From: Candidatus Bathyarchaeota archaeon BA2 | GTDB taxonomy: Archaea; Thermoproteota; Bathyarchaeia; Bathyarchaeales; Bathyarchaeaceae | Direction of reading: 5' to 3' | DNA: 52,557 nucleotides | Assembly (NCBI GenBank): GCA_001399795.1 | Contig: LIHK01000054.1 | Coordinates: 375 to 52,931 of the forward strand | Shown: piece after piece, positions 1 through 52,557 of the stretch | How the letters are laid out: each line of letters starts with the position of its first letter | Numbering within the stretch: the stretch's first letter is position 1 | Program-made: the position numbers and the translations under genes | Notes under the pieces: generated by a model | The model's input: the letters and a program-made list of their open reading frames with translations, nothing else | What the model was told of the DNA's origin: nothing | The model's database searches: none

Positions 1-1
1 C

Positions 2-502
2 CTATTTTTTCTCAATTTTGTCGGCAATACTGTCTATAGAAGTAAATTTGTCTGCTAGGATTCTCAAGTCTCTACCAATCGTGTGTTCAAATGCTGCAAT
101 TTCTAATAGTATTCCTCTGTCCTTGACCACCTTCACGGCTTCTGCGAAATCGTTGTCTCCACTTACCAATATAGCAACATCATATACGTTCATAAAGGCA
201 AATTTTAGCATGTCCGTAACAAGTGCGACATCAACCCCCTTTTCAACCATTCCGCCTTGTCTGACTTTAAGTGGTCGAGTTACGACAGTAAAGCCCTGAA
301 ATCGTAAGCTGTCATGAAATCTTATTTGATCAGGATCAGGGGGAACTCCAATTGCACAATAAAAATAGGGTCTAACCAATCTTCGATTGCCGACAAGTTC
401 ATCTCTCAACTTTCCATAATCGATCTTGAAATCACCTCTGAATTTCTTGCATGCCCAAAAGAGATTAGAACCGTCAATGAACATCATAACTCTCTCTGCC
501 AT
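2..502 (-). CDS. NYN domain (LabA/DUF88, PIN-like) protein
   Basis: FIDGSN, EKGVDVALVTD and LVSGDNDF motifs typical of the NYN family; TAG stop at 2-4 on the minus strand. Confidence 0.9.
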   Translation of the reverse strand: MAERVMMFIDGSNLFWACKKFRGDFKIDYGKLRDELVGNRRLVRPYFYCAIGVPPDPDQIRFHDSLRFQGFTVVTRPLKVRQGGMVEKGVDVALVTDMLKFAFMNVYDVAILVSGDNDFAEAVKVVKDRGILLEIAAFEHTIGRDLRILADKFTSIDSIADKIEKK

Positions 503-652
503 CTTTGGTCGATAAACTAATTAGTCGATTCACCCTTTAAGTATTTACCACTCGATAAGTTAACGGAACCTGAACAAGCTTCAAAGAGAAGCATGGAGTC
601 CGACATAACAAGGATGGCATCACAGACACCCACCCAGCGGAGTGTAGAAAAA

Positions 653-1575
653 CTACGGTAGTACTTGCTGACGACCAGTAACTGAACGCAACTTTTGCCT
701 GATCAACTGAAACTTCTCAGATATGACCTGTCTTTTAGAGAATGTGTAGAAGAAGATTGCAAGCCACGCGATGAAGAGGACATAACCTATCGCGTAGTGA
801 ACTTTTGCTCCCACCTCATATCCATAGAAGTAGTCTGCCAAGAAAATTATGGTCACTCGAACTATGTTTAGAATGAATGTGCCTATTATGCCGATGAAGG
901 CCCAAGCCAATTTTGTTTGCAGAGTAGCAGATTCCTCAAACAATGTGACAACTAGTATTATGGAAAAGATCAGCATGCTGCTGACGCTGACACACCCCCA
1001 GACGAAAAACATAGGAAGGGGGCCCTTCACCGTATGTAATGTGATGAATTGGCCATGGGTTGTCACTTTTACTCCTAAAGTTTTTAGAATGCCTGCTATG
1101 AGTGAAACGAAGTTGGGGATGTAGGGGGTGAAGTGGGGTTCCAGCCAGTCTGATATGAAGCCACTTGAGGTTGCTGCGACGATTAGGAACATGGGTGTGA
1201 ACGCCTCTCTTAGCGCTGAAATCTCAAAAAAATGAGGAATAAACCGAAAATGTATAAAGCGTAGTTTACTCCTCCGTAAAAGGCAGGAGACTTGAAGAAG
1301 GGAACTAAAGCGTAGTAAAGAAAGAAACTACTGACTACCACAAACACTCCTAAAGCTCTTTGAAAGCTATTGGCTTCACAGCGAAAGGACAGGTCACGCT
1401 TTTTTATTAGGAGAAGGATGAAACCGTAGATCGGAATAACCACCGGGAAAAGCCATCCCATGTAAGAGTACGTAACCAACAGAAGCGGAAGAAAAGCCAA
1501 AACGTAAAAGGAGTTTAGTCTGTTTCTAAGAAAAGAAGAAAAAGCTGTGTTTATTTTGTTCATAGTTTGCTTCAT
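653..1575 (-). pseudogene. Exosortase/archaeosortase family membrane protein split by a 1-nt frameshift
   Basis: Two hydrophobic ORFs (1210-1575 and 653-1192) join in frame if the T7 run (A7 at 1226-1232 on +) is T8, giving ...LIFFEISALREAFTPMFLI... The C-terminal part carries the candidate Cys (WGCVS), Arg (NIVRV) and His (VHYAIG) triad. Could be a sequencing error. Confidence 0.7.
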
Positions 1576-1578
1576 TTT

Positions 1579-2709
1579 TCAACGTCTACTCACAGCTTTT
1601 CTCAATGCTGAGACCAAAAAATTCAAGTCGTTTCTGGTGAGTTGGGGAGAATTTGATACGTAGAAGCCTTTTTGGTGGGCGTTCCTGGCTACTGGATACT
1701 TGTTTGCGTCGTATTTATTCTGATAGGGGGGTTGTGCTGGTATGAAGGAGAGGAGGGGCCTTGTTTCTATTCCTTCTCTTTCCAAATATTCAACTGTTTT
1801 TTCTTTTCCGTTGTTTACAAGAATGTGGTAAACGTAGTACACGTTAAATGCGTAGTCTTCTTCGCTTGGAAGTTTGAGGTTTAAATCATTTAGTTTCTCG
1901 TTGAGGTAGGCTACGTTTTCTCTCCTTTTCGTTATATAGCTGTCCAACTTTTTTAGCTGGACAATGCCTATTGAGGCGTGGATATCGGACATTTTGTAGT
2001 TGTATCCTAACATTGGATGATAAAACTTTTTGTGCTTGTCCATTCCCAGGTTTCTAAGGGACCGCATTTTTTCGGCCAGTTCTGAGTCGTTTGTAACCGC
2101 GATGCCTCCTTCCACTGTTGTGATAAGTTTGTCAGCGTAGAAACTGAAGCAGGAGATGTGCCCAATGGAGCCCACTTTTCTGCCTTTGTATTTTGCTCCG
2201 TGGGCTTGGGCGGCATCTTCGATCACGTATAAGCCGGATGTTTCAGCGGTTTCCATGATTGGGTCTATGTCAGCGGGGTGTCCGAATAGGTGAACTGGGA
2301 CGATGGCTTTTGTTTTTTCGGTTATCTTTTTTTTGATGAGGGAAGGATTGATGTTGAGGGTTTTTGGGTCTACGTCTACGAACACTGGTTTTGAGTTGAG
2401 GTAGCGTATGGGGTTGGCTGTTGCTATGCATGAGAGGGGTGTTGTTATAACTTCGTCGCCTCTTTTTATTCCAATTGAGGCTAACGCTACGTGAAGAGCG
2501 GCTGTTCCTGTATTGACGGCGACGCCGTACTTGACTCCACAATACTTTGCAAAAGCCTTTTCAAACTCCTCAACCCTTTCGCCTTGGGTAACCCAACCGG
2601 TTCTCATCGTTTCTTCCACTGCTTCTATTTCTTCCCTTCCAATGTCAGGTTTTCCGATGGCTATTCTCACGCTTCGTGTCCTCATTTTAATTATCAACGC
2701 CTTTTGCAT
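1579..2709 (-). CDS. DegT/DnrJ/EryC1/StrS family PLP-dependent sugar aminotransferase
   Basis: IEDAAQAHGA and SFYADKLITTVEGG (PLP lysine) motifs; GYNYKMSD. Confidence 0.93.
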   Translation of the reverse strand: MQKALIIKMRTRSVRIAIGKPDIGREEIEAVEETMRTGWVTQGERVEEFEKAFAKYCGVKYGVAVNTGTAALHVALASIGIKRGDEVITTPLSCIATANPIRYLNSKPVFVDVDPKTLNINPSLIKKKITEKTKAIVPVHLFGHPADIDPIMETAETSGLYVIEDAAQAHGAKYKGRKVGSIGHISCFSFYADKLITTVEGGIAVTNDSELAEKMRSLRNLGMDKHKKFYHPMLGYNYKMSDIHASIGIVQLKKLDSYITKRRENVAYLNEKLNDLNLKLPSEEDYAFNVYYVYHILVNNGKEKTVEYLEREGIETRPLLSFIPAQPPYQNKYDANKYPVARNAHQKGFYVSNSPQLTRNDLNFLVSALRKAVSRR

Positions 2710-3056
2710 ATTTAAGAAATGTTACATTTTGGATCATATAGCGAAAAGGTATGTTGAAAACAGTATTTTCTAAGAAAAACTGTTCGCACTAAAAAAGGGA
2801 GAATTATTCTCATGTTTCTCCTTTTTGGTTTTTTCATTTGCCTGTGAGGATATCCAGATAAAAATGTATGCTCTTGTCCTCCTGGAATCAGCTTTAATAG
2901 AACCAAATATTCCGGCATTTTCGATTAACCATCCACAGCCTGTAGTTATCTCTTTCTAGCGAAAACATTGTGAAGTCGAAATCCATAGCTGAAGTCTGCA
3001 TCTAAAGGAACTCTTAAATAATATTTCCCTCGACAGCCAGTGTAGGTGAAATCGCC

Positions 3057-3833
3057 ATGTTGGCAGAAGTAGTTTTAACACCATCCGAATCCAAAAGACT
3101 CATAGGAAAAGCCGTAGCCTCCACGGAAGTCGTGAAGGAAGCCCTCAAATCAGGTCTCATTGTAATAATAAAGGGCACAACCAACAGCTACGTAGCCGAA
3201 GAAATACTAAAAGAGACAATTGAAAAAGAGAGGTACGGACGAGGCATCATTGTTCCTGGAATGCTAAGTTACTTGCCAGATGAAGAATCCATCCCAGACA
3301 TCATCATTGAAAAGGGCAAAGTAAGGAAGGACTTAAGCCTTGAAGAAGCCGTTAAAATGTTGAAAACCGGCGACGTGCTTATAAAGGGAGCAAACGCCCT
3401 AGACCCAGACGGCATAACAGGGGTCTTCTTAGCCCGCGCACCCACCACAGACGGCGGAACCATCGGACGATCCCTCGGAACAGTGGTGGGAAGAGGCGTA
3501 AAATTCATAATCCCTGTAAGCCTCGAAAAATTAATTCCCGTGCCAATCAGGGAAGTTGTCACCCAACTCAACGACAAAGAAATTAACCTGGCGATGGGAT
3601 TAACCGTAAACGTGATGCCCACCATGGGAAAGGTCGTTACAGAAATAGAAGCCTTTAAGATTCTAACTGGAGTCGAAGCCGTCAACATAGGAGCAGGGGG
3701 CGTAGGCGGAGCTGAAGGAGCCCGTGTATTCCTCCTAAAAGGAGACGAGGAAGCCGTCAAGAAAGCCTTCAACTTGGTACAGAGCATCAAAGGAGAACCA
3801 CCCTTCAAGCCAGCATCCTACTGGCACGAATAG
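3057..3833 (+). CDS. Conserved hypothetical protein
   Basis: 258-aa ORF with GGTGA RBS upstream and glycine-rich motifs (KGTTNSYVAEE, KGANALD, GAGGVGGAEG); function not recognised. Confidence 0.8.
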   Translation: MLAEVVLTPSESKRLIGKAVASTEVVKEALKSGLIVIIKGTTNSYVAEEILKETIEKERYGRGIIVPGMLSYLPDEESIPDIIIEKGKVRKDLSLEEAVKMLKTGDVLIKGANALDPDGITGVFLARAPTTDGGTIGRSLGTVVGRGVKFIIPVSLEKLIPVPIREVVTQLNDKEINLAMGLTVNVMPTMGKVVTEIEAFKILTGVEAVNIGAGGVGGAEGARVFLLKGDEEAVKKAFNLVQSIKGEPPFKPASYWHE

Positions 3834-4005
3834 ACGAAACTCTACAATAGCTCAACCTTCCCCTCTTTCAACCTCTTGTTTCGCGCGCAGGTCTATGATT
3901 CATATGGGCACCCGACTAAACCAGAGTATGACAGAGAGTCACTGTTTTTAGCGCTTTTACCTACCCTAACCCACTCACTTTTTAGTCTTCGTACACGCTG
4001 ACACT

Positions 4006-4190
4006 GAAAGGAAAATTAGAGAATCTGAAGAGAAGTACCGGAATTTGTTCGAGAATGCATCAGATGTAATATTCATTAGGGTTATTCAAATGAAATCCTC
4101 GGAAAGAGCATGTTTAATTTTATCCCGAAAAATATTGGCCGATGATTAGCAAGCAAGTTATGAGCTTGGCAGGGGGAAACCAGTTCGGAA
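4006..4190 (+). pseudogene. PAS-domain (S-box) sensor gene remnant
   Basis: 4006-4077 reads ERKIRESEEKYRNLFENASDVIFI; a shifted frame from 4080 reads GYSNEILGKSMFNFIP. No start codon, several indels. Confidence 0.65.
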
Positions 4191-4212
4191 GCAGCAACTT
4201 GTAAAATATAAA

Positions 4213-4398
4213 CTAACGTCTGCTTCGGCCCCGTCTGCCACCCAAGTTTTGTCCAGCATTCCGTTGAAGAATTATTCTTTTTTCGTAGTTTCGTCGAAAC
4301 CGTAATCTGGGGATTCGGCTTTTTTTGCGGGTGGCTTCGATTTTTGGGGTCTGTGACCTAACTTTCCCCGCTTTTGATAGGGACCCGTGGGTTGGCAT
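4213..4398 (-). CDS. rps30e: 30S ribosomal protein S30e
   Basis: MPTHGSLSKAGKVRSQTPK is the S30e N-terminal signature. Confidence 0.96.
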   Translation of the reverse strand: MPTHGSLSKAGKVRSQTPKIEATRKKSRIPRLRFRRNYEKRIILQRNAGQNLGGRRGRSRR

Positions 4399-4552
4399 TT
4401 TATTTCCCCACAGTTATAGATTTAGAAAGGTCTTTTAAGTATTTTCTCTTTAATTTTGGGACTTAGGGCAATTTCACCAGTTTTAGACAAAACAAGAAAT
4501 TAAAAAGAGGGAAATTGCGAGGGGATAATAAAGCGCGTTATCGAGGTTAAGC

Positions 4553-5119
4553 TCATTCTCTTTCTTTTGCAACCATGACTTCGGTTGCCTTGATGACGGC
4601 TTCGACGTTGTCTCCAGTCTTTATGTCTAATTCTTCTACGGCTTCTTTGGATATGATTGCGGTCACAACAATAGGTTTGTCTATGCTAATCTTAACCTTC
4701 GCTGTGATAACGCCTTTCTCCACCTCTTTTACAACTCCCCTCAGCCGATTTCTTGCGCTAATTTTCAATCCAACAGCCTCCCAATATTCTTCGTCGCCCA
4801 GAATCTCACCCACGTAGCTTTCAACTCGCCTGTACTCTTTTAGCAAGTTTTCTCCAAGCTTTGTTAGATGCGCTCCTCCTCCACCCTTCCTTCCACCACG
4901 GTAGGTTCGCACCACGGGCTCCTGCATGATTTTTTCGATTTTTGCTAGGTAATTCCATACGTATCGGTAGGACATTCCAAGTTCTTTGGCAGCCTTGGAG
5001 ATAGATTTCACTTTGTTTATTGCTTCTAAGATTTCCGCTCCGCCTTTTCCTAGTAGGGGGTCTCCTTTATATTCAAGCCAGACTTTGCATAATGGTCTAT
5101 GCTTGTTGTGGGTGAGCAT
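4553..5119 (-). CDS. modE: ModE-family molybdate/tungstate transcriptional regulator (HTH + TOBE)
   Basis: SISKAAKELGMSYRYVW HTH, RGGRKGGGGAHLT and ISARNRLRG TOBE domain; divergent from tupABC. Confidence 0.9.
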   Translation of the reverse strand: MLTHNKHRPLCKVWLEYKGDPLLGKGGAEILEAINKVKSISKAAKELGMSYRYVWNYLAKIEKIMQEPVVRTYRGGRKGGGGAHLTKLGENLLKEYRRVESYVGEILGDEEYWEAVGLKISARNRLRGVVKEVEKGVITAKVKISIDKPIVVTAIISKEAVEELDIKTGDNVEAVIKATEVMVAKERE

Positions 5120-5141
5120 GGGCTTCGCTAGATGCTTATAC

Positions 5142-5190
5142 CGTTATGCTTATAAGGATATTTCGTCGATAGGTATGACCAAACATAACG
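5142..5190. promoter_or_regulatory. Two tandem 24-bp ModE-box-like operators in the modE/tupA divergent promoter
   Basis: CGTTATG-N10-TATTTCG (5142-5165) and CGATAGG-N10-CATAACG (5167-5190); both have the CG-N20-CG spacing of the ModE consensus. Confidence 0.65.
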
Positions 5191-5200
5191 ATGTGAAGGC

Positions 5201-6172
5201 ATGCGGAAAACATTACTTGTCTGGGTAGCTTTACTTGTCTTGGCTGTGATAGGTTCCGTTGCAGGAACCATGTACTATCTTGGAGCCTCTACGAAGAATA
5301 GATTGATTATCTCCACAACGACTAGCCTATACGACACTGGATTGCTGGACGCCATTGAAACTGAGTTTGAAGCAAAAAATTCCATAGACCTAAACTTCAT
5401 TTCGGTTGGAACGGGCATAGCCATTCAACACGCGCAGAGAGGCGACGCAGATTTGATACTGGTTCACTCGCCAACCGATGAGTTGACGTTTCTTACGGAC
5501 GGAACTGGAGTCAACAGAAAAATAATAGCGTACAACTTTTTCGCTATAGTCGGACCGGAAACGGATCCTGCACAAATTCGCGACACAACGCCATTCCAAG
5601 CTTTATCCAAAATTGTTGAAAGCGGCAGAGACGGAACCGCCAAATGGATTTCAAGGGGCGACAACTCTGGAACGCATGCCAAGGAAAAGAGCCTATGGAC
5701 AGCCGCTGGCTTGACGACTTTGACTAAAGAATCTTGGTACGTCAACGCTGGTTCAGGGATGGGAGAAACATTGAAGAAGGCTGATTATTTTTCAGCCTAC
5801 ACGCTCGCTGACGTTGGAACATATCTGAAATATTATAAAGACGGATTAATTTCGCTGAAAGTATTAGTGGAACAAGAGAAAGATCTGCTCAACGTATACA
5901 GCGCCATAGCTGTCAATCAAACACTGCATCCTAATGTAAACTTTGACGGAGCTATGACATTCATGAAATTTCTCATGTCAGACGAGGGACAACAGATTAT
6001 TGAGCAGTACGGCAAGGATGACTACGGACAAAGCCTCTTCTATCCGGCGGTGCGACTCCTCAAAGAAAACACAGAACCAACAATTGCACAGTGGATAAGA
6101 GAATACGCCTTCTTCAATGACACAGAATGCCCACCGGAATATCGAAAAGGCTACCCGGAACTCTACGATTAA
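5201..6172 (+). CDS. tupA: Tungstate ABC transporter substrate-binding protein
   Basis: N-terminal membrane anchor; STTTSLYDTGLL, VGTG, LVHSP and SRGDNSGTHAKE motifs of TupA. Confidence 0.92.
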   Translation: MRKTLLVWVALLVLAVIGSVAGTMYYLGASTKNRLIISTTTSLYDTGLLDAIETEFEAKNSIDLNFISVGTGIAIQHAQRGDADLILVHSPTDELTFLTDGTGVNRKIIAYNFFAIVGPETDPAQIRDTTPFQALSKIVESGRDGTAKWISRGDNSGTHAKEKSLWTAAGLTTLTKESWYVNAGSGMGETLKKADYFSAYTLADVGTYLKYYKDGLISLKVLVEQEKDLLNVYSAIAVNQTLHPNVNFDGAMTFMKFLMSDEGQQIIEQYGKDDYGQSLFYPAVRLLKENTEPTIAQWIREYAFFNDTECPPEYRKGYPELYD

Positions 6173-6187
6173 AAAGGTGCGTAATGT

Positions 6188-6883
6188 TTGGGAAATGAAA
6201 TTATTGATGGTCTCATAAAGGCACTTCAACTGATATTCTCAGGAGACCCTACAGTCATGGAAATCAGTGGTAGGTCCATTTTGGTTTCTACCTCAGCGAC
6301 AATGCTCTCTGTTTTGTGGGGGCTTCCTGTGGCAACAATTTTGGGCTTAAAGAGATTTCGAGGCAGATTCATCCTAAAGGGATTCTTCAATGCTATGCTA
6401 GGCATACCAACTGTAGCGTTAGGGCTGTTTCTCTACCTCTTCTTCTCAAATGCAGGTCCAATAGGCTTTCTGCACTTGCTGTATTCACCACCAGCGATGA
6501 TAATAGGACAAGCAATCTTAATAACGCCGATAACCGTCAGTTTCATCACAAGCACCATCGAATCAATTGACCCAGAGATCAAGGACTTAGCCAAAACTTT
6601 GGGTGCGTCGGAAACCGAGGCATCCATAGCTGTTTTGAAGGAATCCATGAATGGTGTTGTCTTAGCGGTAACAGCGAGTTTCAATAGAGCCATAGCTGAG
6701 TTGGGCGTTGTTCTTATGGTAGGTGGAAACATAGCTGGCTTTACAAGTGTCTTGACAACTACAATAGCATTAGAAACCAACAAAGGGAATATAGAACTCA
6801 GCATTGCCTTGGCTATAATCTTGTTACTTATAGTGTCTGTTCTGAGCACCTCAATAAACCTGATTCAGAGGCGCAAAGAATGA
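6188..6883 (+). CDS. tupB: Tungstate ABC transporter permease
   Basis: Hydrophobic; AKTLGAS EAA-like loop and RAIAELGVVLMVGGNI motif. Confidence 0.92.
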   Translation: MGNEIIDGLIKALQLIFSGDPTVMEISGRSILVSTSATMLSVLWGLPVATILGLKRFRGRFILKGFFNAMLGIPTVALGLFLYLFFSNAGPIGFLHLLYSPPAMIIGQAILITPITVSFITSTIESIDPEIKDLAKTLGASETEASIAVLKESMNGVVLAVTASFNRAIAELGVVLMVGGNIAGFTSVLTTTIALETNKGNIELSIALAIILLLIVSVLSTSINLIQRRKE

Positions 6884-7941
6884 AAACCATAATGGAACTT
6901 AAAAACATAGACAAAACTTACGGAAACATAACTGCCCTCAAACAGGTCAATCTAGGAATTCTAGAAGGTGAAGTACTCAGCATACTTGGTCCAAACGGTT
7001 CAGGAAAAACAACCCTACTAAGGATTATGGCGTGCATCGAAAAACCCACGAGTGGAGAGATGCGCTTCAACGGCGTGAAAGTTGACCAAGGAAACATAAA
7101 CAAAGTAAGGCTAAAGACCACCATGGTGTTTCAAAAAACCGCATTGTTTAACACCAGCGTCTACAAGAACATCGCTTATGGTCTACATCTCAGAGAATAT
7201 TCAAAAAAAGAAACGGATAAGAAGGTTAAGGAAGCTCTGAAGACGGTGCAGTTAGAAGGCTACGAAAAGAGACCAGCCAAAAAATTGTCTGGAGGCGAGC
7301 AACAGAGAGTGGCTCTGGCCAGGGCTCTGACACTAGATACAGATGTCTTGCTTTTAGATGAACCAACGGCAAATATTGATCCTAAAAACGTTTCCATCAT
7401 TGAAGAAGCGCTCACATGGCTCGGCAAGGAAAAAAAGACAACAATGGTCATAGCTACACACAACATGTTTCAGGCGGAAACCCTGACCACCAGAGTTGCT
7501 CTACTCCTTGGAGGCAAGATAGCTCAGATTGGCGCGCCTAAAGAAATCTTTAGAGGTCCACCAGAAAGCTTGGCAAGCTTTGCTAGGCTGGAAAATGTTT
7601 TCTCTGGCACTTCGAGAATTCTTCAGGAAGGAACTTCGGTCATAAACGTTGAAAACGGAGTACAGATAGAAGCCGCGCTGAGAAAGTCAGGGAAAGTCAC
7701 GGTTTTCGTTAGGCCAGAGGATATAATCTTGTCGAAGAAAACTGTGGCTTCAAGCGCCAGAAACGTGTTTAAGGGGAAGATAGTTGAAATTTCAGACTTT
7801 GGGCCGGTGGTGAAGCTGAAGGTTGATGCGGGAAAGGAAATTATTGTTCAAATTACAAAACGGTCTTTCATTGAAATGAAACTAAACGTTGGCTCCACAG
7901 TTTTCCTAACCTTCAAAGCTTCATCAGTTCACCTAATCTGA
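6880..7941 (+). CDS. tupC: Tungstate ABC transporter ATP-binding protein with C-terminal TOBE domain
   Basis: GPNGSGKT Walker A, LSGGEQQR signature, LLLDEP Walker B, SSARN TOBE; ATGA overlap with tupB. Confidence 0.92.
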   Translation: MKTIMELKNIDKTYGNITALKQVNLGILEGEVLSILGPNGSGKTTLLRIMACIEKPTSGEMRFNGVKVDQGNINKVRLKTTMVFQKTALFNTSVYKNIAYGLHLREYSKKETDKKVKEALKTVQLEGYEKRPAKKLSGGEQQRVALARALTLDTDVLLLDEPTANIDPKNVSIIEEALTWLGKEKKTTMVIATHNMFQAETLTTRVALLLGGKIAQIGAPKEIFRGPPESLASFARLENVFSGTSRILQEGTSVINVENGVQIEAALRKSGKVTVFVRPEDIILSKKTVASSARNVFKGKIVEISDFGPVVKLKVDAGKEIIVQITKRSFIEMKLNVGSTVFLTFKASSVHLI

Positions 7942-7947
7942 CGAACT

Positions 7948-8205
7948 CTAAGTTTCTGCAGCTTTTTCGCCCTTGACTCCCGTTGACTCTTCAGATTTTT
8001 GTTTCTTAAGTTCGTAAAGAATGACTAAAGCCTCCCCTAGCGGTATGCCTAGTTTTGCCGCCAAGTCTCGGGCAGTCACGTCGGGTTGTTCGTGTAGAAC
8101 TATGTCCCTCGTGTAAGCCTTGTGATGAGTATACATGACCATGGCATGAACGGTTTCTACGAGAAGAGGCCAGAGAGGATTGCCTACGTATTCCTCAAAA
8201 CCCAT
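7948..8205 (-). CDS. Small hypothetical protein with HTH-like segment
   Basis: 85-aa ORF with GGGATGGG upstream; TARDLAAKLGIPLGEALVIL resembles an HTH. Confidence 0.65.
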   Translation of the reverse strand: MGFEEYVGNPLWPLLVETVHAMVMYTHHKAYTRDIVLHEQPDVTARDLAAKLGIPLGEALVILYELKKQKSEESTGVKGEKAAET

Positions 8206-8341
8206 GCGAGTCCCATCCCTAATCTAACGATTTAGACACTCAATTAATTTTCCGTTGCTTTGCTCGTAGCCGCGAAACCGTAAACCATTTTATGAAGTCG
8301 ACAGCTTAATTCAGAATCAAAGTCGGCTGGGTTGATCCACA

Positions 8342-8458
8342 TTGACGATTAAGGCAGTAATCTTCGACCTCGACGGAACCATCACACCCTTCAACATCGA
8401 CTATATGGCCGCTAGGGCTGAAATTATATATAGTGCTAAACCGAAAGGAAATAACTGA
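8342..8458 (+). pseudogene. HAD-family hydrolase N-terminal fragment
   Basis: TTG start, reads MTIKAVIFDLDGTITPFNIDYMAARAEI (HAD motif I DxDGT) then stops after 38 aa. Confidence 0.7.
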
Positions 8459-8483
8459 TTTATCAGAAGGAGTTTGTTAAAAA

Positions 8484-8939
8484 TTGCCAGAGAAAAGTTC
8501 CTCCTTCGAATTTGTGACATTCAATGACATGGCATCTGCTTTAGAACTGATTTTTTCTCCTTCAGCAGCTTCCGTGATTCTGTTTACAGCGGCAGTTAGG
8601 TGTGGTACACAATGGTATAACAGAATGAAGAAAAAATTTGGGACAAATGAGGAAGCTCTCCGTATTCTTTCCGAAGAGAAAAAAGAAGAGAATTGGGGGA
8701 AACTGTCTTTTCGGGATGTTGACTTTGTAAATGGGTCAGGAAAAATTATAGTTGAAGACGCTTTTGAAACCGTGGCACGTAAGGCAGGGAAAAGCCGAAA
8801 AGCCGGTCAGCCTTGCTGCAACTTTTTAAGAGGTTTCCTGTCGGGTTTCCTTTCAGAACTTTTTGAAAAATCCATAACGGTTACCGAAGAAAAGTGTGCT
8901 GGAATGGGAAACGAACACTGTGAATTCACATTTAAGTAG
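8484..8939 (+). CDS. V4R (4-vinyl reductase) domain protein
   Basis: NWGKL, PCCNFLRGFLSG and EEKCAGMGNEHCEF motifs. Confidence 0.85.
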   Translation: MPEKSSSFEFVTFNDMASALELIFSPSAASVILFTAAVRCGTQWYNRMKKKFGTNEEALRILSEEKKEENWGKLSFRDVDFVNGSGKIIVEDAFETVARKAGKSRKAGQPCCNFLRGFLSGFLSELFEKSITVTEEKCAGMGNEHCEFTFK

Positions 8940-9047
8940 AGAATAAAGGAAGGAATGCGTTCTTATAGTTTTCAACATCCCCTGCGCATTTGCGGCACAT
9001 AAAATTCAGACAAATATTCTTAAACCGACGGTGACTAAACTAATGCT

Positions 9048-9734
9048 ATGAAGGAGAAATTTGTTAGATTTGGTGAGTATGGGTTAGCGAGTGTGCTTCA
9101 TTCTCCTAATGAGAAGGCATCAGCCTGCGTTATTACCTGTCACGGTTTGTACAGCAGCAAGGACAGCGAAAAATATGTTAGTATTGGTCGTAGGTTTTGT
9201 GAAGAAGGCCTAGCGGTTTTGAGGTTTGATTTCAGGGGTTGTGGAGAAAGTGGAGGCGTGTTTGAAGAGACTTCTCTAACTGGCAGAATAGAAGATTTAG
9301 AATTGGCTCTGGACTTTGTGGAGGAACAAGGCTACGAAAGTGTAGGGGTGATGGGAAGCAGCTTAGACGGAACAGTCTCAATATTAGTGGCTGCAAAGGA
9401 TAAAAGAATTAAAGCCTTAGTGACTTGGGCTACTCCCTGCTATCTTAATGAATTGTTTCGAGGGGAAATAATCAAAGGTTTTGAGAAGCTTAGGCAGGAT
9501 GTTAACAACTATGATGTGGTTAAGGCTGTGAAAAATATGCATTGCCCTATCCTGATTGTTCACGGCAGCTCAGACGAACAGGTGCCTCTTTCTCATGCTG
9601 ATGTACTGTACGAAAATGCAAACGAACCTAAGGACATCCAGATAATTGAGGGCGCAGACCATAGGCTTACTAATCTACTCCATAGAGAGAAAGCTACTGA
9701 ACTAACTTTGAATTGGTTTAAAAAATATCTATGA
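9048..9734 (+). CDS. Alpha/beta fold hydrolase
   Basis: CHGL, RFDFRGCGES, GSSLDG nucleophile elbow, HGSSDEQV and GADH. Confidence 0.9.
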   Translation: MKEKFVRFGEYGLASVLHSPNEKASACVITCHGLYSSKDSEKYVSIGRRFCEEGLAVLRFDFRGCGESGGVFEETSLTGRIEDLELALDFVEEQGYESVGVMGSSLDGTVSILVAAKDKRIKALVTWATPCYLNELFRGEIIKGFEKLRQDVNNYDVVKAVKNMHCPILIVHGSSDEQVPLSHADVLYENANEPKDIQIIEGADHRLTNLLHREKATELTLNWFKKYL

Positions 9735-9780
9735 ATGATTATGGAGAATATAACTGAAATTAGGCGTGAGTTGAGGGATC

Positions 9781-10485
9781 ATGTCTGGAACAGAAACTTT
9801 ACTACCATATATTAAGGAACATAAAAAGGAAGAACAACCCACCATCATCGTGGACAGTCGTGAAGCGAGTACAGCTCCGAAAATTATCAAGGGACTAAAG
9901 GAGCATGGCGCCGAAATTAGCATACGAGCCCTTGAGAAGGGTGATTACATCATCTCAGACTTGTGCGCCTTTGAAAGGAAAACCGTTCATGATTTCGTCT
10001 ATACGCTTACTAGGCGATATCTATTTGAGCAGTTGTTCAAACTAAAAGAAGTCTACGCTAAGCCTTTCATCCTTATAGAGGGATACTTGCCCATCATCTA
10101 CAAATTCAGCAAAATCCAGCCAGCCTCGGTTTGGGGAGCCGTGTTCGCCCTAGCCAAGCAAGGAATCTTCATGGTCCAGACAACCAGCCACAAGGAAACA
10201 ATAGACTTCCTCTACACAGCTGCAAGACAAGAGCAGATAGTTGAGAAGAGAATTCCAGTCGTTCACCCAGTGAAGAAAATCGAAACCTTGGCTGAGGCTC
10301 AGATATTTTTTATGGCCAGCCTCCCAAACATAGGCAGAGAAAAAGCCATAGCCATCCTAAAATCTTATCAGGCTCCCCTAAACGCCCTAATAAACGTAGA
10401 TCAATGGCCAAGGGATGTCCACGGTTTGGGACCAAAAATCGCCGAGAAAGTGAAGCAAGTTATACACGAGCCTTATGAGAAGTGA
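9781..10485 (+). CDS. xpf: Short XPF/ERCC4 structure-specific endonuclease
   Basis: VDSRE, GDYIIS and ERK nuclease motifs plus a C-terminal HhH pair (LPNIGREKA, HGLGPKIA). Confidence 0.88.
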   Translation: MSGTETLLPYIKEHKKEEQPTIIVDSREASTAPKIIKGLKEHGAEISIRALEKGDYIISDLCAFERKTVHDFVYTLTRRYLFEQLFKLKEVYAKPFILIEGYLPIIYKFSKIQPASVWGAVFALAKQGIFMVQTTSHKETIDFLYTAARQEQIVEKRIPVVHPVKKIETLAEAQIFFMASLPNIGREKAIAILKSYQAPLNALINVDQWPRDVHGLGPKIAEKVKQVIHEPYEK

Positions 10486-10984
10486 AGTGAAGCTAGAGTC
10501 CCAGATTCCTTTGGGTTATCCCCTTCCCATGACCGTTCCAGCTGGATTAATCTCAGTTCTATGACGTTATAAGAAGTAGAAAAGCTAAAATAAACGGTCT
10601 ATTTTGCGCCTGGAGATAATTTAAGTATTCGCTGTTCACGGTCGAGAGCTTGTTCTTTAATTCATTTACGTAGTCTACAAAGCTGTAGCTCCTCTTTGTT
10701 TTATAATCATTTACTTCAAATGAAACCTTAAACAGAATTACATCTTAAAAAATTCGCCTTCTACGGAAAGGAGTCCTTTTTACTTTTTCTGACATTTCAA
10801 CGCCTCACATTTTCCTTAATATACTCTCGACTATACTCAGCTGGGTAAACTCCTGTCGTAAACGTTCTGCTTCGTTTGGTTAATTCAGAGACGAACAGAT
10901 GTTTTTGCGCAAGAGTTTCGGTGGAAGAAGTTAAAGCGTTAAAACTGCTACCTGTTGATTGGTTTAAACGTTGAGGAAACCGGA

Positions 10985-12088
10985 ATGTCGCTTACTCAAA
11001 GTTTGGAGGAGTTACTCCACTTCTTAGAGAAGTTAAAGCCAGCAAAGAAGTTCAGCGTAGTTGTTATGCCTGACTTTTTCTTAGATCGCCTAGTGACATA
11101 CGAGGGAGACGTTAAGCATTTTTCTAGAGCCGTAGCTGAGGTTGCTGGGCGTAAGGGAGGAAGCATCCACGGTATTAAGCAACTTGAGCTGAGGGGTGGA
11201 AACGCAGCCAACACCGCGGCAGCTTTAGCTGCCTTGGGTGCCCAAGTTTACCCCATTCTTGATACGAGTCCGCTAGGGCTTCATTTGCTCAAGTTTTATC
11301 TCGGCCCTTTTGGGGTTGACCTTTCCCACGTGAAAACTAGTGGCAGGATGTCGCTAACCACGGCTATAGAGCTAAACCATGAAGGTGAAAGAGTTAACGT
11401 AATGATGAGTGATCTTGGGTCCCTTTCGGAATTCGGTTTAGACAACATTACCCCAAAGGATTTCCAAGTCTTGCGGGAAGCCAACTACGTATGTATTTTC
11501 CACTGGGCTGGAACTAGGCGTTGGGGAACCAAGTTGGCTGAAGGAATTTTTAGTTACGTTAGGAAGGAGGGAAAGGGCAAAACCTACTACGACACTGCAG
11601 ATCCAAGTCCAAAGAAAGAAGGCGTCTCAGAGCTTGTCGAGAAGATTCTCTCAGGAAAACTTGTTGACATCTTCAGCGTCAACGAGAGCGAAGCCTTTTG
11701 TTACGCCTGCCAGCTTGATAAAAAGGTAGGCAGCCTTCGAAAAACAATGAAACTCGACGAATTAGCCAAGGAATGCGCCAGAATCTTAGCAAAAAATCTT
11801 TCAGCCCGGATTGACCTTCACACAACAACCTTCGCTGGGTCACTCATCAGAGACTCGGAAGTCATGGTGCCAGCCTTTAAAGTTTCTGTTTTGAGGGCTA
11901 CCGGGGCTGGAGACGCTTGGAACGCTGGGAACATTTTTGGCGACGCCCTTGGTCTTCCAACCTCTTGCAGGCTGACTTTGGCAAACGCTGTGGCTGCGTG
12001 TTATATTTCGAGTCCGGTTGGTGAGCACCCCACATTACCCAAGTTAGTTGATTTTTGCTCCAAACAATTGCAGAAGATCAAAGGTTAG
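10985..12088 (+). CDS. PfkB/ribokinase-family carbohydrate kinase
   Basis: GGNAANTA and ATGAGDAWNAG signatures; ATG 10985 preferred over TTG 10955. Confidence 0.9.
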   Translation: MSLTQSLEELLHFLEKLKPAKKFSVVVMPDFFLDRLVTYEGDVKHFSRAVAEVAGRKGGSIHGIKQLELRGGNAANTAAALAALGAQVYPILDTSPLGLHLLKFYLGPFGVDLSHVKTSGRMSLTTAIELNHEGERVNVMMSDLGSLSEFGLDNITPKDFQVLREANYVCIFHWAGTRRWGTKLAEGIFSYVRKEGKGKTYYDTADPSPKKEGVSELVEKILSGKLVDIFSVNESEAFCYACQLDKKVGSLRKTMKLDELAKECARILAKNLSARIDLHTTTFAGSLIRDSEVMVPAFKVSVLRATGAGDAWNAGNIFGDALGLPTSCRLTLANAVAACYISSPVGEHPTLPKLVDFCSKQLQKIKG

Positions 12089-13251
12089 ACTTTGTACACA
12101 ACTTTTCCTTTCACTATGGTTACGTAAACGTTAACCTCACCGTCAATTATCACGATATCAGCATCTTTACCCGGCTCTAAACTTCCCTTTTTCTTGTCAA
12201 CGCTGATAGCCACCGCGGGGTTTATGGTCGCCATTTTTATCGCCGTTCTTAACGGTGTCCCAACAGATTTCATTGTGTTCCTCACGGCTTCATCCATGGT
12301 TAGGGTGCTTCCAGCAAGTTCACCTGATTCCAGTCTGCAAACACCCTTTTCCACGGTAACGTTCTGTTTACCAAGCTTGTATTTGCCGTTAGGCATGCCA
12401 GCGGCTTGGATAGCATCTGTTACTAGAACAACTTTATTCGTCCCTTTCGTTTTCACCAACAGTTTCATCGCAACTGGATGCATATGGATGTTGTCGGGAA
12501 TTAGCTCCGTCGTTAATTCGTCGTGGACAAGAACTGCGCCCAATATACCGGGCTCTCTATGGTGAAAACTTCTCATTTCGTTGAAGGTGTGGGCAGCATG
12601 TGTAACGCCAAGTTCGATTGCGTTCATGGCTTCTTGGTAAGTGGCGTTGGAGTGCCCTATCGAGGCCACTATACCAAGTTTTGCAAGTTGTTTTATCAAC
12701 TCTTCTGATCCATTAACTTCAGGAGCCAATGTTACAATCTTTATTGTACGATTCGCCACCTCCAACAATTCATCAACCTCGTCTAATGAAGGAGGTCTAA
12801 CATACTCTGCGTCGTGAGCCCCGCGTTTCTCAAGGTTAATGTATGGACCTTCCAAGTGGACTCCCAAAACCTCTGCGCCCTCGGTTCCCCTTTCCATTAC
12901 CGTCTTAACAGCCCTAACAGCCCTTAACAGATCACCACGCGATGCGGAAACCGTTGTGGGAAGAAACGCCGTGGTTCCGTGACTTGCCACAAATTTCGCT
13001 AGTTCGTTAATGGCCTCATAGGAGACCTCCATGACGTCTCTTCCTCTGCCGCCGTGAATGTGAATGTCGATAAAGCCTGGTGCCACAGTTTTGTCTGAAG
13101 CGTCTATCGCCTTTGCCTCTTTCGGCATTTTTACGTCGCTTTCTTTACCAACCGCAGTGATTTTTTTATCCTCAAAAATGACTACACCATTTTTTATTGT
13201 TTTAAACGGTGTTATTATCGTGCCATTTTTAATTACGGTAATCTTTCTCAT
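12085..13251 (-). CDS. nagA: N-acetylglucosamine-6-phosphate deacetylase
   Basis: PGFIDIHIHG, HLEGPY, TLAPE, GHSNA, HTFNEM and LVTDAI motifs. Confidence 0.95.
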   Translation of the reverse strand: MRKITVIKNGTIITPFKTIKNGVVIFEDKKITAVGKESDVKMPKEAKAIDASDKTVAPGFIDIHIHGGRGRDVMEVSYEAINELAKFVASHGTTAFLPTTVSASRGDLLRAVRAVKTVMERGTEGAEVLGVHLEGPYINLEKRGAHDAEYVRPPSLDEVDELLEVANRTIKIVTLAPEVNGSEELIKQLAKLGIVASIGHSNATYQEAMNAIELGVTHAAHTFNEMRSFHHREPGILGAVLVHDELTTELIPDNIHMHPVAMKLLVKTKGTNKVVLVTDAIQAAGMPNGKYKLGKQNVTVEKGVCRLESGELAGSTLTMDEAVRNTMKSVGTPLRTAIKMATINPAVAISVDKKKGSLEPGKDADIVIIDGEVNVYVTIVKGKVVYKV

Positions 13252-13407
13252 TTGGCCTCATCCCTACTTAGACTCAAAGGCGCAGTTTATACTAATCATT
13301 TACCCCCAAAAAATTGGAGATAGAAACAATGAAAGAATTGCTTACGCCAACACAAAGCATTATTTAAGTAATTCCTCAAGAATAAATCTGGGAAGTTGTG
13401 TGGCGGA

Positions 13408-14766
13408 ATGGTGAACTTTAACAAAATTTTTAGGGCTTACGACATAAGAGGCGTCTTCGGTGAAAACCTCACCGACAAAGTTGCAACTAAACTTGGAGCG
13501 GCTTTCGCAGCTTTTTTAGGAGAAAACAAAGAAGTGTTGGTTGCCAGAGACGTCAGATTAAGCGGAGAAACCCTTAGAAAAGCTCTGGTTTCTGGTCTAG
13601 TTTCTGGCTGCAACGTTACTGATATCGGCGTCGTCCCAACACCTCTACTCTATTTTTCAATAAACCGTCTTCAAAAGGATGCTGGGATCATCGTTACGGC
13701 ATCCCATAACCCACCGGAATGGAATGGCTTCAAGTTATTCTGGCAGAGGGGATGCATTTATGGAAATGACATGGAAAGAATCAAACAGATAGCTAAAAAA
13801 ATTGACCTTAAAAAGCTAGGCAGAAAAAGGGGCAAATTAACCAGGTACGAGGGGATAATCCAAGAATACATGAATTTTGTTCAAAATAAAATAAAAATTG
13901 AAAAAGAACTTAAGGTAGTGACTGACACGGCAAACGGCACGTGTGGATTGCTGGTTCCGTCCCTTTTTAAGCGGCTAGGATGTAAGGTTTTGACTTTGAA
14001 CGAAAATCCGGATGGCACATTTCCAGCCCACCTGCCAGAACCAAAGGAAGAGACCTTAGTTGAATTAAAGGAGGAAGTAGTAAAGAATGAGGCAGACTTT
14101 GGGGTAGGATACGATGGAGATGGAGATAGAGCAGTTTTCGTCGATGAAAAGGGAAACATAATCCCCGGCGATTTGGTTTTGCTGGTCTTTGCCAAGGATG
14201 TTCTTCAAAAAAGCAAAGGCGGAAAGATAGTTTACGAACTGAGTTGTTCCATGGCTGTTGAAGAATACGTGAAACGACACGGCGGAATTCCAATAGTTGA
14301 AAGGGTTGGCCACACGTTTATCATGGACAAGATGATTGAAGAAAATGCCCTGTTGGGAGGTGAAAAAAGCAGCCACTTCTATTTTTCTGAATGCTATGGA
14401 GTGGATGACGCAATTTTTGCAAGCCTAAGGATGGCTGAAATACTCTCCAAGAGCGAACTGAAACTCTCAGAGATCGTTGACTCCCTGCCTAAGTACCCTT
14501 CAATCTATGAGAAAAACTTTGACTGCCCGGATGACCTAAAATTCCTTGTCATCGAAAAGTTAAGATCCAAGTTTAAGGATTACGGCCTAAAGTTTCTGGA
14601 CATGGATGGAGTAAAGCTGTTAGATGAAGATGGTTGGGTTCTCTTGAGACCCTCCAACACCGAACCAATTATAAGAGTTACCGCTGAAGCGAGAACCGAA
14701 GAAAAACTTAAGGAACTCTACGAACTCGCGGAGAAAGAATTAAAGCAAGCCATGAAGGGTGGTTAA
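13408..14766 (+). CDS. Phosphomannomutase/phosphoglucomutase (alpha-D-phosphohexomutase; possibly phosphoglucosamine mutase)
   Basis: FRAYDIRG, TASHNP catalytic Ser, DGDGDR, GEKSSH and RPSNTEP. Confidence 0.92.
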   Translation: MVNFNKIFRAYDIRGVFGENLTDKVATKLGAAFAAFLGENKEVLVARDVRLSGETLRKALVSGLVSGCNVTDIGVVPTPLLYFSINRLQKDAGIIVTASHNPPEWNGFKLFWQRGCIYGNDMERIKQIAKKIDLKKLGRKRGKLTRYEGIIQEYMNFVQNKIKIEKELKVVTDTANGTCGLLVPSLFKRLGCKVLTLNENPDGTFPAHLPEPKEETLVELKEEVVKNEADFGVGYDGDGDRAVFVDEKGNIIPGDLVLLVFAKDVLQKSKGGKIVYELSCSMAVEEYVKRHGGIPIVERVGHTFIMDKMIEENALLGGEKSSHFYFSECYGVDDAIFASLRMAEILSKSELKLSEIVDSLPKYPSIYEKNFDCPDDLKFLVIEKLRSKFKDYGLKFLDMDGVKLLDEDGWVLLRPSNTEPIIRVTAEARTEEKLKELYELAEKELKQAMKGG

Positions 14767-16065
14767 TTGCAAACGGTTATACTTGCTGGCGGAACAGGAA
14801 AAAGGGTTTTTCCCTTAGCAGTGAACAAACCAAAACCCATGTTCAAAATTTTGGGAAAACCCCTAATTCAACACGTTATCGAAACCGTGAAAGAAGCTGG
14901 TTTAAAAGATTTTATAATCGTGATAGGCCACAACGGAGAGCAGATTAAAGACTACTTAGCAGATGGCAGCCAACTTGGGGTTAGCATAGAGTATACGGTT
15001 CAAAAAGAAGCCTTAGGAATGGCAAACGCCCTTGAAACCACAAAGGATTTAGTGAAAGACAATTTCTTCGTTGTTAACGCCGACGACATTTTTGAAAGTT
15101 CGCTGATAAAGGGAATGACCAAGCAATTCAAGAAAAGCGGCGCAGAAATAATTCTGTCCTGTAAACCTGTTGAAGAAACATGGAAGTTCGGTATAATTCA
15201 AATAGAGAATGACAAAGTAACAAAGTTTGTTGAAAAGCCGCCGAAAGGGCAGGAGCCAAGTAACATGGCTGTTGTCGGAGTGTACGTACTGACCAAGAAA
15301 ATCTTTGACTACTATAAAAAAATTCCAGTATCAGACCACCAATACGAAGACGCAATCCAAAGATTCATCGAAGACAAAAACATGGTTAGAGCCGTCAGCT
15401 ATGATGGGTTTTTCGCGGGCTACAAATACCCTTGGGACCTTTTCTCCATAAATGAGTATCTAATGGATACCCACGTAAAGAAACAGACTATTGAAGGTGG
15501 TGTGGATGTTTCGGAAAGGGCGCAGGTTGAAGGGAACGTTTGGATTCAACGGGGAACTAGAATTCTTGAGGGTGCCTGTATAAGAGGACCATGCTACATC
15601 GGTTCAAACAGCCTCATCGGAAACAACTCTCTGGTTCGAGATTATTCTTCCGTAGGCAACAATTGTGTCGTAGGTTTTTCAACAGAAATCAAACACTCCT
15701 TAATCGGCGACAACTGCTGGTTCCACACAAACTATATAGGCGATTCAGTAATCTCTGACAACTGCCTCTTCGGCGCCGGAACCATAACCGCAAACTTCAG
15801 GTTTGACGAGAAGAATGTCAAGTTGAGAATAGAAGGCAAGGAGGTAGATTCCGGCACAGACAAACTAGGCGCCATAGTAGGGGACAACTGCAAAACTGGT
15901 ATCAACGCTTGTCTTTCACCAGGCACAAGAATTGGCCCCCATAGTATTGTTGGGCCTGGGGTGAACTTGCAAGGCGATCTTGAACCAGGTAAAATAATTT
16001 TCATAGATAGGAAAAGTTACGTTGTGACGGAGAATAGGATAACAATTTCTTCCGAGAAGAAATGA
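14767..16065 (+). CDS. glmU: Bifunctional sugar-1-phosphate nucleotidylyltransferase/acetyltransferase (archaeal GlmU-like)
   Basis: LAGGTGKR...KPKPM nucleotidyltransferase motif, EKP, C-terminal hexapeptide repeats, HTNYIGDS and GAGTITANFR. Confidence 0.88.
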   Translation: MQTVILAGGTGKRVFPLAVNKPKPMFKILGKPLIQHVIETVKEAGLKDFIIVIGHNGEQIKDYLADGSQLGVSIEYTVQKEALGMANALETTKDLVKDNFFVVNADDIFESSLIKGMTKQFKKSGAEIILSCKPVEETWKFGIIQIENDKVTKFVEKPPKGQEPSNMAVVGVYVLTKKIFDYYKKIPVSDHQYEDAIQRFIEDKNMVRAVSYDGFFAGYKYPWDLFSINEYLMDTHVKKQTIEGGVDVSERAQVEGNVWIQRGTRILEGACIRGPCYIGSNSLIGNNSLVRDYSSVGNNCVVGFSTEIKHSLIGDNCWFHTNYIGDSVISDNCLFGAGTITANFRFDEKNVKLRIEGKEVDSGTDKLGAIVGDNCKTGINACLSPGTRIGPHSIVGPGVNLQGDLEPGKIIFIDRKSYVVTENRITISSEKK

Positions 16066-16341
16066 GAATTGGTGAAAAAGTTGATGAAATATAAATGAAA
16101 TGGTACGAGTAGTGTCGGCACTGTCTTTTAGTATGCCCCTTCTTCAGTTTGTCCAAATACTCCTTAACATACAGGAAAATCTTATTTCGTGTTTTTTCAT
16201 GTGCTGGGCTTGTTCTGTTTGATAAGTTACTCAAAGGGCTCTATGTCAACTTCTAGCCGAAAACAACAAAACGCAAATTATAACTATCCTTATCTCATAT
16301 TCTCTCTTTAACCGTTAATCGTAATTGTTGGAGGAGCAAGA

Positions 16342-18198
16342 TTGAGTTACGCCAAACGAATACTACATCTAGACCTATCAACTGGAAAGACAGAAATCGA
16401 ACCTTTGAAGGACGAGATGACTAAAAAATACATTGGAGGCATAGGACTTGGAATACGCCTACTTCTCGACCATTCCAAGCCGGGCATGGACCCCTTCAGC
16501 CCAGAAATTCCCCTCATATTTGCGACGGGACCCCTCAGCGGCACCATGGCTCCCACCGCGGGAAACAGCTACGCGGTTGTTTCAAAGTCACCTGCGTCTG
16601 GGGGAGTAGGTGAAGCCAAATCTCATGGCTTTTTCGGCGCTGAGATCAAACGCGCTGGATACGACGTATTTATTTTTAAGGGTAAGGCGGAGAAGCCAGT
16701 TTACGTATGGGTTGATGACGATTCTGTTCAACTGATGGATGCAAAGCATCTTCTGGGCAAGTCACCAGCAGAAACGGAGGAGACCATCAGAGAGGAGCTG
16801 GGAGATCTCTATATTCGTGTAGCAGCCATCGGTCCAGCTGGAGAGAAACTGGTCAAAATCGCCTGCATATTGAATGATACCACCAGAGCTGCTGGAAGGA
16901 CAGGCATGGGTGCGGTGATGGGTTCAAAGAATTTGAAGGCCGTTGCTGTTCGTGGAACCAAGGATGTCACCGTTGCCAAGCCCGACGAATTCAGAGAGTT
17001 CGTGAAGATGCTTCACGAACGGATGAAGGGACCAGCTACAACAAAATACAGAACGCTGGGGACCCCGGAAAATGTTTTAGTTCTTAACTCCTTAGGAGCA
17101 TTGCCCACCAGAAACTTCACGAACGCTACTTTTGAAGGAGCCGAAAAAGTTAGCGGAGAATACCTAAACAAACGCTTTGTCGCAAAAATCATCGGCTGCT
17201 CCTCATGCGCCATGCGTTGCGAACACATAGCGGTGGTACCTGAAGGACCTTACAAAGGAACCACCAGTCGAATGGAGTATGAACCCCTTTGGGCCCTTGG
17301 AATAAACTGCGGAATCGACCGCCTAGATGCGATCATTAAGGCCATGAGCGTCTGCAACTACTACGGAATGGACGGTATTGGTGCTGGTGTGATCGTTGGC
17401 TTTGCCATGGATTGCTATGAGCACGAAATCCTTACCAAGAAAGATACTGACGGCTTAGATCTCCGATTCGGCAACTATGAGGCTCTGCTGGAAATGCTGA
17501 AGAAGATGGGCACCCGAGAGGGTCTGGGAGACATATTGGCGGAAGGTGTAAAGAGAGCCGCGGAAAAAATCGGAAAGGGTGCAGAAAAATACGCCAACCA
17601 CATTAAAGGACTGGAAATGACGGGCTATGACATTAGAGGCCTAAAAACAGCAGCCTTGGGATACGCCGTTTCCTTCCGCGGAGCCGACCACAACAGACAC
17701 GGAGCCTACGCCCCCGACGTGAAAGGGTCGGTCGATCGCTTCAAGGCTGAAAAAGGAAGAGGAAAACTCGTCAGAGAAATTGAAGACTTATACACGATAA
17801 TTGACTCCCTTATTCTGTGTAAATTTTCTAGGGGGGTATACTACGAAACGTTCAAAGATTTGGCGCAATATTACACGCTGGCGACAGGCATCGAGGTAAC
17901 TCCAGAAGAGCTTCAGGTAACTGGCGAAAGAATAAACAACCTGGCAAGAGTCTTCAATGTTCGAGAAGGCTTCTCGAGGAAAGACGACCACTTGCCAGCG
18001 AAAGTAATGAGCACGCCCATACCTGACGAAGTAGTTTCGAAGGGAAGCTACGTCAGCCAAAAGGAGCTGAACCTACTCCTAGATGATTACTATGAAGTTC
18101 GCGGATGGACGAAGGATGGTATCCCAACAATAGAAAAACTCAACGAAATTGGACTCAACGATCTCGCGTACATAGTGAAACCGAAAAAAGAAAAATGA
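16342..18198 (+). CDS. aor: Tungsten-dependent aldehyde:ferredoxin oxidoreductase family protein
   Basis: SKSP, AAGRTGMGAVMGSKNLKA, CSSCAMRC [4Fe-4S] motif, EYE and DSLILCKF; GGAGG RBS. Confidence 0.93.
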   Translation: MSYAKRILHLDLSTGKTEIEPLKDEMTKKYIGGIGLGIRLLLDHSKPGMDPFSPEIPLIFATGPLSGTMAPTAGNSYAVVSKSPASGGVGEAKSHGFFGAEIKRAGYDVFIFKGKAEKPVYVWVDDDSVQLMDAKHLLGKSPAETEETIREELGDLYIRVAAIGPAGEKLVKIACILNDTTRAAGRTGMGAVMGSKNLKAVAVRGTKDVTVAKPDEFREFVKMLHERMKGPATTKYRTLGTPENVLVLNSLGALPTRNFTNATFEGAEKVSGEYLNKRFVAKIIGCSSCAMRCEHIAVVPEGPYKGTTSRMEYEPLWALGINCGIDRLDAIIKAMSVCNYYGMDGIGAGVIVGFAMDCYEHEILTKKDTDGLDLRFGNYEALLEMLKKMGTREGLGDILAEGVKRAAEKIGKGAEKYANHIKGLEMTGYDIRGLKTAALGYAVSFRGADHNRHGAYAPDVKGSVDRFKAEKGRGKLVREIEDLYTIIDSLILCKFSRGVYYETFKDLAQYYTLATGIEVTPEELQVTGERINNLARVFNVREGFSRKDDHLPAKVMSTPIPDEVVSKGSYVSQKELNLLLDDYYEVRGWTKDGIPTIEKLNEIGLNDLAYIVKPKKEK

Positions 18199-18199
18199 A

Positions 18200-18712
18200 A
18201 TGGAGGAACAAAAAATGGCTGTAAGACCTGCAAGAAAGTTTGTTTCCGCTGATCCCGAAAAATGCGTCGGTTGCGCTGTTTGTGAGTACGTATGCTCATT
18301 GGAAAAAGAGAAGGTCTTTAACCCTACTAAGTCTCGGATACGCGTCGTACGTTTGCATCCACTCATCAACTTGTCGGTGACCTGTAGGCTTTGCGAAGAC
18401 GCTCCATGCGTGGCCTCGTGTCCAAGAGACGCTTTAGAACAGTCTGAGGAAACAGGCGTCATCCTGATTGACGAGGAGAAGTGCAACGGTTGCGGCTGGT
18501 GCATCGAAGCATGCGACTACGGCGCCATCATGCTGCATCCTGAAACGAGAGTAGTGTTTACTTGTGATCTCTGCGATGGCGAGCCCAAGTGCGTGGAATG
18601 GTGTCCGGAAGAAGCACTGGACTTCGTGACAAGAGACATTCTCGCTCAAAAGGCGAGGATAACCGTCGTAAAGAAGCTGTTCCAAGAAGCCATGAAAACT
18701 GTACCAGGTTAA
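18200..18712 (+). CDS. 4Fe-4S dicluster protein (AOR-associated Fe-S subunit, DmsB/CooF-like)
   Basis: Four Cys clusters: CVGCAVCEYVC, CRLCEDAPCVASCP, CNGCGWCIEAC, CDLC...CVEWCP. Confidence 0.9.
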   Translation: MEEQKMAVRPARKFVSADPEKCVGCAVCEYVCSLEKEKVFNPTKSRIRVVRLHPLINLSVTCRLCEDAPCVASCPRDALEQSEETGVILIDEEKCNGCGWCIEACDYGAIMLHPETRVVFTCDLCDGEPKCVEWCPEEALDFVTRDILAQKARITVVKKLFQEAMKTVPG

Positions 18713-18830
18713 AGCAGATTCAAAGTTTCATTCCCCCTTTTCCTTTGTTTCAATGCTAGTTCTTAAGGTTAAGTAGTTCAAATCCCGACTAATTCCAATA
18801 TGGAACTGATGTAAAGTAAAATCTAGGATT

Positions 18831-19334
18831 CTATGGAAGAATCTTTGACAGAAGATTGGTCAATTTTACTGCAGTTTTCCTTAGTTCTGCCGTGAGGCCT
18901 TCTCCAAAGTCGGTGTCTTTTGGCTGTATTAGGAGTAAGGCAATCTTGGCGCTTGTTGTTTTTGCAAGGTATTCGCAGAATATTTGGAGAGGTAGGGCAT
19001 GAGTTGATATGGCGGTTTGCTTCATCATCTGGCCGGGCTCAATGAGTTTTGAGGAACCGAGGTCTATGGTTAACAGAGCGGCATCGATGATTAGTATGTG
19101 GGTGGGTTTGAATTCGGTTATTGATTCTATGAAGCTTTCTGGAACGGTTTCACATTCTATTAAATAGACGGATGGGGAGACTTTATTCCGTAATTTTCTT
19201 ACGATTTCAACTCCCACAGAATCGTCTTTTCGAAGCGGGTTTCCTATGCCTGCAATTACTACTTTTTGAGCGTTTGAAAGCCAGTTCTTCAACTTATCTT
19301 CGATGTCGTTCGTCTTGATTTTGGAACTAACCAT
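18831..19334 (-). CDS. hycI: Hydrogenase maturation endopeptidase (HycI-like)
   Basis: GIGNPLRKDDSVG, ETVPE, IIDAA and STHALPL motifs. Confidence 0.92.
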   Translation of the reverse strand: MVSSKIKTNDIEDKLKNWLSNAQKVVIAGIGNPLRKDDSVGVEIVRKLRNKVSPSVYLIECETVPESFIESITEFKPTHILIIDAALLTIDLGSSKLIEPGQMMKQTAISTHALPLQIFCEYLAKTTSAKIALLLIQPKDTDFGEGLTAELRKTAVKLTNLLSKILP

Positions 19335-19464
19335 ACGCGTCTCAACTTTAGATTATAGGCAATTTAAACCCATTTCTAATAGATTCAGATAAATAGTTTT
19401 ATAAACCACTCCATCCGCATTTCTTTTTCTAATCGTTTAAAATTATAGGAAGACTTGGATAGGA

Positions 19465-20481
19465 GTGGAAATTGTGAAATATGTAAAATTGCCTAAAGAA
19501 AACCTTGACGCTTTCGTGGAAAACTTGAAAACCCATGGAAAGGTTTATGGTCCAGTCAAAATCGGTGAATACTACTCTTTTCAGGAAATCAATAATTCAA
19601 AAGAAATGAGTCTCGAATACTCGAGAACGATGATTCCCCCTAAGAAATTCTTCTTGAAGCTTAAGGAAAGGCTATTCACCTTTAATGAAGAAAAGGGCGA
19701 ATACAAGGAAACGCTTGAAGAAGAAAAAATTGTTGTGTTTGGGATTCATCCATGCGACATCAATGCGCTGAAACTTATGGACAAAATCTACATAGATGAA
19801 ACTCCGGACAAATACTACAAAATGAGAAGAGAAAACGCGGTAATAGTAGGATACGGTTGCCACCCAGATGAATACTGCTTCTGCCATTCCTTGGGAACCA
19901 ATTATGCTGCGGACGGGTTCGACCTATTTCTCCACGAACTTAAAGACGGATTCTTTGTAAGGGTCGGAAGTGACAAGGGAAACGCCATTGTAAGCGAGAT
20001 TTCAGAGCTGATAAAGGATGTAGAAGGCAGTGACATAGAAGAGTTTAGGGCGGCTGAGAGAAAGAGGGAAAAAGAGTATACCCTTGAATTAAACATTCGT
20101 GGAATCACGGACATGCTGGCGCTAGCCTATGAAAGTGAAGTTTGGAAAGAATATGCTGACAAATGCTTCGGTTGCGGCAGTTGTAACCTAGTTTGCCCCA
20201 CTTGCAGATGTTATGATGTTGTTGACAATGTTAATTTAAATCTAAAAAGCGGCGAAAGGCTGAGAAGACTGGATTCTTGTATGCTTAGAAAACACGGTTT
20301 GGTCGCAGGGGGTTTAAACTTTAGACCCACAAGAATTGAGAGGCTTAGAAACAGATTTAACTGTAAGGGAAGTCTGAGAGAAGATACATTGAACTGCGTT
20401 GGTTGTGGGAGATGTACCGTCTATTGCCCCTCCCAAATAGATTATGTGGAAGTTCTCAAGAAGGTAAGAGGTGAGCTATGA
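19465..20481 (+). CDS. hydB: Group 3b [NiFe]-hydrogenase (sulfhydrogenase) beta subunit, Fe-S
   Basis: GIHPCD, CFC, CFGCGSCNLVCPTCRC and CVGCGRCTVYCP. Confidence 0.9.
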   Translation: MEIVKYVKLPKENLDAFVENLKTHGKVYGPVKIGEYYSFQEINNSKEMSLEYSRTMIPPKKFFLKLKERLFTFNEEKGEYKETLEEEKIVVFGIHPCDINALKLMDKIYIDETPDKYYKMRRENAVIVGYGCHPDEYCFCHSLGTNYAADGFDLFLHELKDGFFVRVGSDKGNAIVSEISELIKDVEGSDIEEFRAAERKREKEYTLELNIRGITDMLALAYESEVWKEYADKCFGCGSCNLVCPTCRCYDVVDNVNLNLKSGERLRRLDSCMLRKHGLVAGGLNFRPTRIERLRNRFNCKGSLREDTLNCVGCGRCTVYCPSQIDYVEVLKKVRGEL

Positions 20482-21359
20482 TGGAGAATGTTCTTCTTCC
20501 AAAATTGGCGAAGATTGTGAAAAGTGAAAAGATGACGGCGATAGAAAGATTTCTCCAAGTGGAAGTACTGGATAAAAAGTTCGCAGAAGTGTTTGATTAC
20601 CAGCCGGGACAGTTCATAGAAGTCAGCATTATGGGTGTGGGAGAAGCCCCAATTTCTACATGCTCCATACGAACCAAAAAGGGCGTCATAGATTTATGCG
20701 TCAGAAACGTGGGGCGAGTCACCAACGCAATTCACCACCTGAACATAGGATCATTAATTGGAATAAGAGGACCCTACGGAAACGGATTTCCAATGGAGGA
20801 AATGGAGGGAAGCAATCTACTGCTGGTAGCTGGAGGCTTAGGAGTCGCGCCCCTCCGATCTGTTCTTCAATACGCTCTAAAAAACAGAGCGAAATACAAG
20901 GACATAACCGTCTTCTACGGTATCAGAACTTATGACACCATGTTGTTCAGAGACGAATTCTATAATCTTCTCGCGGAAGGCGACAAGTTAGGTTGCAAAT
21001 TTTACCTATCTTATGAAGACTCGAAAGATAAACAATGTATTTCATTAGAAGCAGAGCATAGTGAAAGATGCATGTGCGGGGTCGTAACCAAGTTGTTTGA
21101 AAGAATAAAATTGTCTCCCGAAGATACGTATGCCATAATCTGCGGTCCCCCCATAATGTACCGATTTGTCGTGCAAGAACTTACAAAGAAGCAAGTTCCC
21201 CCAGAGAAAATATACATGACCCTTGAAAGAAGAATGAAGTGCGGAATAGGAAAATGCGGCCACTGCATAATCGGCGACGGAACATCCATAAAGTACGTCT
21301 GCAAAGACGGACCAGTGTTTACCTACTGGGACGCCCTTCATACGAAAGGCATGATCTAG
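20478..21359 (+). CDS. hydG: Group 3b hydrogenase gamma subunit (FAD/NAD(P)-binding, 2Fe-2S)
   Basis: PGQF, RGPYGNGF, AGGLGVAP, CGPPIM and ERRMKCGIGKCGHC...VCKDGPVF. Confidence 0.92.
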   Translation: MMENVLLPKLAKIVKSEKMTAIERFLQVEVLDKKFAEVFDYQPGQFIEVSIMGVGEAPISTCSIRTKKGVIDLCVRNVGRVTNAIHHLNIGSLIGIRGPYGNGFPMEEMEGSNLLLVAGGLGVAPLRSVLQYALKNRAKYKDITVFYGIRTYDTMLFRDEFYNLLAEGDKLGCKFYLSYEDSKDKQCISLEAEHSERCMCGVVTKLFERIKLSPEDTYAIICGPPIMYRFVVQELTKKQVPPEKIYMTLERRMKCGIGKCGHCIIGDGTSIKYVCKDGPVFTYWDALHTKGMI

Positions 21360-21371
21360 GAGGCACATAAC

Positions 21372-22172
21372 ATAGCAAAACCAAAAATCGGTATTTACGG
21401 TCTAACTGGCTGCGCTGGCGACCAGTTGATGATTTTGAACCTTGAAGATGAATTGCTGGATCTACTGAGTAATTTGGACGTAAAATCTTTCATCATGGCA
21501 AGTAGTGCTCATGAGGAAACCGACTTGGATGTAGCATTTGTTGAGGGTTCTGTCAGTACCGAAGAAGGTTTGGAACGTCTGAAGGACATAAGAAAGAGAA
21601 GCAAGATACTAATCGCCATAGGAGACTGCGCGGTATGGGGATGCGTTCAAGCCATGAGAAACCAAGAGATGAGTATGAAAGAAAGGATGAGGAAAGTATA
21701 CGATAAAGAAGAAAACTTTTATGATGTGCTTGAGCCAAAAGGCCTTTCAGCCTATGTAGATGTCGATCTGGAGATACCAGGTTGCCCCATTGACAAAATT
21801 GAGTTTCTTAATGCTGTTCTTTCGCTACTGCACGGTGACTTACCAGAAGTAAAAGATTATCCAGTGTGCGTTGAATGTAAGCTCAACGAGTACCAATGTC
21901 TACTTGTAGAAAAGGGGATGCCCTGTCTAGGACCAATAATAGTTGCAGGTTGCAACGCATTATGCCCAGGATTAGGAGTAGACTGTATTGGGTGTAGAGG
22001 GCCTATCAGGGATGAAACAAATGCCGCAGAGGAGTTAAATGTTCTAAAAGAGAAGGGCTACGACGAAAAATACATTAAGAACAGACTGAAGTTTTTCGGA
22101 GCAAACTTTGGTGAAATAGCCAAATTATCCAAAATGCTAGAGAAAAAACAACCGGGAAAAGGAGGTAAGTGA
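21372..22172 (+). CDS. hydD: Group 3b hydrogenase small (delta) subunit; probable non-canonical ATA start
   Basis: The frame extends upstream of the listed TTG (21426) to (I/M)AKPKIGIYGLTGCAGDQL, which holds the first cluster ligand; GGAGG at 21359-21363. Also GDCAVWG, IPGCP and CIGCRG. Confidence 0.88.
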   Translation: MAKPKIGIYGLTGCAGDQLMILNLEDELLDLLSNLDVKSFIMASSAHEETDLDVAFVEGSVSTEEGLERLKDIRKRSKILIAIGDCAVWGCVQAMRNQEMSMKERMRKVYDKEENFYDVLEPKGLSAYVDVDLEIPGCPIDKIEFLNAVLSLLHGDLPEVKDYPVCVECKLNEYQCLLVEKGMPCLGPIIVAGCNALCPGLGVDCIGCRGPIRDETNAAEELNVLKEKGYDEKYIKNRLKFFGANFGEIAKLSKMLEKKQPGKGGK

Positions 22173-22175
22173 AAA

Positions 22176-23465
22176 ATGAGTAGAGAAATAGTAGTAGAAC
22201 ATCTGGCCAGAGTTGAAGGCCACGGAAGAATAGAGGTCACGGTTGAAGGTGAAAAAGTAAAAGATGTCAAGATGGGAATTCTTGAAGGCCCAAGATTCTT
22301 TGAGGCATTCATTGAAGGCGTAAAGTACGACAAGGTTCCAGATGTAATGAGAAGAATCTGCGCAATATGCACCGCCGCCCATAGCCTTGCTTCCATTCGC
22401 GCTATTGAGAAGGCTTTCAAAGTCGAAGTTACCCCCCAGACAAAGTTGCTGAGGGACCTCCTCATACATGGAGAGATGATTGAAAGCCACGCATTACATG
22501 TGTTCATGCTCGCGCTTCCAGATTACTTAGGATATCCAGATGCAATAAGCATGGTTGACAAGTATGCCAAGGAAGTGAAGGCGGCGCTCCAACTAAAAAA
22601 AGCGGGAAACATGGTCCACATCCTTTTAAGTGGAAGAGAAGTCCACGGCATGAATGAACGCGTAGGAGGAATTTCAACCATACCCGAAGAGCAAGACCTG
22701 CTCGCAATCAGGAAAGCCATGGAAGGCTCCAAAGCAACAGCTGAACTTGCGGTAAAACTGTTCACAACCATAGATGTCCCTGATTTTGCACAATCCGAAA
22801 ATGCTCTCATGGCGTTGGATCCGGGAAAGAAATTTGGATATATCGGCGATTACGTGCTGATTTCCAATGGAGAAAGGAGAAGAGTTGAAGAGTACAGAGA
22901 ACTGACAAATGAAAAAGTGGTGAAGCACGCCCACGCAAAGCACTCTTCCTACAAGGATTCTCCCTTCATGGTTGGAGCCCTTCCCAGAATTTGTCTTTGC
23001 AAAGACAAACTCTACGGAACAGCTAAGGAGCTGTTTAAAGAGTATGAAGACAAACTGGATCACAGAAATTCTCTAAACAATAACCTAGCCCAAGCAATAG
23101 AGCTCGTCCACAGCGTAGACAGATGCATCGAAGACATAGACGAGCTTTTGAGCAACGGCCTCGAAAAAGAGGGGCTGGTGGAAATTGAGCCAAGAGAAAG
23201 CTCCGCAGTCGGCGCCGTAGAGGCTCCGAGGGGAATTCTCTACCACAACTATTCCTTCGATGAGAACGGTTGCATAACTAAAGCCAACGTGATAACGCCC
23301 ACAGCTATGAACTGCGCCAACATAGAGAAGGACTGTAGAGTTGCTGTTGAAAGGCTGGTCGCTGAGGGAAAGAAGAATTTAGAAGAGCCCTTGGAGCTAA
23401 TTGCAAGGGCCTACGATCCTTGCATATCCTGCTCGGTGCACCTAGTTAAAGTAAAGTTTCTTTAG
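22176..23465 (+). CDS. hydA: Group 3b [NiFe]-hydrogenase large subunit
   Basis: ARVEGHG, L1 RICAICTAAH, L2 YDPCISCSVH with a 7-aa cleavable tail. Confidence 0.95.
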   Translation: MSREIVVEHLARVEGHGRIEVTVEGEKVKDVKMGILEGPRFFEAFIEGVKYDKVPDVMRRICAICTAAHSLASIRAIEKAFKVEVTPQTKLLRDLLIHGEMIESHALHVFMLALPDYLGYPDAISMVDKYAKEVKAALQLKKAGNMVHILLSGREVHGMNERVGGISTIPEEQDLLAIRKAMEGSKATAELAVKLFTTIDVPDFAQSENALMALDPGKKFGYIGDYVLISNGERRRVEEYRELTNEKVVKHAHAKHSSYKDSPFMVGALPRICLCKDKLYGTAKELFKEYEDKLDHRNSLNNNLAQAIELVHSVDRCIEDIDELLSNGLEKEGLVEIEPRESSAVGAVEAPRGILYHNYSFDENGCITKANVITPTAMNCANIEKDCRVAVERLVAEGKKNLEEPLELIARAYDPCISCSVHLVKVKFL

Positions 23466-23673
23466 AAGGGCTTCAGACAGACCGTAAACACGAGGTTAGC
23501 GGTAGTCTACATTGCCTTCATAATTTATGATTAGCGAAGCACATCCATGGTTATGCAGAAAGGAAACAATCTGTTATGTGTTAGCCAAAACGTATGTTAG
23601 GTAGCCTTCTTTCTCTCCAACGACTTTAACCTTACGAAACAACCTGAGGCTTTCAAGGCATATCGCGCGTGTG

Positions 23674-25128
23674 TCACCTTTTCAAGGTTTTCAGCAACTT
23701 TTTGTTGTGGCTGTATATTTTCACTTCGAGGGGCATTTGACCTATTGCGAAGTGGGTTGCGCAGGCCCAGCATGGGTCATAGGCTCTGAAGGCCATCTCC
23801 ACCATGTTCAATATTCCCTGGCTCACTTCTCCGCCGTGTATAAGGCCTTTGGCTGCGTCTCTTATGGACATGCATATGGCGGAAGAGTTGTTTGTTGTAG
23901 CCACTATTAGATTGACCTTTTTTATTAGGGCGTCTTCGTCAAGTTGATAGTGATGTATCAGGGTGCCCCTGGCCGCTTCGATTATTCCGACTCCTTCTCT
24001 GGGGTTGCCTACCTCATTCCGAAGGTCTTTACTTGTTATCTCCTCGTCTCTGCTTAGTTCTAAGCATCTTTCTGCCGCGTATAGTAGTTCTATGAGTCTG
24101 GCCCAATGAAATGCAAGAGTTGAGTGTACCGGCTTTCCGCCCAGTGTTTCATACATTCTCTCATATTCTTGCTGTGCTAGAGGAGTTGCCATACCCTCTG
24201 AAGCGTTTAACCTACCGAGCGGTCCAACCCTGTAAACGCCACTTGCTGGACCGTCAACTAAGCCTTTCCATCCAACCTTTTTGAGGTACGTCAATTTCGT
24301 GTATGTCCAGTCTTCCACGCGTTCCTCGATGACATCCAAGTATTCGGAGGGGCCAAATTTCACAAACTCTTTGCCTTGAGGGTCAACCACCCTTACTTTA
24401 CCATCATAGAAGTTGACTTTGTTGTTTTGGTCAACCGTGCCCATGTAATACGTTTTGAGAGTGTACGGGGCACTCAGGATTATGTCTACGTACTTCTTGT
24501 TCTTCAACACAACATCATCAAATATTTTTAAGCTGAACTTTGCGAATTCAACGCTAGACTCCGCCATCTCTTCAATTTCCTGCCTCTCCTCCTCTGTGAG
24601 TCCTTTGGATATGCCCCCAGGTAGTCCACAGTTGGGGTGAGTTGCTTTTCCGCCAAACATGGCGGTGATTTTTTGTCCGTAGGCTCTGTGCTTTATTACC
24701 TCTTTCGCTATGTCTAAACCAACTTTTCGGATTACTCCAAGAATGTTTCTTTCCGCTGGTGGGGCATCTGGTCCAACAACAAAGTCTGGTGCCCCTAGAA
24801 AGTAGAAGTGAAGAGTGTGATCATAGACATAATAGCCACTATACATGAGTTCCCTAAGCTTTTTAGCTGCCGGAGGAGGTTCAACGTTAAATGCGGCGTC
24901 TAACGCTTTTGTTGAGGCAAAATGGTGCGCAACTGGGCAAACACCGCAGATTCTGGGCGTAATTATCGGTAAATCCTCGGCCCTTCTACCCTCGCAGAAC
25001 CTCTCAAACCCTCTCAGCTCTGGAACTTGGAAGTAAGCGTTCTCTACGTTTCCATCCTCATTTAGGAATATGGATATTTTTCCATGGCCCTCTAGTCTAG
25101 TGATGGGGTCTATGGTTATTGTTTTCAT
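23674..25128 (-). CDS. mvhA: Group 3c (Mvh) [NiFe]-hydrogenase large subunit
   Basis: TRLEGHG, L1 RICGVCPVAH, L2 YDPCWACATH plus a C-terminal extension. Confidence 0.95.
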   Translation of the reverse strand: MKTITIDPITRLEGHGKISIFLNEDGNVENAYFQVPELRGFERFCEGRRAEDLPIITPRICGVCPVAHHFASTKALDAAFNVEPPPAAKKLRELMYSGYYVYDHTLHFYFLGAPDFVVGPDAPPAERNILGVIRKVGLDIAKEVIKHRAYGQKITAMFGGKATHPNCGLPGGISKGLTEEERQEIEEMAESSVEFAKFSLKIFDDVVLKNKKYVDIILSAPYTLKTYYMGTVDQNNKVNFYDGKVRVVDPQGKEFVKFGPSEYLDVIEERVEDWTYTKLTYLKKVGWKGLVDGPASGVYRVGPLGRLNASEGMATPLAQQEYERMYETLGGKPVHSTLAFHWARLIELLYAAERCLELSRDEEITSKDLRNEVGNPREGVGIIEAARGTLIHHYQLDEDALIKKVNLIVATTNNSSAICMSIRDAAKGLIHGGEVSQGILNMVEMAFRAYDPCWACATHFAIGQMPLEVKIYSHNKKLLKTLKR

Positions 25129-26111
25129 TCTTTTATGACCCTCCGTTTAAGAAGAGAAGCTGGCAACGAATACTTGTAAAAGGTTCCTAGGGGGTCTTTA
25201 ATCTGGGCAACCAGTTTTTCCGCGTCATACTCCGGCCCCCTTTCTCCACCAACTCCCAAAATTGATGAGAGGGCACTCATCATTGCTGCCCCCTGTTCCA
25301 CCTCATTTGGACATGGTCCTCCACATCCTGTGCATGGCATATTTGCGCTGACACACTGGGTCTCGCAGCCGCCACGAGTCGCAGGTCCCATACAGATTAT
25401 TCCTTGTTCCAGAAGGCATCTTTCTGGTTCTGGAGTAATCTCGTAGACTCTGTATATCTTGGAAATTTTCTTGTCTTCTTTTTTCCTAGGACATTCATCG
25501 CAGACAGACTTCACGGGAGCAAGCACAGAACCTTTCGGAGGCAACTCATTTTTAGCAATTGCCTCCACTGCCTTAGCTACTTGGGCGGATGGTGGAGGGC
25601 ATCCGGGCAGGTAGTAGTCTACATCCACGGTTTGATCGAGAGTTTTCACTGTGTCAAAGAATTCTGGCAGCTTCAACTCCCCTTCCGGAACCTTGAAAGA
25701 AGTCTTGGGGGTTCCGGAATTGGGGTTATTTGTAGAGGGGGACTGAAGGTATGCCCTTTCAAAGACCTCTTTTCTATTTGCAACGTTTGCGAGACCTGGA
25801 ACGCCGCCTAATTGGGCACATGAACCGAAGGCTAGTAGAACCTTAGATTTCTTTCTCAAGAGTTTGGCCATATATTCCTGTTCTTCGGTTCTAATGGCAC
25901 CGTTGAAGAAGCAGACATCTATGTATTTGTCGGGCATTGCCTCTACATCTTTATATTTGATGTCCATCGCCACTGGCCAAAAGACAATGTCAGCTATGGC
26001 AACGACATCGAGAATTTTCTCGTCTATATCCAAAACTGCGATTTCACAGCCTCCGCAGCTAGCAGCCCAGTAGAAGGCAAACTTCAGCTTTTCCTTTTCC
26101 ATAGAAATCAC
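25125..26111 (-). CDS. mvhG: Mvh hydrogenase small subunit
   Basis: WAASCGGCE, FGSCA, LPGCPP, CDECPR, CMGPATRGGC and CTGCGG; ATG at 26102 is a likely start. Confidence 0.93.
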   Translation of the reverse strand: MISMEKEKLKFAFYWAASCGGCEIAVLDIDEKILDVVAIADIVFWPVAMDIKYKDVEAMPDKYIDVCFFNGAIRTEEQEYMAKLLRKKSKVLLAFGSCAQLGGVPGLANVANRKEVFERAYLQSPSTNNPNSGTPKTSFKVPEGELKLPEFFDTVKTLDQTVDVDYYLPGCPPPSAQVAKAVEAIAKNELPPKGSVLAPVKSVCDECPRKKEDKKISKIYRVYEITPEPERCLLEQGIICMGPATRGGCETQCVSANMPCTGCGGPCPNEVEQGAAMMSALSSILGVGGERGPEYDAEKLVAQIKDPLGTFYKYSLPASLLKRRVIKE

Positions 26112-26983
26112 AGGAGACTCACAAGTTCAGAGGCGTCGACCCTAAGGTCTTTAAAGGCTAATTCATCGGGGCTCATGCCCATAGCTAGCCCCAATAGCTG
26201 TGAATAGTGAAGCACGGGGATGCGGAATTTTTCATTGAAGGTTCTTTCTATTCTGGATTGGTTAAGGTCATACATCATGTGGCAGAACGGACACACGGTG
26301 ATCATCGCCTGTGCCCCTACCGCCCTAATGTGATCAAGTTTTTCTCTAGCCAACTGAAGTGGAATTTCAGCGTTTACACCGATTATTGGGGCGCCGCAGC
26401 ACTCCGTTTCATCCATGTAGTCCAAGCATTTTGCGCCAGTTACTTTGATTAGGGTTTTGAGAGCTGTGGGGTTTTCCGGGTCATCAAAGCCTACGACCTT
26501 TCCGGGACGAATGACGTGGCATCCGGTATGCTGCGCTACGCGGAGCTGAGTGAGCGGCTTTTGAACGTTATCCTTTATCTTTTCAAAGCCAACGTCTTTC
26601 GCGAGCACGTAGATAAGATGTTTAACAGTTATTGTCCCCTTGAATTCCATGCCTATTTCCTTTAAGTATCCATTAACCCTCTCCCTGAGTTTCCTATCTT
26701 CCTTGAGTTCTTTGTTTACGTGGTTTAGGGTACCGAAACATCCGTTGCATAATGCCACGATATTTAGGTTTTGTTGCTCTGCCAAACAGAGGTTTCGCGC
26801 CGCTAGGGTGAGCATCATGTCGTGGTTTACTGGATCCAGTGGTAATCCACAGCAATTAAACTCCGGCATTTCCACTACTTCTACTCCAAGTTTGTCGAGG
26901 ACTTTTCTTGTGGAAATCTCGTAACTGGAGATTCTGTACGGGATAACGCATCCCATAAAGAGTAAGTACTTTAGCTCCGGCAT
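26108..26983 (-). CDS. hdrB: Heterodisulfide reductase subunit B
   Basis: Two CCG domains (GC...CCG...CNGC; GCH...CCG...CPFCH). Confidence 0.93.
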   Translation of the reverse strand: MPELKYLLFMGCVIPYRISSYEISTRKVLDKLGVEVVEMPEFNCCGLPLDPVNHDMMLTLAARNLCLAEQQNLNIVALCNGCFGTLNHVNKELKEDRKLRERVNGYLKEIGMEFKGTITVKHLIYVLAKDVGFEKIKDNVQKPLTQLRVAQHTGCHVIRPGKVVGFDDPENPTALKTLIKVTGAKCLDYMDETECCGAPIIGVNAEIPLQLAREKLDHIRAVGAQAMITVCPFCHMMYDLNQSRIERTFNEKFRIPVLHYSQLLGLAMGMSPDELAFKDLRVDASELVSLL

Positions 26984-27535
26984 TTAGGTTCCCACCTTTT
27001 CAAGTATCTTGGAAAGACCTGTGATGTCGAAAAGTTTTGCAACGTTTTCCAGGTTAGCTTTTGGGAGGAGGGGCAGCCCTTCCTCTGCCCTCTTTTTGAG
27101 GCGCAGTTCCGGAATCATGTATGCGTAGCCTGTTTTTAGAATGTTAGAAGCCAACTCTTTAAAGACGACAGGCATATCCCTTTCTCTCACAGATAGGTTT
27201 CGAAGAGCCCGTATAATGTCGGCGATTCCCACGTCTTGCGGACAATGGTCGATGCATGTAAAGCAGGTAGAACAGAGCCAGATGACGTCGCTTGAAAGAA
27301 GTCTGTCTTTCAGACCTAGTTGCGTCATTCGGATGAGTTTTCTGGGTCTGTAGAAGTCGCTGAATCGCGCGATGGGGCAGTCAGCTGTGCAGGTGCCGCA
27401 TTGGAAGCACAGCATGACCTTTTCTGCGCCGGGAATTTTGCTGATCTCGTATTTGAATCTGGGATCTACATCGGTGATTTTGAGCACCATTCTTTGTTCA
27501 GTTTCCTTAGCTTCTCCTTTTTCAGTCTCAGCCAT
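26984..27535 (-). CDS. hdrC: Heterodisulfide reductase subunit C
   Basis: CFQCGTCTADCP and WLCSTCFTCIDHCPQ. Confidence 0.93.
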   Translation of the reverse strand: MAETEKGEAKETEQRMVLKITDVDPRFKYEISKIPGAEKVMLCFQCGTCTADCPIARFSDFYRPRKLIRMTQLGLKDRLLSSDVIWLCSTCFTCIDHCPQDVGIADIIRALRNLSVRERDMPVVFKELASNILKTGYAYMIPELRLKKRAEEGLPLLPKANLENVAKLFDITGLSKILEKVGT

Positions 27536-27965
27536 AGATTAAACCCTCCACTTGCACCTTCAATGGGCTTGGTCCAAGTTTCTTTATTTCCTCCGTCATA
27601 TCCTTAATAACTGTTGCGAATTTATCTCCTTCCGACGCAGAGACCCATTCTATCCTAAGCCTTTCGGGCTCGATACCAAACTGGAGTAAAAGCTTCTTCA
27701 ACATCATGATCCTTCGATGTGCTTTGAAATTGCCTGAGATGTAGTGGCAGTCGGATGGGAGGTGGCATCCAGCGACCAGAACCCCGTCTGCTCCGCTTCT
27801 AAATGCTTCGAGGATGAAAACTGGGTCCACCCTTCCACTGCACATCACCCGCACGATCCTGATGTTTGGAGGATACTGAATCCGGCTTACGCCAGCTAGG
27901 TCCGCCCCTGCATACGCGCACCAGTTGCACAGGAAACCAACGATTTTTGGCTCAAACTCAGTCAT
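27528..27965 (-). CDS. mvhD: MvhD [2Fe-2S] subunit
   Basis: FLCNWCAYAGAD, RVMCSGRV, GCHLPSDCHY and WVSASEG. Confidence 0.95.
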   Translation of the reverse strand: MTEFEPKIVGFLCNWCAYAGADLAGVSRIQYPPNIRIVRVMCSGRVDPVFILEAFRSGADGVLVAGCHLPSDCHYISGNFKAHRRIMMLKKLLLQFGIEPERLRIEWVSASEGDKFATVIKDMTEEIKKLGPSPLKVQVEGLIYG

Positions 27966-30900
27966 GTTTCTTCTCCCTCAACGCTGCTCTGACTTGAGCA
28001 AGTATTTCATCATCTGTGAAATGAAGCATGCTTATAGCTCCTGTGGGACAGGAGGAACCGCAAACACCGCAACCTTTGCACAGAGCCTCAAGAACAGTTG
28101 ACACCAACTTTCCGTCTTTCCCTTCCATTTTGATGGCGCCGTACTCGCAAAGGGCTTCGCAGATTCTGCACCCGCTGCACAAGTCTTCGTTGACGCTCGC
28201 GATAGCCCCCTCCACTTCTAAAGCCTTTTTGGAGAGAATTGTGATTGCGCGAGCCGCGGCTCCACACGCTTGCGAAATACTTTCTTCAATTAGCTTCGGT
28301 GAATGCGCCAACCCGCATAGAAACACGCCTTCAGTCGCGAAATCAATAGGGCGAAGCTTCATGTGAGCCTCCAAGAAAAATCCGTCCTTGGTGAGGGGAA
28401 CCTTCAACATTTCTGATATTCTTTGGTTGTCAGGATTTGGAATTGTAGCTGCGCTCAGCACCAAGAGATCTGGCTCGATTGGGAGCCATGTTTTTAAAAC
28501 GGGCTCCATTGCCAAAACTTTGAGGGGCCCATTTTCTCTTGAAACCCTAGGTTTGTTTTCATCGTCATATCGTATGAACAAAATCCCTCTACTCGCAGCC
28601 TCACGGTAATAGTCCTCATTTAACCCGTATGTTCTTACATCCTTATAAAAAACGTAAACATCTGTTTCCGAGCTTAATTCCTTAATTTTCAATGCGTTTT
28701 TAACAGCTTGTACGCAGCATATTCGTGAACAGTTGGGACGTTCCTCATTTCTTGATCCGACGCATTGTATCATCGCCACCGTCTTCGCGTTGAACTCGCC
28801 CTTAGCCAGTCTTTCCTCCAGTTCACGCTGCGTCAACACTCTTTCATCTTCCTTATACAGATATTCAGTTGGCTTATATTCAATGGCTCCAGTTGCCACT
28901 ATTACGATACCGTGGTCGATCTCCTTTTTTTCACCGTTGTGGTTCAGTGTAGTTTTGAAGTTTCCGACGTATCCCTCTATGTTGGCAATTTCCGCGCCTA
29001 GATAAACATGAATCTTCTCGTTTTCAGAAACTTCTTTAACAATCGAGCTTAGCCGCTCCTGTGGGTCTTCACTTCCCAGCACATAATGGATGTGGCGCAG
29101 GTTCCCTCCAAGCTCCTTCTCCTTTTCCACCAAGTGAACATCAAAGCCTTGTTTCGCCAGTTCCAACGCAGCAGTCATGCCGGATAAGCCACCGCCTATG
29201 ACTAAGCCCACGGGAACAACATTAATCATGGGCTTTTTCAGGGGTTTCAACAAGCGAGCCTTGGCCACAATCGACCTTACCAAGTCTTTAGCCTTCTCTG
29301 TTGCTTTCTCGTGCTCGTGCATGTGCACCCACGAGCATTGGTCCCGGATGTTGGACATCTCGAAGAGGTAGATGTTGAGCCCGGCCTCTCGTATGGTCTC
29401 TCTGAAGAGGGGCTCGTGGGTTCTCGGGGTGCACGAAGCCACGACTACACGGTTTAGGTTGTGCTCCTTGATCTTCTCCCGTATCCTCTTCTGCGTGTCT
29501 TGCGAGCACGTGTAGAGGTTTTCCTCTGCGTACACGACGTTTGGCAGAGTCTTAACGTACTCCACGATCTCTGGCACGTTCACTACTCCGCCGATGTTGA
29601 TGCCGCAGTGACAGATGAACGCTCCGATGCGGGGTTCTTCACCGGACACGTCTATCTCTGACGGAAGCTCCTTTATGACCGTGAGTTTACCCCTCTCCGT
29701 GGCGATGATGCTAGCAGCCTTCGCCGCGGCTCCGCTCGCTTGAGCCACGCTTTCCGGTATGTCCTTGGGGGCGGCAAATGTGCCGCAGACGTAGATTCCT
29801 GGTCTGGAGGTTTCTAGGGGTGAGAAAGTTTCGGTAGAGCAGAAGTTATACTTGTTGAGTTTGATGCCGAATGCTTTGGCGAGTCCCTCGACCCCCTTGG
29901 GCGGTCTCATACCCACCGACAGAACTACGAGGTCGAATTCTTCGTCTTTCGGCTCCTCCTCCACCACATGTCTCACGATAAGATTTTGTGACTCCGGAAC
30001 CTCCTCCACGCGAGAAACCCTGGATCGGACAAACCTTACCCCGTACTCTTCCTCAGCCCGACTGTAATAAGCGTCAAACTCTTTCCCGAAGGCGCGCATG
30101 TCCATGAAGAAAATGGTGCATTGGAGGTCTGGATTGTGCTCCTTGGCTATGATTGACTCCTTGATGGCGTACATGCAGCAAGCGAAGGAGCAGTAGTTGT
30201 TTCCGAGCTTGGCGTCTCGTGAACCAACGCATTGGATAAAGGCTACTCTTCGTGGGACTTCGCCGTCAGAAGGTCTTAAAACCATTCCGCCGTAGGGTCC
30301 TGAGGCGCTTAGAATGCGCTCAAACTCGATGCTGGAGATCACGTTTGGATATCGGCCGTAACCGTACTCGCTCTTGAGGCTGGGGTCAAACTCCTCGAAA
30401 CCCGGCGCTAGGACGATTGATCCAACGTTTAGTACGATTTCTTTCTCCTCTTCATCGTATTCGATTGCGCCTGCCTTACAAACCTCTTGGCATGTTCCGC
30501 ACCCAATACATTTGTCTCTGTCGATAGCGAAGACCAAGGGAACCGCTTGTGGATACTTGACGTAAATTGCGCATCTTTCACTTAGACCCTGATTGAATTC
30601 GTCTATTGCCTCAACAGGGCACTTCTGAGCGCATACGCCACAACCAGTGCACTTCTCTTCATTGACACGCCTAGGCCTCCTTATCAGTTTAACTTTGAAG
30701 TTTCCCTCTTCACCCTCGACGCTCCTTATCTCCCCACCCATCACCAGCTCAATGTTAGGATGCCTTCCAGCGGTAACAAGTTTGGGCGCGAGAATACACA
30801 TTGCACAGTCGTTGGTTGGGAATGTTTTGTCCAGTTGGGTCATAGTGCCCCCTATGGTTGGCGATTCGTCCAGTAAGTAGACTTTAAATCCTGAGTCTGC

Positions 30901-30972
30901 TAGATCGAGGGACGCTTGTATTCCTGCTATTCCGCCGCCGACGACTAGTACGGCTCCTACCTTGTCTTTCAT
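27958..30972 (-). CDS. hdrA: Large double-module HdrA-family flavoprotein (1004 aa)
   Basis: Two FAD motifs (GGGIAG, GGGLSG), KTFPTNDC, an inserted ferredoxin, two CVGSR...CSxxCC motifs, an internal CHCGINI domain and a C-terminal 2x[4Fe-4S]. Confidence 0.92.
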   Translation of the reverse strand: MKDKVGAVLVVGGGIAGIQASLDLADSGFKVYLLDESPTIGGTMTQLDKTFPTNDCAMCILAPKLVTAGRHPNIELVMGGEIRSVEGEEGNFKVKLIRRPRRVNEEKCTGCGVCAQKCPVEAIDEFNQGLSERCAIYVKYPQAVPLVFAIDRDKCIGCGTCQEVCKAGAIEYDEEEKEIVLNVGSIVLAPGFEEFDPSLKSEYGYGRYPNVISSIEFERILSASGPYGGMVLRPSDGEVPRRVAFIQCVGSRDAKLGNNYCSFACCMYAIKESIIAKEHNPDLQCTIFFMDMRAFGKEFDAYYSRAEEEYGVRFVRSRVSRVEEVPESQNLIVRHVVEEEPKDEEFDLVVLSVGMRPPKGVEGLAKAFGIKLNKYNFCSTETFSPLETSRPGIYVCGTFAAPKDIPESVAQASGAAAKAASIIATERGKLTVIKELPSEIDVSGEEPRIGAFICHCGINIGGVVNVPEIVEYVKTLPNVVYAEENLYTCSQDTQKRIREKIKEHNLNRVVVASCTPRTHEPLFRETIREAGLNIYLFEMSNIRDQCSWVHMHEHEKATEKAKDLVRSIVAKARLLKPLKKPMINVVPVGLVIGGGLSGMTAALELAKQGFDVHLVEKEKELGGNLRHIHYVLGSEDPQERLSSIVKEVSENEKIHVYLGAEIANIEGYVGNFKTTLNHNGEKKEIDHGIVIVATGAIEYKPTEYLYKEDERVLTQRELEERLAKGEFNAKTVAMIQCVGSRNEERPNCSRICCVQAVKNALKIKELSSETDVYVFYKDVRTYGLNEDYYREAASRGILFIRYDDENKPRVSRENGPLKVLAMEPVLKTWLPIEPDLLVLSAATIPNPDNQRISEMLKVPLTKDGFFLEAHMKLRPIDFATEGVFLCGLAHSPKLIEESISQACGAAARAITILSKKALEVEGAIASVNEDLCSGCRICEALCEYGAIKMEGKDGKLVSTVLEALCKGCGVCGSSCPTGAISMLHFTDDEILAQVRAALREKKHD

Positions 30973-31745
30973 CTTCCCACCTCCAGCGCAGTGTATAATG
31001 GAGATGTCCCCTCGACTCTGTCAACCGTGATCAAGCCTCTTCGTCTCATAACCACTACGTGACGTAGCACCGTCTTGGAATCTAAGTCCAGACGCTCGGA
31101 CAACTCCTTGACGGACAAGGGTTTCTCCTTAACCAAAAGATAAATTCTGTTGCGCACAAATTCAGTGTCGATAACTTCGTTCAGGATTTTATCAAGCTCT
31201 TCCTCTGAGACTTTTTCTCCATACACGTTTCCATCATCAATCATCGTTTTCTCTCTGCCCACCAATAGTCGCAGTCTAAAGTCTTCTGCCGCTGCCTTGG
31301 CTGCTAATACACCTGCCAGTATGTTCTTGTCTGGTTTGTCTCCAGCCAACGGAGATGGACCCAGAGCTTTTATTTGTTCTACAAAATCCTTGACAAGTTC
31401 CGCAAATCGCCCACCCTCCGAGGCGGAGACCCATTCAAGACGTAGACGTCCCACCTCCAAACTAGTTCGCGCCAGAAGTTTTTTCAACACATTTATCTTA
31501 CGCTCAGCATAAAGGTTGCCAGATATATAGTGGCAGTCGCCAATATGGCAACCCATCACCAGGACGCCGTCGGCGCCTTGGGCCAGCGTTTCCAGAACGA
31601 TGACTGGCTCAACCCTCCCGCTGCACATCAACCTTATTATCCTTATGTTTGTCGGGTAGGATATTCTGCTAACTCCCGCTAAGTCAGCGCCAGCATAAGA
31701 ACACCAATTGCAGAGGAATCCAACTATTCTTGGTTCAAACGTCAT
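30969..31745 (-). CDS. mvhD: MvhD-like [2Fe-2S] protein fused to a C-terminal winged HTH domain
   Basis: Intact MvhD motifs in aa 1-130; the C-terminus KPLSVKELSERLDLDSKTVLRHVVVMRRRGLI is ArsR-like wHTH. Confidence 0.85.
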   Translation of the reverse strand: MTFEPRIVGFLCNWCSYAGADLAGVSRISYPTNIRIIRLMCSGRVEPVIVLETLAQGADGVLVMGCHIGDCHYISGNLYAERKINVLKKLLARTSLEVGRLRLEWVSASEGGRFAELVKDFVEQIKALGPSPLAGDKPDKNILAGVLAAKAAAEDFRLRLLVGREKTMIDDGNVYGEKVSEEELDKILNEVIDTEFVRNRIYLLVKEKPLSVKELSERLDLDSKTVLRHVVVMRRRGLITVDRVEGTSPLYTALEVGR

Positions 31746-33451
31746 GCGGATGTCCTCCCTAAAGCAGCGAGAGCCTGGGCCATCACCTGTTCGCTGGTAA
31801 AGTGACGCATTTCAATAGCCCTTTCAGGGCAAGTTGCCGCGCAGACTCCGCATCCCTTACAAACAACTTCCGTCACCCTAGCAACGCCCTTCTCATCCTT
31901 CTCTATGGCGCCGTACGGGCAAAGTTTCACGCAAGTTCCACAGCCGCTACACAAATTCTCGTGCACTACAGCCGTTATCGCCTCGGTTCGTAAACGTTTA
32001 AGAGCCATGGGAATAGCCGCCCTGGAAGCAACCCCAAAAGCTTGCGATACGCTTTCCGGCGTGTCTTTGGGGCTGTGAGCCGTGCCACAAACATAAATTC
32101 CGTCGGTCGCGAAGTCTATGGGCCTTAACTTGACATGAACCTCAAAAAAGAAACCATCTGGACCAAGTGGCACCTTAAGTATTTGAGACAGCTCCCTCGC
32201 GTCTTCATGCTGGATAAGGGGCGTCGACAATACTACTAGGTCGCTTCCGATTTTAAGTTCCTCATTGAGGAGTGCATGATAAACGTTGACGGTTAGTTCT
32301 CCGTTTTTTCCAGAAACAACTCTTGGAGATTTTTCTTGGAGGTATTTAACGAACTTAACTCCTTTGTCTTGGGCCGTTCGATAATGTTCTTCATAATGTT
32401 TTCCATAGGTTTGGAGCTCTCGGAAAAGGATGTAGACATCGGTGTCTGGATGCAAATCCTTTATGAGCAGGGCATTTTTGATGGCGGTCATGCAACATAT
32501 TCTAGAACAGTAAGTCCGGCCTTCTTTCTCCCTAGCCCCAACGCATTGAATCATGACTACACTTTCCGGCTTCTTCAACTGACCGTCCTTAAGAAGCTGC
32601 TCAAGCCTAAGCTGAGTTATTACGTTGTCGTATTCACCGTATCCATACATGCCAACGGGCTCAAAAATGGGGGCTCCTGTGGCCACGATTATGGTGCCTG
32701 CCTCAAAGTTTGCAGTTTCGTCGTTTGCCTTTTGAACCGTGACCTCAAAGTTTCCTATGAACCCTTTAACCTGCTTGACAACTGTTGACGTTAACACCTC
32801 TATACTTTTGTTCGACTTCACGGAGTTGACGACATGGTTTAGGCTTTCGGAAGCATCTTGCATGGTTGGATACAACTTGTACAGATGTCCAAGCATCCCG
32901 CCGAGTTCCGGTTCTTTCTCGACTATGTGAACCTTAAAACCTTGGTTGGAGAGGCAAAGTGCGGCGGTCATGCCTGAAATGCCGCCGCCGATGACTAGGG
33001 CTGAGGGCGTTACGTCTATTTCTGGTTCTTCCAGAGGCTTGAGTAAACGAGACTTGGCAACAGCCATGCGAACAAGGTCTTTTGCCTTTTCTGTAGCCCC
33101 TTCAGGTTCATGCATGTGCGCCCATGAACATTGATCTCGGATATTCGCCATCTCAAAAAGGTACTTGTTTACTCCAGCTTCTTCACAAGCGCCTCTGAAA
33201 AGTGGCTCATGGGTTCTAGGCGTGCAAGAAGCCACGATAACCCTGTTAAGATTGTACTTTGCTATACCTTCCTTTATCTTGCTTATACCCTCTGAGGAAC
33301 ATGTGTAGAGATTTTCCTCTGCGTAGACGACACACGGCAACTTTTTGGCGTATTCCACCACTTCAGGTACGTTAACAACGCCGCCTATGTTGATGCCGCA
33401 GTGGCAGACGAAAACACCAATTCTAGGAGTTTCCTCTTCCATACTTTCCAT
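31742..33451 (-). CDS. hdrA: HdrA-family flavoprotein (second-module type)
   Basis: CHCGINI, SCTPRTH, CSWAH, GGGISG, YCSRICC and a C-terminal ferredoxin; ATG 33451 follows a GAGGAG RBS. Confidence 0.9.
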   Translation of the reverse strand: MESMEEETPRIGVFVCHCGINIGGVVNVPEVVEYAKKLPCVVYAEENLYTCSSEGISKIKEGIAKYNLNRVIVASCTPRTHEPLFRGACEEAGVNKYLFEMANIRDQCSWAHMHEPEGATEKAKDLVRMAVAKSRLLKPLEEPEIDVTPSALVIGGGISGMTAALCLSNQGFKVHIVEKEPELGGMLGHLYKLYPTMQDASESLNHVVNSVKSNKSIEVLTSTVVKQVKGFIGNFEVTVQKANDETANFEAGTIIVATGAPIFEPVGMYGYGEYDNVITQLRLEQLLKDGQLKKPESVVMIQCVGAREKEGRTYCSRICCMTAIKNALLIKDLHPDTDVYILFRELQTYGKHYEEHYRTAQDKGVKFVKYLQEKSPRVVSGKNGELTVNVYHALLNEELKIGSDLVVLSTPLIQHEDARELSQILKVPLGPDGFFFEVHVKLRPIDFATDGIYVCGTAHSPKDTPESVSQAFGVASRAAIPMALKRLRTEAITAVVHENLCSGCGTCVKLCPYGAIEKDEKGVARVTEVVCKGCGVCAATCPERAIEMRHFTSEQVMAQALAALGRTSA

Positions 33452-33452
33452 T

Positions 33453-34784
33453 TCAATTCTCCTCACTAGCCACAAGTGCTATTACTTCGGCGGCTCTAGC
33501 AGCCGCTCCACTGGACTGCGCGACTGATTCTGGGATGTCTTTGGGGCCTTGAGAGTATCCGCATATAAAAATGCCGGGAACATTTGTGTCGACTGGTGCG
33601 AATAGCGGGTCTTTAGATTTGAAGAAACCGTGTTCATCAAGCTCTGCTCCAAGGATTTTCTCCAACTTGGTATTACTGTCGTTAGGAATCAAAGCTGGAC
33701 AGAGCACAACTAAGCCCACTTTTAACTCCTTTACTTTTCTGTCCAGTGTATCTTCATATCGGACTATGAGATCCCTTGTTTTCGGGTCTTCTATAATTTC
33801 GTCTGGTCGCCCCCTGATGTACTCTACGTCCCACTCTTCTCTCGCCCTCGTAACGAATTCTTGGAAGCCCTTTCCAAAGACCCTAAGCTCTATGTAAAAT
33901 ATGTAAACTTCAACTTCAGGCTTATGCTCTTTTAAGATGATGCTCTCCTTTGTAGCGTACATGCAGCATACGCTAGAGCAGTAGGGGAAACACTTCTTTC
34001 TCTGGCTCCTTGAGCCGACGCATTGTATGAAAGCTATTTCATTCGGCTCTTTGCCGTCTGATGGCCTTAAAAGCTTGCCACCGGTGGGGCCGGATGCGTT
34101 AACTAGACGCTCAAGCTCTAGAGACGTTATAACGTTCTTGTATTGTTTGTAGCCGTATTCTCCAATTATGGACGGATTGAAAAGGTTGAAACCTGTGGCG
34201 ATGATTATAGCTGAGACGTTAATTGTGAGTTCTTCTGGTTTCTTGTCAAAGTCTACGGCGTTGGCTTGACAGAACTTTTCGCATATTTTGCACACGCCTT
34301 TCTGGAAGTATAGGCAGTTATCTTTGTCAATTGTTGCAACCCTAGGTACGGCTTGTGGGAAAGGCAGATAAATGGCCCTTCTCATTCCTAGCCCCATCTC
34401 AAATTCGTTAGGCACCTTTATTGGGCATTTTTGCATACATGTACCGCAGCCTGTGCATTTACTCTCGTCAACGAACCTCGGATTCCTCAAAACTTTCACA
34501 GTGAAATTTCCGGCTGAGCCGCTGACCTCTTCTACTTCAGAGTAGGTGAGCAACTTAATGTTCGGATGGCGGAAGCATTCGATCATCTTGGGCGCGAGGA
34601 TGCAGATTGAACAGTCCATTGTTGGAAAGGTTTTGTCCAGTTGAGCCATCCTTCCGCCAATGCTCGGAGTTTTCTCCACTAGGTAGACCTCTAGTCCTCT
34701 GTCGGCAAGGTCTAGGGATGCCTGTATCCCCGCGATGCCACCGCCAATGACCAAGACAGAACTTTTCTCTCTCAATAGATCCAC
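33453..34784 (-). CDS. hdrA: HdrA-family flavoprotein (first-module type, no N-terminal Fe-S domain)
   Basis: GGGIAG, KTFPTMDC, ferredoxin insert, SLELER and YCSSVCCMYATK. Confidence 0.9.
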   Translation of the reverse strand: MDLLREKSSVLVIGGGIAGIQASLDLADRGLEVYLVEKTPSIGGRMAQLDKTFPTMDCSICILAPKMIECFRHPNIKLLTYSEVEEVSGSAGNFTVKVLRNPRFVDESKCTGCGTCMQKCPIKVPNEFEMGLGMRRAIYLPFPQAVPRVATIDKDNCLYFQKGVCKICEKFCQANAVDFDKKPEELTINVSAIIIATGFNLFNPSIIGEYGYKQYKNVITSLELERLVNASGPTGGKLLRPSDGKEPNEIAFIQCVGSRSQRKKCFPYCSSVCCMYATKESIILKEHKPEVEVYIFYIELRVFGKGFQEFVTRAREEWDVEYIRGRPDEIIEDPKTRDLIVRYEDTLDRKVKELKVGLVVLCPALIPNDSNTKLEKILGAELDEHGFFKSKDPLFAPVDTNVPGIFICGYSQGPKDIPESVAQSSGAAARAAEVIALVASEEN

Positions 34785-34787
34785 CGC

Positions 34788-36260
34788 TTATACGATTTCA
34801 TTAACTGGCTTTCCACCTTTCAGATACTGACTAATCGAATCAGCAACCATTTTCCCGGCAGCGATGGCCTCAATAACGGTCGCTGGCCCCGATATCACGT
34901 CTCCCCCGGCAAACACACCCGGCAAACTCGTTTCTAAAGTAACCGGGTCTACCAAAACGGTATTTCTGCGAGTAACCGCAACATCTTTGGGAAGAAACGA
35001 GAGGTCCGGTGTTTCACCAATAGCTGGTATCACCGTATCAACAGTCATAGCATATTCAGAGCCTTTGATTGGTATTGGCCTCCTTCTCCCAGTCTCATCA
35101 GGCTCTCCCAACATCATCCGGATGCACTCTATAGCGGCGACGTGTCCGTCTTCGCCTAAGATTCTACTCGGAGACACCAAAAACTGAATGTTCACTCCCT
35201 CTTCCTCCGCCTCTTTCACTTCCCAAGGATTCGCCGGCATCTCCTCCCTTGACCTTCTATACAAAACACATACCTCTTTTGGTCCAAGTCGAAGAGCTGT
35301 TCTCGCTGCATCCATGGCGACGTTGCCGCCCCCAATTACTGCAACCTTAGCTCCAAGTCTAACTTTTCTCCCCCTGTTTGTTTCACTGAGCAGGTCAAGA
35401 GCGTGAATAACACCTTTCAGCTCTTCACCTTCAATGCCGAGTTTTCCACTTTTGTGGGCTCCAACGGCGATAAGAATTGCTGCATGCTCACTTTTTAAAA
35501 GATCGTCAAATGTGAGGTCTTTGCCAATAGCCGTATTTGTTCTGATCTCTATTCCCAAGTTCTTTATGTATCGTATTTCAGCGTCTAGCACCTCTTTGGG
35601 AAGCCGATACTGGGGTATTCCCACCCTCAACATTCCACCGGGCTCGGGCAACGACTCAAAAACTGTAACAGGAAATCCCATCCTAGTTAAGTCGTAAGCA
35701 GCTGTAAGTCCCGCTGGGCCAGAACCAATTATAGCTATTTTTTCCTTACGTGTTTTAGGTATAGGCGCTGTTTTTTCCTTCTCATAATCGCCAACAAAAC
35801 TTTGAATAGTATCAAAAACCAGTTTGTCAACCTTGCTGCGCTTAAGTTCCTCTTCGCAAGGACGAAGGCAGAGCCAACTATAAGTTGCAGCGAAAGGAAA
35901 TTCCTGTCTGAGTAGATTTAACGCTTCCCTCAGTTTACGGGGTGCATCTAGCAAATAATCTTTTTCAACAGCCAATTCTCTTACTAACACGAAAATCTCT
36001 GGTAGCTTCAACTCCTGGGGGCATCTATCGTAACATCGGTAACACCTTGCGCATAACCAAAGTCCAACTTCTCCCAGGACATCCTCCAGATCAAGAAAGA
36101 ACTTTTGAAAAAAAACTCTTGGGTTATAATGTCTTGGAAAAACTCTTACAACTGGACAGGTTGAAGTGCAGGTTCCGCATTCATAACAGTATCTTAACTT
36201 ACTAGCGTCTAATGATCTCTTTGAAAGTTCTTTTGATATTTTTGTCGTTTGAAAGCTCAT
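34788..36260 (-). CDS. HdrC-like Fe-S domain fused to a GltD/NfnB-like FAD/NAD(P)H oxidoreductase
   Basis: CYECGTCTSTCP and WLCARCYRCYDRCPQ, then [26 protein letters not shown] and FAGGD. Confidence 0.85.
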   Translation of the reverse strand: MSFQTTKISKELSKRSLDASKLRYCYECGTCTSTCPVVRVFPRHYNPRVFFQKFFLDLEDVLGEVGLWLCARCYRCYDRCPQELKLPEIFVLVRELAVEKDYLLDAPRKLREALNLLRQEFPFAATYSWLCLRPCEEELKRSKVDKLVFDTIQSFVGDYEKEKTAPIPKTRKEKIAIIGSGPAGLTAAYDLTRMGFPVTVFESLPEPGGMLRVGIPQYRLPKEVLDAEIRYIKNLGIEIRTNTAIGKDLTFDDLLKSEHAAILIAVGAHKSGKLGIEGEELKGVIHALDLLSETNRGRKVRLGAKVAVIGGGNVAMDAARTALRLGPKEVCVLYRRSREEMPANPWEVKEAEEEGVNIQFLVSPSRILGEDGHVAAIECIRMMLGEPDETGRRRPIPIKGSEYAMTVDTVIPAIGETPDLSFLPKDVAVTRRNTVLVDPVTLETSLPGVFAGGDVISGPATVIEAIAAGKMVADSISQYLKGGKPVNEIV

Positions 36261-36831
36261 CGCCTCGACAAACCCCTTTCAGACGGTTTCGTCTATTTTT
36301 AACTTTTTAGAGTTTTTACGTAAGTAAACTGCCTTATTAACATAATGCCAGCCCACAGATGGTTTTCCTTCATGGCAGAAACCTTATCACCGCTACGCCA
36401 GATCAGGTTGTTCAAGGCTGATCTCTCCTTTAGAAACTACGTGTAGCATATTTTTCCAGTATAAATCTTTCTTTAACTGGAGCTAAGCCAGTATCTCAAA
36501 CCTAATTACTGATGCTGCGTGGCGCAAAGTTGAAGGAATAACGAAGCCTTTTGGGAGCGCTCATATAGACAGGGCGGCGGGACCATGCAAACGATGCCTA
36601 ATATCCACGCTGTTAGCAAAATACACTCGTTTTAACCGAACGACATTAAAAATGTAGAGAGATTAAAGAAATTGAACGAATTCGCAGAGCCATTTAGTGA
36701 TTTTAGGGGTTTAAACGAAACTTCTCCACTTTTCTGGTTCTATGCAACAACAAGCGCAGTTGAGGCAACGGCAAGGATCGGAGTCAACCCACTTTTTGCC
36801 GATACGAACTTGATAAAAAATTCCACATTTG

Positions 36832-37002
36832 TTACATAGCGCGGTCATATACCTTCGCTCTCATTAACAAATTGTCATAGTCCCTGCGATCAGAAACATT
36901 GATCGTCTTCATCACCTTTTCTTTTTTTATGTTTATTGTTTTGTCGCAGATTTCGCACAATCTTTCGGTTATCAACGTAACTTCAAAATCCTTGTTTTCC
37001 AT
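36832..37002 (-). CDS. Small hypothetical protein with a CxxC motif
   Basis: MENKDFEVTLITERLCEICDK...; overlaps the end of the AbrB-like ORF; weak support. Confidence 0.3.
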   Translation of the reverse strand: MENKDFEVTLITERLCEICDKTINIKKEKVMKTINVSDRRDYDNLLMRAKVYDRAM

Positions 37003-37220
37003 TTCCCGAACTTCACAGTCTGCAACGCCTTTTTCAACGCTTTTAAACTTTGTAGACTTTTTTCTATGAGAATTTTTCCATCTTTCATCGGGATCCACCT
37101 TAAGGAATCGCCATCTTTGAGCTTCAACAATTTGAATATCTTGGCTGGGACAGTCGTTCTGTGCTTATACTTTCTGACCGTGACCTTCGTTTCTTCTATG
37201 TAGAGGGCATCTTCTAACAT
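36972..37220 (-). CDS. AbrB/MazE/SpoVT-like DNA-binding protein
   Basis: RTTVPAKIFKLLKLKDGDSLRW...DGKILIEK pattern; GGGGT RBS. Confidence 0.65.
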   Translation of the reverse strand: MLEDALYIEETKVTVRKYKHRTTVPAKIFKLLKLKDGDSLRWIPMKDGKILIEKSLQSLKALKKALQTVKFGKWKTRILKLR

Positions 37221-37430
37221 TTTAACCCCTGAATTAATTATTGAACCGTCATAATTATTTTGGGTATGCTAGAACATTAAATATTTACTACTAAATTAGA
37301 GTAACTTTGAATATTGGAAGATAATGATGTTTTGGTATACTACCAAAACTAATCAAGTGGACGTAGAAGGTGAAAAAAATGATGTGGGAAGATTTCATAG
37401 CCCTTGTGGTTGCAGGATTGGGCTTGAGAG

Positions 37431-37604
37431 GTGGTTAACGTAAACGGAAAAGTTGTAACCATCGCTGTGGTAATTATCATAGTAGCTATTGTCGTATACG
37501 GCTATTTTGGTAGTCCAGGCGAAACGATAAAAGTGTCAGGTGCATGGGCCCTCTACCCGATGATGGTCAAGTGGGCCGAAGAATACCATAAGATCCGTCC
37601 ATAA
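37431..37604 (+). pseudogene. PstS-type phosphate-binding protein N-terminal fragment
   Basis: Membrane anchor followed by TIKVSGAWALYPMMVKWAEEYHKIRP, then TAA after 57 aa. Confidence 0.7.
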
Positions 37605-37625
37605 GGTTTTGAGGAGTTTACTAAA

Positions 37626-38393
37626 ATGAATTTAGGATTAGAACTACTCATATTTTTATTTGTAATGGCGTTTATTTGCGAGCTAATAGATACTTCGATA
37701 GGAGGAGGATATGGAACTATTTTGACTCCAGTAGCTATATCCATAGAGATACCTCTAGTAGTAATAATTCCGGCGATACTATTCTCTGAGATATGCACAG
37801 GGTTTGGAGGAGGATTATGTCATCATAAGTTTAAAAATGTAGATTTCAAAGTGGTTGGGTTAGACTTTCTTCTAGGATTTGTCGGAATTACATCAGGCAT
37901 TTTAACCGGCATAAGTATTCCTCCATTCTGGTGGAGATTCTGGATAGCTACGATAGTTCTAGGATGTGGAATCCTAATGTTATTTACTTTGAAAGAACGT
38001 TACATAGTGAAAGGAGAATTTAGACTAAGAAATGATATACCGCTCACCATTGTATGCTCTTTTAATAAAGGAATTTCGGGGGGAGGATATGGACCAGTAA
38101 GTACTGCTGGTTTAATCGCCATCAAAGCAAACCCTAAGAAAGCTGTTGGCTCCACGATATTATCTGAAGGATTAGTTTGTTTCATAGGTTTTGCAATATT
38201 TGTATTACTTGGTAAGGCGTCATGGCAATTAAATCCATTAACATTTTGCATCACTATTGGAGCTCTATTGGCTACATATCCAGCAGCATGGATTACTGCT
38301 AAGCTGGGCGCATATAAACTAAAGGCTTTAGTAGCCGTTCTAATCATATTTCTAGGCATCTGGTCATTCATTAAGTTGTTTAAGTTGGTTTAG
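37626..38393 (+). CDS. Sulfite exporter TauE/SafE (TSUP) family protein
   Basis: ELIDTSIGGGYGTILTP and NKGISGGGYGPV repeats; multiple transmembrane segments. Confidence 0.88.
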   Translation: MNLGLELLIFLFVMAFICELIDTSIGGGYGTILTPVAISIEIPLVVIIPAILFSEICTGFGGGLCHHKFKNVDFKVVGLDFLLGFVGITSGILTGISIPPFWWRFWIATIVLGCGILMLFTLKERYIVKGEFRLRNDIPLTIVCSFNKGISGGGYGPVSTAGLIAIKANPKKAVGSTILSEGLVCFIGFAIFVLLGKASWQLNPLTFCITIGALLATYPAAWITAKLGAYKLKALVAVLIIFLGIWSFIKLFKLV

Positions 38394-38479
38394 GAGATAG
38401 AAAAGATTACTTGAATACAGAAAGAAAATTTAATTTTTAATGTAGGAATTCACTGGCACTAGGAGATTTTAGTCATCGT

Positions 38480-38841
38480 GATCAGAAGAGAAAAGTTATT
38501 CGAGGAAAAACTTGCTGTACTTGGATTCTTCAGGTGGTGGATGGGGTCCAATACTCATGCCAGCTTTCGTAGCAACGGGTTCGAATCCCAGAAAGGCTGT
38601 GGGAACAGTGGAGTTTACTGAGCCAATAATCTCTGTAGCTACGTTTGTAACCTTCGGCCTCATTATAGGGTTTGAGAGTTTTCTGTGGAGCATAGTCCTT
38701 CCCATGGTGATAGGGGGAATTATCCTATCTCCAGTAGCCGCTTACGTATGTTCAAAGATACCTCGAAGACTGTTAGGAATACTCGTTGGATTGTGAATTG
38801 CGGCTCTGAATACTCGAACGTTGATAATGGTGCTACTATGA
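38480..38841 (+). pseudogene. Second TauE/SafE family gene, C-terminal remnant
   Basis: GGGWGPILMPAFVATGSNPRKAVGTVEFTE...LLGILVGL*IAALN; lacks the N-terminal half, has an internal TGA and an upstream frameshift (KLAVLGFF in another frame). Confidence 0.7.
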
Positions 38842-38858
38842 AAGTGGAGGAACGTTGA

Positions 38859-39122
38859 ATGCGAAAGCCTTATATGCGTGCGCAAGTGCAGGAGGATAAA
38901 ATAGCTCAAAAACGTTCTCATCAATTAATACTGGAATCTCTTGGAATGATTGTCAGCATGCATTCGGCCACTTCCTCGAAATTAGCAGTTGTTGCTGGGA
39001 TCGTAGTCATGGCCATAGCCGATGGCTTATCTGATTCTATAAGCTTACGTACTGCTGAGGAGGCGGAAGTTGAGAAAGGGGGAGGCAAACTATCAGACTC
39101 CCTAATCGCACCACAGCAGTAG
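38859..39122 (+). pseudogene. VIT1/CCC1-like membrane protein fragment
   Basis: LGMIVSMHSATSSKLAVVAGIVVMAIADGLSDSISLRTAEEAE resembles the VIT-like N-terminal helices; truncated. Confidence 0.5.
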
Positions 39123-39349
39123 ACCACACTAACTGGATTTTTCCTGTCTCCCTTGCTTTTCTTACCGCCTTTAAATAAACCTCTTCCTTTAGCCTAAAGC
39201 CATGTTTTTACCAACCCGCTTAAAACATCCAAAACTCGCAGATTAATTTCGTTCGATCGATAGTTTTCATGGATTCATCCATCCTATCCAAGAAATAATC
39301 AGCTAAATATTTATAACGCTTGACAACATCCTTCTCCTAGTGAACATAT

Positions 39350-39745
39350 TTGGGGCATACCTACGTAAAGGCTACATTCTATAATACTGTTGACTACGTC
39401 CAATACTTAGAAGGGAAGCGCAAATTGGGCGAGGTTAAGAAGGCTGAGGTAAAAGCCCTTGTCGACACTGGGGCAACTTTTCCAGCCCTACCCAAAGAAA
39501 TAATCAGTGAACTTGCATTGCCAAACTTAGGTGAACACCCAGCTGAAACAGCTGAGGGAACTGGAAAAGTGGAGCTTTCAGCCAACGCCATAATAAAAAT
39601 AGAGGATAGAATAGCTCAATCCCCCATCATCATAAGACCCAAAGGCACAACACCACTCATAGGCGTGGTAGCCCTAGAACAAATGGGCTACAAAGTGGAC
39701 CCAACAACAGGAAAACTGATCAAAGGACTACCGTTGATGCTCTAA
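39350..39745 (+). CDS. Clan AA (retropepsin-like) aspartyl protease
   Basis: ALVDTGAT catalytic motif; PLIGVVALEQMGYKVDP. Confidence 0.88.
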   Translation: MGHTYVKATFYNTVDYVQYLEGKRKLGEVKKAEVKALVDTGATFPALPKEIISELALPNLGEHPAETAEGTGKVELSANAIIKIEDRIAQSPIIIRPKGTTPLIGVVALEQMGYKVDPTTGKLIKGLPLML

Positions 39746-39859
39746 ACATTTCTGCTGTTTTTTGCCATTGCCTTGGGGATGCTACTTCTCGTTCTTCTTA
39801 ATTTTTACATTGCCAAGATCAAGAAGGAAAATCCAATAAAACTTATCTCTGGGCATGTC

Positions 39860-42125
<2,266 letters not shown>

Positions 42126-42250
42126 AGACCGTTACCCTTTTTCTCGTTCCCGTGTAGATAACAGACCACTGTGTTCTTCTCTGAAGGAGAGTAGTTCACT
42201 TTTTAATTTGAAACTTAAATCTTTCTCTCAACTCCTATAAACGTAGGGAA

Positions 42251-43204
42251 TCATGCTTTGTAGTAGTAGGGTCTTTTAATATAGCCGAACGCTTCGCTGG
42301 CCGCGATTATGGCTTGTCCAACAGCAGTTCCAATCTGTTTTACAGTGCCATTAGTCACGTCGCCAGCAGCGTAAACTCCGCTAATGTTTGTTCTCTGACG
42401 ACTATCCACAACGATATAGCCAGCCTTATCCACTTCTATTCCAGCCTCTTCGGCGATCTGGCTGTTTGGCGCCTCGCCGACTTGAACGAATACGCCGTCT
42501 ACGCTTATTTCTTTGGTTTCGCCTGTTCTGTTGTTTACTAAGACAACCCCTTTTACTCTGGTGTCTCCCTTTACTTCTTTGAGCTCTGTGTTCCACATAA
42601 TTTCCACCCCTTGCGCGATCAAGTCCTCTACAAGGGCTTGTTCTGCCCTTAGTTGATCTCTTCGGTGAGCCAGCTTGACACTGGACGCTACATTTGCGAG
42701 GTATCTGGCAGAAACTACGGCTGAATTTCCACCGCCCACCACAAGCACGTTTCTCCCCTTAAAGAGGGTTCCGTCGCACAATGTGCAGTAACTAACTCCC
42801 CTCCCTCGAAATTCGGCCTCACCAGGCACTCCGAGGGTTCTATGGTGGCTTCCAGAGGCGATGATCACTGCCGAGGCTGTGTAAACCGCTCTAGTCGTCT
42901 TAACACTTTTCTTTTCACCCTTAAGGTCGAGTTCAACGACTCTTTCCAACTCATTGATATTTGCCCCAGCTTTCTTGCAGTGTTCAGCCATTTTGTCAGC
43001 TAATTCGCTGCCACTAATGGCTCCGAAACCTGGGTAGTTTTCAACCAACGGAGCGTCAGCGACCGCTCCACCGGGCATTTTCTCGTCCAGAACTAGAGTT
43101 TTAAGTCCGCTGCGGGCACCGTAGAGACCAGCCGTTAGACCTGCCGGCCCAGCGCCTACAATAATTAAGTCCCAACGCTCCATAGTCATCACCATACGTG
43201 ACAA
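42251..43204 (-). CDS. trxB: Thioredoxin-disulfide reductase
   Basis: GAGPAG, ENYPG, GVSYCTLCDG, GGGNSA, HRRD and AAGD. Confidence 0.93.
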   Translation of the reverse strand: MSRMVMTMERWDLIIVGAGPAGLTAGLYGARSGLKTLVLDEKMPGGAVADAPLVENYPGFGAISGSELADKMAEHCKKAGANINELERVVELDLKGEKKSVKTTRAVYTASAVIIASGSHHRTLGVPGEAEFRGRGVSYCTLCDGTLFKGRNVLVVGGGNSAVVSARYLANVASSVKLAHRRDQLRAEQALVEDLIAQGVEIMWNTELKEVKGDTRVKGVVLVNNRTGETKEISVDGVFVQVGEAPNSQIAEEAGIEVDKAGYIVVDSRQRTNISGVYAAGDVTNGTVKQIGTAVGQAIIAASEAFGYIKRPYYYKA

Positions 43205-43400
43205 TTCGCATTAGCTCTTATGAATGTTATTTGCTGAAACCAAGGTAAGAAAGTAGCTGTTTTGGGTTAAGAAAAATAGTGTTAGCCATTTCGTTAATAT
43301 GTTTAGGTGCTTTTAATATTACGAAGCGTTGTTGCGATGTACCGCAGCTAAGCTGGCAACATATAATTTAACTAGTCGCTTTCACAAAAGTGTTGTAGAG

Positions 43401-44240
43401 ATGTTTGTGATGCAACCTATCGAGGATCTAGCAGCTAAGTTAAAAAAAGTAGTCAGGGCCGACAAAGAGGTTTTACTTGCCTATCTATTCGGCTCACGTG
43501 GTGAAGGGAGAGTAGCCAAGCACAGCGATGTTGATATCGCGATTTTACATTGCGGCGACGAGTTGATGAAGGCTGGCGAAGTCAAAGAGAAGGCTGCTAG
43601 GGAGCTAAAGCTTGATGAGGATAGGATTGATGTTGTCGATATCTCTAAGGCTCCACTCACGCTCAAGCTTAGCATAGTTAAAGGGTTAAAGCTTATTGAC
43701 AGAGGTAATTATGAGAAAGCGCTCATTGATGAGTTAAACAAAAAGTTTCCCGAAACACGTATAATAATAAATTCGTCGGTGCGGGAAGCTATAGAATGCA
43801 ACGCTTTTAGCTTAAGGCGCGACGTTCTATATTCAAGGCTTCAAAAAGTTAGAGAGGAGGCAACATACCTAAAAGAAGAGATATTAGTGAGAGGGGTTGA
43901 AGCTGTCGTCCTAGACGGAACCACACGTAGGGCTATGGCTAGGTCTATCCATGAGCTAATTGAGGCCATGCTTGATATATGTCGTCATCTGGTCTCCGTA
44001 AAGGCCCTTGGCCCGACTGAAACATACACCGACTTCCCACGCCTGTTAAGTGAGCACAACCTAATACCTCCTTCCCTAGCTGAAGCACTTGAAGAAGTCG
44101 CAAGGCTAAGGAATGTACTTGTTCATAGATACATTGAGGTTGACTACGGTAGATTACTCAGTAAGGCTCGCGAAATTATAGATCGTGTTGTACCAAAATT
44201 TGAAGAATGGGTTCTGGGACTTCTAAGGGAGAGCAAGTAG
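43401..44240 (+). CDS. Fused MNT (minimal nucleotidyltransferase) - HEPN (DUF86) protein
   Basis: FGSRGEGRVAKHSDVD (GSX10DXD) and RNVLVHRY (RX4HXY) in one ORF; start at ATG 43401 or 43410. Confidence 0.85.
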   Translation: MFVMQPIEDLAAKLKKVVRADKEVLLAYLFGSRGEGRVAKHSDVDIAILHCGDELMKAGEVKEKAARELKLDEDRIDVVDISKAPLTLKLSIVKGLKLIDRGNYEKALIDELNKKFPETRIIINSSVREAIECNAFSLRRDVLYSRLQKVREEATYLKEEILVRGVEAVVLDGTTRRAMARSIHELIEAMLDICRHLVSVKALGPTETYTDFPRLLSEHNLIPPSLAEALEEVARLRNVLVHRYIEVDYGRLLSKAREIIDRVVPKFEEWVLGLLRESK

Positions 44241-44281
44241 AGTGTGGCCAATCAAAGAAATATGACGATTTTATAACCCTT

Positions 44282-46657
44282 TTACGACCTTGCAAGTTTT
44301 TCTTTGACGTCCTCCCGAGTTTTCCCTGGAAGCGGCCCCATCTTTGAAATTCTGGAGTTAAATGTTTCGAATGTTTCGGTTACCTTTCCGTATTCCGGAA
44401 GCGTTGTAGAAAACGACATTAGGCGGAGGGGTTCGATGCCATAAGCCCTTAACTCCTTTTTCATTTGGATGACGTGTTCCCTTAGGGCTTCCTCAGTGAA
44501 CACGCCGCCGTGGTCCTCAAGCAATATGACGCCGTCAGCTCCGGAAGCGAATGCTTGTAGCACGTGTTTCAAGCCAACGCGTCCTGTGCTGGGAACGCCA
44601 ATTATCCTAACGTTTGGAGGGAAAGAAACTCTGCTTTGCCCAGCCAAGTCTGCAGAGCCGTAAGCTATTTCCTTTTCAAGGAAGGCAATGATCTTCGGGG
44701 GTTTGCCGCCTTCACTTACCCCGCGGATTTGAGCCATCAACTGGGCTTCGGTGGAGTTTTTAAGGTCAATGGCTTCCCTTGGGCATCTTGGCACGCAAAT
44801 TCCACACCCGACACAAGAGATCGGGTTGATTGTTATGGCCTCCGGAGACTTTTCCACCGCTGCCACGGGACACACCTTGATGCATATTTCACACATGTCG
44901 CATTTCTCTTGAATGATGTAGACCACTTCTGGCGAAACAGAAATCTCGCCTTTCCCTACAAAGGTTGCTACCCTTGAGGCAGTAGCCATTGCTTCTAGAG
45001 TTGTTTCCCTGACATCCTTCGGACTTAGGGCGCATCCGGCAACAAACAATCCCTCGCGTTGGCTGTCAACCGGTCTAAGCTTGTAGTGCCTCTCCAAGAG
45101 GAAGCCATCAGAGCCAACCTGAATGCCTAATTTTTTTGCTAATTCCTCGGTGCCAAAATTAGGAACGATCCCCAGAGCGAGCACCACTAGGTCAAACTTT
45201 CCTTCAACTTGTGCTCCAATAAGGGTGTCCTCTGCCTTCACAAGTATTCCATCGTTATTTGATGGAACAATTTCCGCTACTCGTCCCCTGACAAATCGCA
45301 CCTTATGATCTTGAGCCGTGGCGTAAAATTCTTCATATCCCTTTCCATCAGCTCTTATATCCGTGTAAAAAATCCAAGGTTCAGCATCAGGCACAACCTT
45401 CTGAAGTAACATAGCCTGCTTAATAGACGCCATGCAACCTATCTTGCAACAGTGTTCAACCCCCTCTTCCTTGTTCATCGTTCGACTGCCCACGCAAAGT
45501 ATGAAGGCCACTTTTTTCGCCACCTTCCCATTGGACGGCCTGCGTAATCCTTGCCCGATGAGTCGCTCGAACTGCAGGTTAGTTACGATATCTGGATGTA
45601 AACCGAAGGCATACTCCTCTGGGATTTTCGGGTCTAATTGCTGGAATCCGGTGCAAGCAACGATTACACCCACATCTAGCTCAATGGTTTCTTCTTTCTG
45701 TTCGAAATCGACGGCTTTGCCCTTGCAGATTTTTTCGCAAAGCCTACAAACCCCTTTATTAAAGAATAAGCAGTGATCTTTGTCTATAACGTATGTCTTG
45801 GGAACCGCCTGCTTAAAAGGAGTGTAAATAGCCTTTCGCGGAAGCGTGGCGGCTTCAAATTCGCTTGGGACTTTGACAGGGCAGACTTTTTCGCATTCCC
45901 CGCAAGCTGTACATTTGGCTGCGTCCACGAATCTAGGTCTCTTCTTGATTAAGACTCTGTAGTTGCCGGGTGACCCTTCGGCGGCCTCTGGTTCTGCCAT
46001 GCTGATGATCTTTATATGTGGATGTTGCGAGGTAGACACCATTTTTGGTGTCAGAATGCACTGGGAGCAGTCTAGGGTGGGAAAAGTTTTGCTAAGCTGA
46101 GCCATGTGCCCGCCTATGCTCGGGCTTCTCTCAACTAGGTATACTTGATAGCCTTTATCAGCCAATTCTAGAGAGGTGATAATACCCGCGATTCCTCCCC
46201 CGATAACCAGAACATCCTGATTCACAGGCGTGGTCTTAACCTCTAAGGGTTCAAGGTAACGAGTTCGCTCCACTGCCCCGCGGATAAGGTCGATTGCCTT
46301 AGATGTTGCGGCCTCTATGTCGTCGTGAACCCAGCTACACTGTTCCCTAACGTTAGCCATTTCAAGGAAGTAGGGGTTCAAACCAGCCGATTCTAAGGTT
46401 CGCCTAAAAGTGTCAAGGTGCATCCGCGGTGAACACGAAGCCACTACAATTCTGTTAAGCCCGTGCTCTTTTATGCCCTCCTGTATCATCTCTTGCCCAG
46501 GGTCGCTACACACATATTCATAAGTTTTTGCAACCTTCACTCCTTCCATTTTGGAAGCAGCTTCTCTAACCTTTTCCACATCTACTGTATCGCTTATGTT
46601 TCCTCCACAATGACAAATGTAAACTCCGATCTTAGGTTCTTCTTTCGCCAATTTCAA
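44282..46657 (-). CDS. hdrA: HdrA-MvhD fusion protein with a degenerate MvhD domain
   Basis: Canonical HdrA order (CHCGGNI, GGGIAG, KTFPTLDC, ferredoxin insert, C-terminal ferredoxin) followed by an MvhD-like domain (AYGSADLAG, STGRVG, GADGV). Confidence 0.9.
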   Translation of the reverse strand: MKLAKEEPKIGVYICHCGGNISDTVDVEKVREAASKMEGVKVAKTYEYVCSDPGQEMIQEGIKEHGLNRIVVASCSPRMHLDTFRRTLESAGLNPYFLEMANVREQCSWVHDDIEAATSKAIDLIRGAVERTRYLEPLEVKTTPVNQDVLVIGGGIAGIITSLELADKGYQVYLVERSPSIGGHMAQLSKTFPTLDCSQCILTPKMVSTSQHPHIKIISMAEPEAAEGSPGNYRVLIKKRPRFVDAAKCTACGECEKVCPVKVPSEFEAATLPRKAIYTPFKQAVPKTYVIDKDHCLFFNKGVCRLCEKICKGKAVDFEQKEETIELDVGVIVACTGFQQLDPKIPEEYAFGLHPDIVTNLQFERLIGQGLRRPSNGKVAKKVAFILCVGSRTMNKEEGVEHCCKIGCMASIKQAMLLQKVVPDAEPWIFYTDIRADGKGYEEFYATAQDHKVRFVRGRVAEIVPSNNDGILVKAEDTLIGAQVEGKFDLVVLALGIVPNFGTEELAKKLGIQVGSDGFLLERHYKLRPVDSQREGLFVAGCALSPKDVRETTLEAMATASRVATFVGKGEISVSPEVVYIIQEKCDMCEICIKVCPVAAVEKSPEAITINPISCVGCGICVPRCPREAIDLKNSTEAQLMAQIRGVSEGGKPPKIIAFLEKEIAYGSADLAGQSRVSFPPNVRIIGVPSTGRVGLKHVLQAFASGADGVILLEDHGGVFTEEALREHVIQMKKELRAYGIEPLRLMSFSTTLPEYGKVTETFETFNSRISKMGPLPGKTREDVKEKLARS

Positions 46658-46825
46658 CCATCTCCATCGGCATGTAATCGTTCAGAGCCCAATTTTAGAG
46701 TGGTATTAGTGTAACTTTACACTTTTAAATATCTCGATAAAAGACGTTTAGAACAATCCCAGAAAGTGCTCATTTATTAGTTACGATTAGAAGAATTTAA
46801 TTTCCGTTAGGAGTTCGACTAACCT

Positions 46826-49087
46826 TTGCATGCAGAAATCAAAGTCAGCGGCATCGTTCAAGGCGTGGGTTTCCGACCTTTTGTCTACCGAGTTGCCGTA
46901 GAAAATGGACTAGTTGGCTATGTGCGAAACCGAGGAGACGCAGTCGTGGAAATCGTCGTTGAGGGAAAGAAAAAAGACGTTAAACGGTTCCTCAAAAATT
47001 TGAAAGAGAAAAAGCCTCCTCTCGCTCGAATCTACGATATGACAACCAATTACACCGAAGATAAGAACAAATTTAAACAATTTACGATTCTGAAGAGTTC
47101 CGAGAATGTTGAACTCTCCGGGTCTGTTATCCCACAAGACGTTTCGATCTGCGACGAATGTTTAAGCGAACTTCGAGACCCGAAAAATAAACGTTACAAC
47201 TATTTTTTCATCACGTGTACAAACTGCGGTCCTAGGTACACGATTATTGAGAAACTTCCCTACGATAGGCTGAACACCACCATGCAAGACTTCTTTATGT
47301 GTGACTTCTGTTTCAAAGAATACAACGATCCGTCAAACAGAAGGTTTCACGCTCAAACAGTTGCTTGCCCTAAATGTGGCCCAAAAGTCTACCTCACCAC
47401 AAATAACGACGAATCCATAAAGCATGAAGATCCCATAAGAGAAGCAGGCAAACTCTTGGAGGAAGGCTACATTGTTGCCATCAAGGGAAATGGAGGCTTC
47501 CACATCGCAACATCCACCACCAAGTCTGAACCCATTGCCAGATTGAGAAAGGTCAAGTATAGAGCCCAGAAACCTTTTGCAATAATGGCACGCGACATAG
47601 ATACCACAAAATCCTTCGCGGAGGTGAATATGAAAGAGGCCGAGCTGTTAACTTGCTATATTAAGCCCATAGTTTTGTTAAAGAAAAGGGATGACTACTA
47701 CCTTTCAGAACTCATCTCTCCCGGTTTACACAACATTGGTGTGATGCTTCCGTACACGGGCTTGCATGCAATGCTTTTTGACAAGGTACGGGAACCCGCC
47801 TTTGTTATGACTAGCGCAAACCCTCCCAACGAACCAATAGTCACGGAAAATGTTGAAGCCATGAAAAAGCTTGGTTCCGTGGTGGACTTCTTTCTTTTCC
47901 ACAACAGAACAATCGCCCATAGATGCGACGACTCTGTTGTTCGTCTCCACGGTGAAGATCAGAGTATAATTCGTAGATCAAGGGGGTACGCTCCTGAGCC
48001 TGTTCATCTGAAACGTTTGGCGGACAGTTATGTCTTAGGAGTTGGTGCAGAGTTCAACGTAACTTCATGTGTGCTTCTGCGGAACAAGGCTTTCATTTCA
48101 CAGCATGCCGGAGATGTTGATAACTTAGAGACGCTTGGCTTCTTGAAAAGTGCCATAAATCATTTGATAAAATTGACGAACAGCAAGGTTGAAGTTATAG
48201 CCTGTGACCTGCATCCAAAATTCACCACGACAAGGCTGGCTCAAAACCTAGGAGAAAAACTTGAATGTTCAGTGGTTCCAGTTCAACATCACCACGCTCA
48301 CATCGCCTCTCTCATGGGTGAACACGATGTTGACGAAATGATAGGCATAGCCTGCGATGGCTTCGGTTACGGTTCAGACGGCAACGCTTGGGGCGGAGAG
48401 ATACTCTACTGCAACCATGACGGTTTTCAGCGTTTGGGGCACCTTCAAGAGCAACCTATGGTGGGAGGCGACCTAGCCACGCTTTACCCATTAAGAGTGG
48501 CTGCCGGAATACTTTATGGCGAGGCTGATATTGAAGAATGGCTGCTGTTAAACAGCGACCGCTTCCCACACGGCAGAAGGGAAGTTGAAGTAATCGTTAA
48601 ACAGTTGGGAAAAGGATCAACACCCAAAACCACGAGTTGCGGGAGAGTACTAGACGCCGTGTCAGCAATACTAGGCATATGTTACGAGCGAACCTACGAG
48701 GGCGAGCCAGCGATGAAGTTAGAGTCTGCTGCCCTGAAGGGAAAAGACGTTTTAAAATTGACGCCAGAATTCAGGGGAAACGCCATCGACACCACACTTC
48801 TTGTTCATGAAATCTTCAATCAGAGAGGGAAACATTCGGTCGCTGACTTGGCTTGCTCAGCCCAGTCCTACCTTGCAAGGAGTTTAGCTGAGTTGGCTGT
48901 AGAGGAGGCGGAGCAACTTAACGTTGACTTTATCGGTTTTTCTGGGGGAGTTGCCTATAACGAGTACATCACAGTAACGATTAGAAAAATTGTTGAGGAA
49001 AACGGTTTCAAGTTCCTTGTTCATAATCAAGTTCCGCCTGGAGACGGAGGAATTTCATTTGGACAAGTCGTCGCTGCAGCCTTCTAA
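46826..49087 (+). CDS. hypF: Carbamoyltransferase HypF
   Basis: VQGVGFRPFVY acylphosphatase domain, two zinc fingers, QHHHAH and PPGDGGISFGQ. Confidence 0.96.
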   Translation: MHAEIKVSGIVQGVGFRPFVYRVAVENGLVGYVRNRGDAVVEIVVEGKKKDVKRFLKNLKEKKPPLARIYDMTTNYTEDKNKFKQFTILKSSENVELSGSVIPQDVSICDECLSELRDPKNKRYNYFFITCTNCGPRYTIIEKLPYDRLNTTMQDFFMCDFCFKEYNDPSNRRFHAQTVACPKCGPKVYLTTNNDESIKHEDPIREAGKLLEEGYIVAIKGNGGFHIATSTTKSEPIARLRKVKYRAQKPFAIMARDIDTTKSFAEVNMKEAELLTCYIKPIVLLKKRDDYYLSELISPGLHNIGVMLPYTGLHAMLFDKVREPAFVMTSANPPNEPIVTENVEAMKKLGSVVDFFLFHNRTIAHRCDDSVVRLHGEDQSIIRRSRGYAPEPVHLKRLADSYVLGVGAEFNVTSCVLLRNKAFISQHAGDVDNLETLGFLKSAINHLIKLTNSKVEVIACDLHPKFTTTRLAQNLGEKLECSVVPVQHHHAHIASLMGEHDVDEMIGIACDGFGYGSDGNAWGGEILYCNHDGFQRLGHLQEQPMVGGDLATLYPLRVAAGILYGEADIEEWLLLNSDRFPHGRREVEVIVKQLGKGSTPKTTSCGRVLDAVSAILGICYERTYEGEPAMKLESAALKGKDVLKLTPEFRGNAIDTTLLVHEIFNQRGKHSVADLACSAQSYLARSLAELAVEEAEQLNVDFIGFSGGVAYNEYITVTIRKIVEENGFKFLVHNQVPPGDGGISFGQVVAAAF

Positions 49088-49142
49088 ATGCCGTAAACCA
49101 GAACCGATTTATTTTAGGCACTCATCTTATAGGTGATATGAA

Positions 49143-49361
49143 ATGTGTCTCGCAATCCCGGCTAAGGTCCTAAAAGTTCAAGGAGACGTTGCAAAAGTCG
49201 ATTTTGGGCAAGGGGTTGCCCGAGACGTAAATGTCATGCTTGTAGAAGCCCGTGTGGGCGAATATGTTTTGGTTCACGCGGGATACGCCATTCAAGTTAT
49301 CGACCGAGAGGCGGCTGAGGAAACCCTCCGATTATGGGAAGAAATCCTCAAATATGAATGA
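49143..49361 (+). CDS. hypC: Hydrogenase assembly chaperone HypC
   Basis: MCLAIPAKV and VLVHAGYAI; GGTGA RBS. Confidence 0.96.
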   Translation: MCLAIPAKVLKVQGDVAKVDFGQGVARDVNVMLVEARVGEYVLVHAGYAIQVIDREAAEETLRLWEEILKYE

Positions 49362-50062
49362 AAGTTGGGAGGCATTACGCTTTGACTCGTTTGAAGGAAG
49401 CTGTCAAGGCTGAGGAAGGAGAAATCTACGACATAGAGCTTGATGCGGATCTTCTGAAAGTCAACGAAGAACTAGCAGCAAAAAATAGGGAGCTTTTACG
49501 GAAACATAATGTAACAGCAATTGATGTCATGGGAGCCATCGGATCGGGAAAAACCACCCTCATTGAAAAACTTGTTCAAGCGTTAAAGGGAAAGTATAGG
49601 ATCGCGGCTTTCAAGGGCGATTTGACAACAACAATAGACGCGGGGCTTATTGGAAAACACGGCGTAGAGGTTGTTCCCATTAACACTGGAAAAGAATGTC
49701 ATCTGGACGCAAACTTGGTGAGAAAGGCGTTCAAAAGAATTAACTTAGCGGAAATCGATCTCCTCTTTATTGAAAACGTTGGAAACCTCATTTGCCCCGC
49801 AGACTTTCCACTAGGCTCTGAGAAACGCATCGTTGTAGTAAGCGTCACCGAAGGACCCTACATGGTTGTTAAGCACCCGTTCATCTTTATGAGAGCAGAC
49901 GTAGCGGTTATAAACAAGAAGGATTTGGCCCAAGCGATGGGAGTTGATGTTAAGAAACTGGAGACGGATGTTAAGGAGATAAATCCAAACGCAAAAGTTG
50001 TGGCGACGAACTGCAGAAGCGGAGAGGGCGTCATAGAAGTGGTCTGTGCGTTGGGACTCTAA
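49358..50062 (+). CDS. hypB: Hydrogenase nickel incorporation GTPase HypB
   Basis: GAIGSGKT, ECHLDA, ENVGNLICPA and NKKD. Confidence 0.95.
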   Translation: MKVGRHYALTRLKEAVKAEEGEIYDIELDADLLKVNEELAAKNRELLRKHNVTAIDVMGAIGSGKTTLIEKLVQALKGKYRIAAFKGDLTTTIDAGLIGKHGVEVVPINTGKECHLDANLVRKAFKRINLAEIDLLFIENVGNLICPADFPLGSEKRIVVVSVTEGPYMVVKHPFIFMRADVAVINKKDLAQAMGVDVKKLETDVKEINPNAKVVATNCRSGEGVIEVVCALGL

Positions 50063-50088
50063 TCTAAACCTAGTGGAGCTACGGAAAA

Positions 50089-50460
50089 GTGCATGAATTT
50101 TCCATGATAACGCAAATCGTGGAAAACGTTCTTAAAGAGGCTGAAAAACATAGGGCAAAGAAGGTCACGGAAGTTAATCTTGTTATAGGAAAGCTGACGT
50201 TTCTAGGTCTCGAACAGGTTCGCTTCTCCTACGACGTACTGGTGAAGGGCACCATAATGGAGGGTTCAAAGCTTTACATAGAAGAGAAGAACGGTGTTGT
50301 CAAGTGTTCCAGTTGCGGCTACGAAGGAGACTTCATGTATGAAGACGATCCGATGTTTCACGTTCCAACCCCTACGCTTCACTGTCCTAAGTGTGAAGGC
50401 GTAGTCGACATCGTTAGAGGAAGAGAGTGCACGATAAAAAGCGTAAAACTCATAGTATAG
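50089..50460 (+). CDS. hypA: Nickel metallochaperone HypA
   Basis: MHEFSM with two CxxC motifs (CSSC, CPKC) and GREC. Confidence 0.95.
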   Translation: MHEFSMITQIVENVLKEAEKHRAKKVTEVNLVIGKLTFLGLEQVRFSYDVLVKGTIMEGSKLYIEEKNGVVKCSSCGYEGDFMYEDDPMFHVPTPTLHCPKCEGVVDIVRGRECTIKSVKLIV

Positions 50461-50552
50461 AAAGCCCAAGAATGTCGGCACTTATACCCAAATGAAACTT
50501 TATAAGGGAATATTATTTAATTGTGGGCAATAAATCGATTTGGTGGGAATAT

Positions 50553-50777
50553 ATGACGGTTGTGACGTTGAGTTCGAAGGGTAGATTAACGCTTCCAGCC
50601 GAGGTAGGGACTAAAATTAAAGCAGCAAGGTTTTTGGTTGTTTTGGAAGGCAATTCCATTAGGTTGATTCCGCTTTCAGACCCATTAAAATTAAAGGGGT
50701 CGGTTAAGATCCCTTGGAGCATCGAGGAGCTTGAAGAGGCTGGCGAGGAATTTGTATCCAAAAGAGTTGAAGGGTAG
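50553..50777 (+). CDS. AbrB/MazE-family antitoxin (VapB-like)
   Basis: VTLSSKGRLTLPAEV motif; overlaps the start of the downstream PIN gene. Confidence 0.8.
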   Translation: MTVVTLSSKGRLTLPAEVGTKIKAARFLVVLEGNSIRLIPLSDPLKLKGSVKIPWSIEELEEAGEEFVSKRVEG

Positions 50778-51199
50778 ATTCCTCTTAGACTCTGATGTTT
50801 TATATCGTATATTAGAGGGAATATAAGCTTGCAGACCATGCGGAGGTTGTTGTAAAATCAATAGTTGAAGGCATGGCAGAAGTGTTTGTATCATCTATGT
50901 TATATGATGATGTGATTTCTGGACTACGCTCAAAGGGCATGGAGCTCGCAGATGTGATGCAGGTTCTCACAGCTATAGCGTCAATACCTCATACACCTCT
51001 TCCCGTAACTCCAGCAATCGCTATAAGCGCTTTAACACTTTACATGCAGCATGGCGGTCCAAGAAAAATCCATTATTTCGATACGTTTCATGTGGCAACG
51101 GCTAGACTTCATGAATTGCCGATGATAACAAGCGACATTTACATAAACGAACATCAAAGGAACCTAGGTATAACAGCGGTTGACCTGAAAAAGTTATGA
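50767..51199 (+). pseudogene. vapC: PIN-domain VapC toxin, frameshifted near the 5' end
   Basis: TTG 50767 gives MKGRFLLDSDV, then TAA at 50824; the PIN body (KLADHAEVVV...HYFDTFHVATA...ITSD) continues in another frame to 51199. Confidence 0.75.
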
Positions 51200-51240
51200 A
51201 GCCCATTTATTTCACAGCTCTAATGGTAAATGTAGTGGGG

Positions 51241-52356
51241 GTGAGGCTGGCGTCAATTTCTAGGTTTAGAGATCCAAACCTAGTTCGGAAAACAGCAGAA
51301 CACATCAAAAAACTAGCAGAAAGAAGTAAATTCACGTTCATGCATGTGTGTGGAACGTATTTAGCAACCTAGCTAGATACGCACAAGACACATGAATGGA
51401 CGATAGCCCGCTACGGTCTTCGAGCTCTTCTTTCCGACACTGTGGATGTTATTGCTGGGCCGGGCTGTCCCGTCTGCATCCTCCCCGCAGCTGAAATCGA
51501 CGAGGCGATATCGTTAGCCCTAAACGAAGTAACTGTTGTAACCTTCGGCGACGTTATTCGGGTTCCTGGCTCTGAATCGTCGCTTCAGGAGGCAAAGGCT
51601 TCTGGTGGGGACGTTAGGATTGTGTATGGCGTTGGGGATGCTGTGAGAATGGCGGAGAAAGAGCCAGACAAGGATTTTGTTTTCTTTGCTATTGGGTTTG
51701 AAACCACGGCGCCGTCTACTGCCATTGAAATCCTTAACAAGCCGCCCCAAAACCTTAGCTTTCTCGTCTCCCATAGGTTGATTCCGCCAGCCATGGAACT
51801 GCTCCTCGGTGTAGGAAACCTTCACATAGACGGCTTCATCGCACCTGGCCACGTTTCCACCATCATCGGAATGAAGCCCTATGAAATATTTCCCAATGCC
51901 TATCGAATGCCTACTGTGATAGCCGGATTCGAGCCTCTGGATGTTCTTTTCGCCATCTCCATGCTGCTCCAGCAGTTAAAGGACGGGGAAGCCAGACTTG
52001 AGAATGAGTATAAGCGTTCTGTCACGTGGGAGGGCAACGTCAAAGCGCAGCGGCTCATGGAGCAAGTGTTCAGTGTGGTGGATGGATGCTGGAGGGGACT
52101 TGGAAAACTTCCCCTATCAGCGCTGGCATTAAAGGAAGAATTCCTAGAGTACGATGCGAGGAAAAAATACGACTTACAGATTGAACGTCCCAGAGACCTG
52201 ATGCCTGGTTGCCTTTGCCACCTAGTCATGATTGGAAAGATAAAGCCTCCAGAATGCCCTCTCTACATGAAGGCTTGCACGCCTCAGACTCCTAAGGGAG
52301 CGTGCATGGTTTCAATTGAAGGCACTTGCAGAATATGGGCCAAACATAAGCTATGA
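51241..52356 (+). CDS. hypD: Hydrogenase formation protein HypD, two exons (51241-51354 joined to 51388-52356)
   Basis: Exon 1 has RFRDP...FMHVCG; exon 2 has THEWTIARYGLR, GPGCPVC, GFETT, PGHVS and GACMVSIEGTC. The joined ORF is 360 aa. Start uncertain (in-frame ATGs at 51196 and 51223, GTG at 51241). Confidence 0.92.
51355..51387 (+). other. 33-nt bulge-helix-bulge (tRNA-type) intron in hypD pre-mRNA
   Basis: CATGTG|TGTG|GA^A|CGTATTTAGC-AACCTA-GCTAGATACG|CACA|AG^A|CACATG forms a 6-bp outer helix, two 3-nt bulges, a 4-bp central helix and a 10-bp inner helix. It contains an in-frame TAG (51370-51372), and excision restores HVCGTHE. Confidence 0.9.
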
Positions 52357-52557
52357 CTTATACAGAACTTTGCCTTTTTCGACGACTTCTACAATGAACG
52401 GGTTCTTTTTTCGCTTCATGTCTTGAAACTCTTCTGGTGTGTAGCCTACGGGTTCGATGGGTATTTTAAAGGTGTTTATATCCATCAGGGTTCTTATTCT
52501 GTTTAGAAAGTCTTCTTTGAAATCGGCGACAACCAAGATGTCGATGTCTGAGCCTTC
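52351..52557 (-). CDS. MNT-type nucleotidyltransferase domain protein (5' end outside the window)
   Basis: ...EGSDIDILVVADF...IEPVGYTPEEF...NPFIVEVVEKGKVLY. Confidence 0.8.
   Translation of the reverse strand, partial: EGSDIDILVVADFKEDFLNRIRTLMDINTFKIPIEPVGYTPEEFQDMKRKKNPFIVEVVEKGKVLYKS

Follow-up and report, generated by a model that had tools for sequence, protein, structure and literature searches.

The hypD gene in the 52,557-nucleotide stretch of Candidatus Bathyarchaeota archaeon BA2 DNA analysed here (the window) is interrupted by a 33-nt insert, which is probably a genuine archaeal intron of the tRNA type (bulge-helix-bulge, BHB) in an mRNA, constitutively spliced and lineage-specific. 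As such, it is a further case of the known cbf5-type mRNA intron.

Results

The hypD locus and its reading frame

The insert and the genes around it are arranged as follows:

46826..49087, forward strand: hypF, 753 aa, intact (Pfam HypF_C_2, Sua5_yciO_yrdC, zf-HYPF, HypF_C, Acylphosphatase)
49143..49361, forward strand: hypC, 72 aa, intact (Pfam HupF_HypC, 4.9e-27)
49358..50062, forward strand: hypB, 234 aa, intact (Pfam cobW/HypB/UreG domain, 2.7e-23)
50089..50460, forward strand: hypA, 123 aa, intact (Pfam HypA, 9e-28)
50523-50777, forward strand: 84-aa ORF between hypA and hypD, no Pfam or NCBIfam match
50873-51199, forward strand: PIN-domain ORF, 108 aa (Pfam PIN, 1e-05; no NCBIfam match)
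51196-52356, forward strand: hypD, whole gene, with the insert at 51355-51387
51196..51354, forward strand: hypD exon 1, ending ...CAT GTG TGT GGA (H V C G)
51355..51387, forward strand: predicted intron, 33 nt, ACGTATTTAGCAACCTAGCTAGATACGCACAAG, in-frame TAG at 51370-72
51388..52356, forward strand: hypD exon 2, 322 codons plus stop, first codons ACA CAT GAA TGG (T H E W)

The hypD frame is open from 51196, and comparison with relatives places the true start probably at a GTG near 51241. The stop codon of the PIN-domain ORF and the first ATG in the hypD frame share bases; neither this ORF nor the 84-aa ORF lies upstream of hypD in the metagenome relative L053. Reading in frame from 51196 gives ...FMHVCGT YLAT* LDTHKT HEWTIARYGLR..., with one TAG only, at 51370-51372 inside the insert. 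The preliminary description of this DNA had already recognized an insert that is a multiple of three with an in-frame stop, a short unspliced ORF and an otherwise intact hypD, and our analysis agrees: the insert measures 33 nt, the unspliced ORF (51196-51372) encodes 58 aa and stops six residues past the Cys of the CGxH motif, and the downstream ORF 51442-52356 matches positions 47-350 of the 351-position Pfam HypD profile (5.3e-125), while hypF, hypC, hypB and hypA are all open with matches to their Pfam families.

BHB fold at the insert

The RNA around the insert can be folded into an hBHBh' motif, in which ^ marks the predicted cuts:

51335..51402, forward strand: hBHBh' motif, fold parsed by hand and script-checked (outer 6, inner 10 pairs)
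51343-48 with 51389-94: outer helix, 6 bp
51335-41 with 51396-402: extension of the outer helix, 7 more bp beyond a 1x1 mismatch
51349-52 (UGUG) with 51382-85 (CACA): central helix, 4 bp
G51353 A51354 ^ A51355: 5' bulge, GAA
51356-65 with 51372-81: inner helix, 10 bp, with the loop at 51366-71
A51386 G51387 ^ A51388: 3' bulge, AGA

This is the canonical 3-4-3 geometry, two 3-nt bulges on opposite strands around a 4-bp helix, with flanking helices beyond both bulges (outer 6 (+7) bp, inner 10 bp). According to passages in PMC2738675, the cut in a BHB motif separates the second bulge residue from the third; the predicted hypD cuts fall past the second base of each bulge, and excision of 51355-51387 yields ...FMHVCGTHEWTIARYGL..., which rebuilds both the CGTHEW motif and the reading frame. 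At -31.4 kcal/mol, the BHB fold lies only 1.4 kcal/mol from the ViennaRNA MFE of the site (-32.8), in which a 4x4 internal loop replaces the two bulges. The local fold has a z of -6.6, with an equal or better fold in none of 200 shuffles. When the 33 intron bases were shuffled 200,000 times, 416 of the products formed so much as a minimal BHB in register, and none formed the observed 10-bp inner helix.

A genome-wide scan for hBHBh' motifs, which the preliminary description had proposed, returned 11,010 BHB-like motifs under a loose definition. Of these, 21 have 16 or more flanking pairs; the hypD motif is one of them, and it ranks first of the 383 ORF-joining BHB candidates in the genome. No further copy of the hypD intron was found elsewhere in the genome.

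The intron in reads and relatives

Run X2 may represent the source sample; an independently assembled Logan contig from it spans 50900-51734, shows 0 differences from the window and contains the insert unchanged. Two more X2 contigs cross the site, both with G51357>A and C51380>T and one of them lacking the base at 51372, and runs X3, X4 and X5, from three other studies, each supply one site-spanning contig with changes of the L053 type. L053, the only intron-bearing relative represented by full DNA (the others being known from difference tables or protein N-termini), carries a version of the intron, 31 nt long, at this very hypD site. Without splicing, the frame of its hypD is shifted and runs into many stops; with splicing, the gene encodes a full HypD with CGTHEW, identical to that of the window at 308 of 364 residues. 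The L053 motif shares the same core and the outer 6(+7), with a weaker inner helix (3 bp, internal loop, 4 bp) and a BHB fold at -23.2 against an MFE of -25.0. Pair G57-C80 of the window intron is A-U in L053, a compensatory change observed in the DNA of L053 and, by their difference tables, in five contigs; two full sequences entered this comparison. Further intron variants are suggested by proteins whose N-termini read MHKTHEW and VHKTHEW (P0037, P0095).

The intron is present in 0/59 other family genomes, and hypD is free of stops in all 52 relatives having the gene in a 60-genome sample. DNA matches were obtained for 16 family relatives, and in 14 of them the alignment begins exactly at window position 51388. 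C-H-[VI]-C-G-T-H-E-W is uninterrupted in 112 of the best 120 database relatives.

Translation across the insert, by reading TAG as pyrrolysine (an 11-residue insertion) or by ribosomal bypass as in phage T4 gene 60, has a probability close to nil. The length of the window insert is indeed divisible by three and its frame holds just one TAG, and its hairpin past the GGA codon loosely resembles gene 60, where bypass involves matched take-off and landing codons around the gap and a hairpin. However, no PylS is evident in the genome, the best match reaching 30.7 bits where the cut-off is 178; with its 31 nt, the L053 version would break the frame of any read-through, and the take-off codon would be GGA where the codon preceding exon 2 is AAG; eleven extra residues would, moreover, split the invariant CGTHEW.

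Selection on exons and helices

The dN/dS comparison of both exons suggested in the preliminary description was made between the window and spliced L053, and gave 0.10 for exon 2 (322 codons, dS 0.76) and 0.39 for exon 1 (42 codons, variable N-terminus included). The helix-forming exon bases 51330-54 and 51388-405 are identical in the two sequences, where pS is ~0.48; by rough arithmetic, the chance of such identity is ~0.007. Complementarity at all six outer-helix positions occurs in none of 38 distinct intron-less relatives (range 2-5). Codons make up the outer and central helices, so that synonymous sites there are constrained.

These data bear on whether hypD is a pseudogene, killed by a small hairpin-forming insertion whose BHB-like shape is fortuitous. 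The in-frame stop in the window and the frameshift in L053 would be expected of a dead gene, and BHB-like motifs are common in the genome under the loose definition used for the scan. We nevertheless regard this reading as extremely unlikely, as all 322 codons of exon 2 have remained free of stops in both lineages, at a dS of 0.76 and a dN/dS of 0.10, the predicted cuts rebuild motif and frame in the 33-nt and the 31-nt versions alike, helix-forming synonymous sites are conserved and one pair has changed in a compensatory manner, the shuffled intron never reproduced the observed helix, and both the hydrogenase genes and the remaining hyp genes are undamaged.

Splicing enzymes and a second intron-bearing gene

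The genome encodes two EndA proteins (profile matches of 100.9 and 80.3 bits), of which one aligns with the duplicated enzyme's catalytic half and its partner with the N-terminal half; the EndA architecture, on which the preliminary description had sought information, is thus that of alpha and beta subunits encoded by separate genes. RtcB is present as well (585 bits). ARAGORN flags an intron in 23 of 37 tRNAs, some of them implausible (e.g., a 1755-nt intron). EndA and RtcB are housekeeping enzymes, needed for the many predicted intron-bearing tRNAs of this genome, so any translating cell already has both activities.

The suggestion that further BHB introns lie hidden in mRNAs of this lineage was borne out for one gene, cbf5, whose GGTLD motif has its Asp codon split by a BHB intron of 18 nt that contains an in-frame TGA. 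An intron of the same kind occurs in 9 of 11 examined relatives, and 10 of 12 cbf5 loci (its own and those of the 11 relatives) passed a strict BHB test. In the passages of PMC7714728 that concern it, no regulatory role is known for the cbf5 intron.

Copy number of hypD and the hydrogenases of the window

The preliminary description had made splicing an obligatory gate on the maturation of all [NiFe] hydrogenases, and the word 'all' hangs on the number of hypD genes. One complete hypD is present in the assembly (a MAG of 57 contigs, 92.5% complete, 3.5% contamination), and no second complete copy was found in this 92.5% complete assembly, which is in keeping with the claim. Against it stands a 57-nt hypD fragment at C15:1-57, with only 87% DNA identity to the end of the window hypD; contig C15 also carries hypE, which lies outside the window, 3.3 kb from the fragment. 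As hypD and hypE are convergent neighbours in L053, this position fits one locus broken by the assembler, and the fragment looks like a strain variant of the same hypD. P0003, a database protein with the C-terminus of the C15 fragment (97% identical), is N-truncated exactly as the exon-2 ORF of the window is. A second copy, with or without the intron, may still exist elsewhere in the organism.

The clients of this maturation system in the window are encoded as follows:

19465..23465, forward strand: [NiFe] hydrogenase of group 3b type, four genes (ShyB/C/D/A-like; NCBIfam best matches, gene order)
22176-23465, forward strand: group 3b type large subunit, intact
23674..30972, reverse strand: group 3c type [NiFe] hydrogenase plus heterodisulfide reductase (NCBIfam best matches); VhuA-like large subunit, VhuG-like, HdrB, HdrC, VhuD/MvhD-like and HdrA
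23674-25128, reverse strand: VhuA-like large subunit, intact

Both large subunits have open frames and retain CxxC near the N-terminus and CxxCxxH near the C-terminus, so that the two intact hydrogenases reported earlier stand as such; their assignment to groups 3b and 3c is plausible from gene order and best NCBIfam matches, although these matches (sulfhydrogenase ShyB/C/D/A; VhuA/G/D with HdrA/B/C) mostly fall below equivalog cut-offs.

Discussion

A BHB intron in cbf5 pre-mRNA of Crenarchaeota was reportedly described by Watanabe et al. in 2002. For this pseudouridine synthase gene, the crenarchaeal pre-mRNA intron is treated by Yokobori et al. 2009 (PMC2738675), and the portions of that paper relevant here show several likenesses to hypD: the introns are short, lie within the coding region, form a BHB from exon and intron bases, are predicted to be cut between the second and third bulge bases, and occur in hosts with a two-subunit EndA, with lineage-specific gain and loss and a variable intron interior. 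By the same portions, the hosts of the cbf5 intron are Desulfurococcales or Sulfolobales, whereas the present host belongs to the Bathyarchaeia, and most cbf5 motifs are called unconventional or relaxed, whereas that of hypD is strictly 3-4-3. Furthermore, cbf5 is an RNA-modification gene and hypD a metallocentre-assembly gene, and the hypD intron is a prediction from DNA. In Haloferax volcanii, HVO_1309 carries a 46-nt BHB intron in its 5' UTR, identified by circRNA-seq and in vitro cleavage, which, according to passages of PMC7714728, likewise makes an mRNA a substrate of the archaeal splicing endonuclease, beyond tRNA and rRNA; there the intron sits in an untranslated leader, whereas the predicted hypD intron breaks the reading frame. 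With archaeal pre-tRNA introns, the hypD intron shares identical hBHBh' geometry and the same predicted enzymes, EndA and RtcB, but its substrate is an mRNA, in which the outer and central helices are made of codons.

HAC1 and XBP1 mRNAs undergo ligation by a tRNA ligase, with RtcB in metazoa. Like their IRE1-dependent processing, as outlined in parts of PMC13149111 and PMC10485636, that of hypD would be a non-spliceosomal cutting and ligation of mRNA that changes the protein. Their endonuclease is a dedicated stress sensor and their splicing conditional, whereas hypD would be served by the housekeeping tRNA endonuclease, with no condition-dependent splicing known.

We propose that the hyp transcript would fold locally into a helix, a 3-nt bulge, a 4-bp helix, a 3-nt bulge and a helix; that alpha-beta EndA would cut past A51354 and past G51387; and that RtcB would join the exons (UGU GGA|ACA CAU GAA UGG), restoring CGTHEW and a HypD of ~360 residues. 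Unspliced mRNA would yield only the short peptide ending six residues past the motif Cys. Splicing of hypD is most likely constitutive housekeeping, by analogy with the tRNA and cbf5 introns of the same genome. The intron itself would be a lineage-specific acquisition, kept harmless through selection on the BHB helices, and its insertion was probably neutral or selfish.

An origin as a mobile element that targets the catalytic motif of hypD and spreads between alleles would be compatible with splicing, and seems to us unlikely, if less so than the other alternatives. The intron is patchily distributed among close HypD relatives; the MHKTHEW/VHKTHEW proteins (P0016, P0037, P0095) and the window pair form no supported joint clade in a quick tree, and intact genes at 88-91% identity are nearer the window than P0037 at 83%. 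The site also lies in a catalytic motif, as the cbf5 intron lies in a catalytic Asp codon, and BHB mini-introns may be a mobile class homing into such codons in archaeal genes (hypD CGxH, cbf5 Asp). The same tree is, however, compatible with a single origin, its starred branches forcing at least one change; there is no endonuclease gene beside hypD in the window or in L053, and the genome holds no other copy of the intron.

The preliminary description had further suggested that this intron may tie energy metabolism to stable-RNA processing at the post-transcriptional level. In such a regulated gate, the cell would vary intron removal, either by way of EndA/RtcB activity or by switching between the BHB and a competing fold, and so tune hydrogenase maturation. 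HypD cannot be obtained from unspliced mRNA, two conformers so close in energy could compete, and conditional non-spliceosomal splicing does exist in eukaryotes (HAC1/XBP1 mRNAs; passages of PMC13149111). Yet the same cell needs EndA and RtcB for tRNA maturation, no sensor or accessory gene adjoins the intron, the housekeeping EndA subunits were the sole splicing endonuclease detected, and no regulatory role is known for the cbf5 intron that this genome also carries (PMC7714728). The absence of the hypD intron from the 59 other family genomes fits a lineage-specific insertion better than a built-in control point, and relatives with an uninterrupted hypD indicate that the hydrogenase system works without such a gate. 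The regulatory claim is therefore not upheld: that hypD intron removal is conditional, perhaps with the competing fold involved, coupling HypD supply to the RNA-processing state of the cell, is in our judgement very unlikely. If true, it would be an archaeal counterpart of regulated splicing of the HAC1/XBP1 type, in which both cytoplasmic [NiFe] hydrogenases would depend for their maturation on the state of the RNA-processing machinery.

With constitutive splicing as the preferred reading, the sequence indicates that HypD production very probably depends on removal of the intron; as HypD would come only from spliced mRNA, maturation of both [NiFe] hydrogenases would be splicing-dependent, if this is the sole hypD.

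Results

The hypD frame is interrupted by a 33-nt insert

Genes encoding the [NiFe]-hydrogenase maturation proteins are located at 46826-52356, with two small open reading frames (ORFs) separating hypA from hypD.

Features of the hyp locus (window coordinates)
46826-49087, + strand: hypF (Pfam)
49143-49361, + strand: hypC (Pfam)
49358-50062, + strand: hypB (Pfam)
50089-50460, + strand: hypA (Pfam)
50523-50777, + strand: 84-aa ORF without any family match
50873-51199, + strand: PIN-domain ORF, 108 aa (Pfam)
51196-52356, + strand: hypD (Pfam HypD)

The stop codon of the PIN-domain ORF overlaps the first ATG in the hypD frame. The two small ORFs possibly constitute a VapBC-like toxin-antitoxin module; this pair was not found upstream of hypD in L053, a metagenome relative. 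No tRNA genes were found in the window.

Translated from 51196 in a single frame, hypD yields ...FMHVCGT YLAT* LDTHKT HEWTIARYGLR..., with its sole TAG at 51370-72, while the Pfam HypD profile matches exon 2 (5.3e-125) starting only at profile position 47. The frame, the single stop and the match confined to exon 2 bear out the preliminary description of a stop-containing intron with a length divisible by three: the insert measures 33 nt and includes a stop, and the unspliced ORF ends six residues past the motif Cys. An intein is ruled out, as the insert comprises just 11 codons, one of them a stop; read-through of the TAG as pyrrolysine is made very improbable by the absence of any PylS match above the cut-off, and translational bypassing by the mismatch between the take-off codon (GGA) and the codon preceding exon 2 (AAG).

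The insert forms a predicted bulge-helix-bulge motif

For positions 51335-51415, ViennaRNA predicts an extended hairpin (-32.8 kcal/mol, z = -6.6) with a 4x4 internal loop at its middle; none of 200 shuffles reached this stability. Shifting the register by hand produces a textbook hBHBh' bulge-helix-bulge (BHB) motif at -31.4 kcal/mol, 1.4 above the minimum free energy fold.

Elements of the predicted hypD BHB motif (window coordinates)
51343-48 with 51389-94, + strand: outer helix, with 7 further pairs beyond a 1x1 mismatch
51349-52 (UGUG) with 51382-85 (CACA), + strand: central helix, 4 bp
51353-55, + strand: 5' bulge, G-A^A
51356-65 with 51372-81, + strand: inner helix, 10 bp, with a 6-nt loop
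51386-88, + strand: 3' bulge, A-G^A

If cleavage separates bulge bases two and three, the rule given for BHB introns in PMC2738675, 51355-51387 is removed and UGU GGA|ACA CAU GAA UGG is joined, restoring CGTHEW. The predicted spliced gene, 33 nt shorter, reads ...TGTGGA|ACACATGAATGG..., and the predicted HypD across the junction ...FMHVCGTHEWTIAR. When the 33 intron bases were permuted with the exons unchanged, a minimal BHB in the same register appeared in 416 of 200,000 shuffles, and a 10-bp inner helix in none. An Rfam scan of the intron revealed no family near threshold (best score 21.9 bits; gathering score, 90), and a search for a second copy in the BA2 genome returned nothing beyond chance matches of 10-15 nt.

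Most relatives lack the intron

Of the 120 database sequences that match exon 2 best, 112 have the motif C-H-[VI]-C-G-T-H-E-W uninterrupted. Among 60 sampled relatives (36 from the same family, 24 from the same order), 52 provided hypD matches, none with a stop inside the gene, and a DNA query across the site, run against the remaining 59 family genomes, detected no insert. In 14 of 16 matching family relatives the alignment begins exactly at query position 99, corresponding to window 51388, where exon 2 is predicted to begin. The 58-aa exon-1 ORF, used as a protein query, matched only itself.

A search for sequencing runs containing this DNA gave 22, none of them an RNA run, and Logan contigs from four (X2-X5) span the site. 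In X2, possibly the source sample, one contig matches 50900-51734 with 0 differences and two more cross the intron; these two share G51357>A and C51380>T, and in one of them a single nucleotide is deleted at 51372. Three other studies are represented by runs X3, X4 and X5, with one site-spanning contig apiece; in each, G51357>A and C51380>T are joined by A51359>G, T51361>G and the loss of one nucleotide at both 51371 and 51378. An assembly artefact is ruled out by the identical X2 contig together with the contigs of the other runs, and no contig with an intron-less junction (51354-51388) is listed among X2-X5.

A pattern spanning the intron matched one JGI metagenome contig (L053) and 0 GTDB contigs; a pattern of the intron 3' end plus exon 2 gave two chance matches, neither in hypD, and none in 400 genomes sampled from the class. 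The L053 intron is 31 nt long (ACATGTGTAGCAACCTGCTAGAATGCACAAG), lies at the identical site, and is the same variant as in the X3, X4 and X5 contigs. Without splicing, the L053 gene is out of frame and contains many stops; after intron removal at the sites predicted from the BHB motif, it encodes a full HypD identical to that of the window at 308 of 364 residues. The second pair of the inner helix is G-C in the window and A-U in L053, a compensatory change, with no alteration in either bulge or in the central and outer helices. That the insert measures 33 nt, 31 nt and, by inference, 32 nt in different sequences indicates no constraint on it to be translated.

Three database HypD proteins, P0016 (encoded by L053), P0037 and P0095, begin with MHKTHEW or VHKTHEW, as expected from translating the last nine intron bases, L053-style, into exon 2. 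From these N-termini we infer introns in P0037 and P0095 as well, and the intron thus probably extends to lineages with HypD identity as low as 80%. Several uninterrupted HypD genes are 88-91% identical to that of the window. A quick HypD tree is poorly resolved (51 of 117 inner branches open), and fits either one gain with losses or lateral spread.

The predicted spliced gene is under purifying selection

Comparing the spliced genes of the window and L053 (Nei-Gojobori, own script), dN/dS is 0.10 for exon 2 (322 codons, dS 0.76) and 0.39 for the 42 codons of exon 1, which take in a poorly conserved N-terminus. Because the intron occurs in both lineages, these low values indicate that purifying selection persisted with the intron in place, a strong argument against a pseudogene, a reading that we reject.

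The helix-forming exon bases (51330-54 and 51388-405) do not differ between the window and L053, while ∼48% of synonymous sites differ elsewhere; by rough arithmetic, the chance of such identity is ∼0.007. Across 38 distinct relatives lacking the intron, these codons show free variation, and none of the 38 has 6/6 outer-helix complementarity (range 2-5). The RNA structure therefore appears to hold these synonymous positions only where the intron is present, leaving the helix-building codons seemingly frozen.

One complete hypD gene in the assembly

The preliminary description asked whether this is the only hypD in the genome. A HypD profile search of the 92.5% complete, 57-contig metagenome-assembled genome (MAG) detected one complete copy, plus a C-terminal fragment of 19 residues with which contig C15 opens. 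The window's contig (C22) stops 200 nt past hypD, within a nucleotidyltransferase gene; C15 carries, in order, the hypD end (87% DNA identity), 1.2 kb of extra genes (a 90-aa and a 194-aa ORF), the same nucleotidyltransferase (93%) and unique sequence. Window 52288-52557 and C15:1-1479 overlap and represent one locus in two diverged forms (87-93% DNA identity). The sole genomic copy of hypE lies 3.3 kb into C15 (C15:3338-4375), and hypD and hypE are convergent neighbors in L053. The simplest reading is a single hyp locus split by the assembler at a strain-variable spot, strain heterogeneity having probably broken the assembly at the C22 end and C15 start. P0003, a database HypD with a C15-type C-terminus (97% identical), starts with MDVIAGPG, exactly as does the window's exon-2 ORF, so the C15-type variant probably contains the intron too. 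Nothing in this incomplete MAG points to a second, intron-less hypD.

Splicing machinery and a candidate cbf5 intron

The EndA architecture, which the preliminary description had left to be determined, proved to be alpha-beta, encoded by two genes, alpha on contig C4 and beta on contig C5: a 185-aa protein aligning to the C-terminal, catalytic repeat of duplicated enzymes, and a 193-aa protein aligning to the N-terminal repeat, with weak resemblance to the beta subunit. The alpha-beta enzyme is described as one of two types that accept non-canonical introns (PMC5829648). The genome also encodes RtcB, and 23 of the 37 predicted tRNA genes are flagged by ARAGORN as intron-bearing, although some calls are implausible and its intron calls are unreliable.

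BA2 cbf5 contains a candidate 18-nt intron (C38:14533-14550, minus strand; AGACCTGAGGTCAGGGAA) with a strict BHB and an in-frame TGA, splitting the codon for the catalytic Asp of the GGTLD motif (GGTL|DP). Of 12 cbf5 loci (BA2 and 11 relatives, L092-L102, from the family and order), 10 pass the strict test, with introns at the same site of 18-29 nt, often not a multiple of three in length; in two loci the central helix covaries (CCCU/AGGG to CUCU/AGAG). On sequence grounds, cbf5 mini-introns seem widespread in this order. Taken together, EndA, RtcB and the tRNA and cbf5 introns suggest that mRNA splicing by the tRNA machinery is routine in the group. Downstream of this site, cbf5 also has an in-frame insertion of ∼480 residues (C38 ∼12800-14250, minus strand) that looks intein-like by eye, with Cys first, a terminal ...VVSN followed by Cys, and a middle resembling a homing endonuclease.

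A genome-wide scan (central helix 4 bp, outer helix at least 4, inner helix at least 3, intron 12-150 nt) identified 11,010 BHB-like motifs, including 383 whose removal joins two open frames. The hypD motif, among 21 with at least 16 flanking pairs, ranks first of the 383, which also include the cbf5 intron. The scan is strict, recovering a motif within just 9 of the 23 ARAGORN-flagged tRNA genes. In a rerun, motifs lying within a continuous open frame were excluded and the open stretch required on each side was reduced from 50 to 40 codons, which gave 233 candidates. Of these, 20 were hand-picked for extended open frames on either flank and for the absence of a start codon deep within the candidate intron. 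Comparison of their flanks with Pfam revealed no split family among the 20; the downstream parts begin at the N-terminus of their own families, identifying these candidates as ordinary gene junctions. The expectation of more hidden BHB mRNA introns is therefore borne out by cbf5 and not by the 20 further candidates. Other long BHB-like motifs, at window 11086-11157 (C22:11460-11531, + strand), C13:90508-90587 (outer 8, inner 12), C11:21359-21407 (minus strand) and C24:11721-11795, may represent sites of RNA processing, RNA genes missing from the annotation, or hairpins arising by chance.

Discussion

In its bulge-helix-bulge core, its flanking helices, the restored frame and motif, and the EndA and RtcB genes of its host, the predicted hypD intron agrees with archaeal BHB mRNA introns, and we accordingly class it with the known examples. 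In the literature searched, only two mRNA substrates of the archaeal tRNA-splicing endonuclease were found: cbf5, reported for some Crenarchaeota, namely Desulfurococcales and Sulfolobales (PMC2738675), and the 5' UTR of Haloferax HVO_1309 (PMC7714728). A 2023 review considers it probable that further such substrates await discovery (PMC10485636). The same searches returned nothing relevant on a hypD intron or on BHB introns in Bathyarchaeota, and no paper on a cbf5 intron in Bathyarchaeia. A well-supported hypD intron would be the second coding-region case, and the first found in that literature for a metabolic gene and for Bathyarchaeia; the cbf5 introns would extend the known range beyond Desulfurococcales and Sulfolobales.

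Public gene calls for HypD relatives P0003, P0016, P0037 and P0095, and perhaps P0079, P0085 and P0112, are N-terminally truncated, starting at MHKTHEW, VHKTHEW, or near VDVIAGPG/MDVIAGPG. These entries are probably mis-annotated split genes of the kind that gene callers produce at this intron. Since gene callers split such genes, metabolic reconstructions could wrongly score hydrogenase maturation as broken, a risk that concerns much-discussed alkane- and methane-related archaea.

HypCD builds the Fe(CN)2CO unit. The preliminary description presented splicing as an obligatory gate on [NiFe]-hydrogenase maturation and a possible post-transcriptional link between stable-RNA processing and energy metabolism. 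We consider a regulated gate very improbable: no sensor gene lies beside hypD, EndA and RtcB also serve tRNA maturation, and the intron is absent from the family's other genomes. Most likely, the hypD intron is spliced constitutively and is a lineage-specific, probably neutral or selfish, element. HypD, and hence the group 3b-type and 3c-type hydrogenases, would nonetheless depend on EndA and RtcB.

Follow-up and report, generated by a model that had tools for sequence, protein, structure and literature searches.

The window, i.e., the whole stretch of 52,557 nucleotides from one contig of Candidatus Bathyarchaeota archaeon BA2 that was analysed in this study, carries on its forward strand a series of hyp genes, in which hypF (46826-49087), hypB (49358-50062), and hypA (50089-50460) are located upstream of hypD. 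These three genes are open frames, and the same contig encodes two [NiFe] large subunits, likewise in open frames. Two further forward-strand frames are located between hypA and hypD, i.e., a small ORF (50523-50777) for which no Pfam match was obtained and an ORF encoding a PIN domain (50873-51199). In several relatives, the frame right before hypD ends like the HypA of the window.

The hypD frame was read from position 51196 on the forward strand and proceeds to ...FTFMHVCG, after which an insert of 33 nt (51355-51387) interrupts it one codon past the iron-binding Cys of HypD. Downstream of the insert the protein sequence continues as THEWTIARYG..., up to the stop codon at 52354-52356. The insert comprises 11 codons, including an in-frame TAG at 51370-51372, and the interrupted motif is read as HVCG(TYLAT-stop-LDTHK)THEW. 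Accordingly named parts of the gene are predicted exon 1 (51196-51354, start uncertain), of which the last codons encode His-Val-Cys-Gly, the predicted 33-nt intron (51355-51387), and predicted exon 2 (51388-52356, stop codon included), of which the first codons encode Thr-His-Glu-Trp. The start codon could be either the ATG at 51196, which gives a 4-nt overlap with the stop of the PIN-domain gene, or the GTG at 51241.

The read-through protein matched the Pfam HypD profile over positions 2-350 of 351 (E 7e-137), and alignment of the solved HypD structure 2z1d to the window placed an 11-residue gap precisely at the insert. The Cys that precedes the insert is located 28 and 31 residues ahead of the two Cys of the GPGCPVC motif, which equals the spacing of C41, C69, and C72 in Escherichia coli HypD, where the available part of PMC12134894 names C41 as an absolutely conserved residue and proposed iron site. 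Frame reading, Pfam, and structural alignment thereby bear out the initial annotation, a model-generated note based on the DNA alone, which had placed a 33-nt insert with an in-frame TAG inside the HypD CGTH motif. It had also anticipated a full-length protein upon excision, which stands, although the 360 residues it gave hold for the GTG start at 51241 only, and the product from the ATG at 51196 has 375 residues.

A bulge-helix-bulge motif at the borders of the insert

The insert and its flanks can be folded into a bulge-helix-bulge (BHB) element of the hBHBh' form, which spans 51336-51401 on the forward strand when the extension of its outer helix is included. The outer helix (h) consists of 6 Watson-Crick pairs between 51343-51348 in exon 1 and 51389-51394 in exon 2, and is prolonged by a 6-bp extension (51336-51341 with 51396-51401), with one unpaired base per side between extension and helix. 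The central 4-bp helix (H) is formed by TGTG in exon 1 (51349-51352) and CACA in the intron (51382-51385), and is flanked by the 5' bulge GAA (51353-51355) and the 3' bulge AGA (51386-51388), with the predicted cuts after 51354 and 51387, respectively. The inner helix (h') and its loop occupy 51356-51381, where 51356-51365 and 51372-51381 form 10 pairs, including one G-U pair (51361/51376), that enclose the loop at 51366-51371. All coordinates that had been claimed for the helices, the bulges, and the loop were found to be correct when re-read base for base. Moreover, the rule that had been applied, by which the archaeal splicing endonuclease EndA cuts after the second bulge nucleotide, agrees with the cuts between the 2nd and 3rd bulge residues that are given for the crenarchaeal cbf5 intron in the accessible sections of Yokobori 2009 (PMC2738675), and the resulting excision of 51355-51387 yields the predicted HVCGTHE and restores the HVCGTHEW motif of the relatives.

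Folding of the 66-nt region gave a minimum free energy of -29.3 kcal/mol, as compared to -12.7 +/- 2.5 kcal/mol in shuffled sequences (z -6.7; 0 of 200 shuffles as good). The exact BHB structure has an energy of -27.9 kcal/mol, which is 1.4 kcal/mol above the minimum, and the minimum-free-energy fold differs from it. Once joined, the exons by themselves fold into a hairpin of 7+6 bp (-14.6 kcal/mol), because the His-Val codons are the reverse complement of the Thr-His codons plus one base.

BHB geometry alone is common by chance in the BA2 genome. Both strands of this 1.46-Mb genome were scanned for the canonical geometry and, as a control, for its mirror image, which is not expected to be a substrate of the enzyme; this yielded 8561 canonical versus 8659 mirror matches in a loose scan, and 7 versus 12 matches in a strict scan (outer helix of at least 6 pairs, inner helix of at least 9). 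Genome-wide filtering for matches of which the excision joins two open frames left 266 canonical and 264 mirror matches and thus gave no discrimination, so that a genome-wide scan without homology information cannot find further mRNA introns. The hypD match was the first by helix length in the genome-wide scan, and no other candidate is claimed. Comparison with Rfam gave only two chance-level matches far below the gathering thresholds (mir-297, 21.9 of 90 bits; bxd_5, 16.3 of 50 bits), and a self-splicing group I or group II intron was rejected, since the ribozyme core of such introns takes hundreds of nucleotides and the insert has 33.

Interrupted hypD loci in other archaea

Among 60 genomes from the family and order to which BA2 belongs, 52 gave a hypD match, and all 31 hypD loci of relatives that were read in this 60-genome search lack the insert and encode an uninterrupted CGTHE(W/Y). 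A TAA inside the hypD matches of genomes G051 and G047 was considered as an intron sign and was dismissed as read-through upstream of the true start. Beyond these relatives, genome and metagenome collections were searched with a degenerate pattern consisting of HVCG, 13-43 nt, and THEWT, which detected an interrupted site in two Candidatus Nezhaarchaeota records of the genome collection. The metagenome collection contributed 8 pattern loci, of which 4, all on JGI contigs, are truly hypD (L040, L041, L044, and L046), while L042, L043, L045, and L047 were discarded as chance matches outside hypD.

A broader pattern, run on a 401-genome sample of the phylum, matched 14 genomes, in each case at the hypD site, and the reversed control pattern matched none. 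These genomes are BA2 itself (G000), 9 of the 10 sampled genomes of family f48, which holds the two Nezhaarchaeota records, 2 of 3 of family f54, 1 of 5 of family f40, and the only genome of f58. The f48 genome without a pattern match, G413, is 69% complete and is absent among the genomes with hypD matches listed. A hypD search, in which the best 150 matches were listed and 131 further matches lay beyond them, was used to fetch and check 20 regions where the listed match started at residues 35-64. The intron was present in 11 of these regions, and the other nine (L054, L059, L063, L064, and L067-L071) are intronless despite the late start, which is explained by the 11-residue insert carried by the query. 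Since the patterns require HVCG...HE(W/Y)T with a gap of 13-43 nt and miss longer introns and diverged motifs, the prevalence obtained is a lower bound.

Besides the window, 16 hypD loci in other genomes and metagenomes carry inserts of 20-33 nt at the same spot, where the initial annotation had proposed that same-site insertions be sought in relatives. The predicted hypD intron is not confined to the BA2 genome and is part of a wider family of putative hypD introns, in which two types are recognised. These occurrences also bear on the possibility that the insert is an artefact of assembly or binning, for which it can be argued that the BA2 genome consists of 57 binned contigs, at 3.5% contamination, and contains a second, diverged hypD 3' end. 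The latter was observed at G000:C15:1-63, and the hypD of the window may therefore not be the sole copy in the bin. Against an artefact, an independently assembled 1296-nt contig from a public run reproduces 51000-51734 with zero differences and retains the insert, and variants of the insert are found in the 4 JGI contigs, in 13 other genomes, and in contigs of public runs from three further studies, which include near-identical and approximately 85%-identical variants of the intron of the window. The probability of an artefact is considered close to negligible.

Two types of insert and their predicted excision

The 17 non-redundant loci (the window and the 16 others) comprise 4 of type A and 13 of type B. 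Type A is found in the clade of the window (the window, L040, L041, and L044, with predicted introns of 33, 31, 30, and 33 nt, respectively) and has a central helix TGYG/CRCA with bulges GRA and AGA and a predicted splice between the Gly and Thr codons (GGN and ACN). Type B, with predicted introns of 20-28 nt, is found in Nezhaarchaeota-like genomes and in the three other families f54, f40, and f58, and has a central helix CGGY/GCCG, a 5' bulge ACR, and a 3' bulge ANN; its predicted splice lies inside the Thr codon (between AC and N), and hence 2 nt further downstream than in type A. The third bulge base differs from the unspliced base in several of these type B loci (e.g., L056, L058, L060, L062, and L066), so that the conserved Thr codon would exist only in spliced RNA.

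The length of the insert is not a multiple of 3 in 12 of the 17 loci and the insert holds an in-frame stop in the other 5, and with a frame shift or a stop in 17 of 17, no HypD can be produced from these genes without removal of the insert. In all 17 loci one frame-restoring excision coincides with a canonical BHB cut, in which both bulges have 3 nt and the central helix is fully paired (4 of 4). When the EndA rule is applied, excision restores HVCGTHE(W/Y) throughout, and a full-length HypD frame in each of the 15 loci that are not cut by a contig end. The number of contiguous pairs ranges from 2 to 6 in the outer helix and from 3 to 10 in the inner helix, with 6 (plus the 6-bp extension) and 10, respectively, in the window. 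The lower ends of these ranges are represented by some type B loci with a weak outer helix of 2 contiguous pairs beside the bulge (L046, L056, and L058) and by L040, in which 3 contiguous pairs of the inner helix are followed by an internal loop.

The coincidence of cuts and borders was evaluated in a grid of 17 interrupted hypD loci, 28 offsets, and 61 lengths, i.e., 29,036 (offset, length) cells. A canonical BHB was present in 20 of these cells, and 19 of the 20 belong to the 95 cells that restore both frame and motif, while the mirror geometry gave 3 matches, none of which restores the frame. The match between the predicted BHB cuts and the insert borders defined by homology is far beyond chance.

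Alternatively, the insert could be retained in the mRNA and be overcome by the ribosome, which would read through the stop, shift frame, or hop over the gap as in gene 60 of phage T4. The stable hairpin after the Gly codon is loosely reminiscent of gene 60, and read-through of the TAG would, in the window alone, give an 11-residue insertion. In the T4 gene 60 bypass, matching take-off and landing codons flank the gap; the take-off codon in the window would be GGA (51352-51354), and a bypass of this type was rejected, with AAG as the codon before exon 2 and no GGA in 51380-51390. With inserts that range from 20 to 33 nt and occur in all phases, each lineage would need a recoding event of its own, the 11 extra residues would adjoin the metal-binding Cys, although no insertion is seen there in the solved HypD, and recoding offers no explanation for the kept exon pairing, the exact 3-nt bulges, or the 4-bp central helix. 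Retention with recoding is therefore regarded as very unlikely.

Conservation of pairing by compensatory and synonymous changes

In the alignment of the four type A sequences 95.1% of the cells are paired, as compared to 19-52% with slid partners, and the outer helix is paired in 24 of 24 cells. Five type A pairs are altered on both sides, one of these being an exon-intron pair of the central helix, where in L041 the change of the exon Cys codon from TGT to TGC is matched by a change from CACA to CGCA in the intron. Pairing is found in 96.6% of the cells of the alignment of the 13 type B sequences (30-39% when slid), with changes on both sides of 6 pairs and 22 cells altered on both sides versus 8.5 +/- 2.5 in shuffles (0 of 500 reach the observed number). 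The covariation counts of both types come from relatives that make up a single clade per type, and therefore do not represent independent events. The inner helices of type B share almost no sequence, and their pairing is always kept. At the level of close variants, contigs from public runs display a paired change in the inner helix, 51357 G>A with 51380 C>T, while one contig of low depth (X3; 3.3) has 51357 G>A without the partner change. Compensatory changes that keep the BHB helices, which had been put forward as the sign to look for in relatives, are thus present.

The outer helix is made up of two coding segments, and its pairing is therefore kept by synonymous codon choice. In all four type A genes Val is encoded by GTG and Thr by ACA or ACG, codons that pair mutually, while ACA or ACG for Thr is found in 1 of 31 intronless relatives. 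An exon-exon pair of the type B outer helix joins the third, synonymous positions of the Val and His codons and is GC in 5 sequences, AU in 3, GU in 2, and unpaired in 3; 3 of the 13 sequences break the pair at columns 12/52. Taken together, the hypD element displays every sequence-level property by which an archaeal BHB intron is recognised.

The covariation is left unexplained if HypD were a split protein, assembled from an N-terminal peptide of approximately 55 residues and a separately produced C-terminal protein. A GTG-started ORF of 304 aa downstream of the insert could encode the latter, but this ORF starts past the Thr-His motif and thus lacks it, there is no conserved start codon after the insert, and the N-terminal piece would end in lineage-specific junk. 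A split HypD is considered extremely improbable.

Selection on the interrupted genes and history of the insert

For 5 of the 6 type A gene pairs dN/dS was computable and amounted to 0.06-0.13, at dS values from 0.74 to more than 2, and the sixth pair was saturated. The interrupted genes are thus subject to strong purifying selection. This combination of dS and dN/dS implies that the type A genes have long been functional while interrupted. It thereby opposes the interpretation of hypD as a decaying pseudogene that was killed by a random small insertion, to which the in-frame stop within the catalytic motif and the landing of a toxin-antitoxin-like pair in the hyp operon could point. Whether the low dN/dS could stem wholly from the time before the insertion is addressed by the within-clade comparisons, which argue against it, and dS is near or past saturation. 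Furthermore, the interrupted genes are otherwise intact in the 17 loci, the insert is maintained across two deep clades, and the frames of hypF, hypB, hypA, and the two [NiFe] large-subunit genes have stayed open. The decaying hypD that the initial annotation had named as grounds for abandoning its interpretation was not encountered, nor was the assembly artefact that it had named likewise, and we hold a pseudogene to be most improbable.

HypD trees of 37 and 57 rows were constructed from the fetched loci only, with none dropped; the intronless second copy of G325 and the second matches of G371 and G425 are outside these trees. In the 57-row tree, type A forms one clade (SH-aLRT 98) that is nested within the intronless hypD genes of the window's own family, and type B forms a separate clade (85) that unites the Nezhaarchaeota-type family with f54, f40, and f58. 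The separate clades make two gains likely, and the simplest history is one in which a hypD intron was gained twice, 2 nt apart; a history of one gain, with numerous later losses and a shift of the splice site by 2 nt, is the less likely alternative. The origin of the sequence was sought by blastn-short comparison of the intron and the whole motif to the BA2 genome, which returned the locus itself and chance matches of 10-16 nt, but neither a donor tRNA intron nor a second copy of the intron sequence in this genome.

Splicing enzymes and the cbf5 intron of BA2

The BA2 genome (G000) encodes two EndA paralogs, each with both tRNA-intron endonuclease domains (PF01974/PF02778), in the regions of C4:35790-36035 and C5:26560-26814, and one RtcB protein (PF01139). 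For one paralog, the nearest structures are the chains 3p1z_B, 3ajv_B, and 2cv8_A (E 1e-40 to 1e-42), which we take to be crenarchaeal enzymes, and its C-terminal domain has Tyr, His, and Lys at what are presumably the places of the catalytic triad, as judged from the unaligned sequence; the other paralog is without that His. Such EndA pairs form heterotetramers of broad specificity. Many interrupted tRNA genes are predicted in the genome. Moreover, BA2 cbf5 contains a canonical BHB intron of 18 nt that includes a TGA and, as published for crenarchaeal cbf5, splits the catalytic Asp codon after its first letter, and by virtue of this intron the lineage very probably already splices one mRNA in this way.

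Discussion

The comparison of 17 interrupted loci makes it highly probable that the hypD insert is a spliced BHB intron, with cleavage and ligation deduced from sequence. The pseudogene, recoding, split-protein, and artefact explanations are improbable even when pooled. The initial annotation had called the element a functional mRNA intron; the comparison supports the mRNA-intron part, and its function is what we infer from the conservation described above. In the proposed mechanism, the outer helix of the transcript would arise from pairing between the His-Val and the Thr-His codons, the central 4-bp helix from pairing between exon TGTG and intron CACA, and the inner helix from the intron's own hairpin, with two 3-nt bulges left by the three helices. 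EndA, probably as a heteromer of the two paralogs, would cut after the second base of each bulge, and RtcB would ligate the exons as GGA-ACA, which would create the invariant Cys-Gly-Thr-His motif and a full-length HypD.

The predicted hypD intron shares its hBHBh' geometry with archaeal tRNA introns, as well as the predicted enzymes, EndA and RtcB, and a similar size range, but differs from these in that its host RNA is an mRNA and its outer helix is derived from two coding segments. It is most similar in setting to the pre-mRNA intron of crenarchaeal cbf5, reportedly described by Watanabe in 2002, which likewise is a short BHB intron inside a coding sequence and at a catalytic residue. According to the available text of PMC2738675, the cbf5 intron, too, occurs in hosts with a heteromeric endonuclease and keeps the frame in some copies and not in others, but its published motifs are mostly described as unconventional (relaxed), in contrast to the canonical hypD motifs, in which all 4 central pairs are formed. 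Further differences from cbf5 are that the hypD host gene serves [NiFe]-hydrogenase maturation, that the predicted intron occurs as two types at one site, 2 nt apart and in separate clades, and that selection on synonymous codons is visible. The intron of HVO_1309 in Haloferax volcanii resembles the hypD element as an mRNA substrate of the archaeal splicing endonuclease, but is located in the 5' UTR and leaves the coding sequence uninterrupted, and its splicing was shown experimentally while that of hypD is predicted (Schwarz 2020, PMC7714728, and PMC10485636, in the sections available).

In the accessible parts of these two papers, two archaeal mRNA targets are given as known, cbf5 with an intron in its coding sequence and HVO_1309 with one in its 5' UTR, and cbf5 is the sole archaeal coding sequence reported with an endonuclease-type intron (PMC7714728, 2020; PMC10485636, 2023); the latter, a review in JBC, expects, in its available text, that more such introns will be found. 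No report of an intron in hypD was found in the literature searched, supplementary files aside, and none had been known to the author of the initial annotation either.

The ready-made outer helix in the exons offers a plausible reason for recurrent gain. We propose tentatively, with confidence that stops a little short of even, that an exon hairpin serves as a landing pad for BHB introns and that hypD gained such introns twice, in separate clades, and kept them for long periods by tuning of synonymous codons. If this is true, BHB introns can colonise any coding hairpin, and many genes that are annotated as frameshifted or truncated in metagenome-assembled genomes of Thermoproteota may be hidden spliced genes. 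Splicing beside the catalytic Cys could also gate hydrogenase maturation.

If spliced, hypD would join cbf5 as only the second known case in archaea of a protein-coding sequence interrupted by an endonuclease-type intron. After more than twenty years in which cbf5 stood alone, a second host would imply that protein-mediated splicing of archaeal mRNA extends beyond a single exceptional gene. The 17 natural variants of two types constitute a natural series on the gain and retention of introns, in which the evidence includes selection on synonymous codons that holds an RNA helix. In the lineages concerned, hypD will be called truncated, frameshifted, or a pseudogene by gene callers, and such miscalls would distort the hydrogen metabolism that is reconstructed for Nezhaarchaeota-like archaea and for uncultured lineages related to them.

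Gene context of hypD

Two ORFs, a small one of 84 aa that has no Pfam match and one of 108 aa that encodes a PIN domain, lie between hypA and hypD (window 50523-51199), and together they look like a toxin-antitoxin pair of the VapBC type. The stop codon of the PIN-domain ORF and the ATG of hypD share 4 nt. In the loci of several relatives the frame immediately 5' of hypD has an end resembling that of the window's HypA (...KLIV or ...KLVI), as if hypD came directly after hypA at these loci.

Elsewhere in the window, a fused nucleotidyltransferase and HepT-like RNase ORF of the MNT-HepT toxin-antitoxin type lies on the minus strand (43329-44240), and the minus-strand ORF that runs off the sequence at the window's end (52351-52557) looked nucleotidyltransferase-like upon inspection by eye. 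The window also contains two divergent genes for [NiFe]-hydrogenase large subunits, with open frames of 430 and 490 aa (window 22296-25014, corresponding to 22670-25388 of contig C22), as well as an HdrA/MvhD-like fusion (44282-46657).

Further hypD sequences

A second, diverged hypD 3' end is present in the BA2 bin on contig C15, with 87% identity over 62 nt; approximately 1.2 kb of extra sequence come next, and after these a stretch that matches the final 228 nt of contig C22 at 93% (whole region, C15:1-1479). Either the bin contains a second strain or the locus is duplicated, and the region may be the counterpart of the variant intron-bearing contigs in the public sequencing runs X1 and X2. 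The genome search for hypD also gave two matches each in G325 (loci L058 and L074), G371 (L061 and L075), and G425 (L055 and L076). In G325, the second hypD copy among the matches listed is intronless (C11:2201-3274), and the other copy carries a type B intron.

Predicted introns in cbf5 and tRNA genes of BA2

The cbf5 gene of BA2 contains an 18-nt intron with a canonical BHB and an in-frame TGA (C38:14453-14602, minus strand; loci L036 and L037), which is cut inside the codon for the catalytic Asp of GGTLDP, as published for this intron. A 2009 survey places the cbf5 intron in Desulfurococcales and Sulfolobales only (PMC2738675). BA2 belongs to a different class than the Nezhaarchaeota-type family. 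After ...GTYVRKLC, the same gene continues into a long in-frame stretch that starts with CVPGDTEI and runs off the contig end (C38, from approximately 14000 to base 1, minus strand), which seems to be an intein-like insertion.

ARAGORN with intron detection, applied to the whole genome, predicted 37 tRNA genes and assigned an intron to 24 of these, with intron lengths from 8 to 1755 nt. Part of these intron predictions are surely false calls; the predictions fit an intron-rich archaeal tRNA set.
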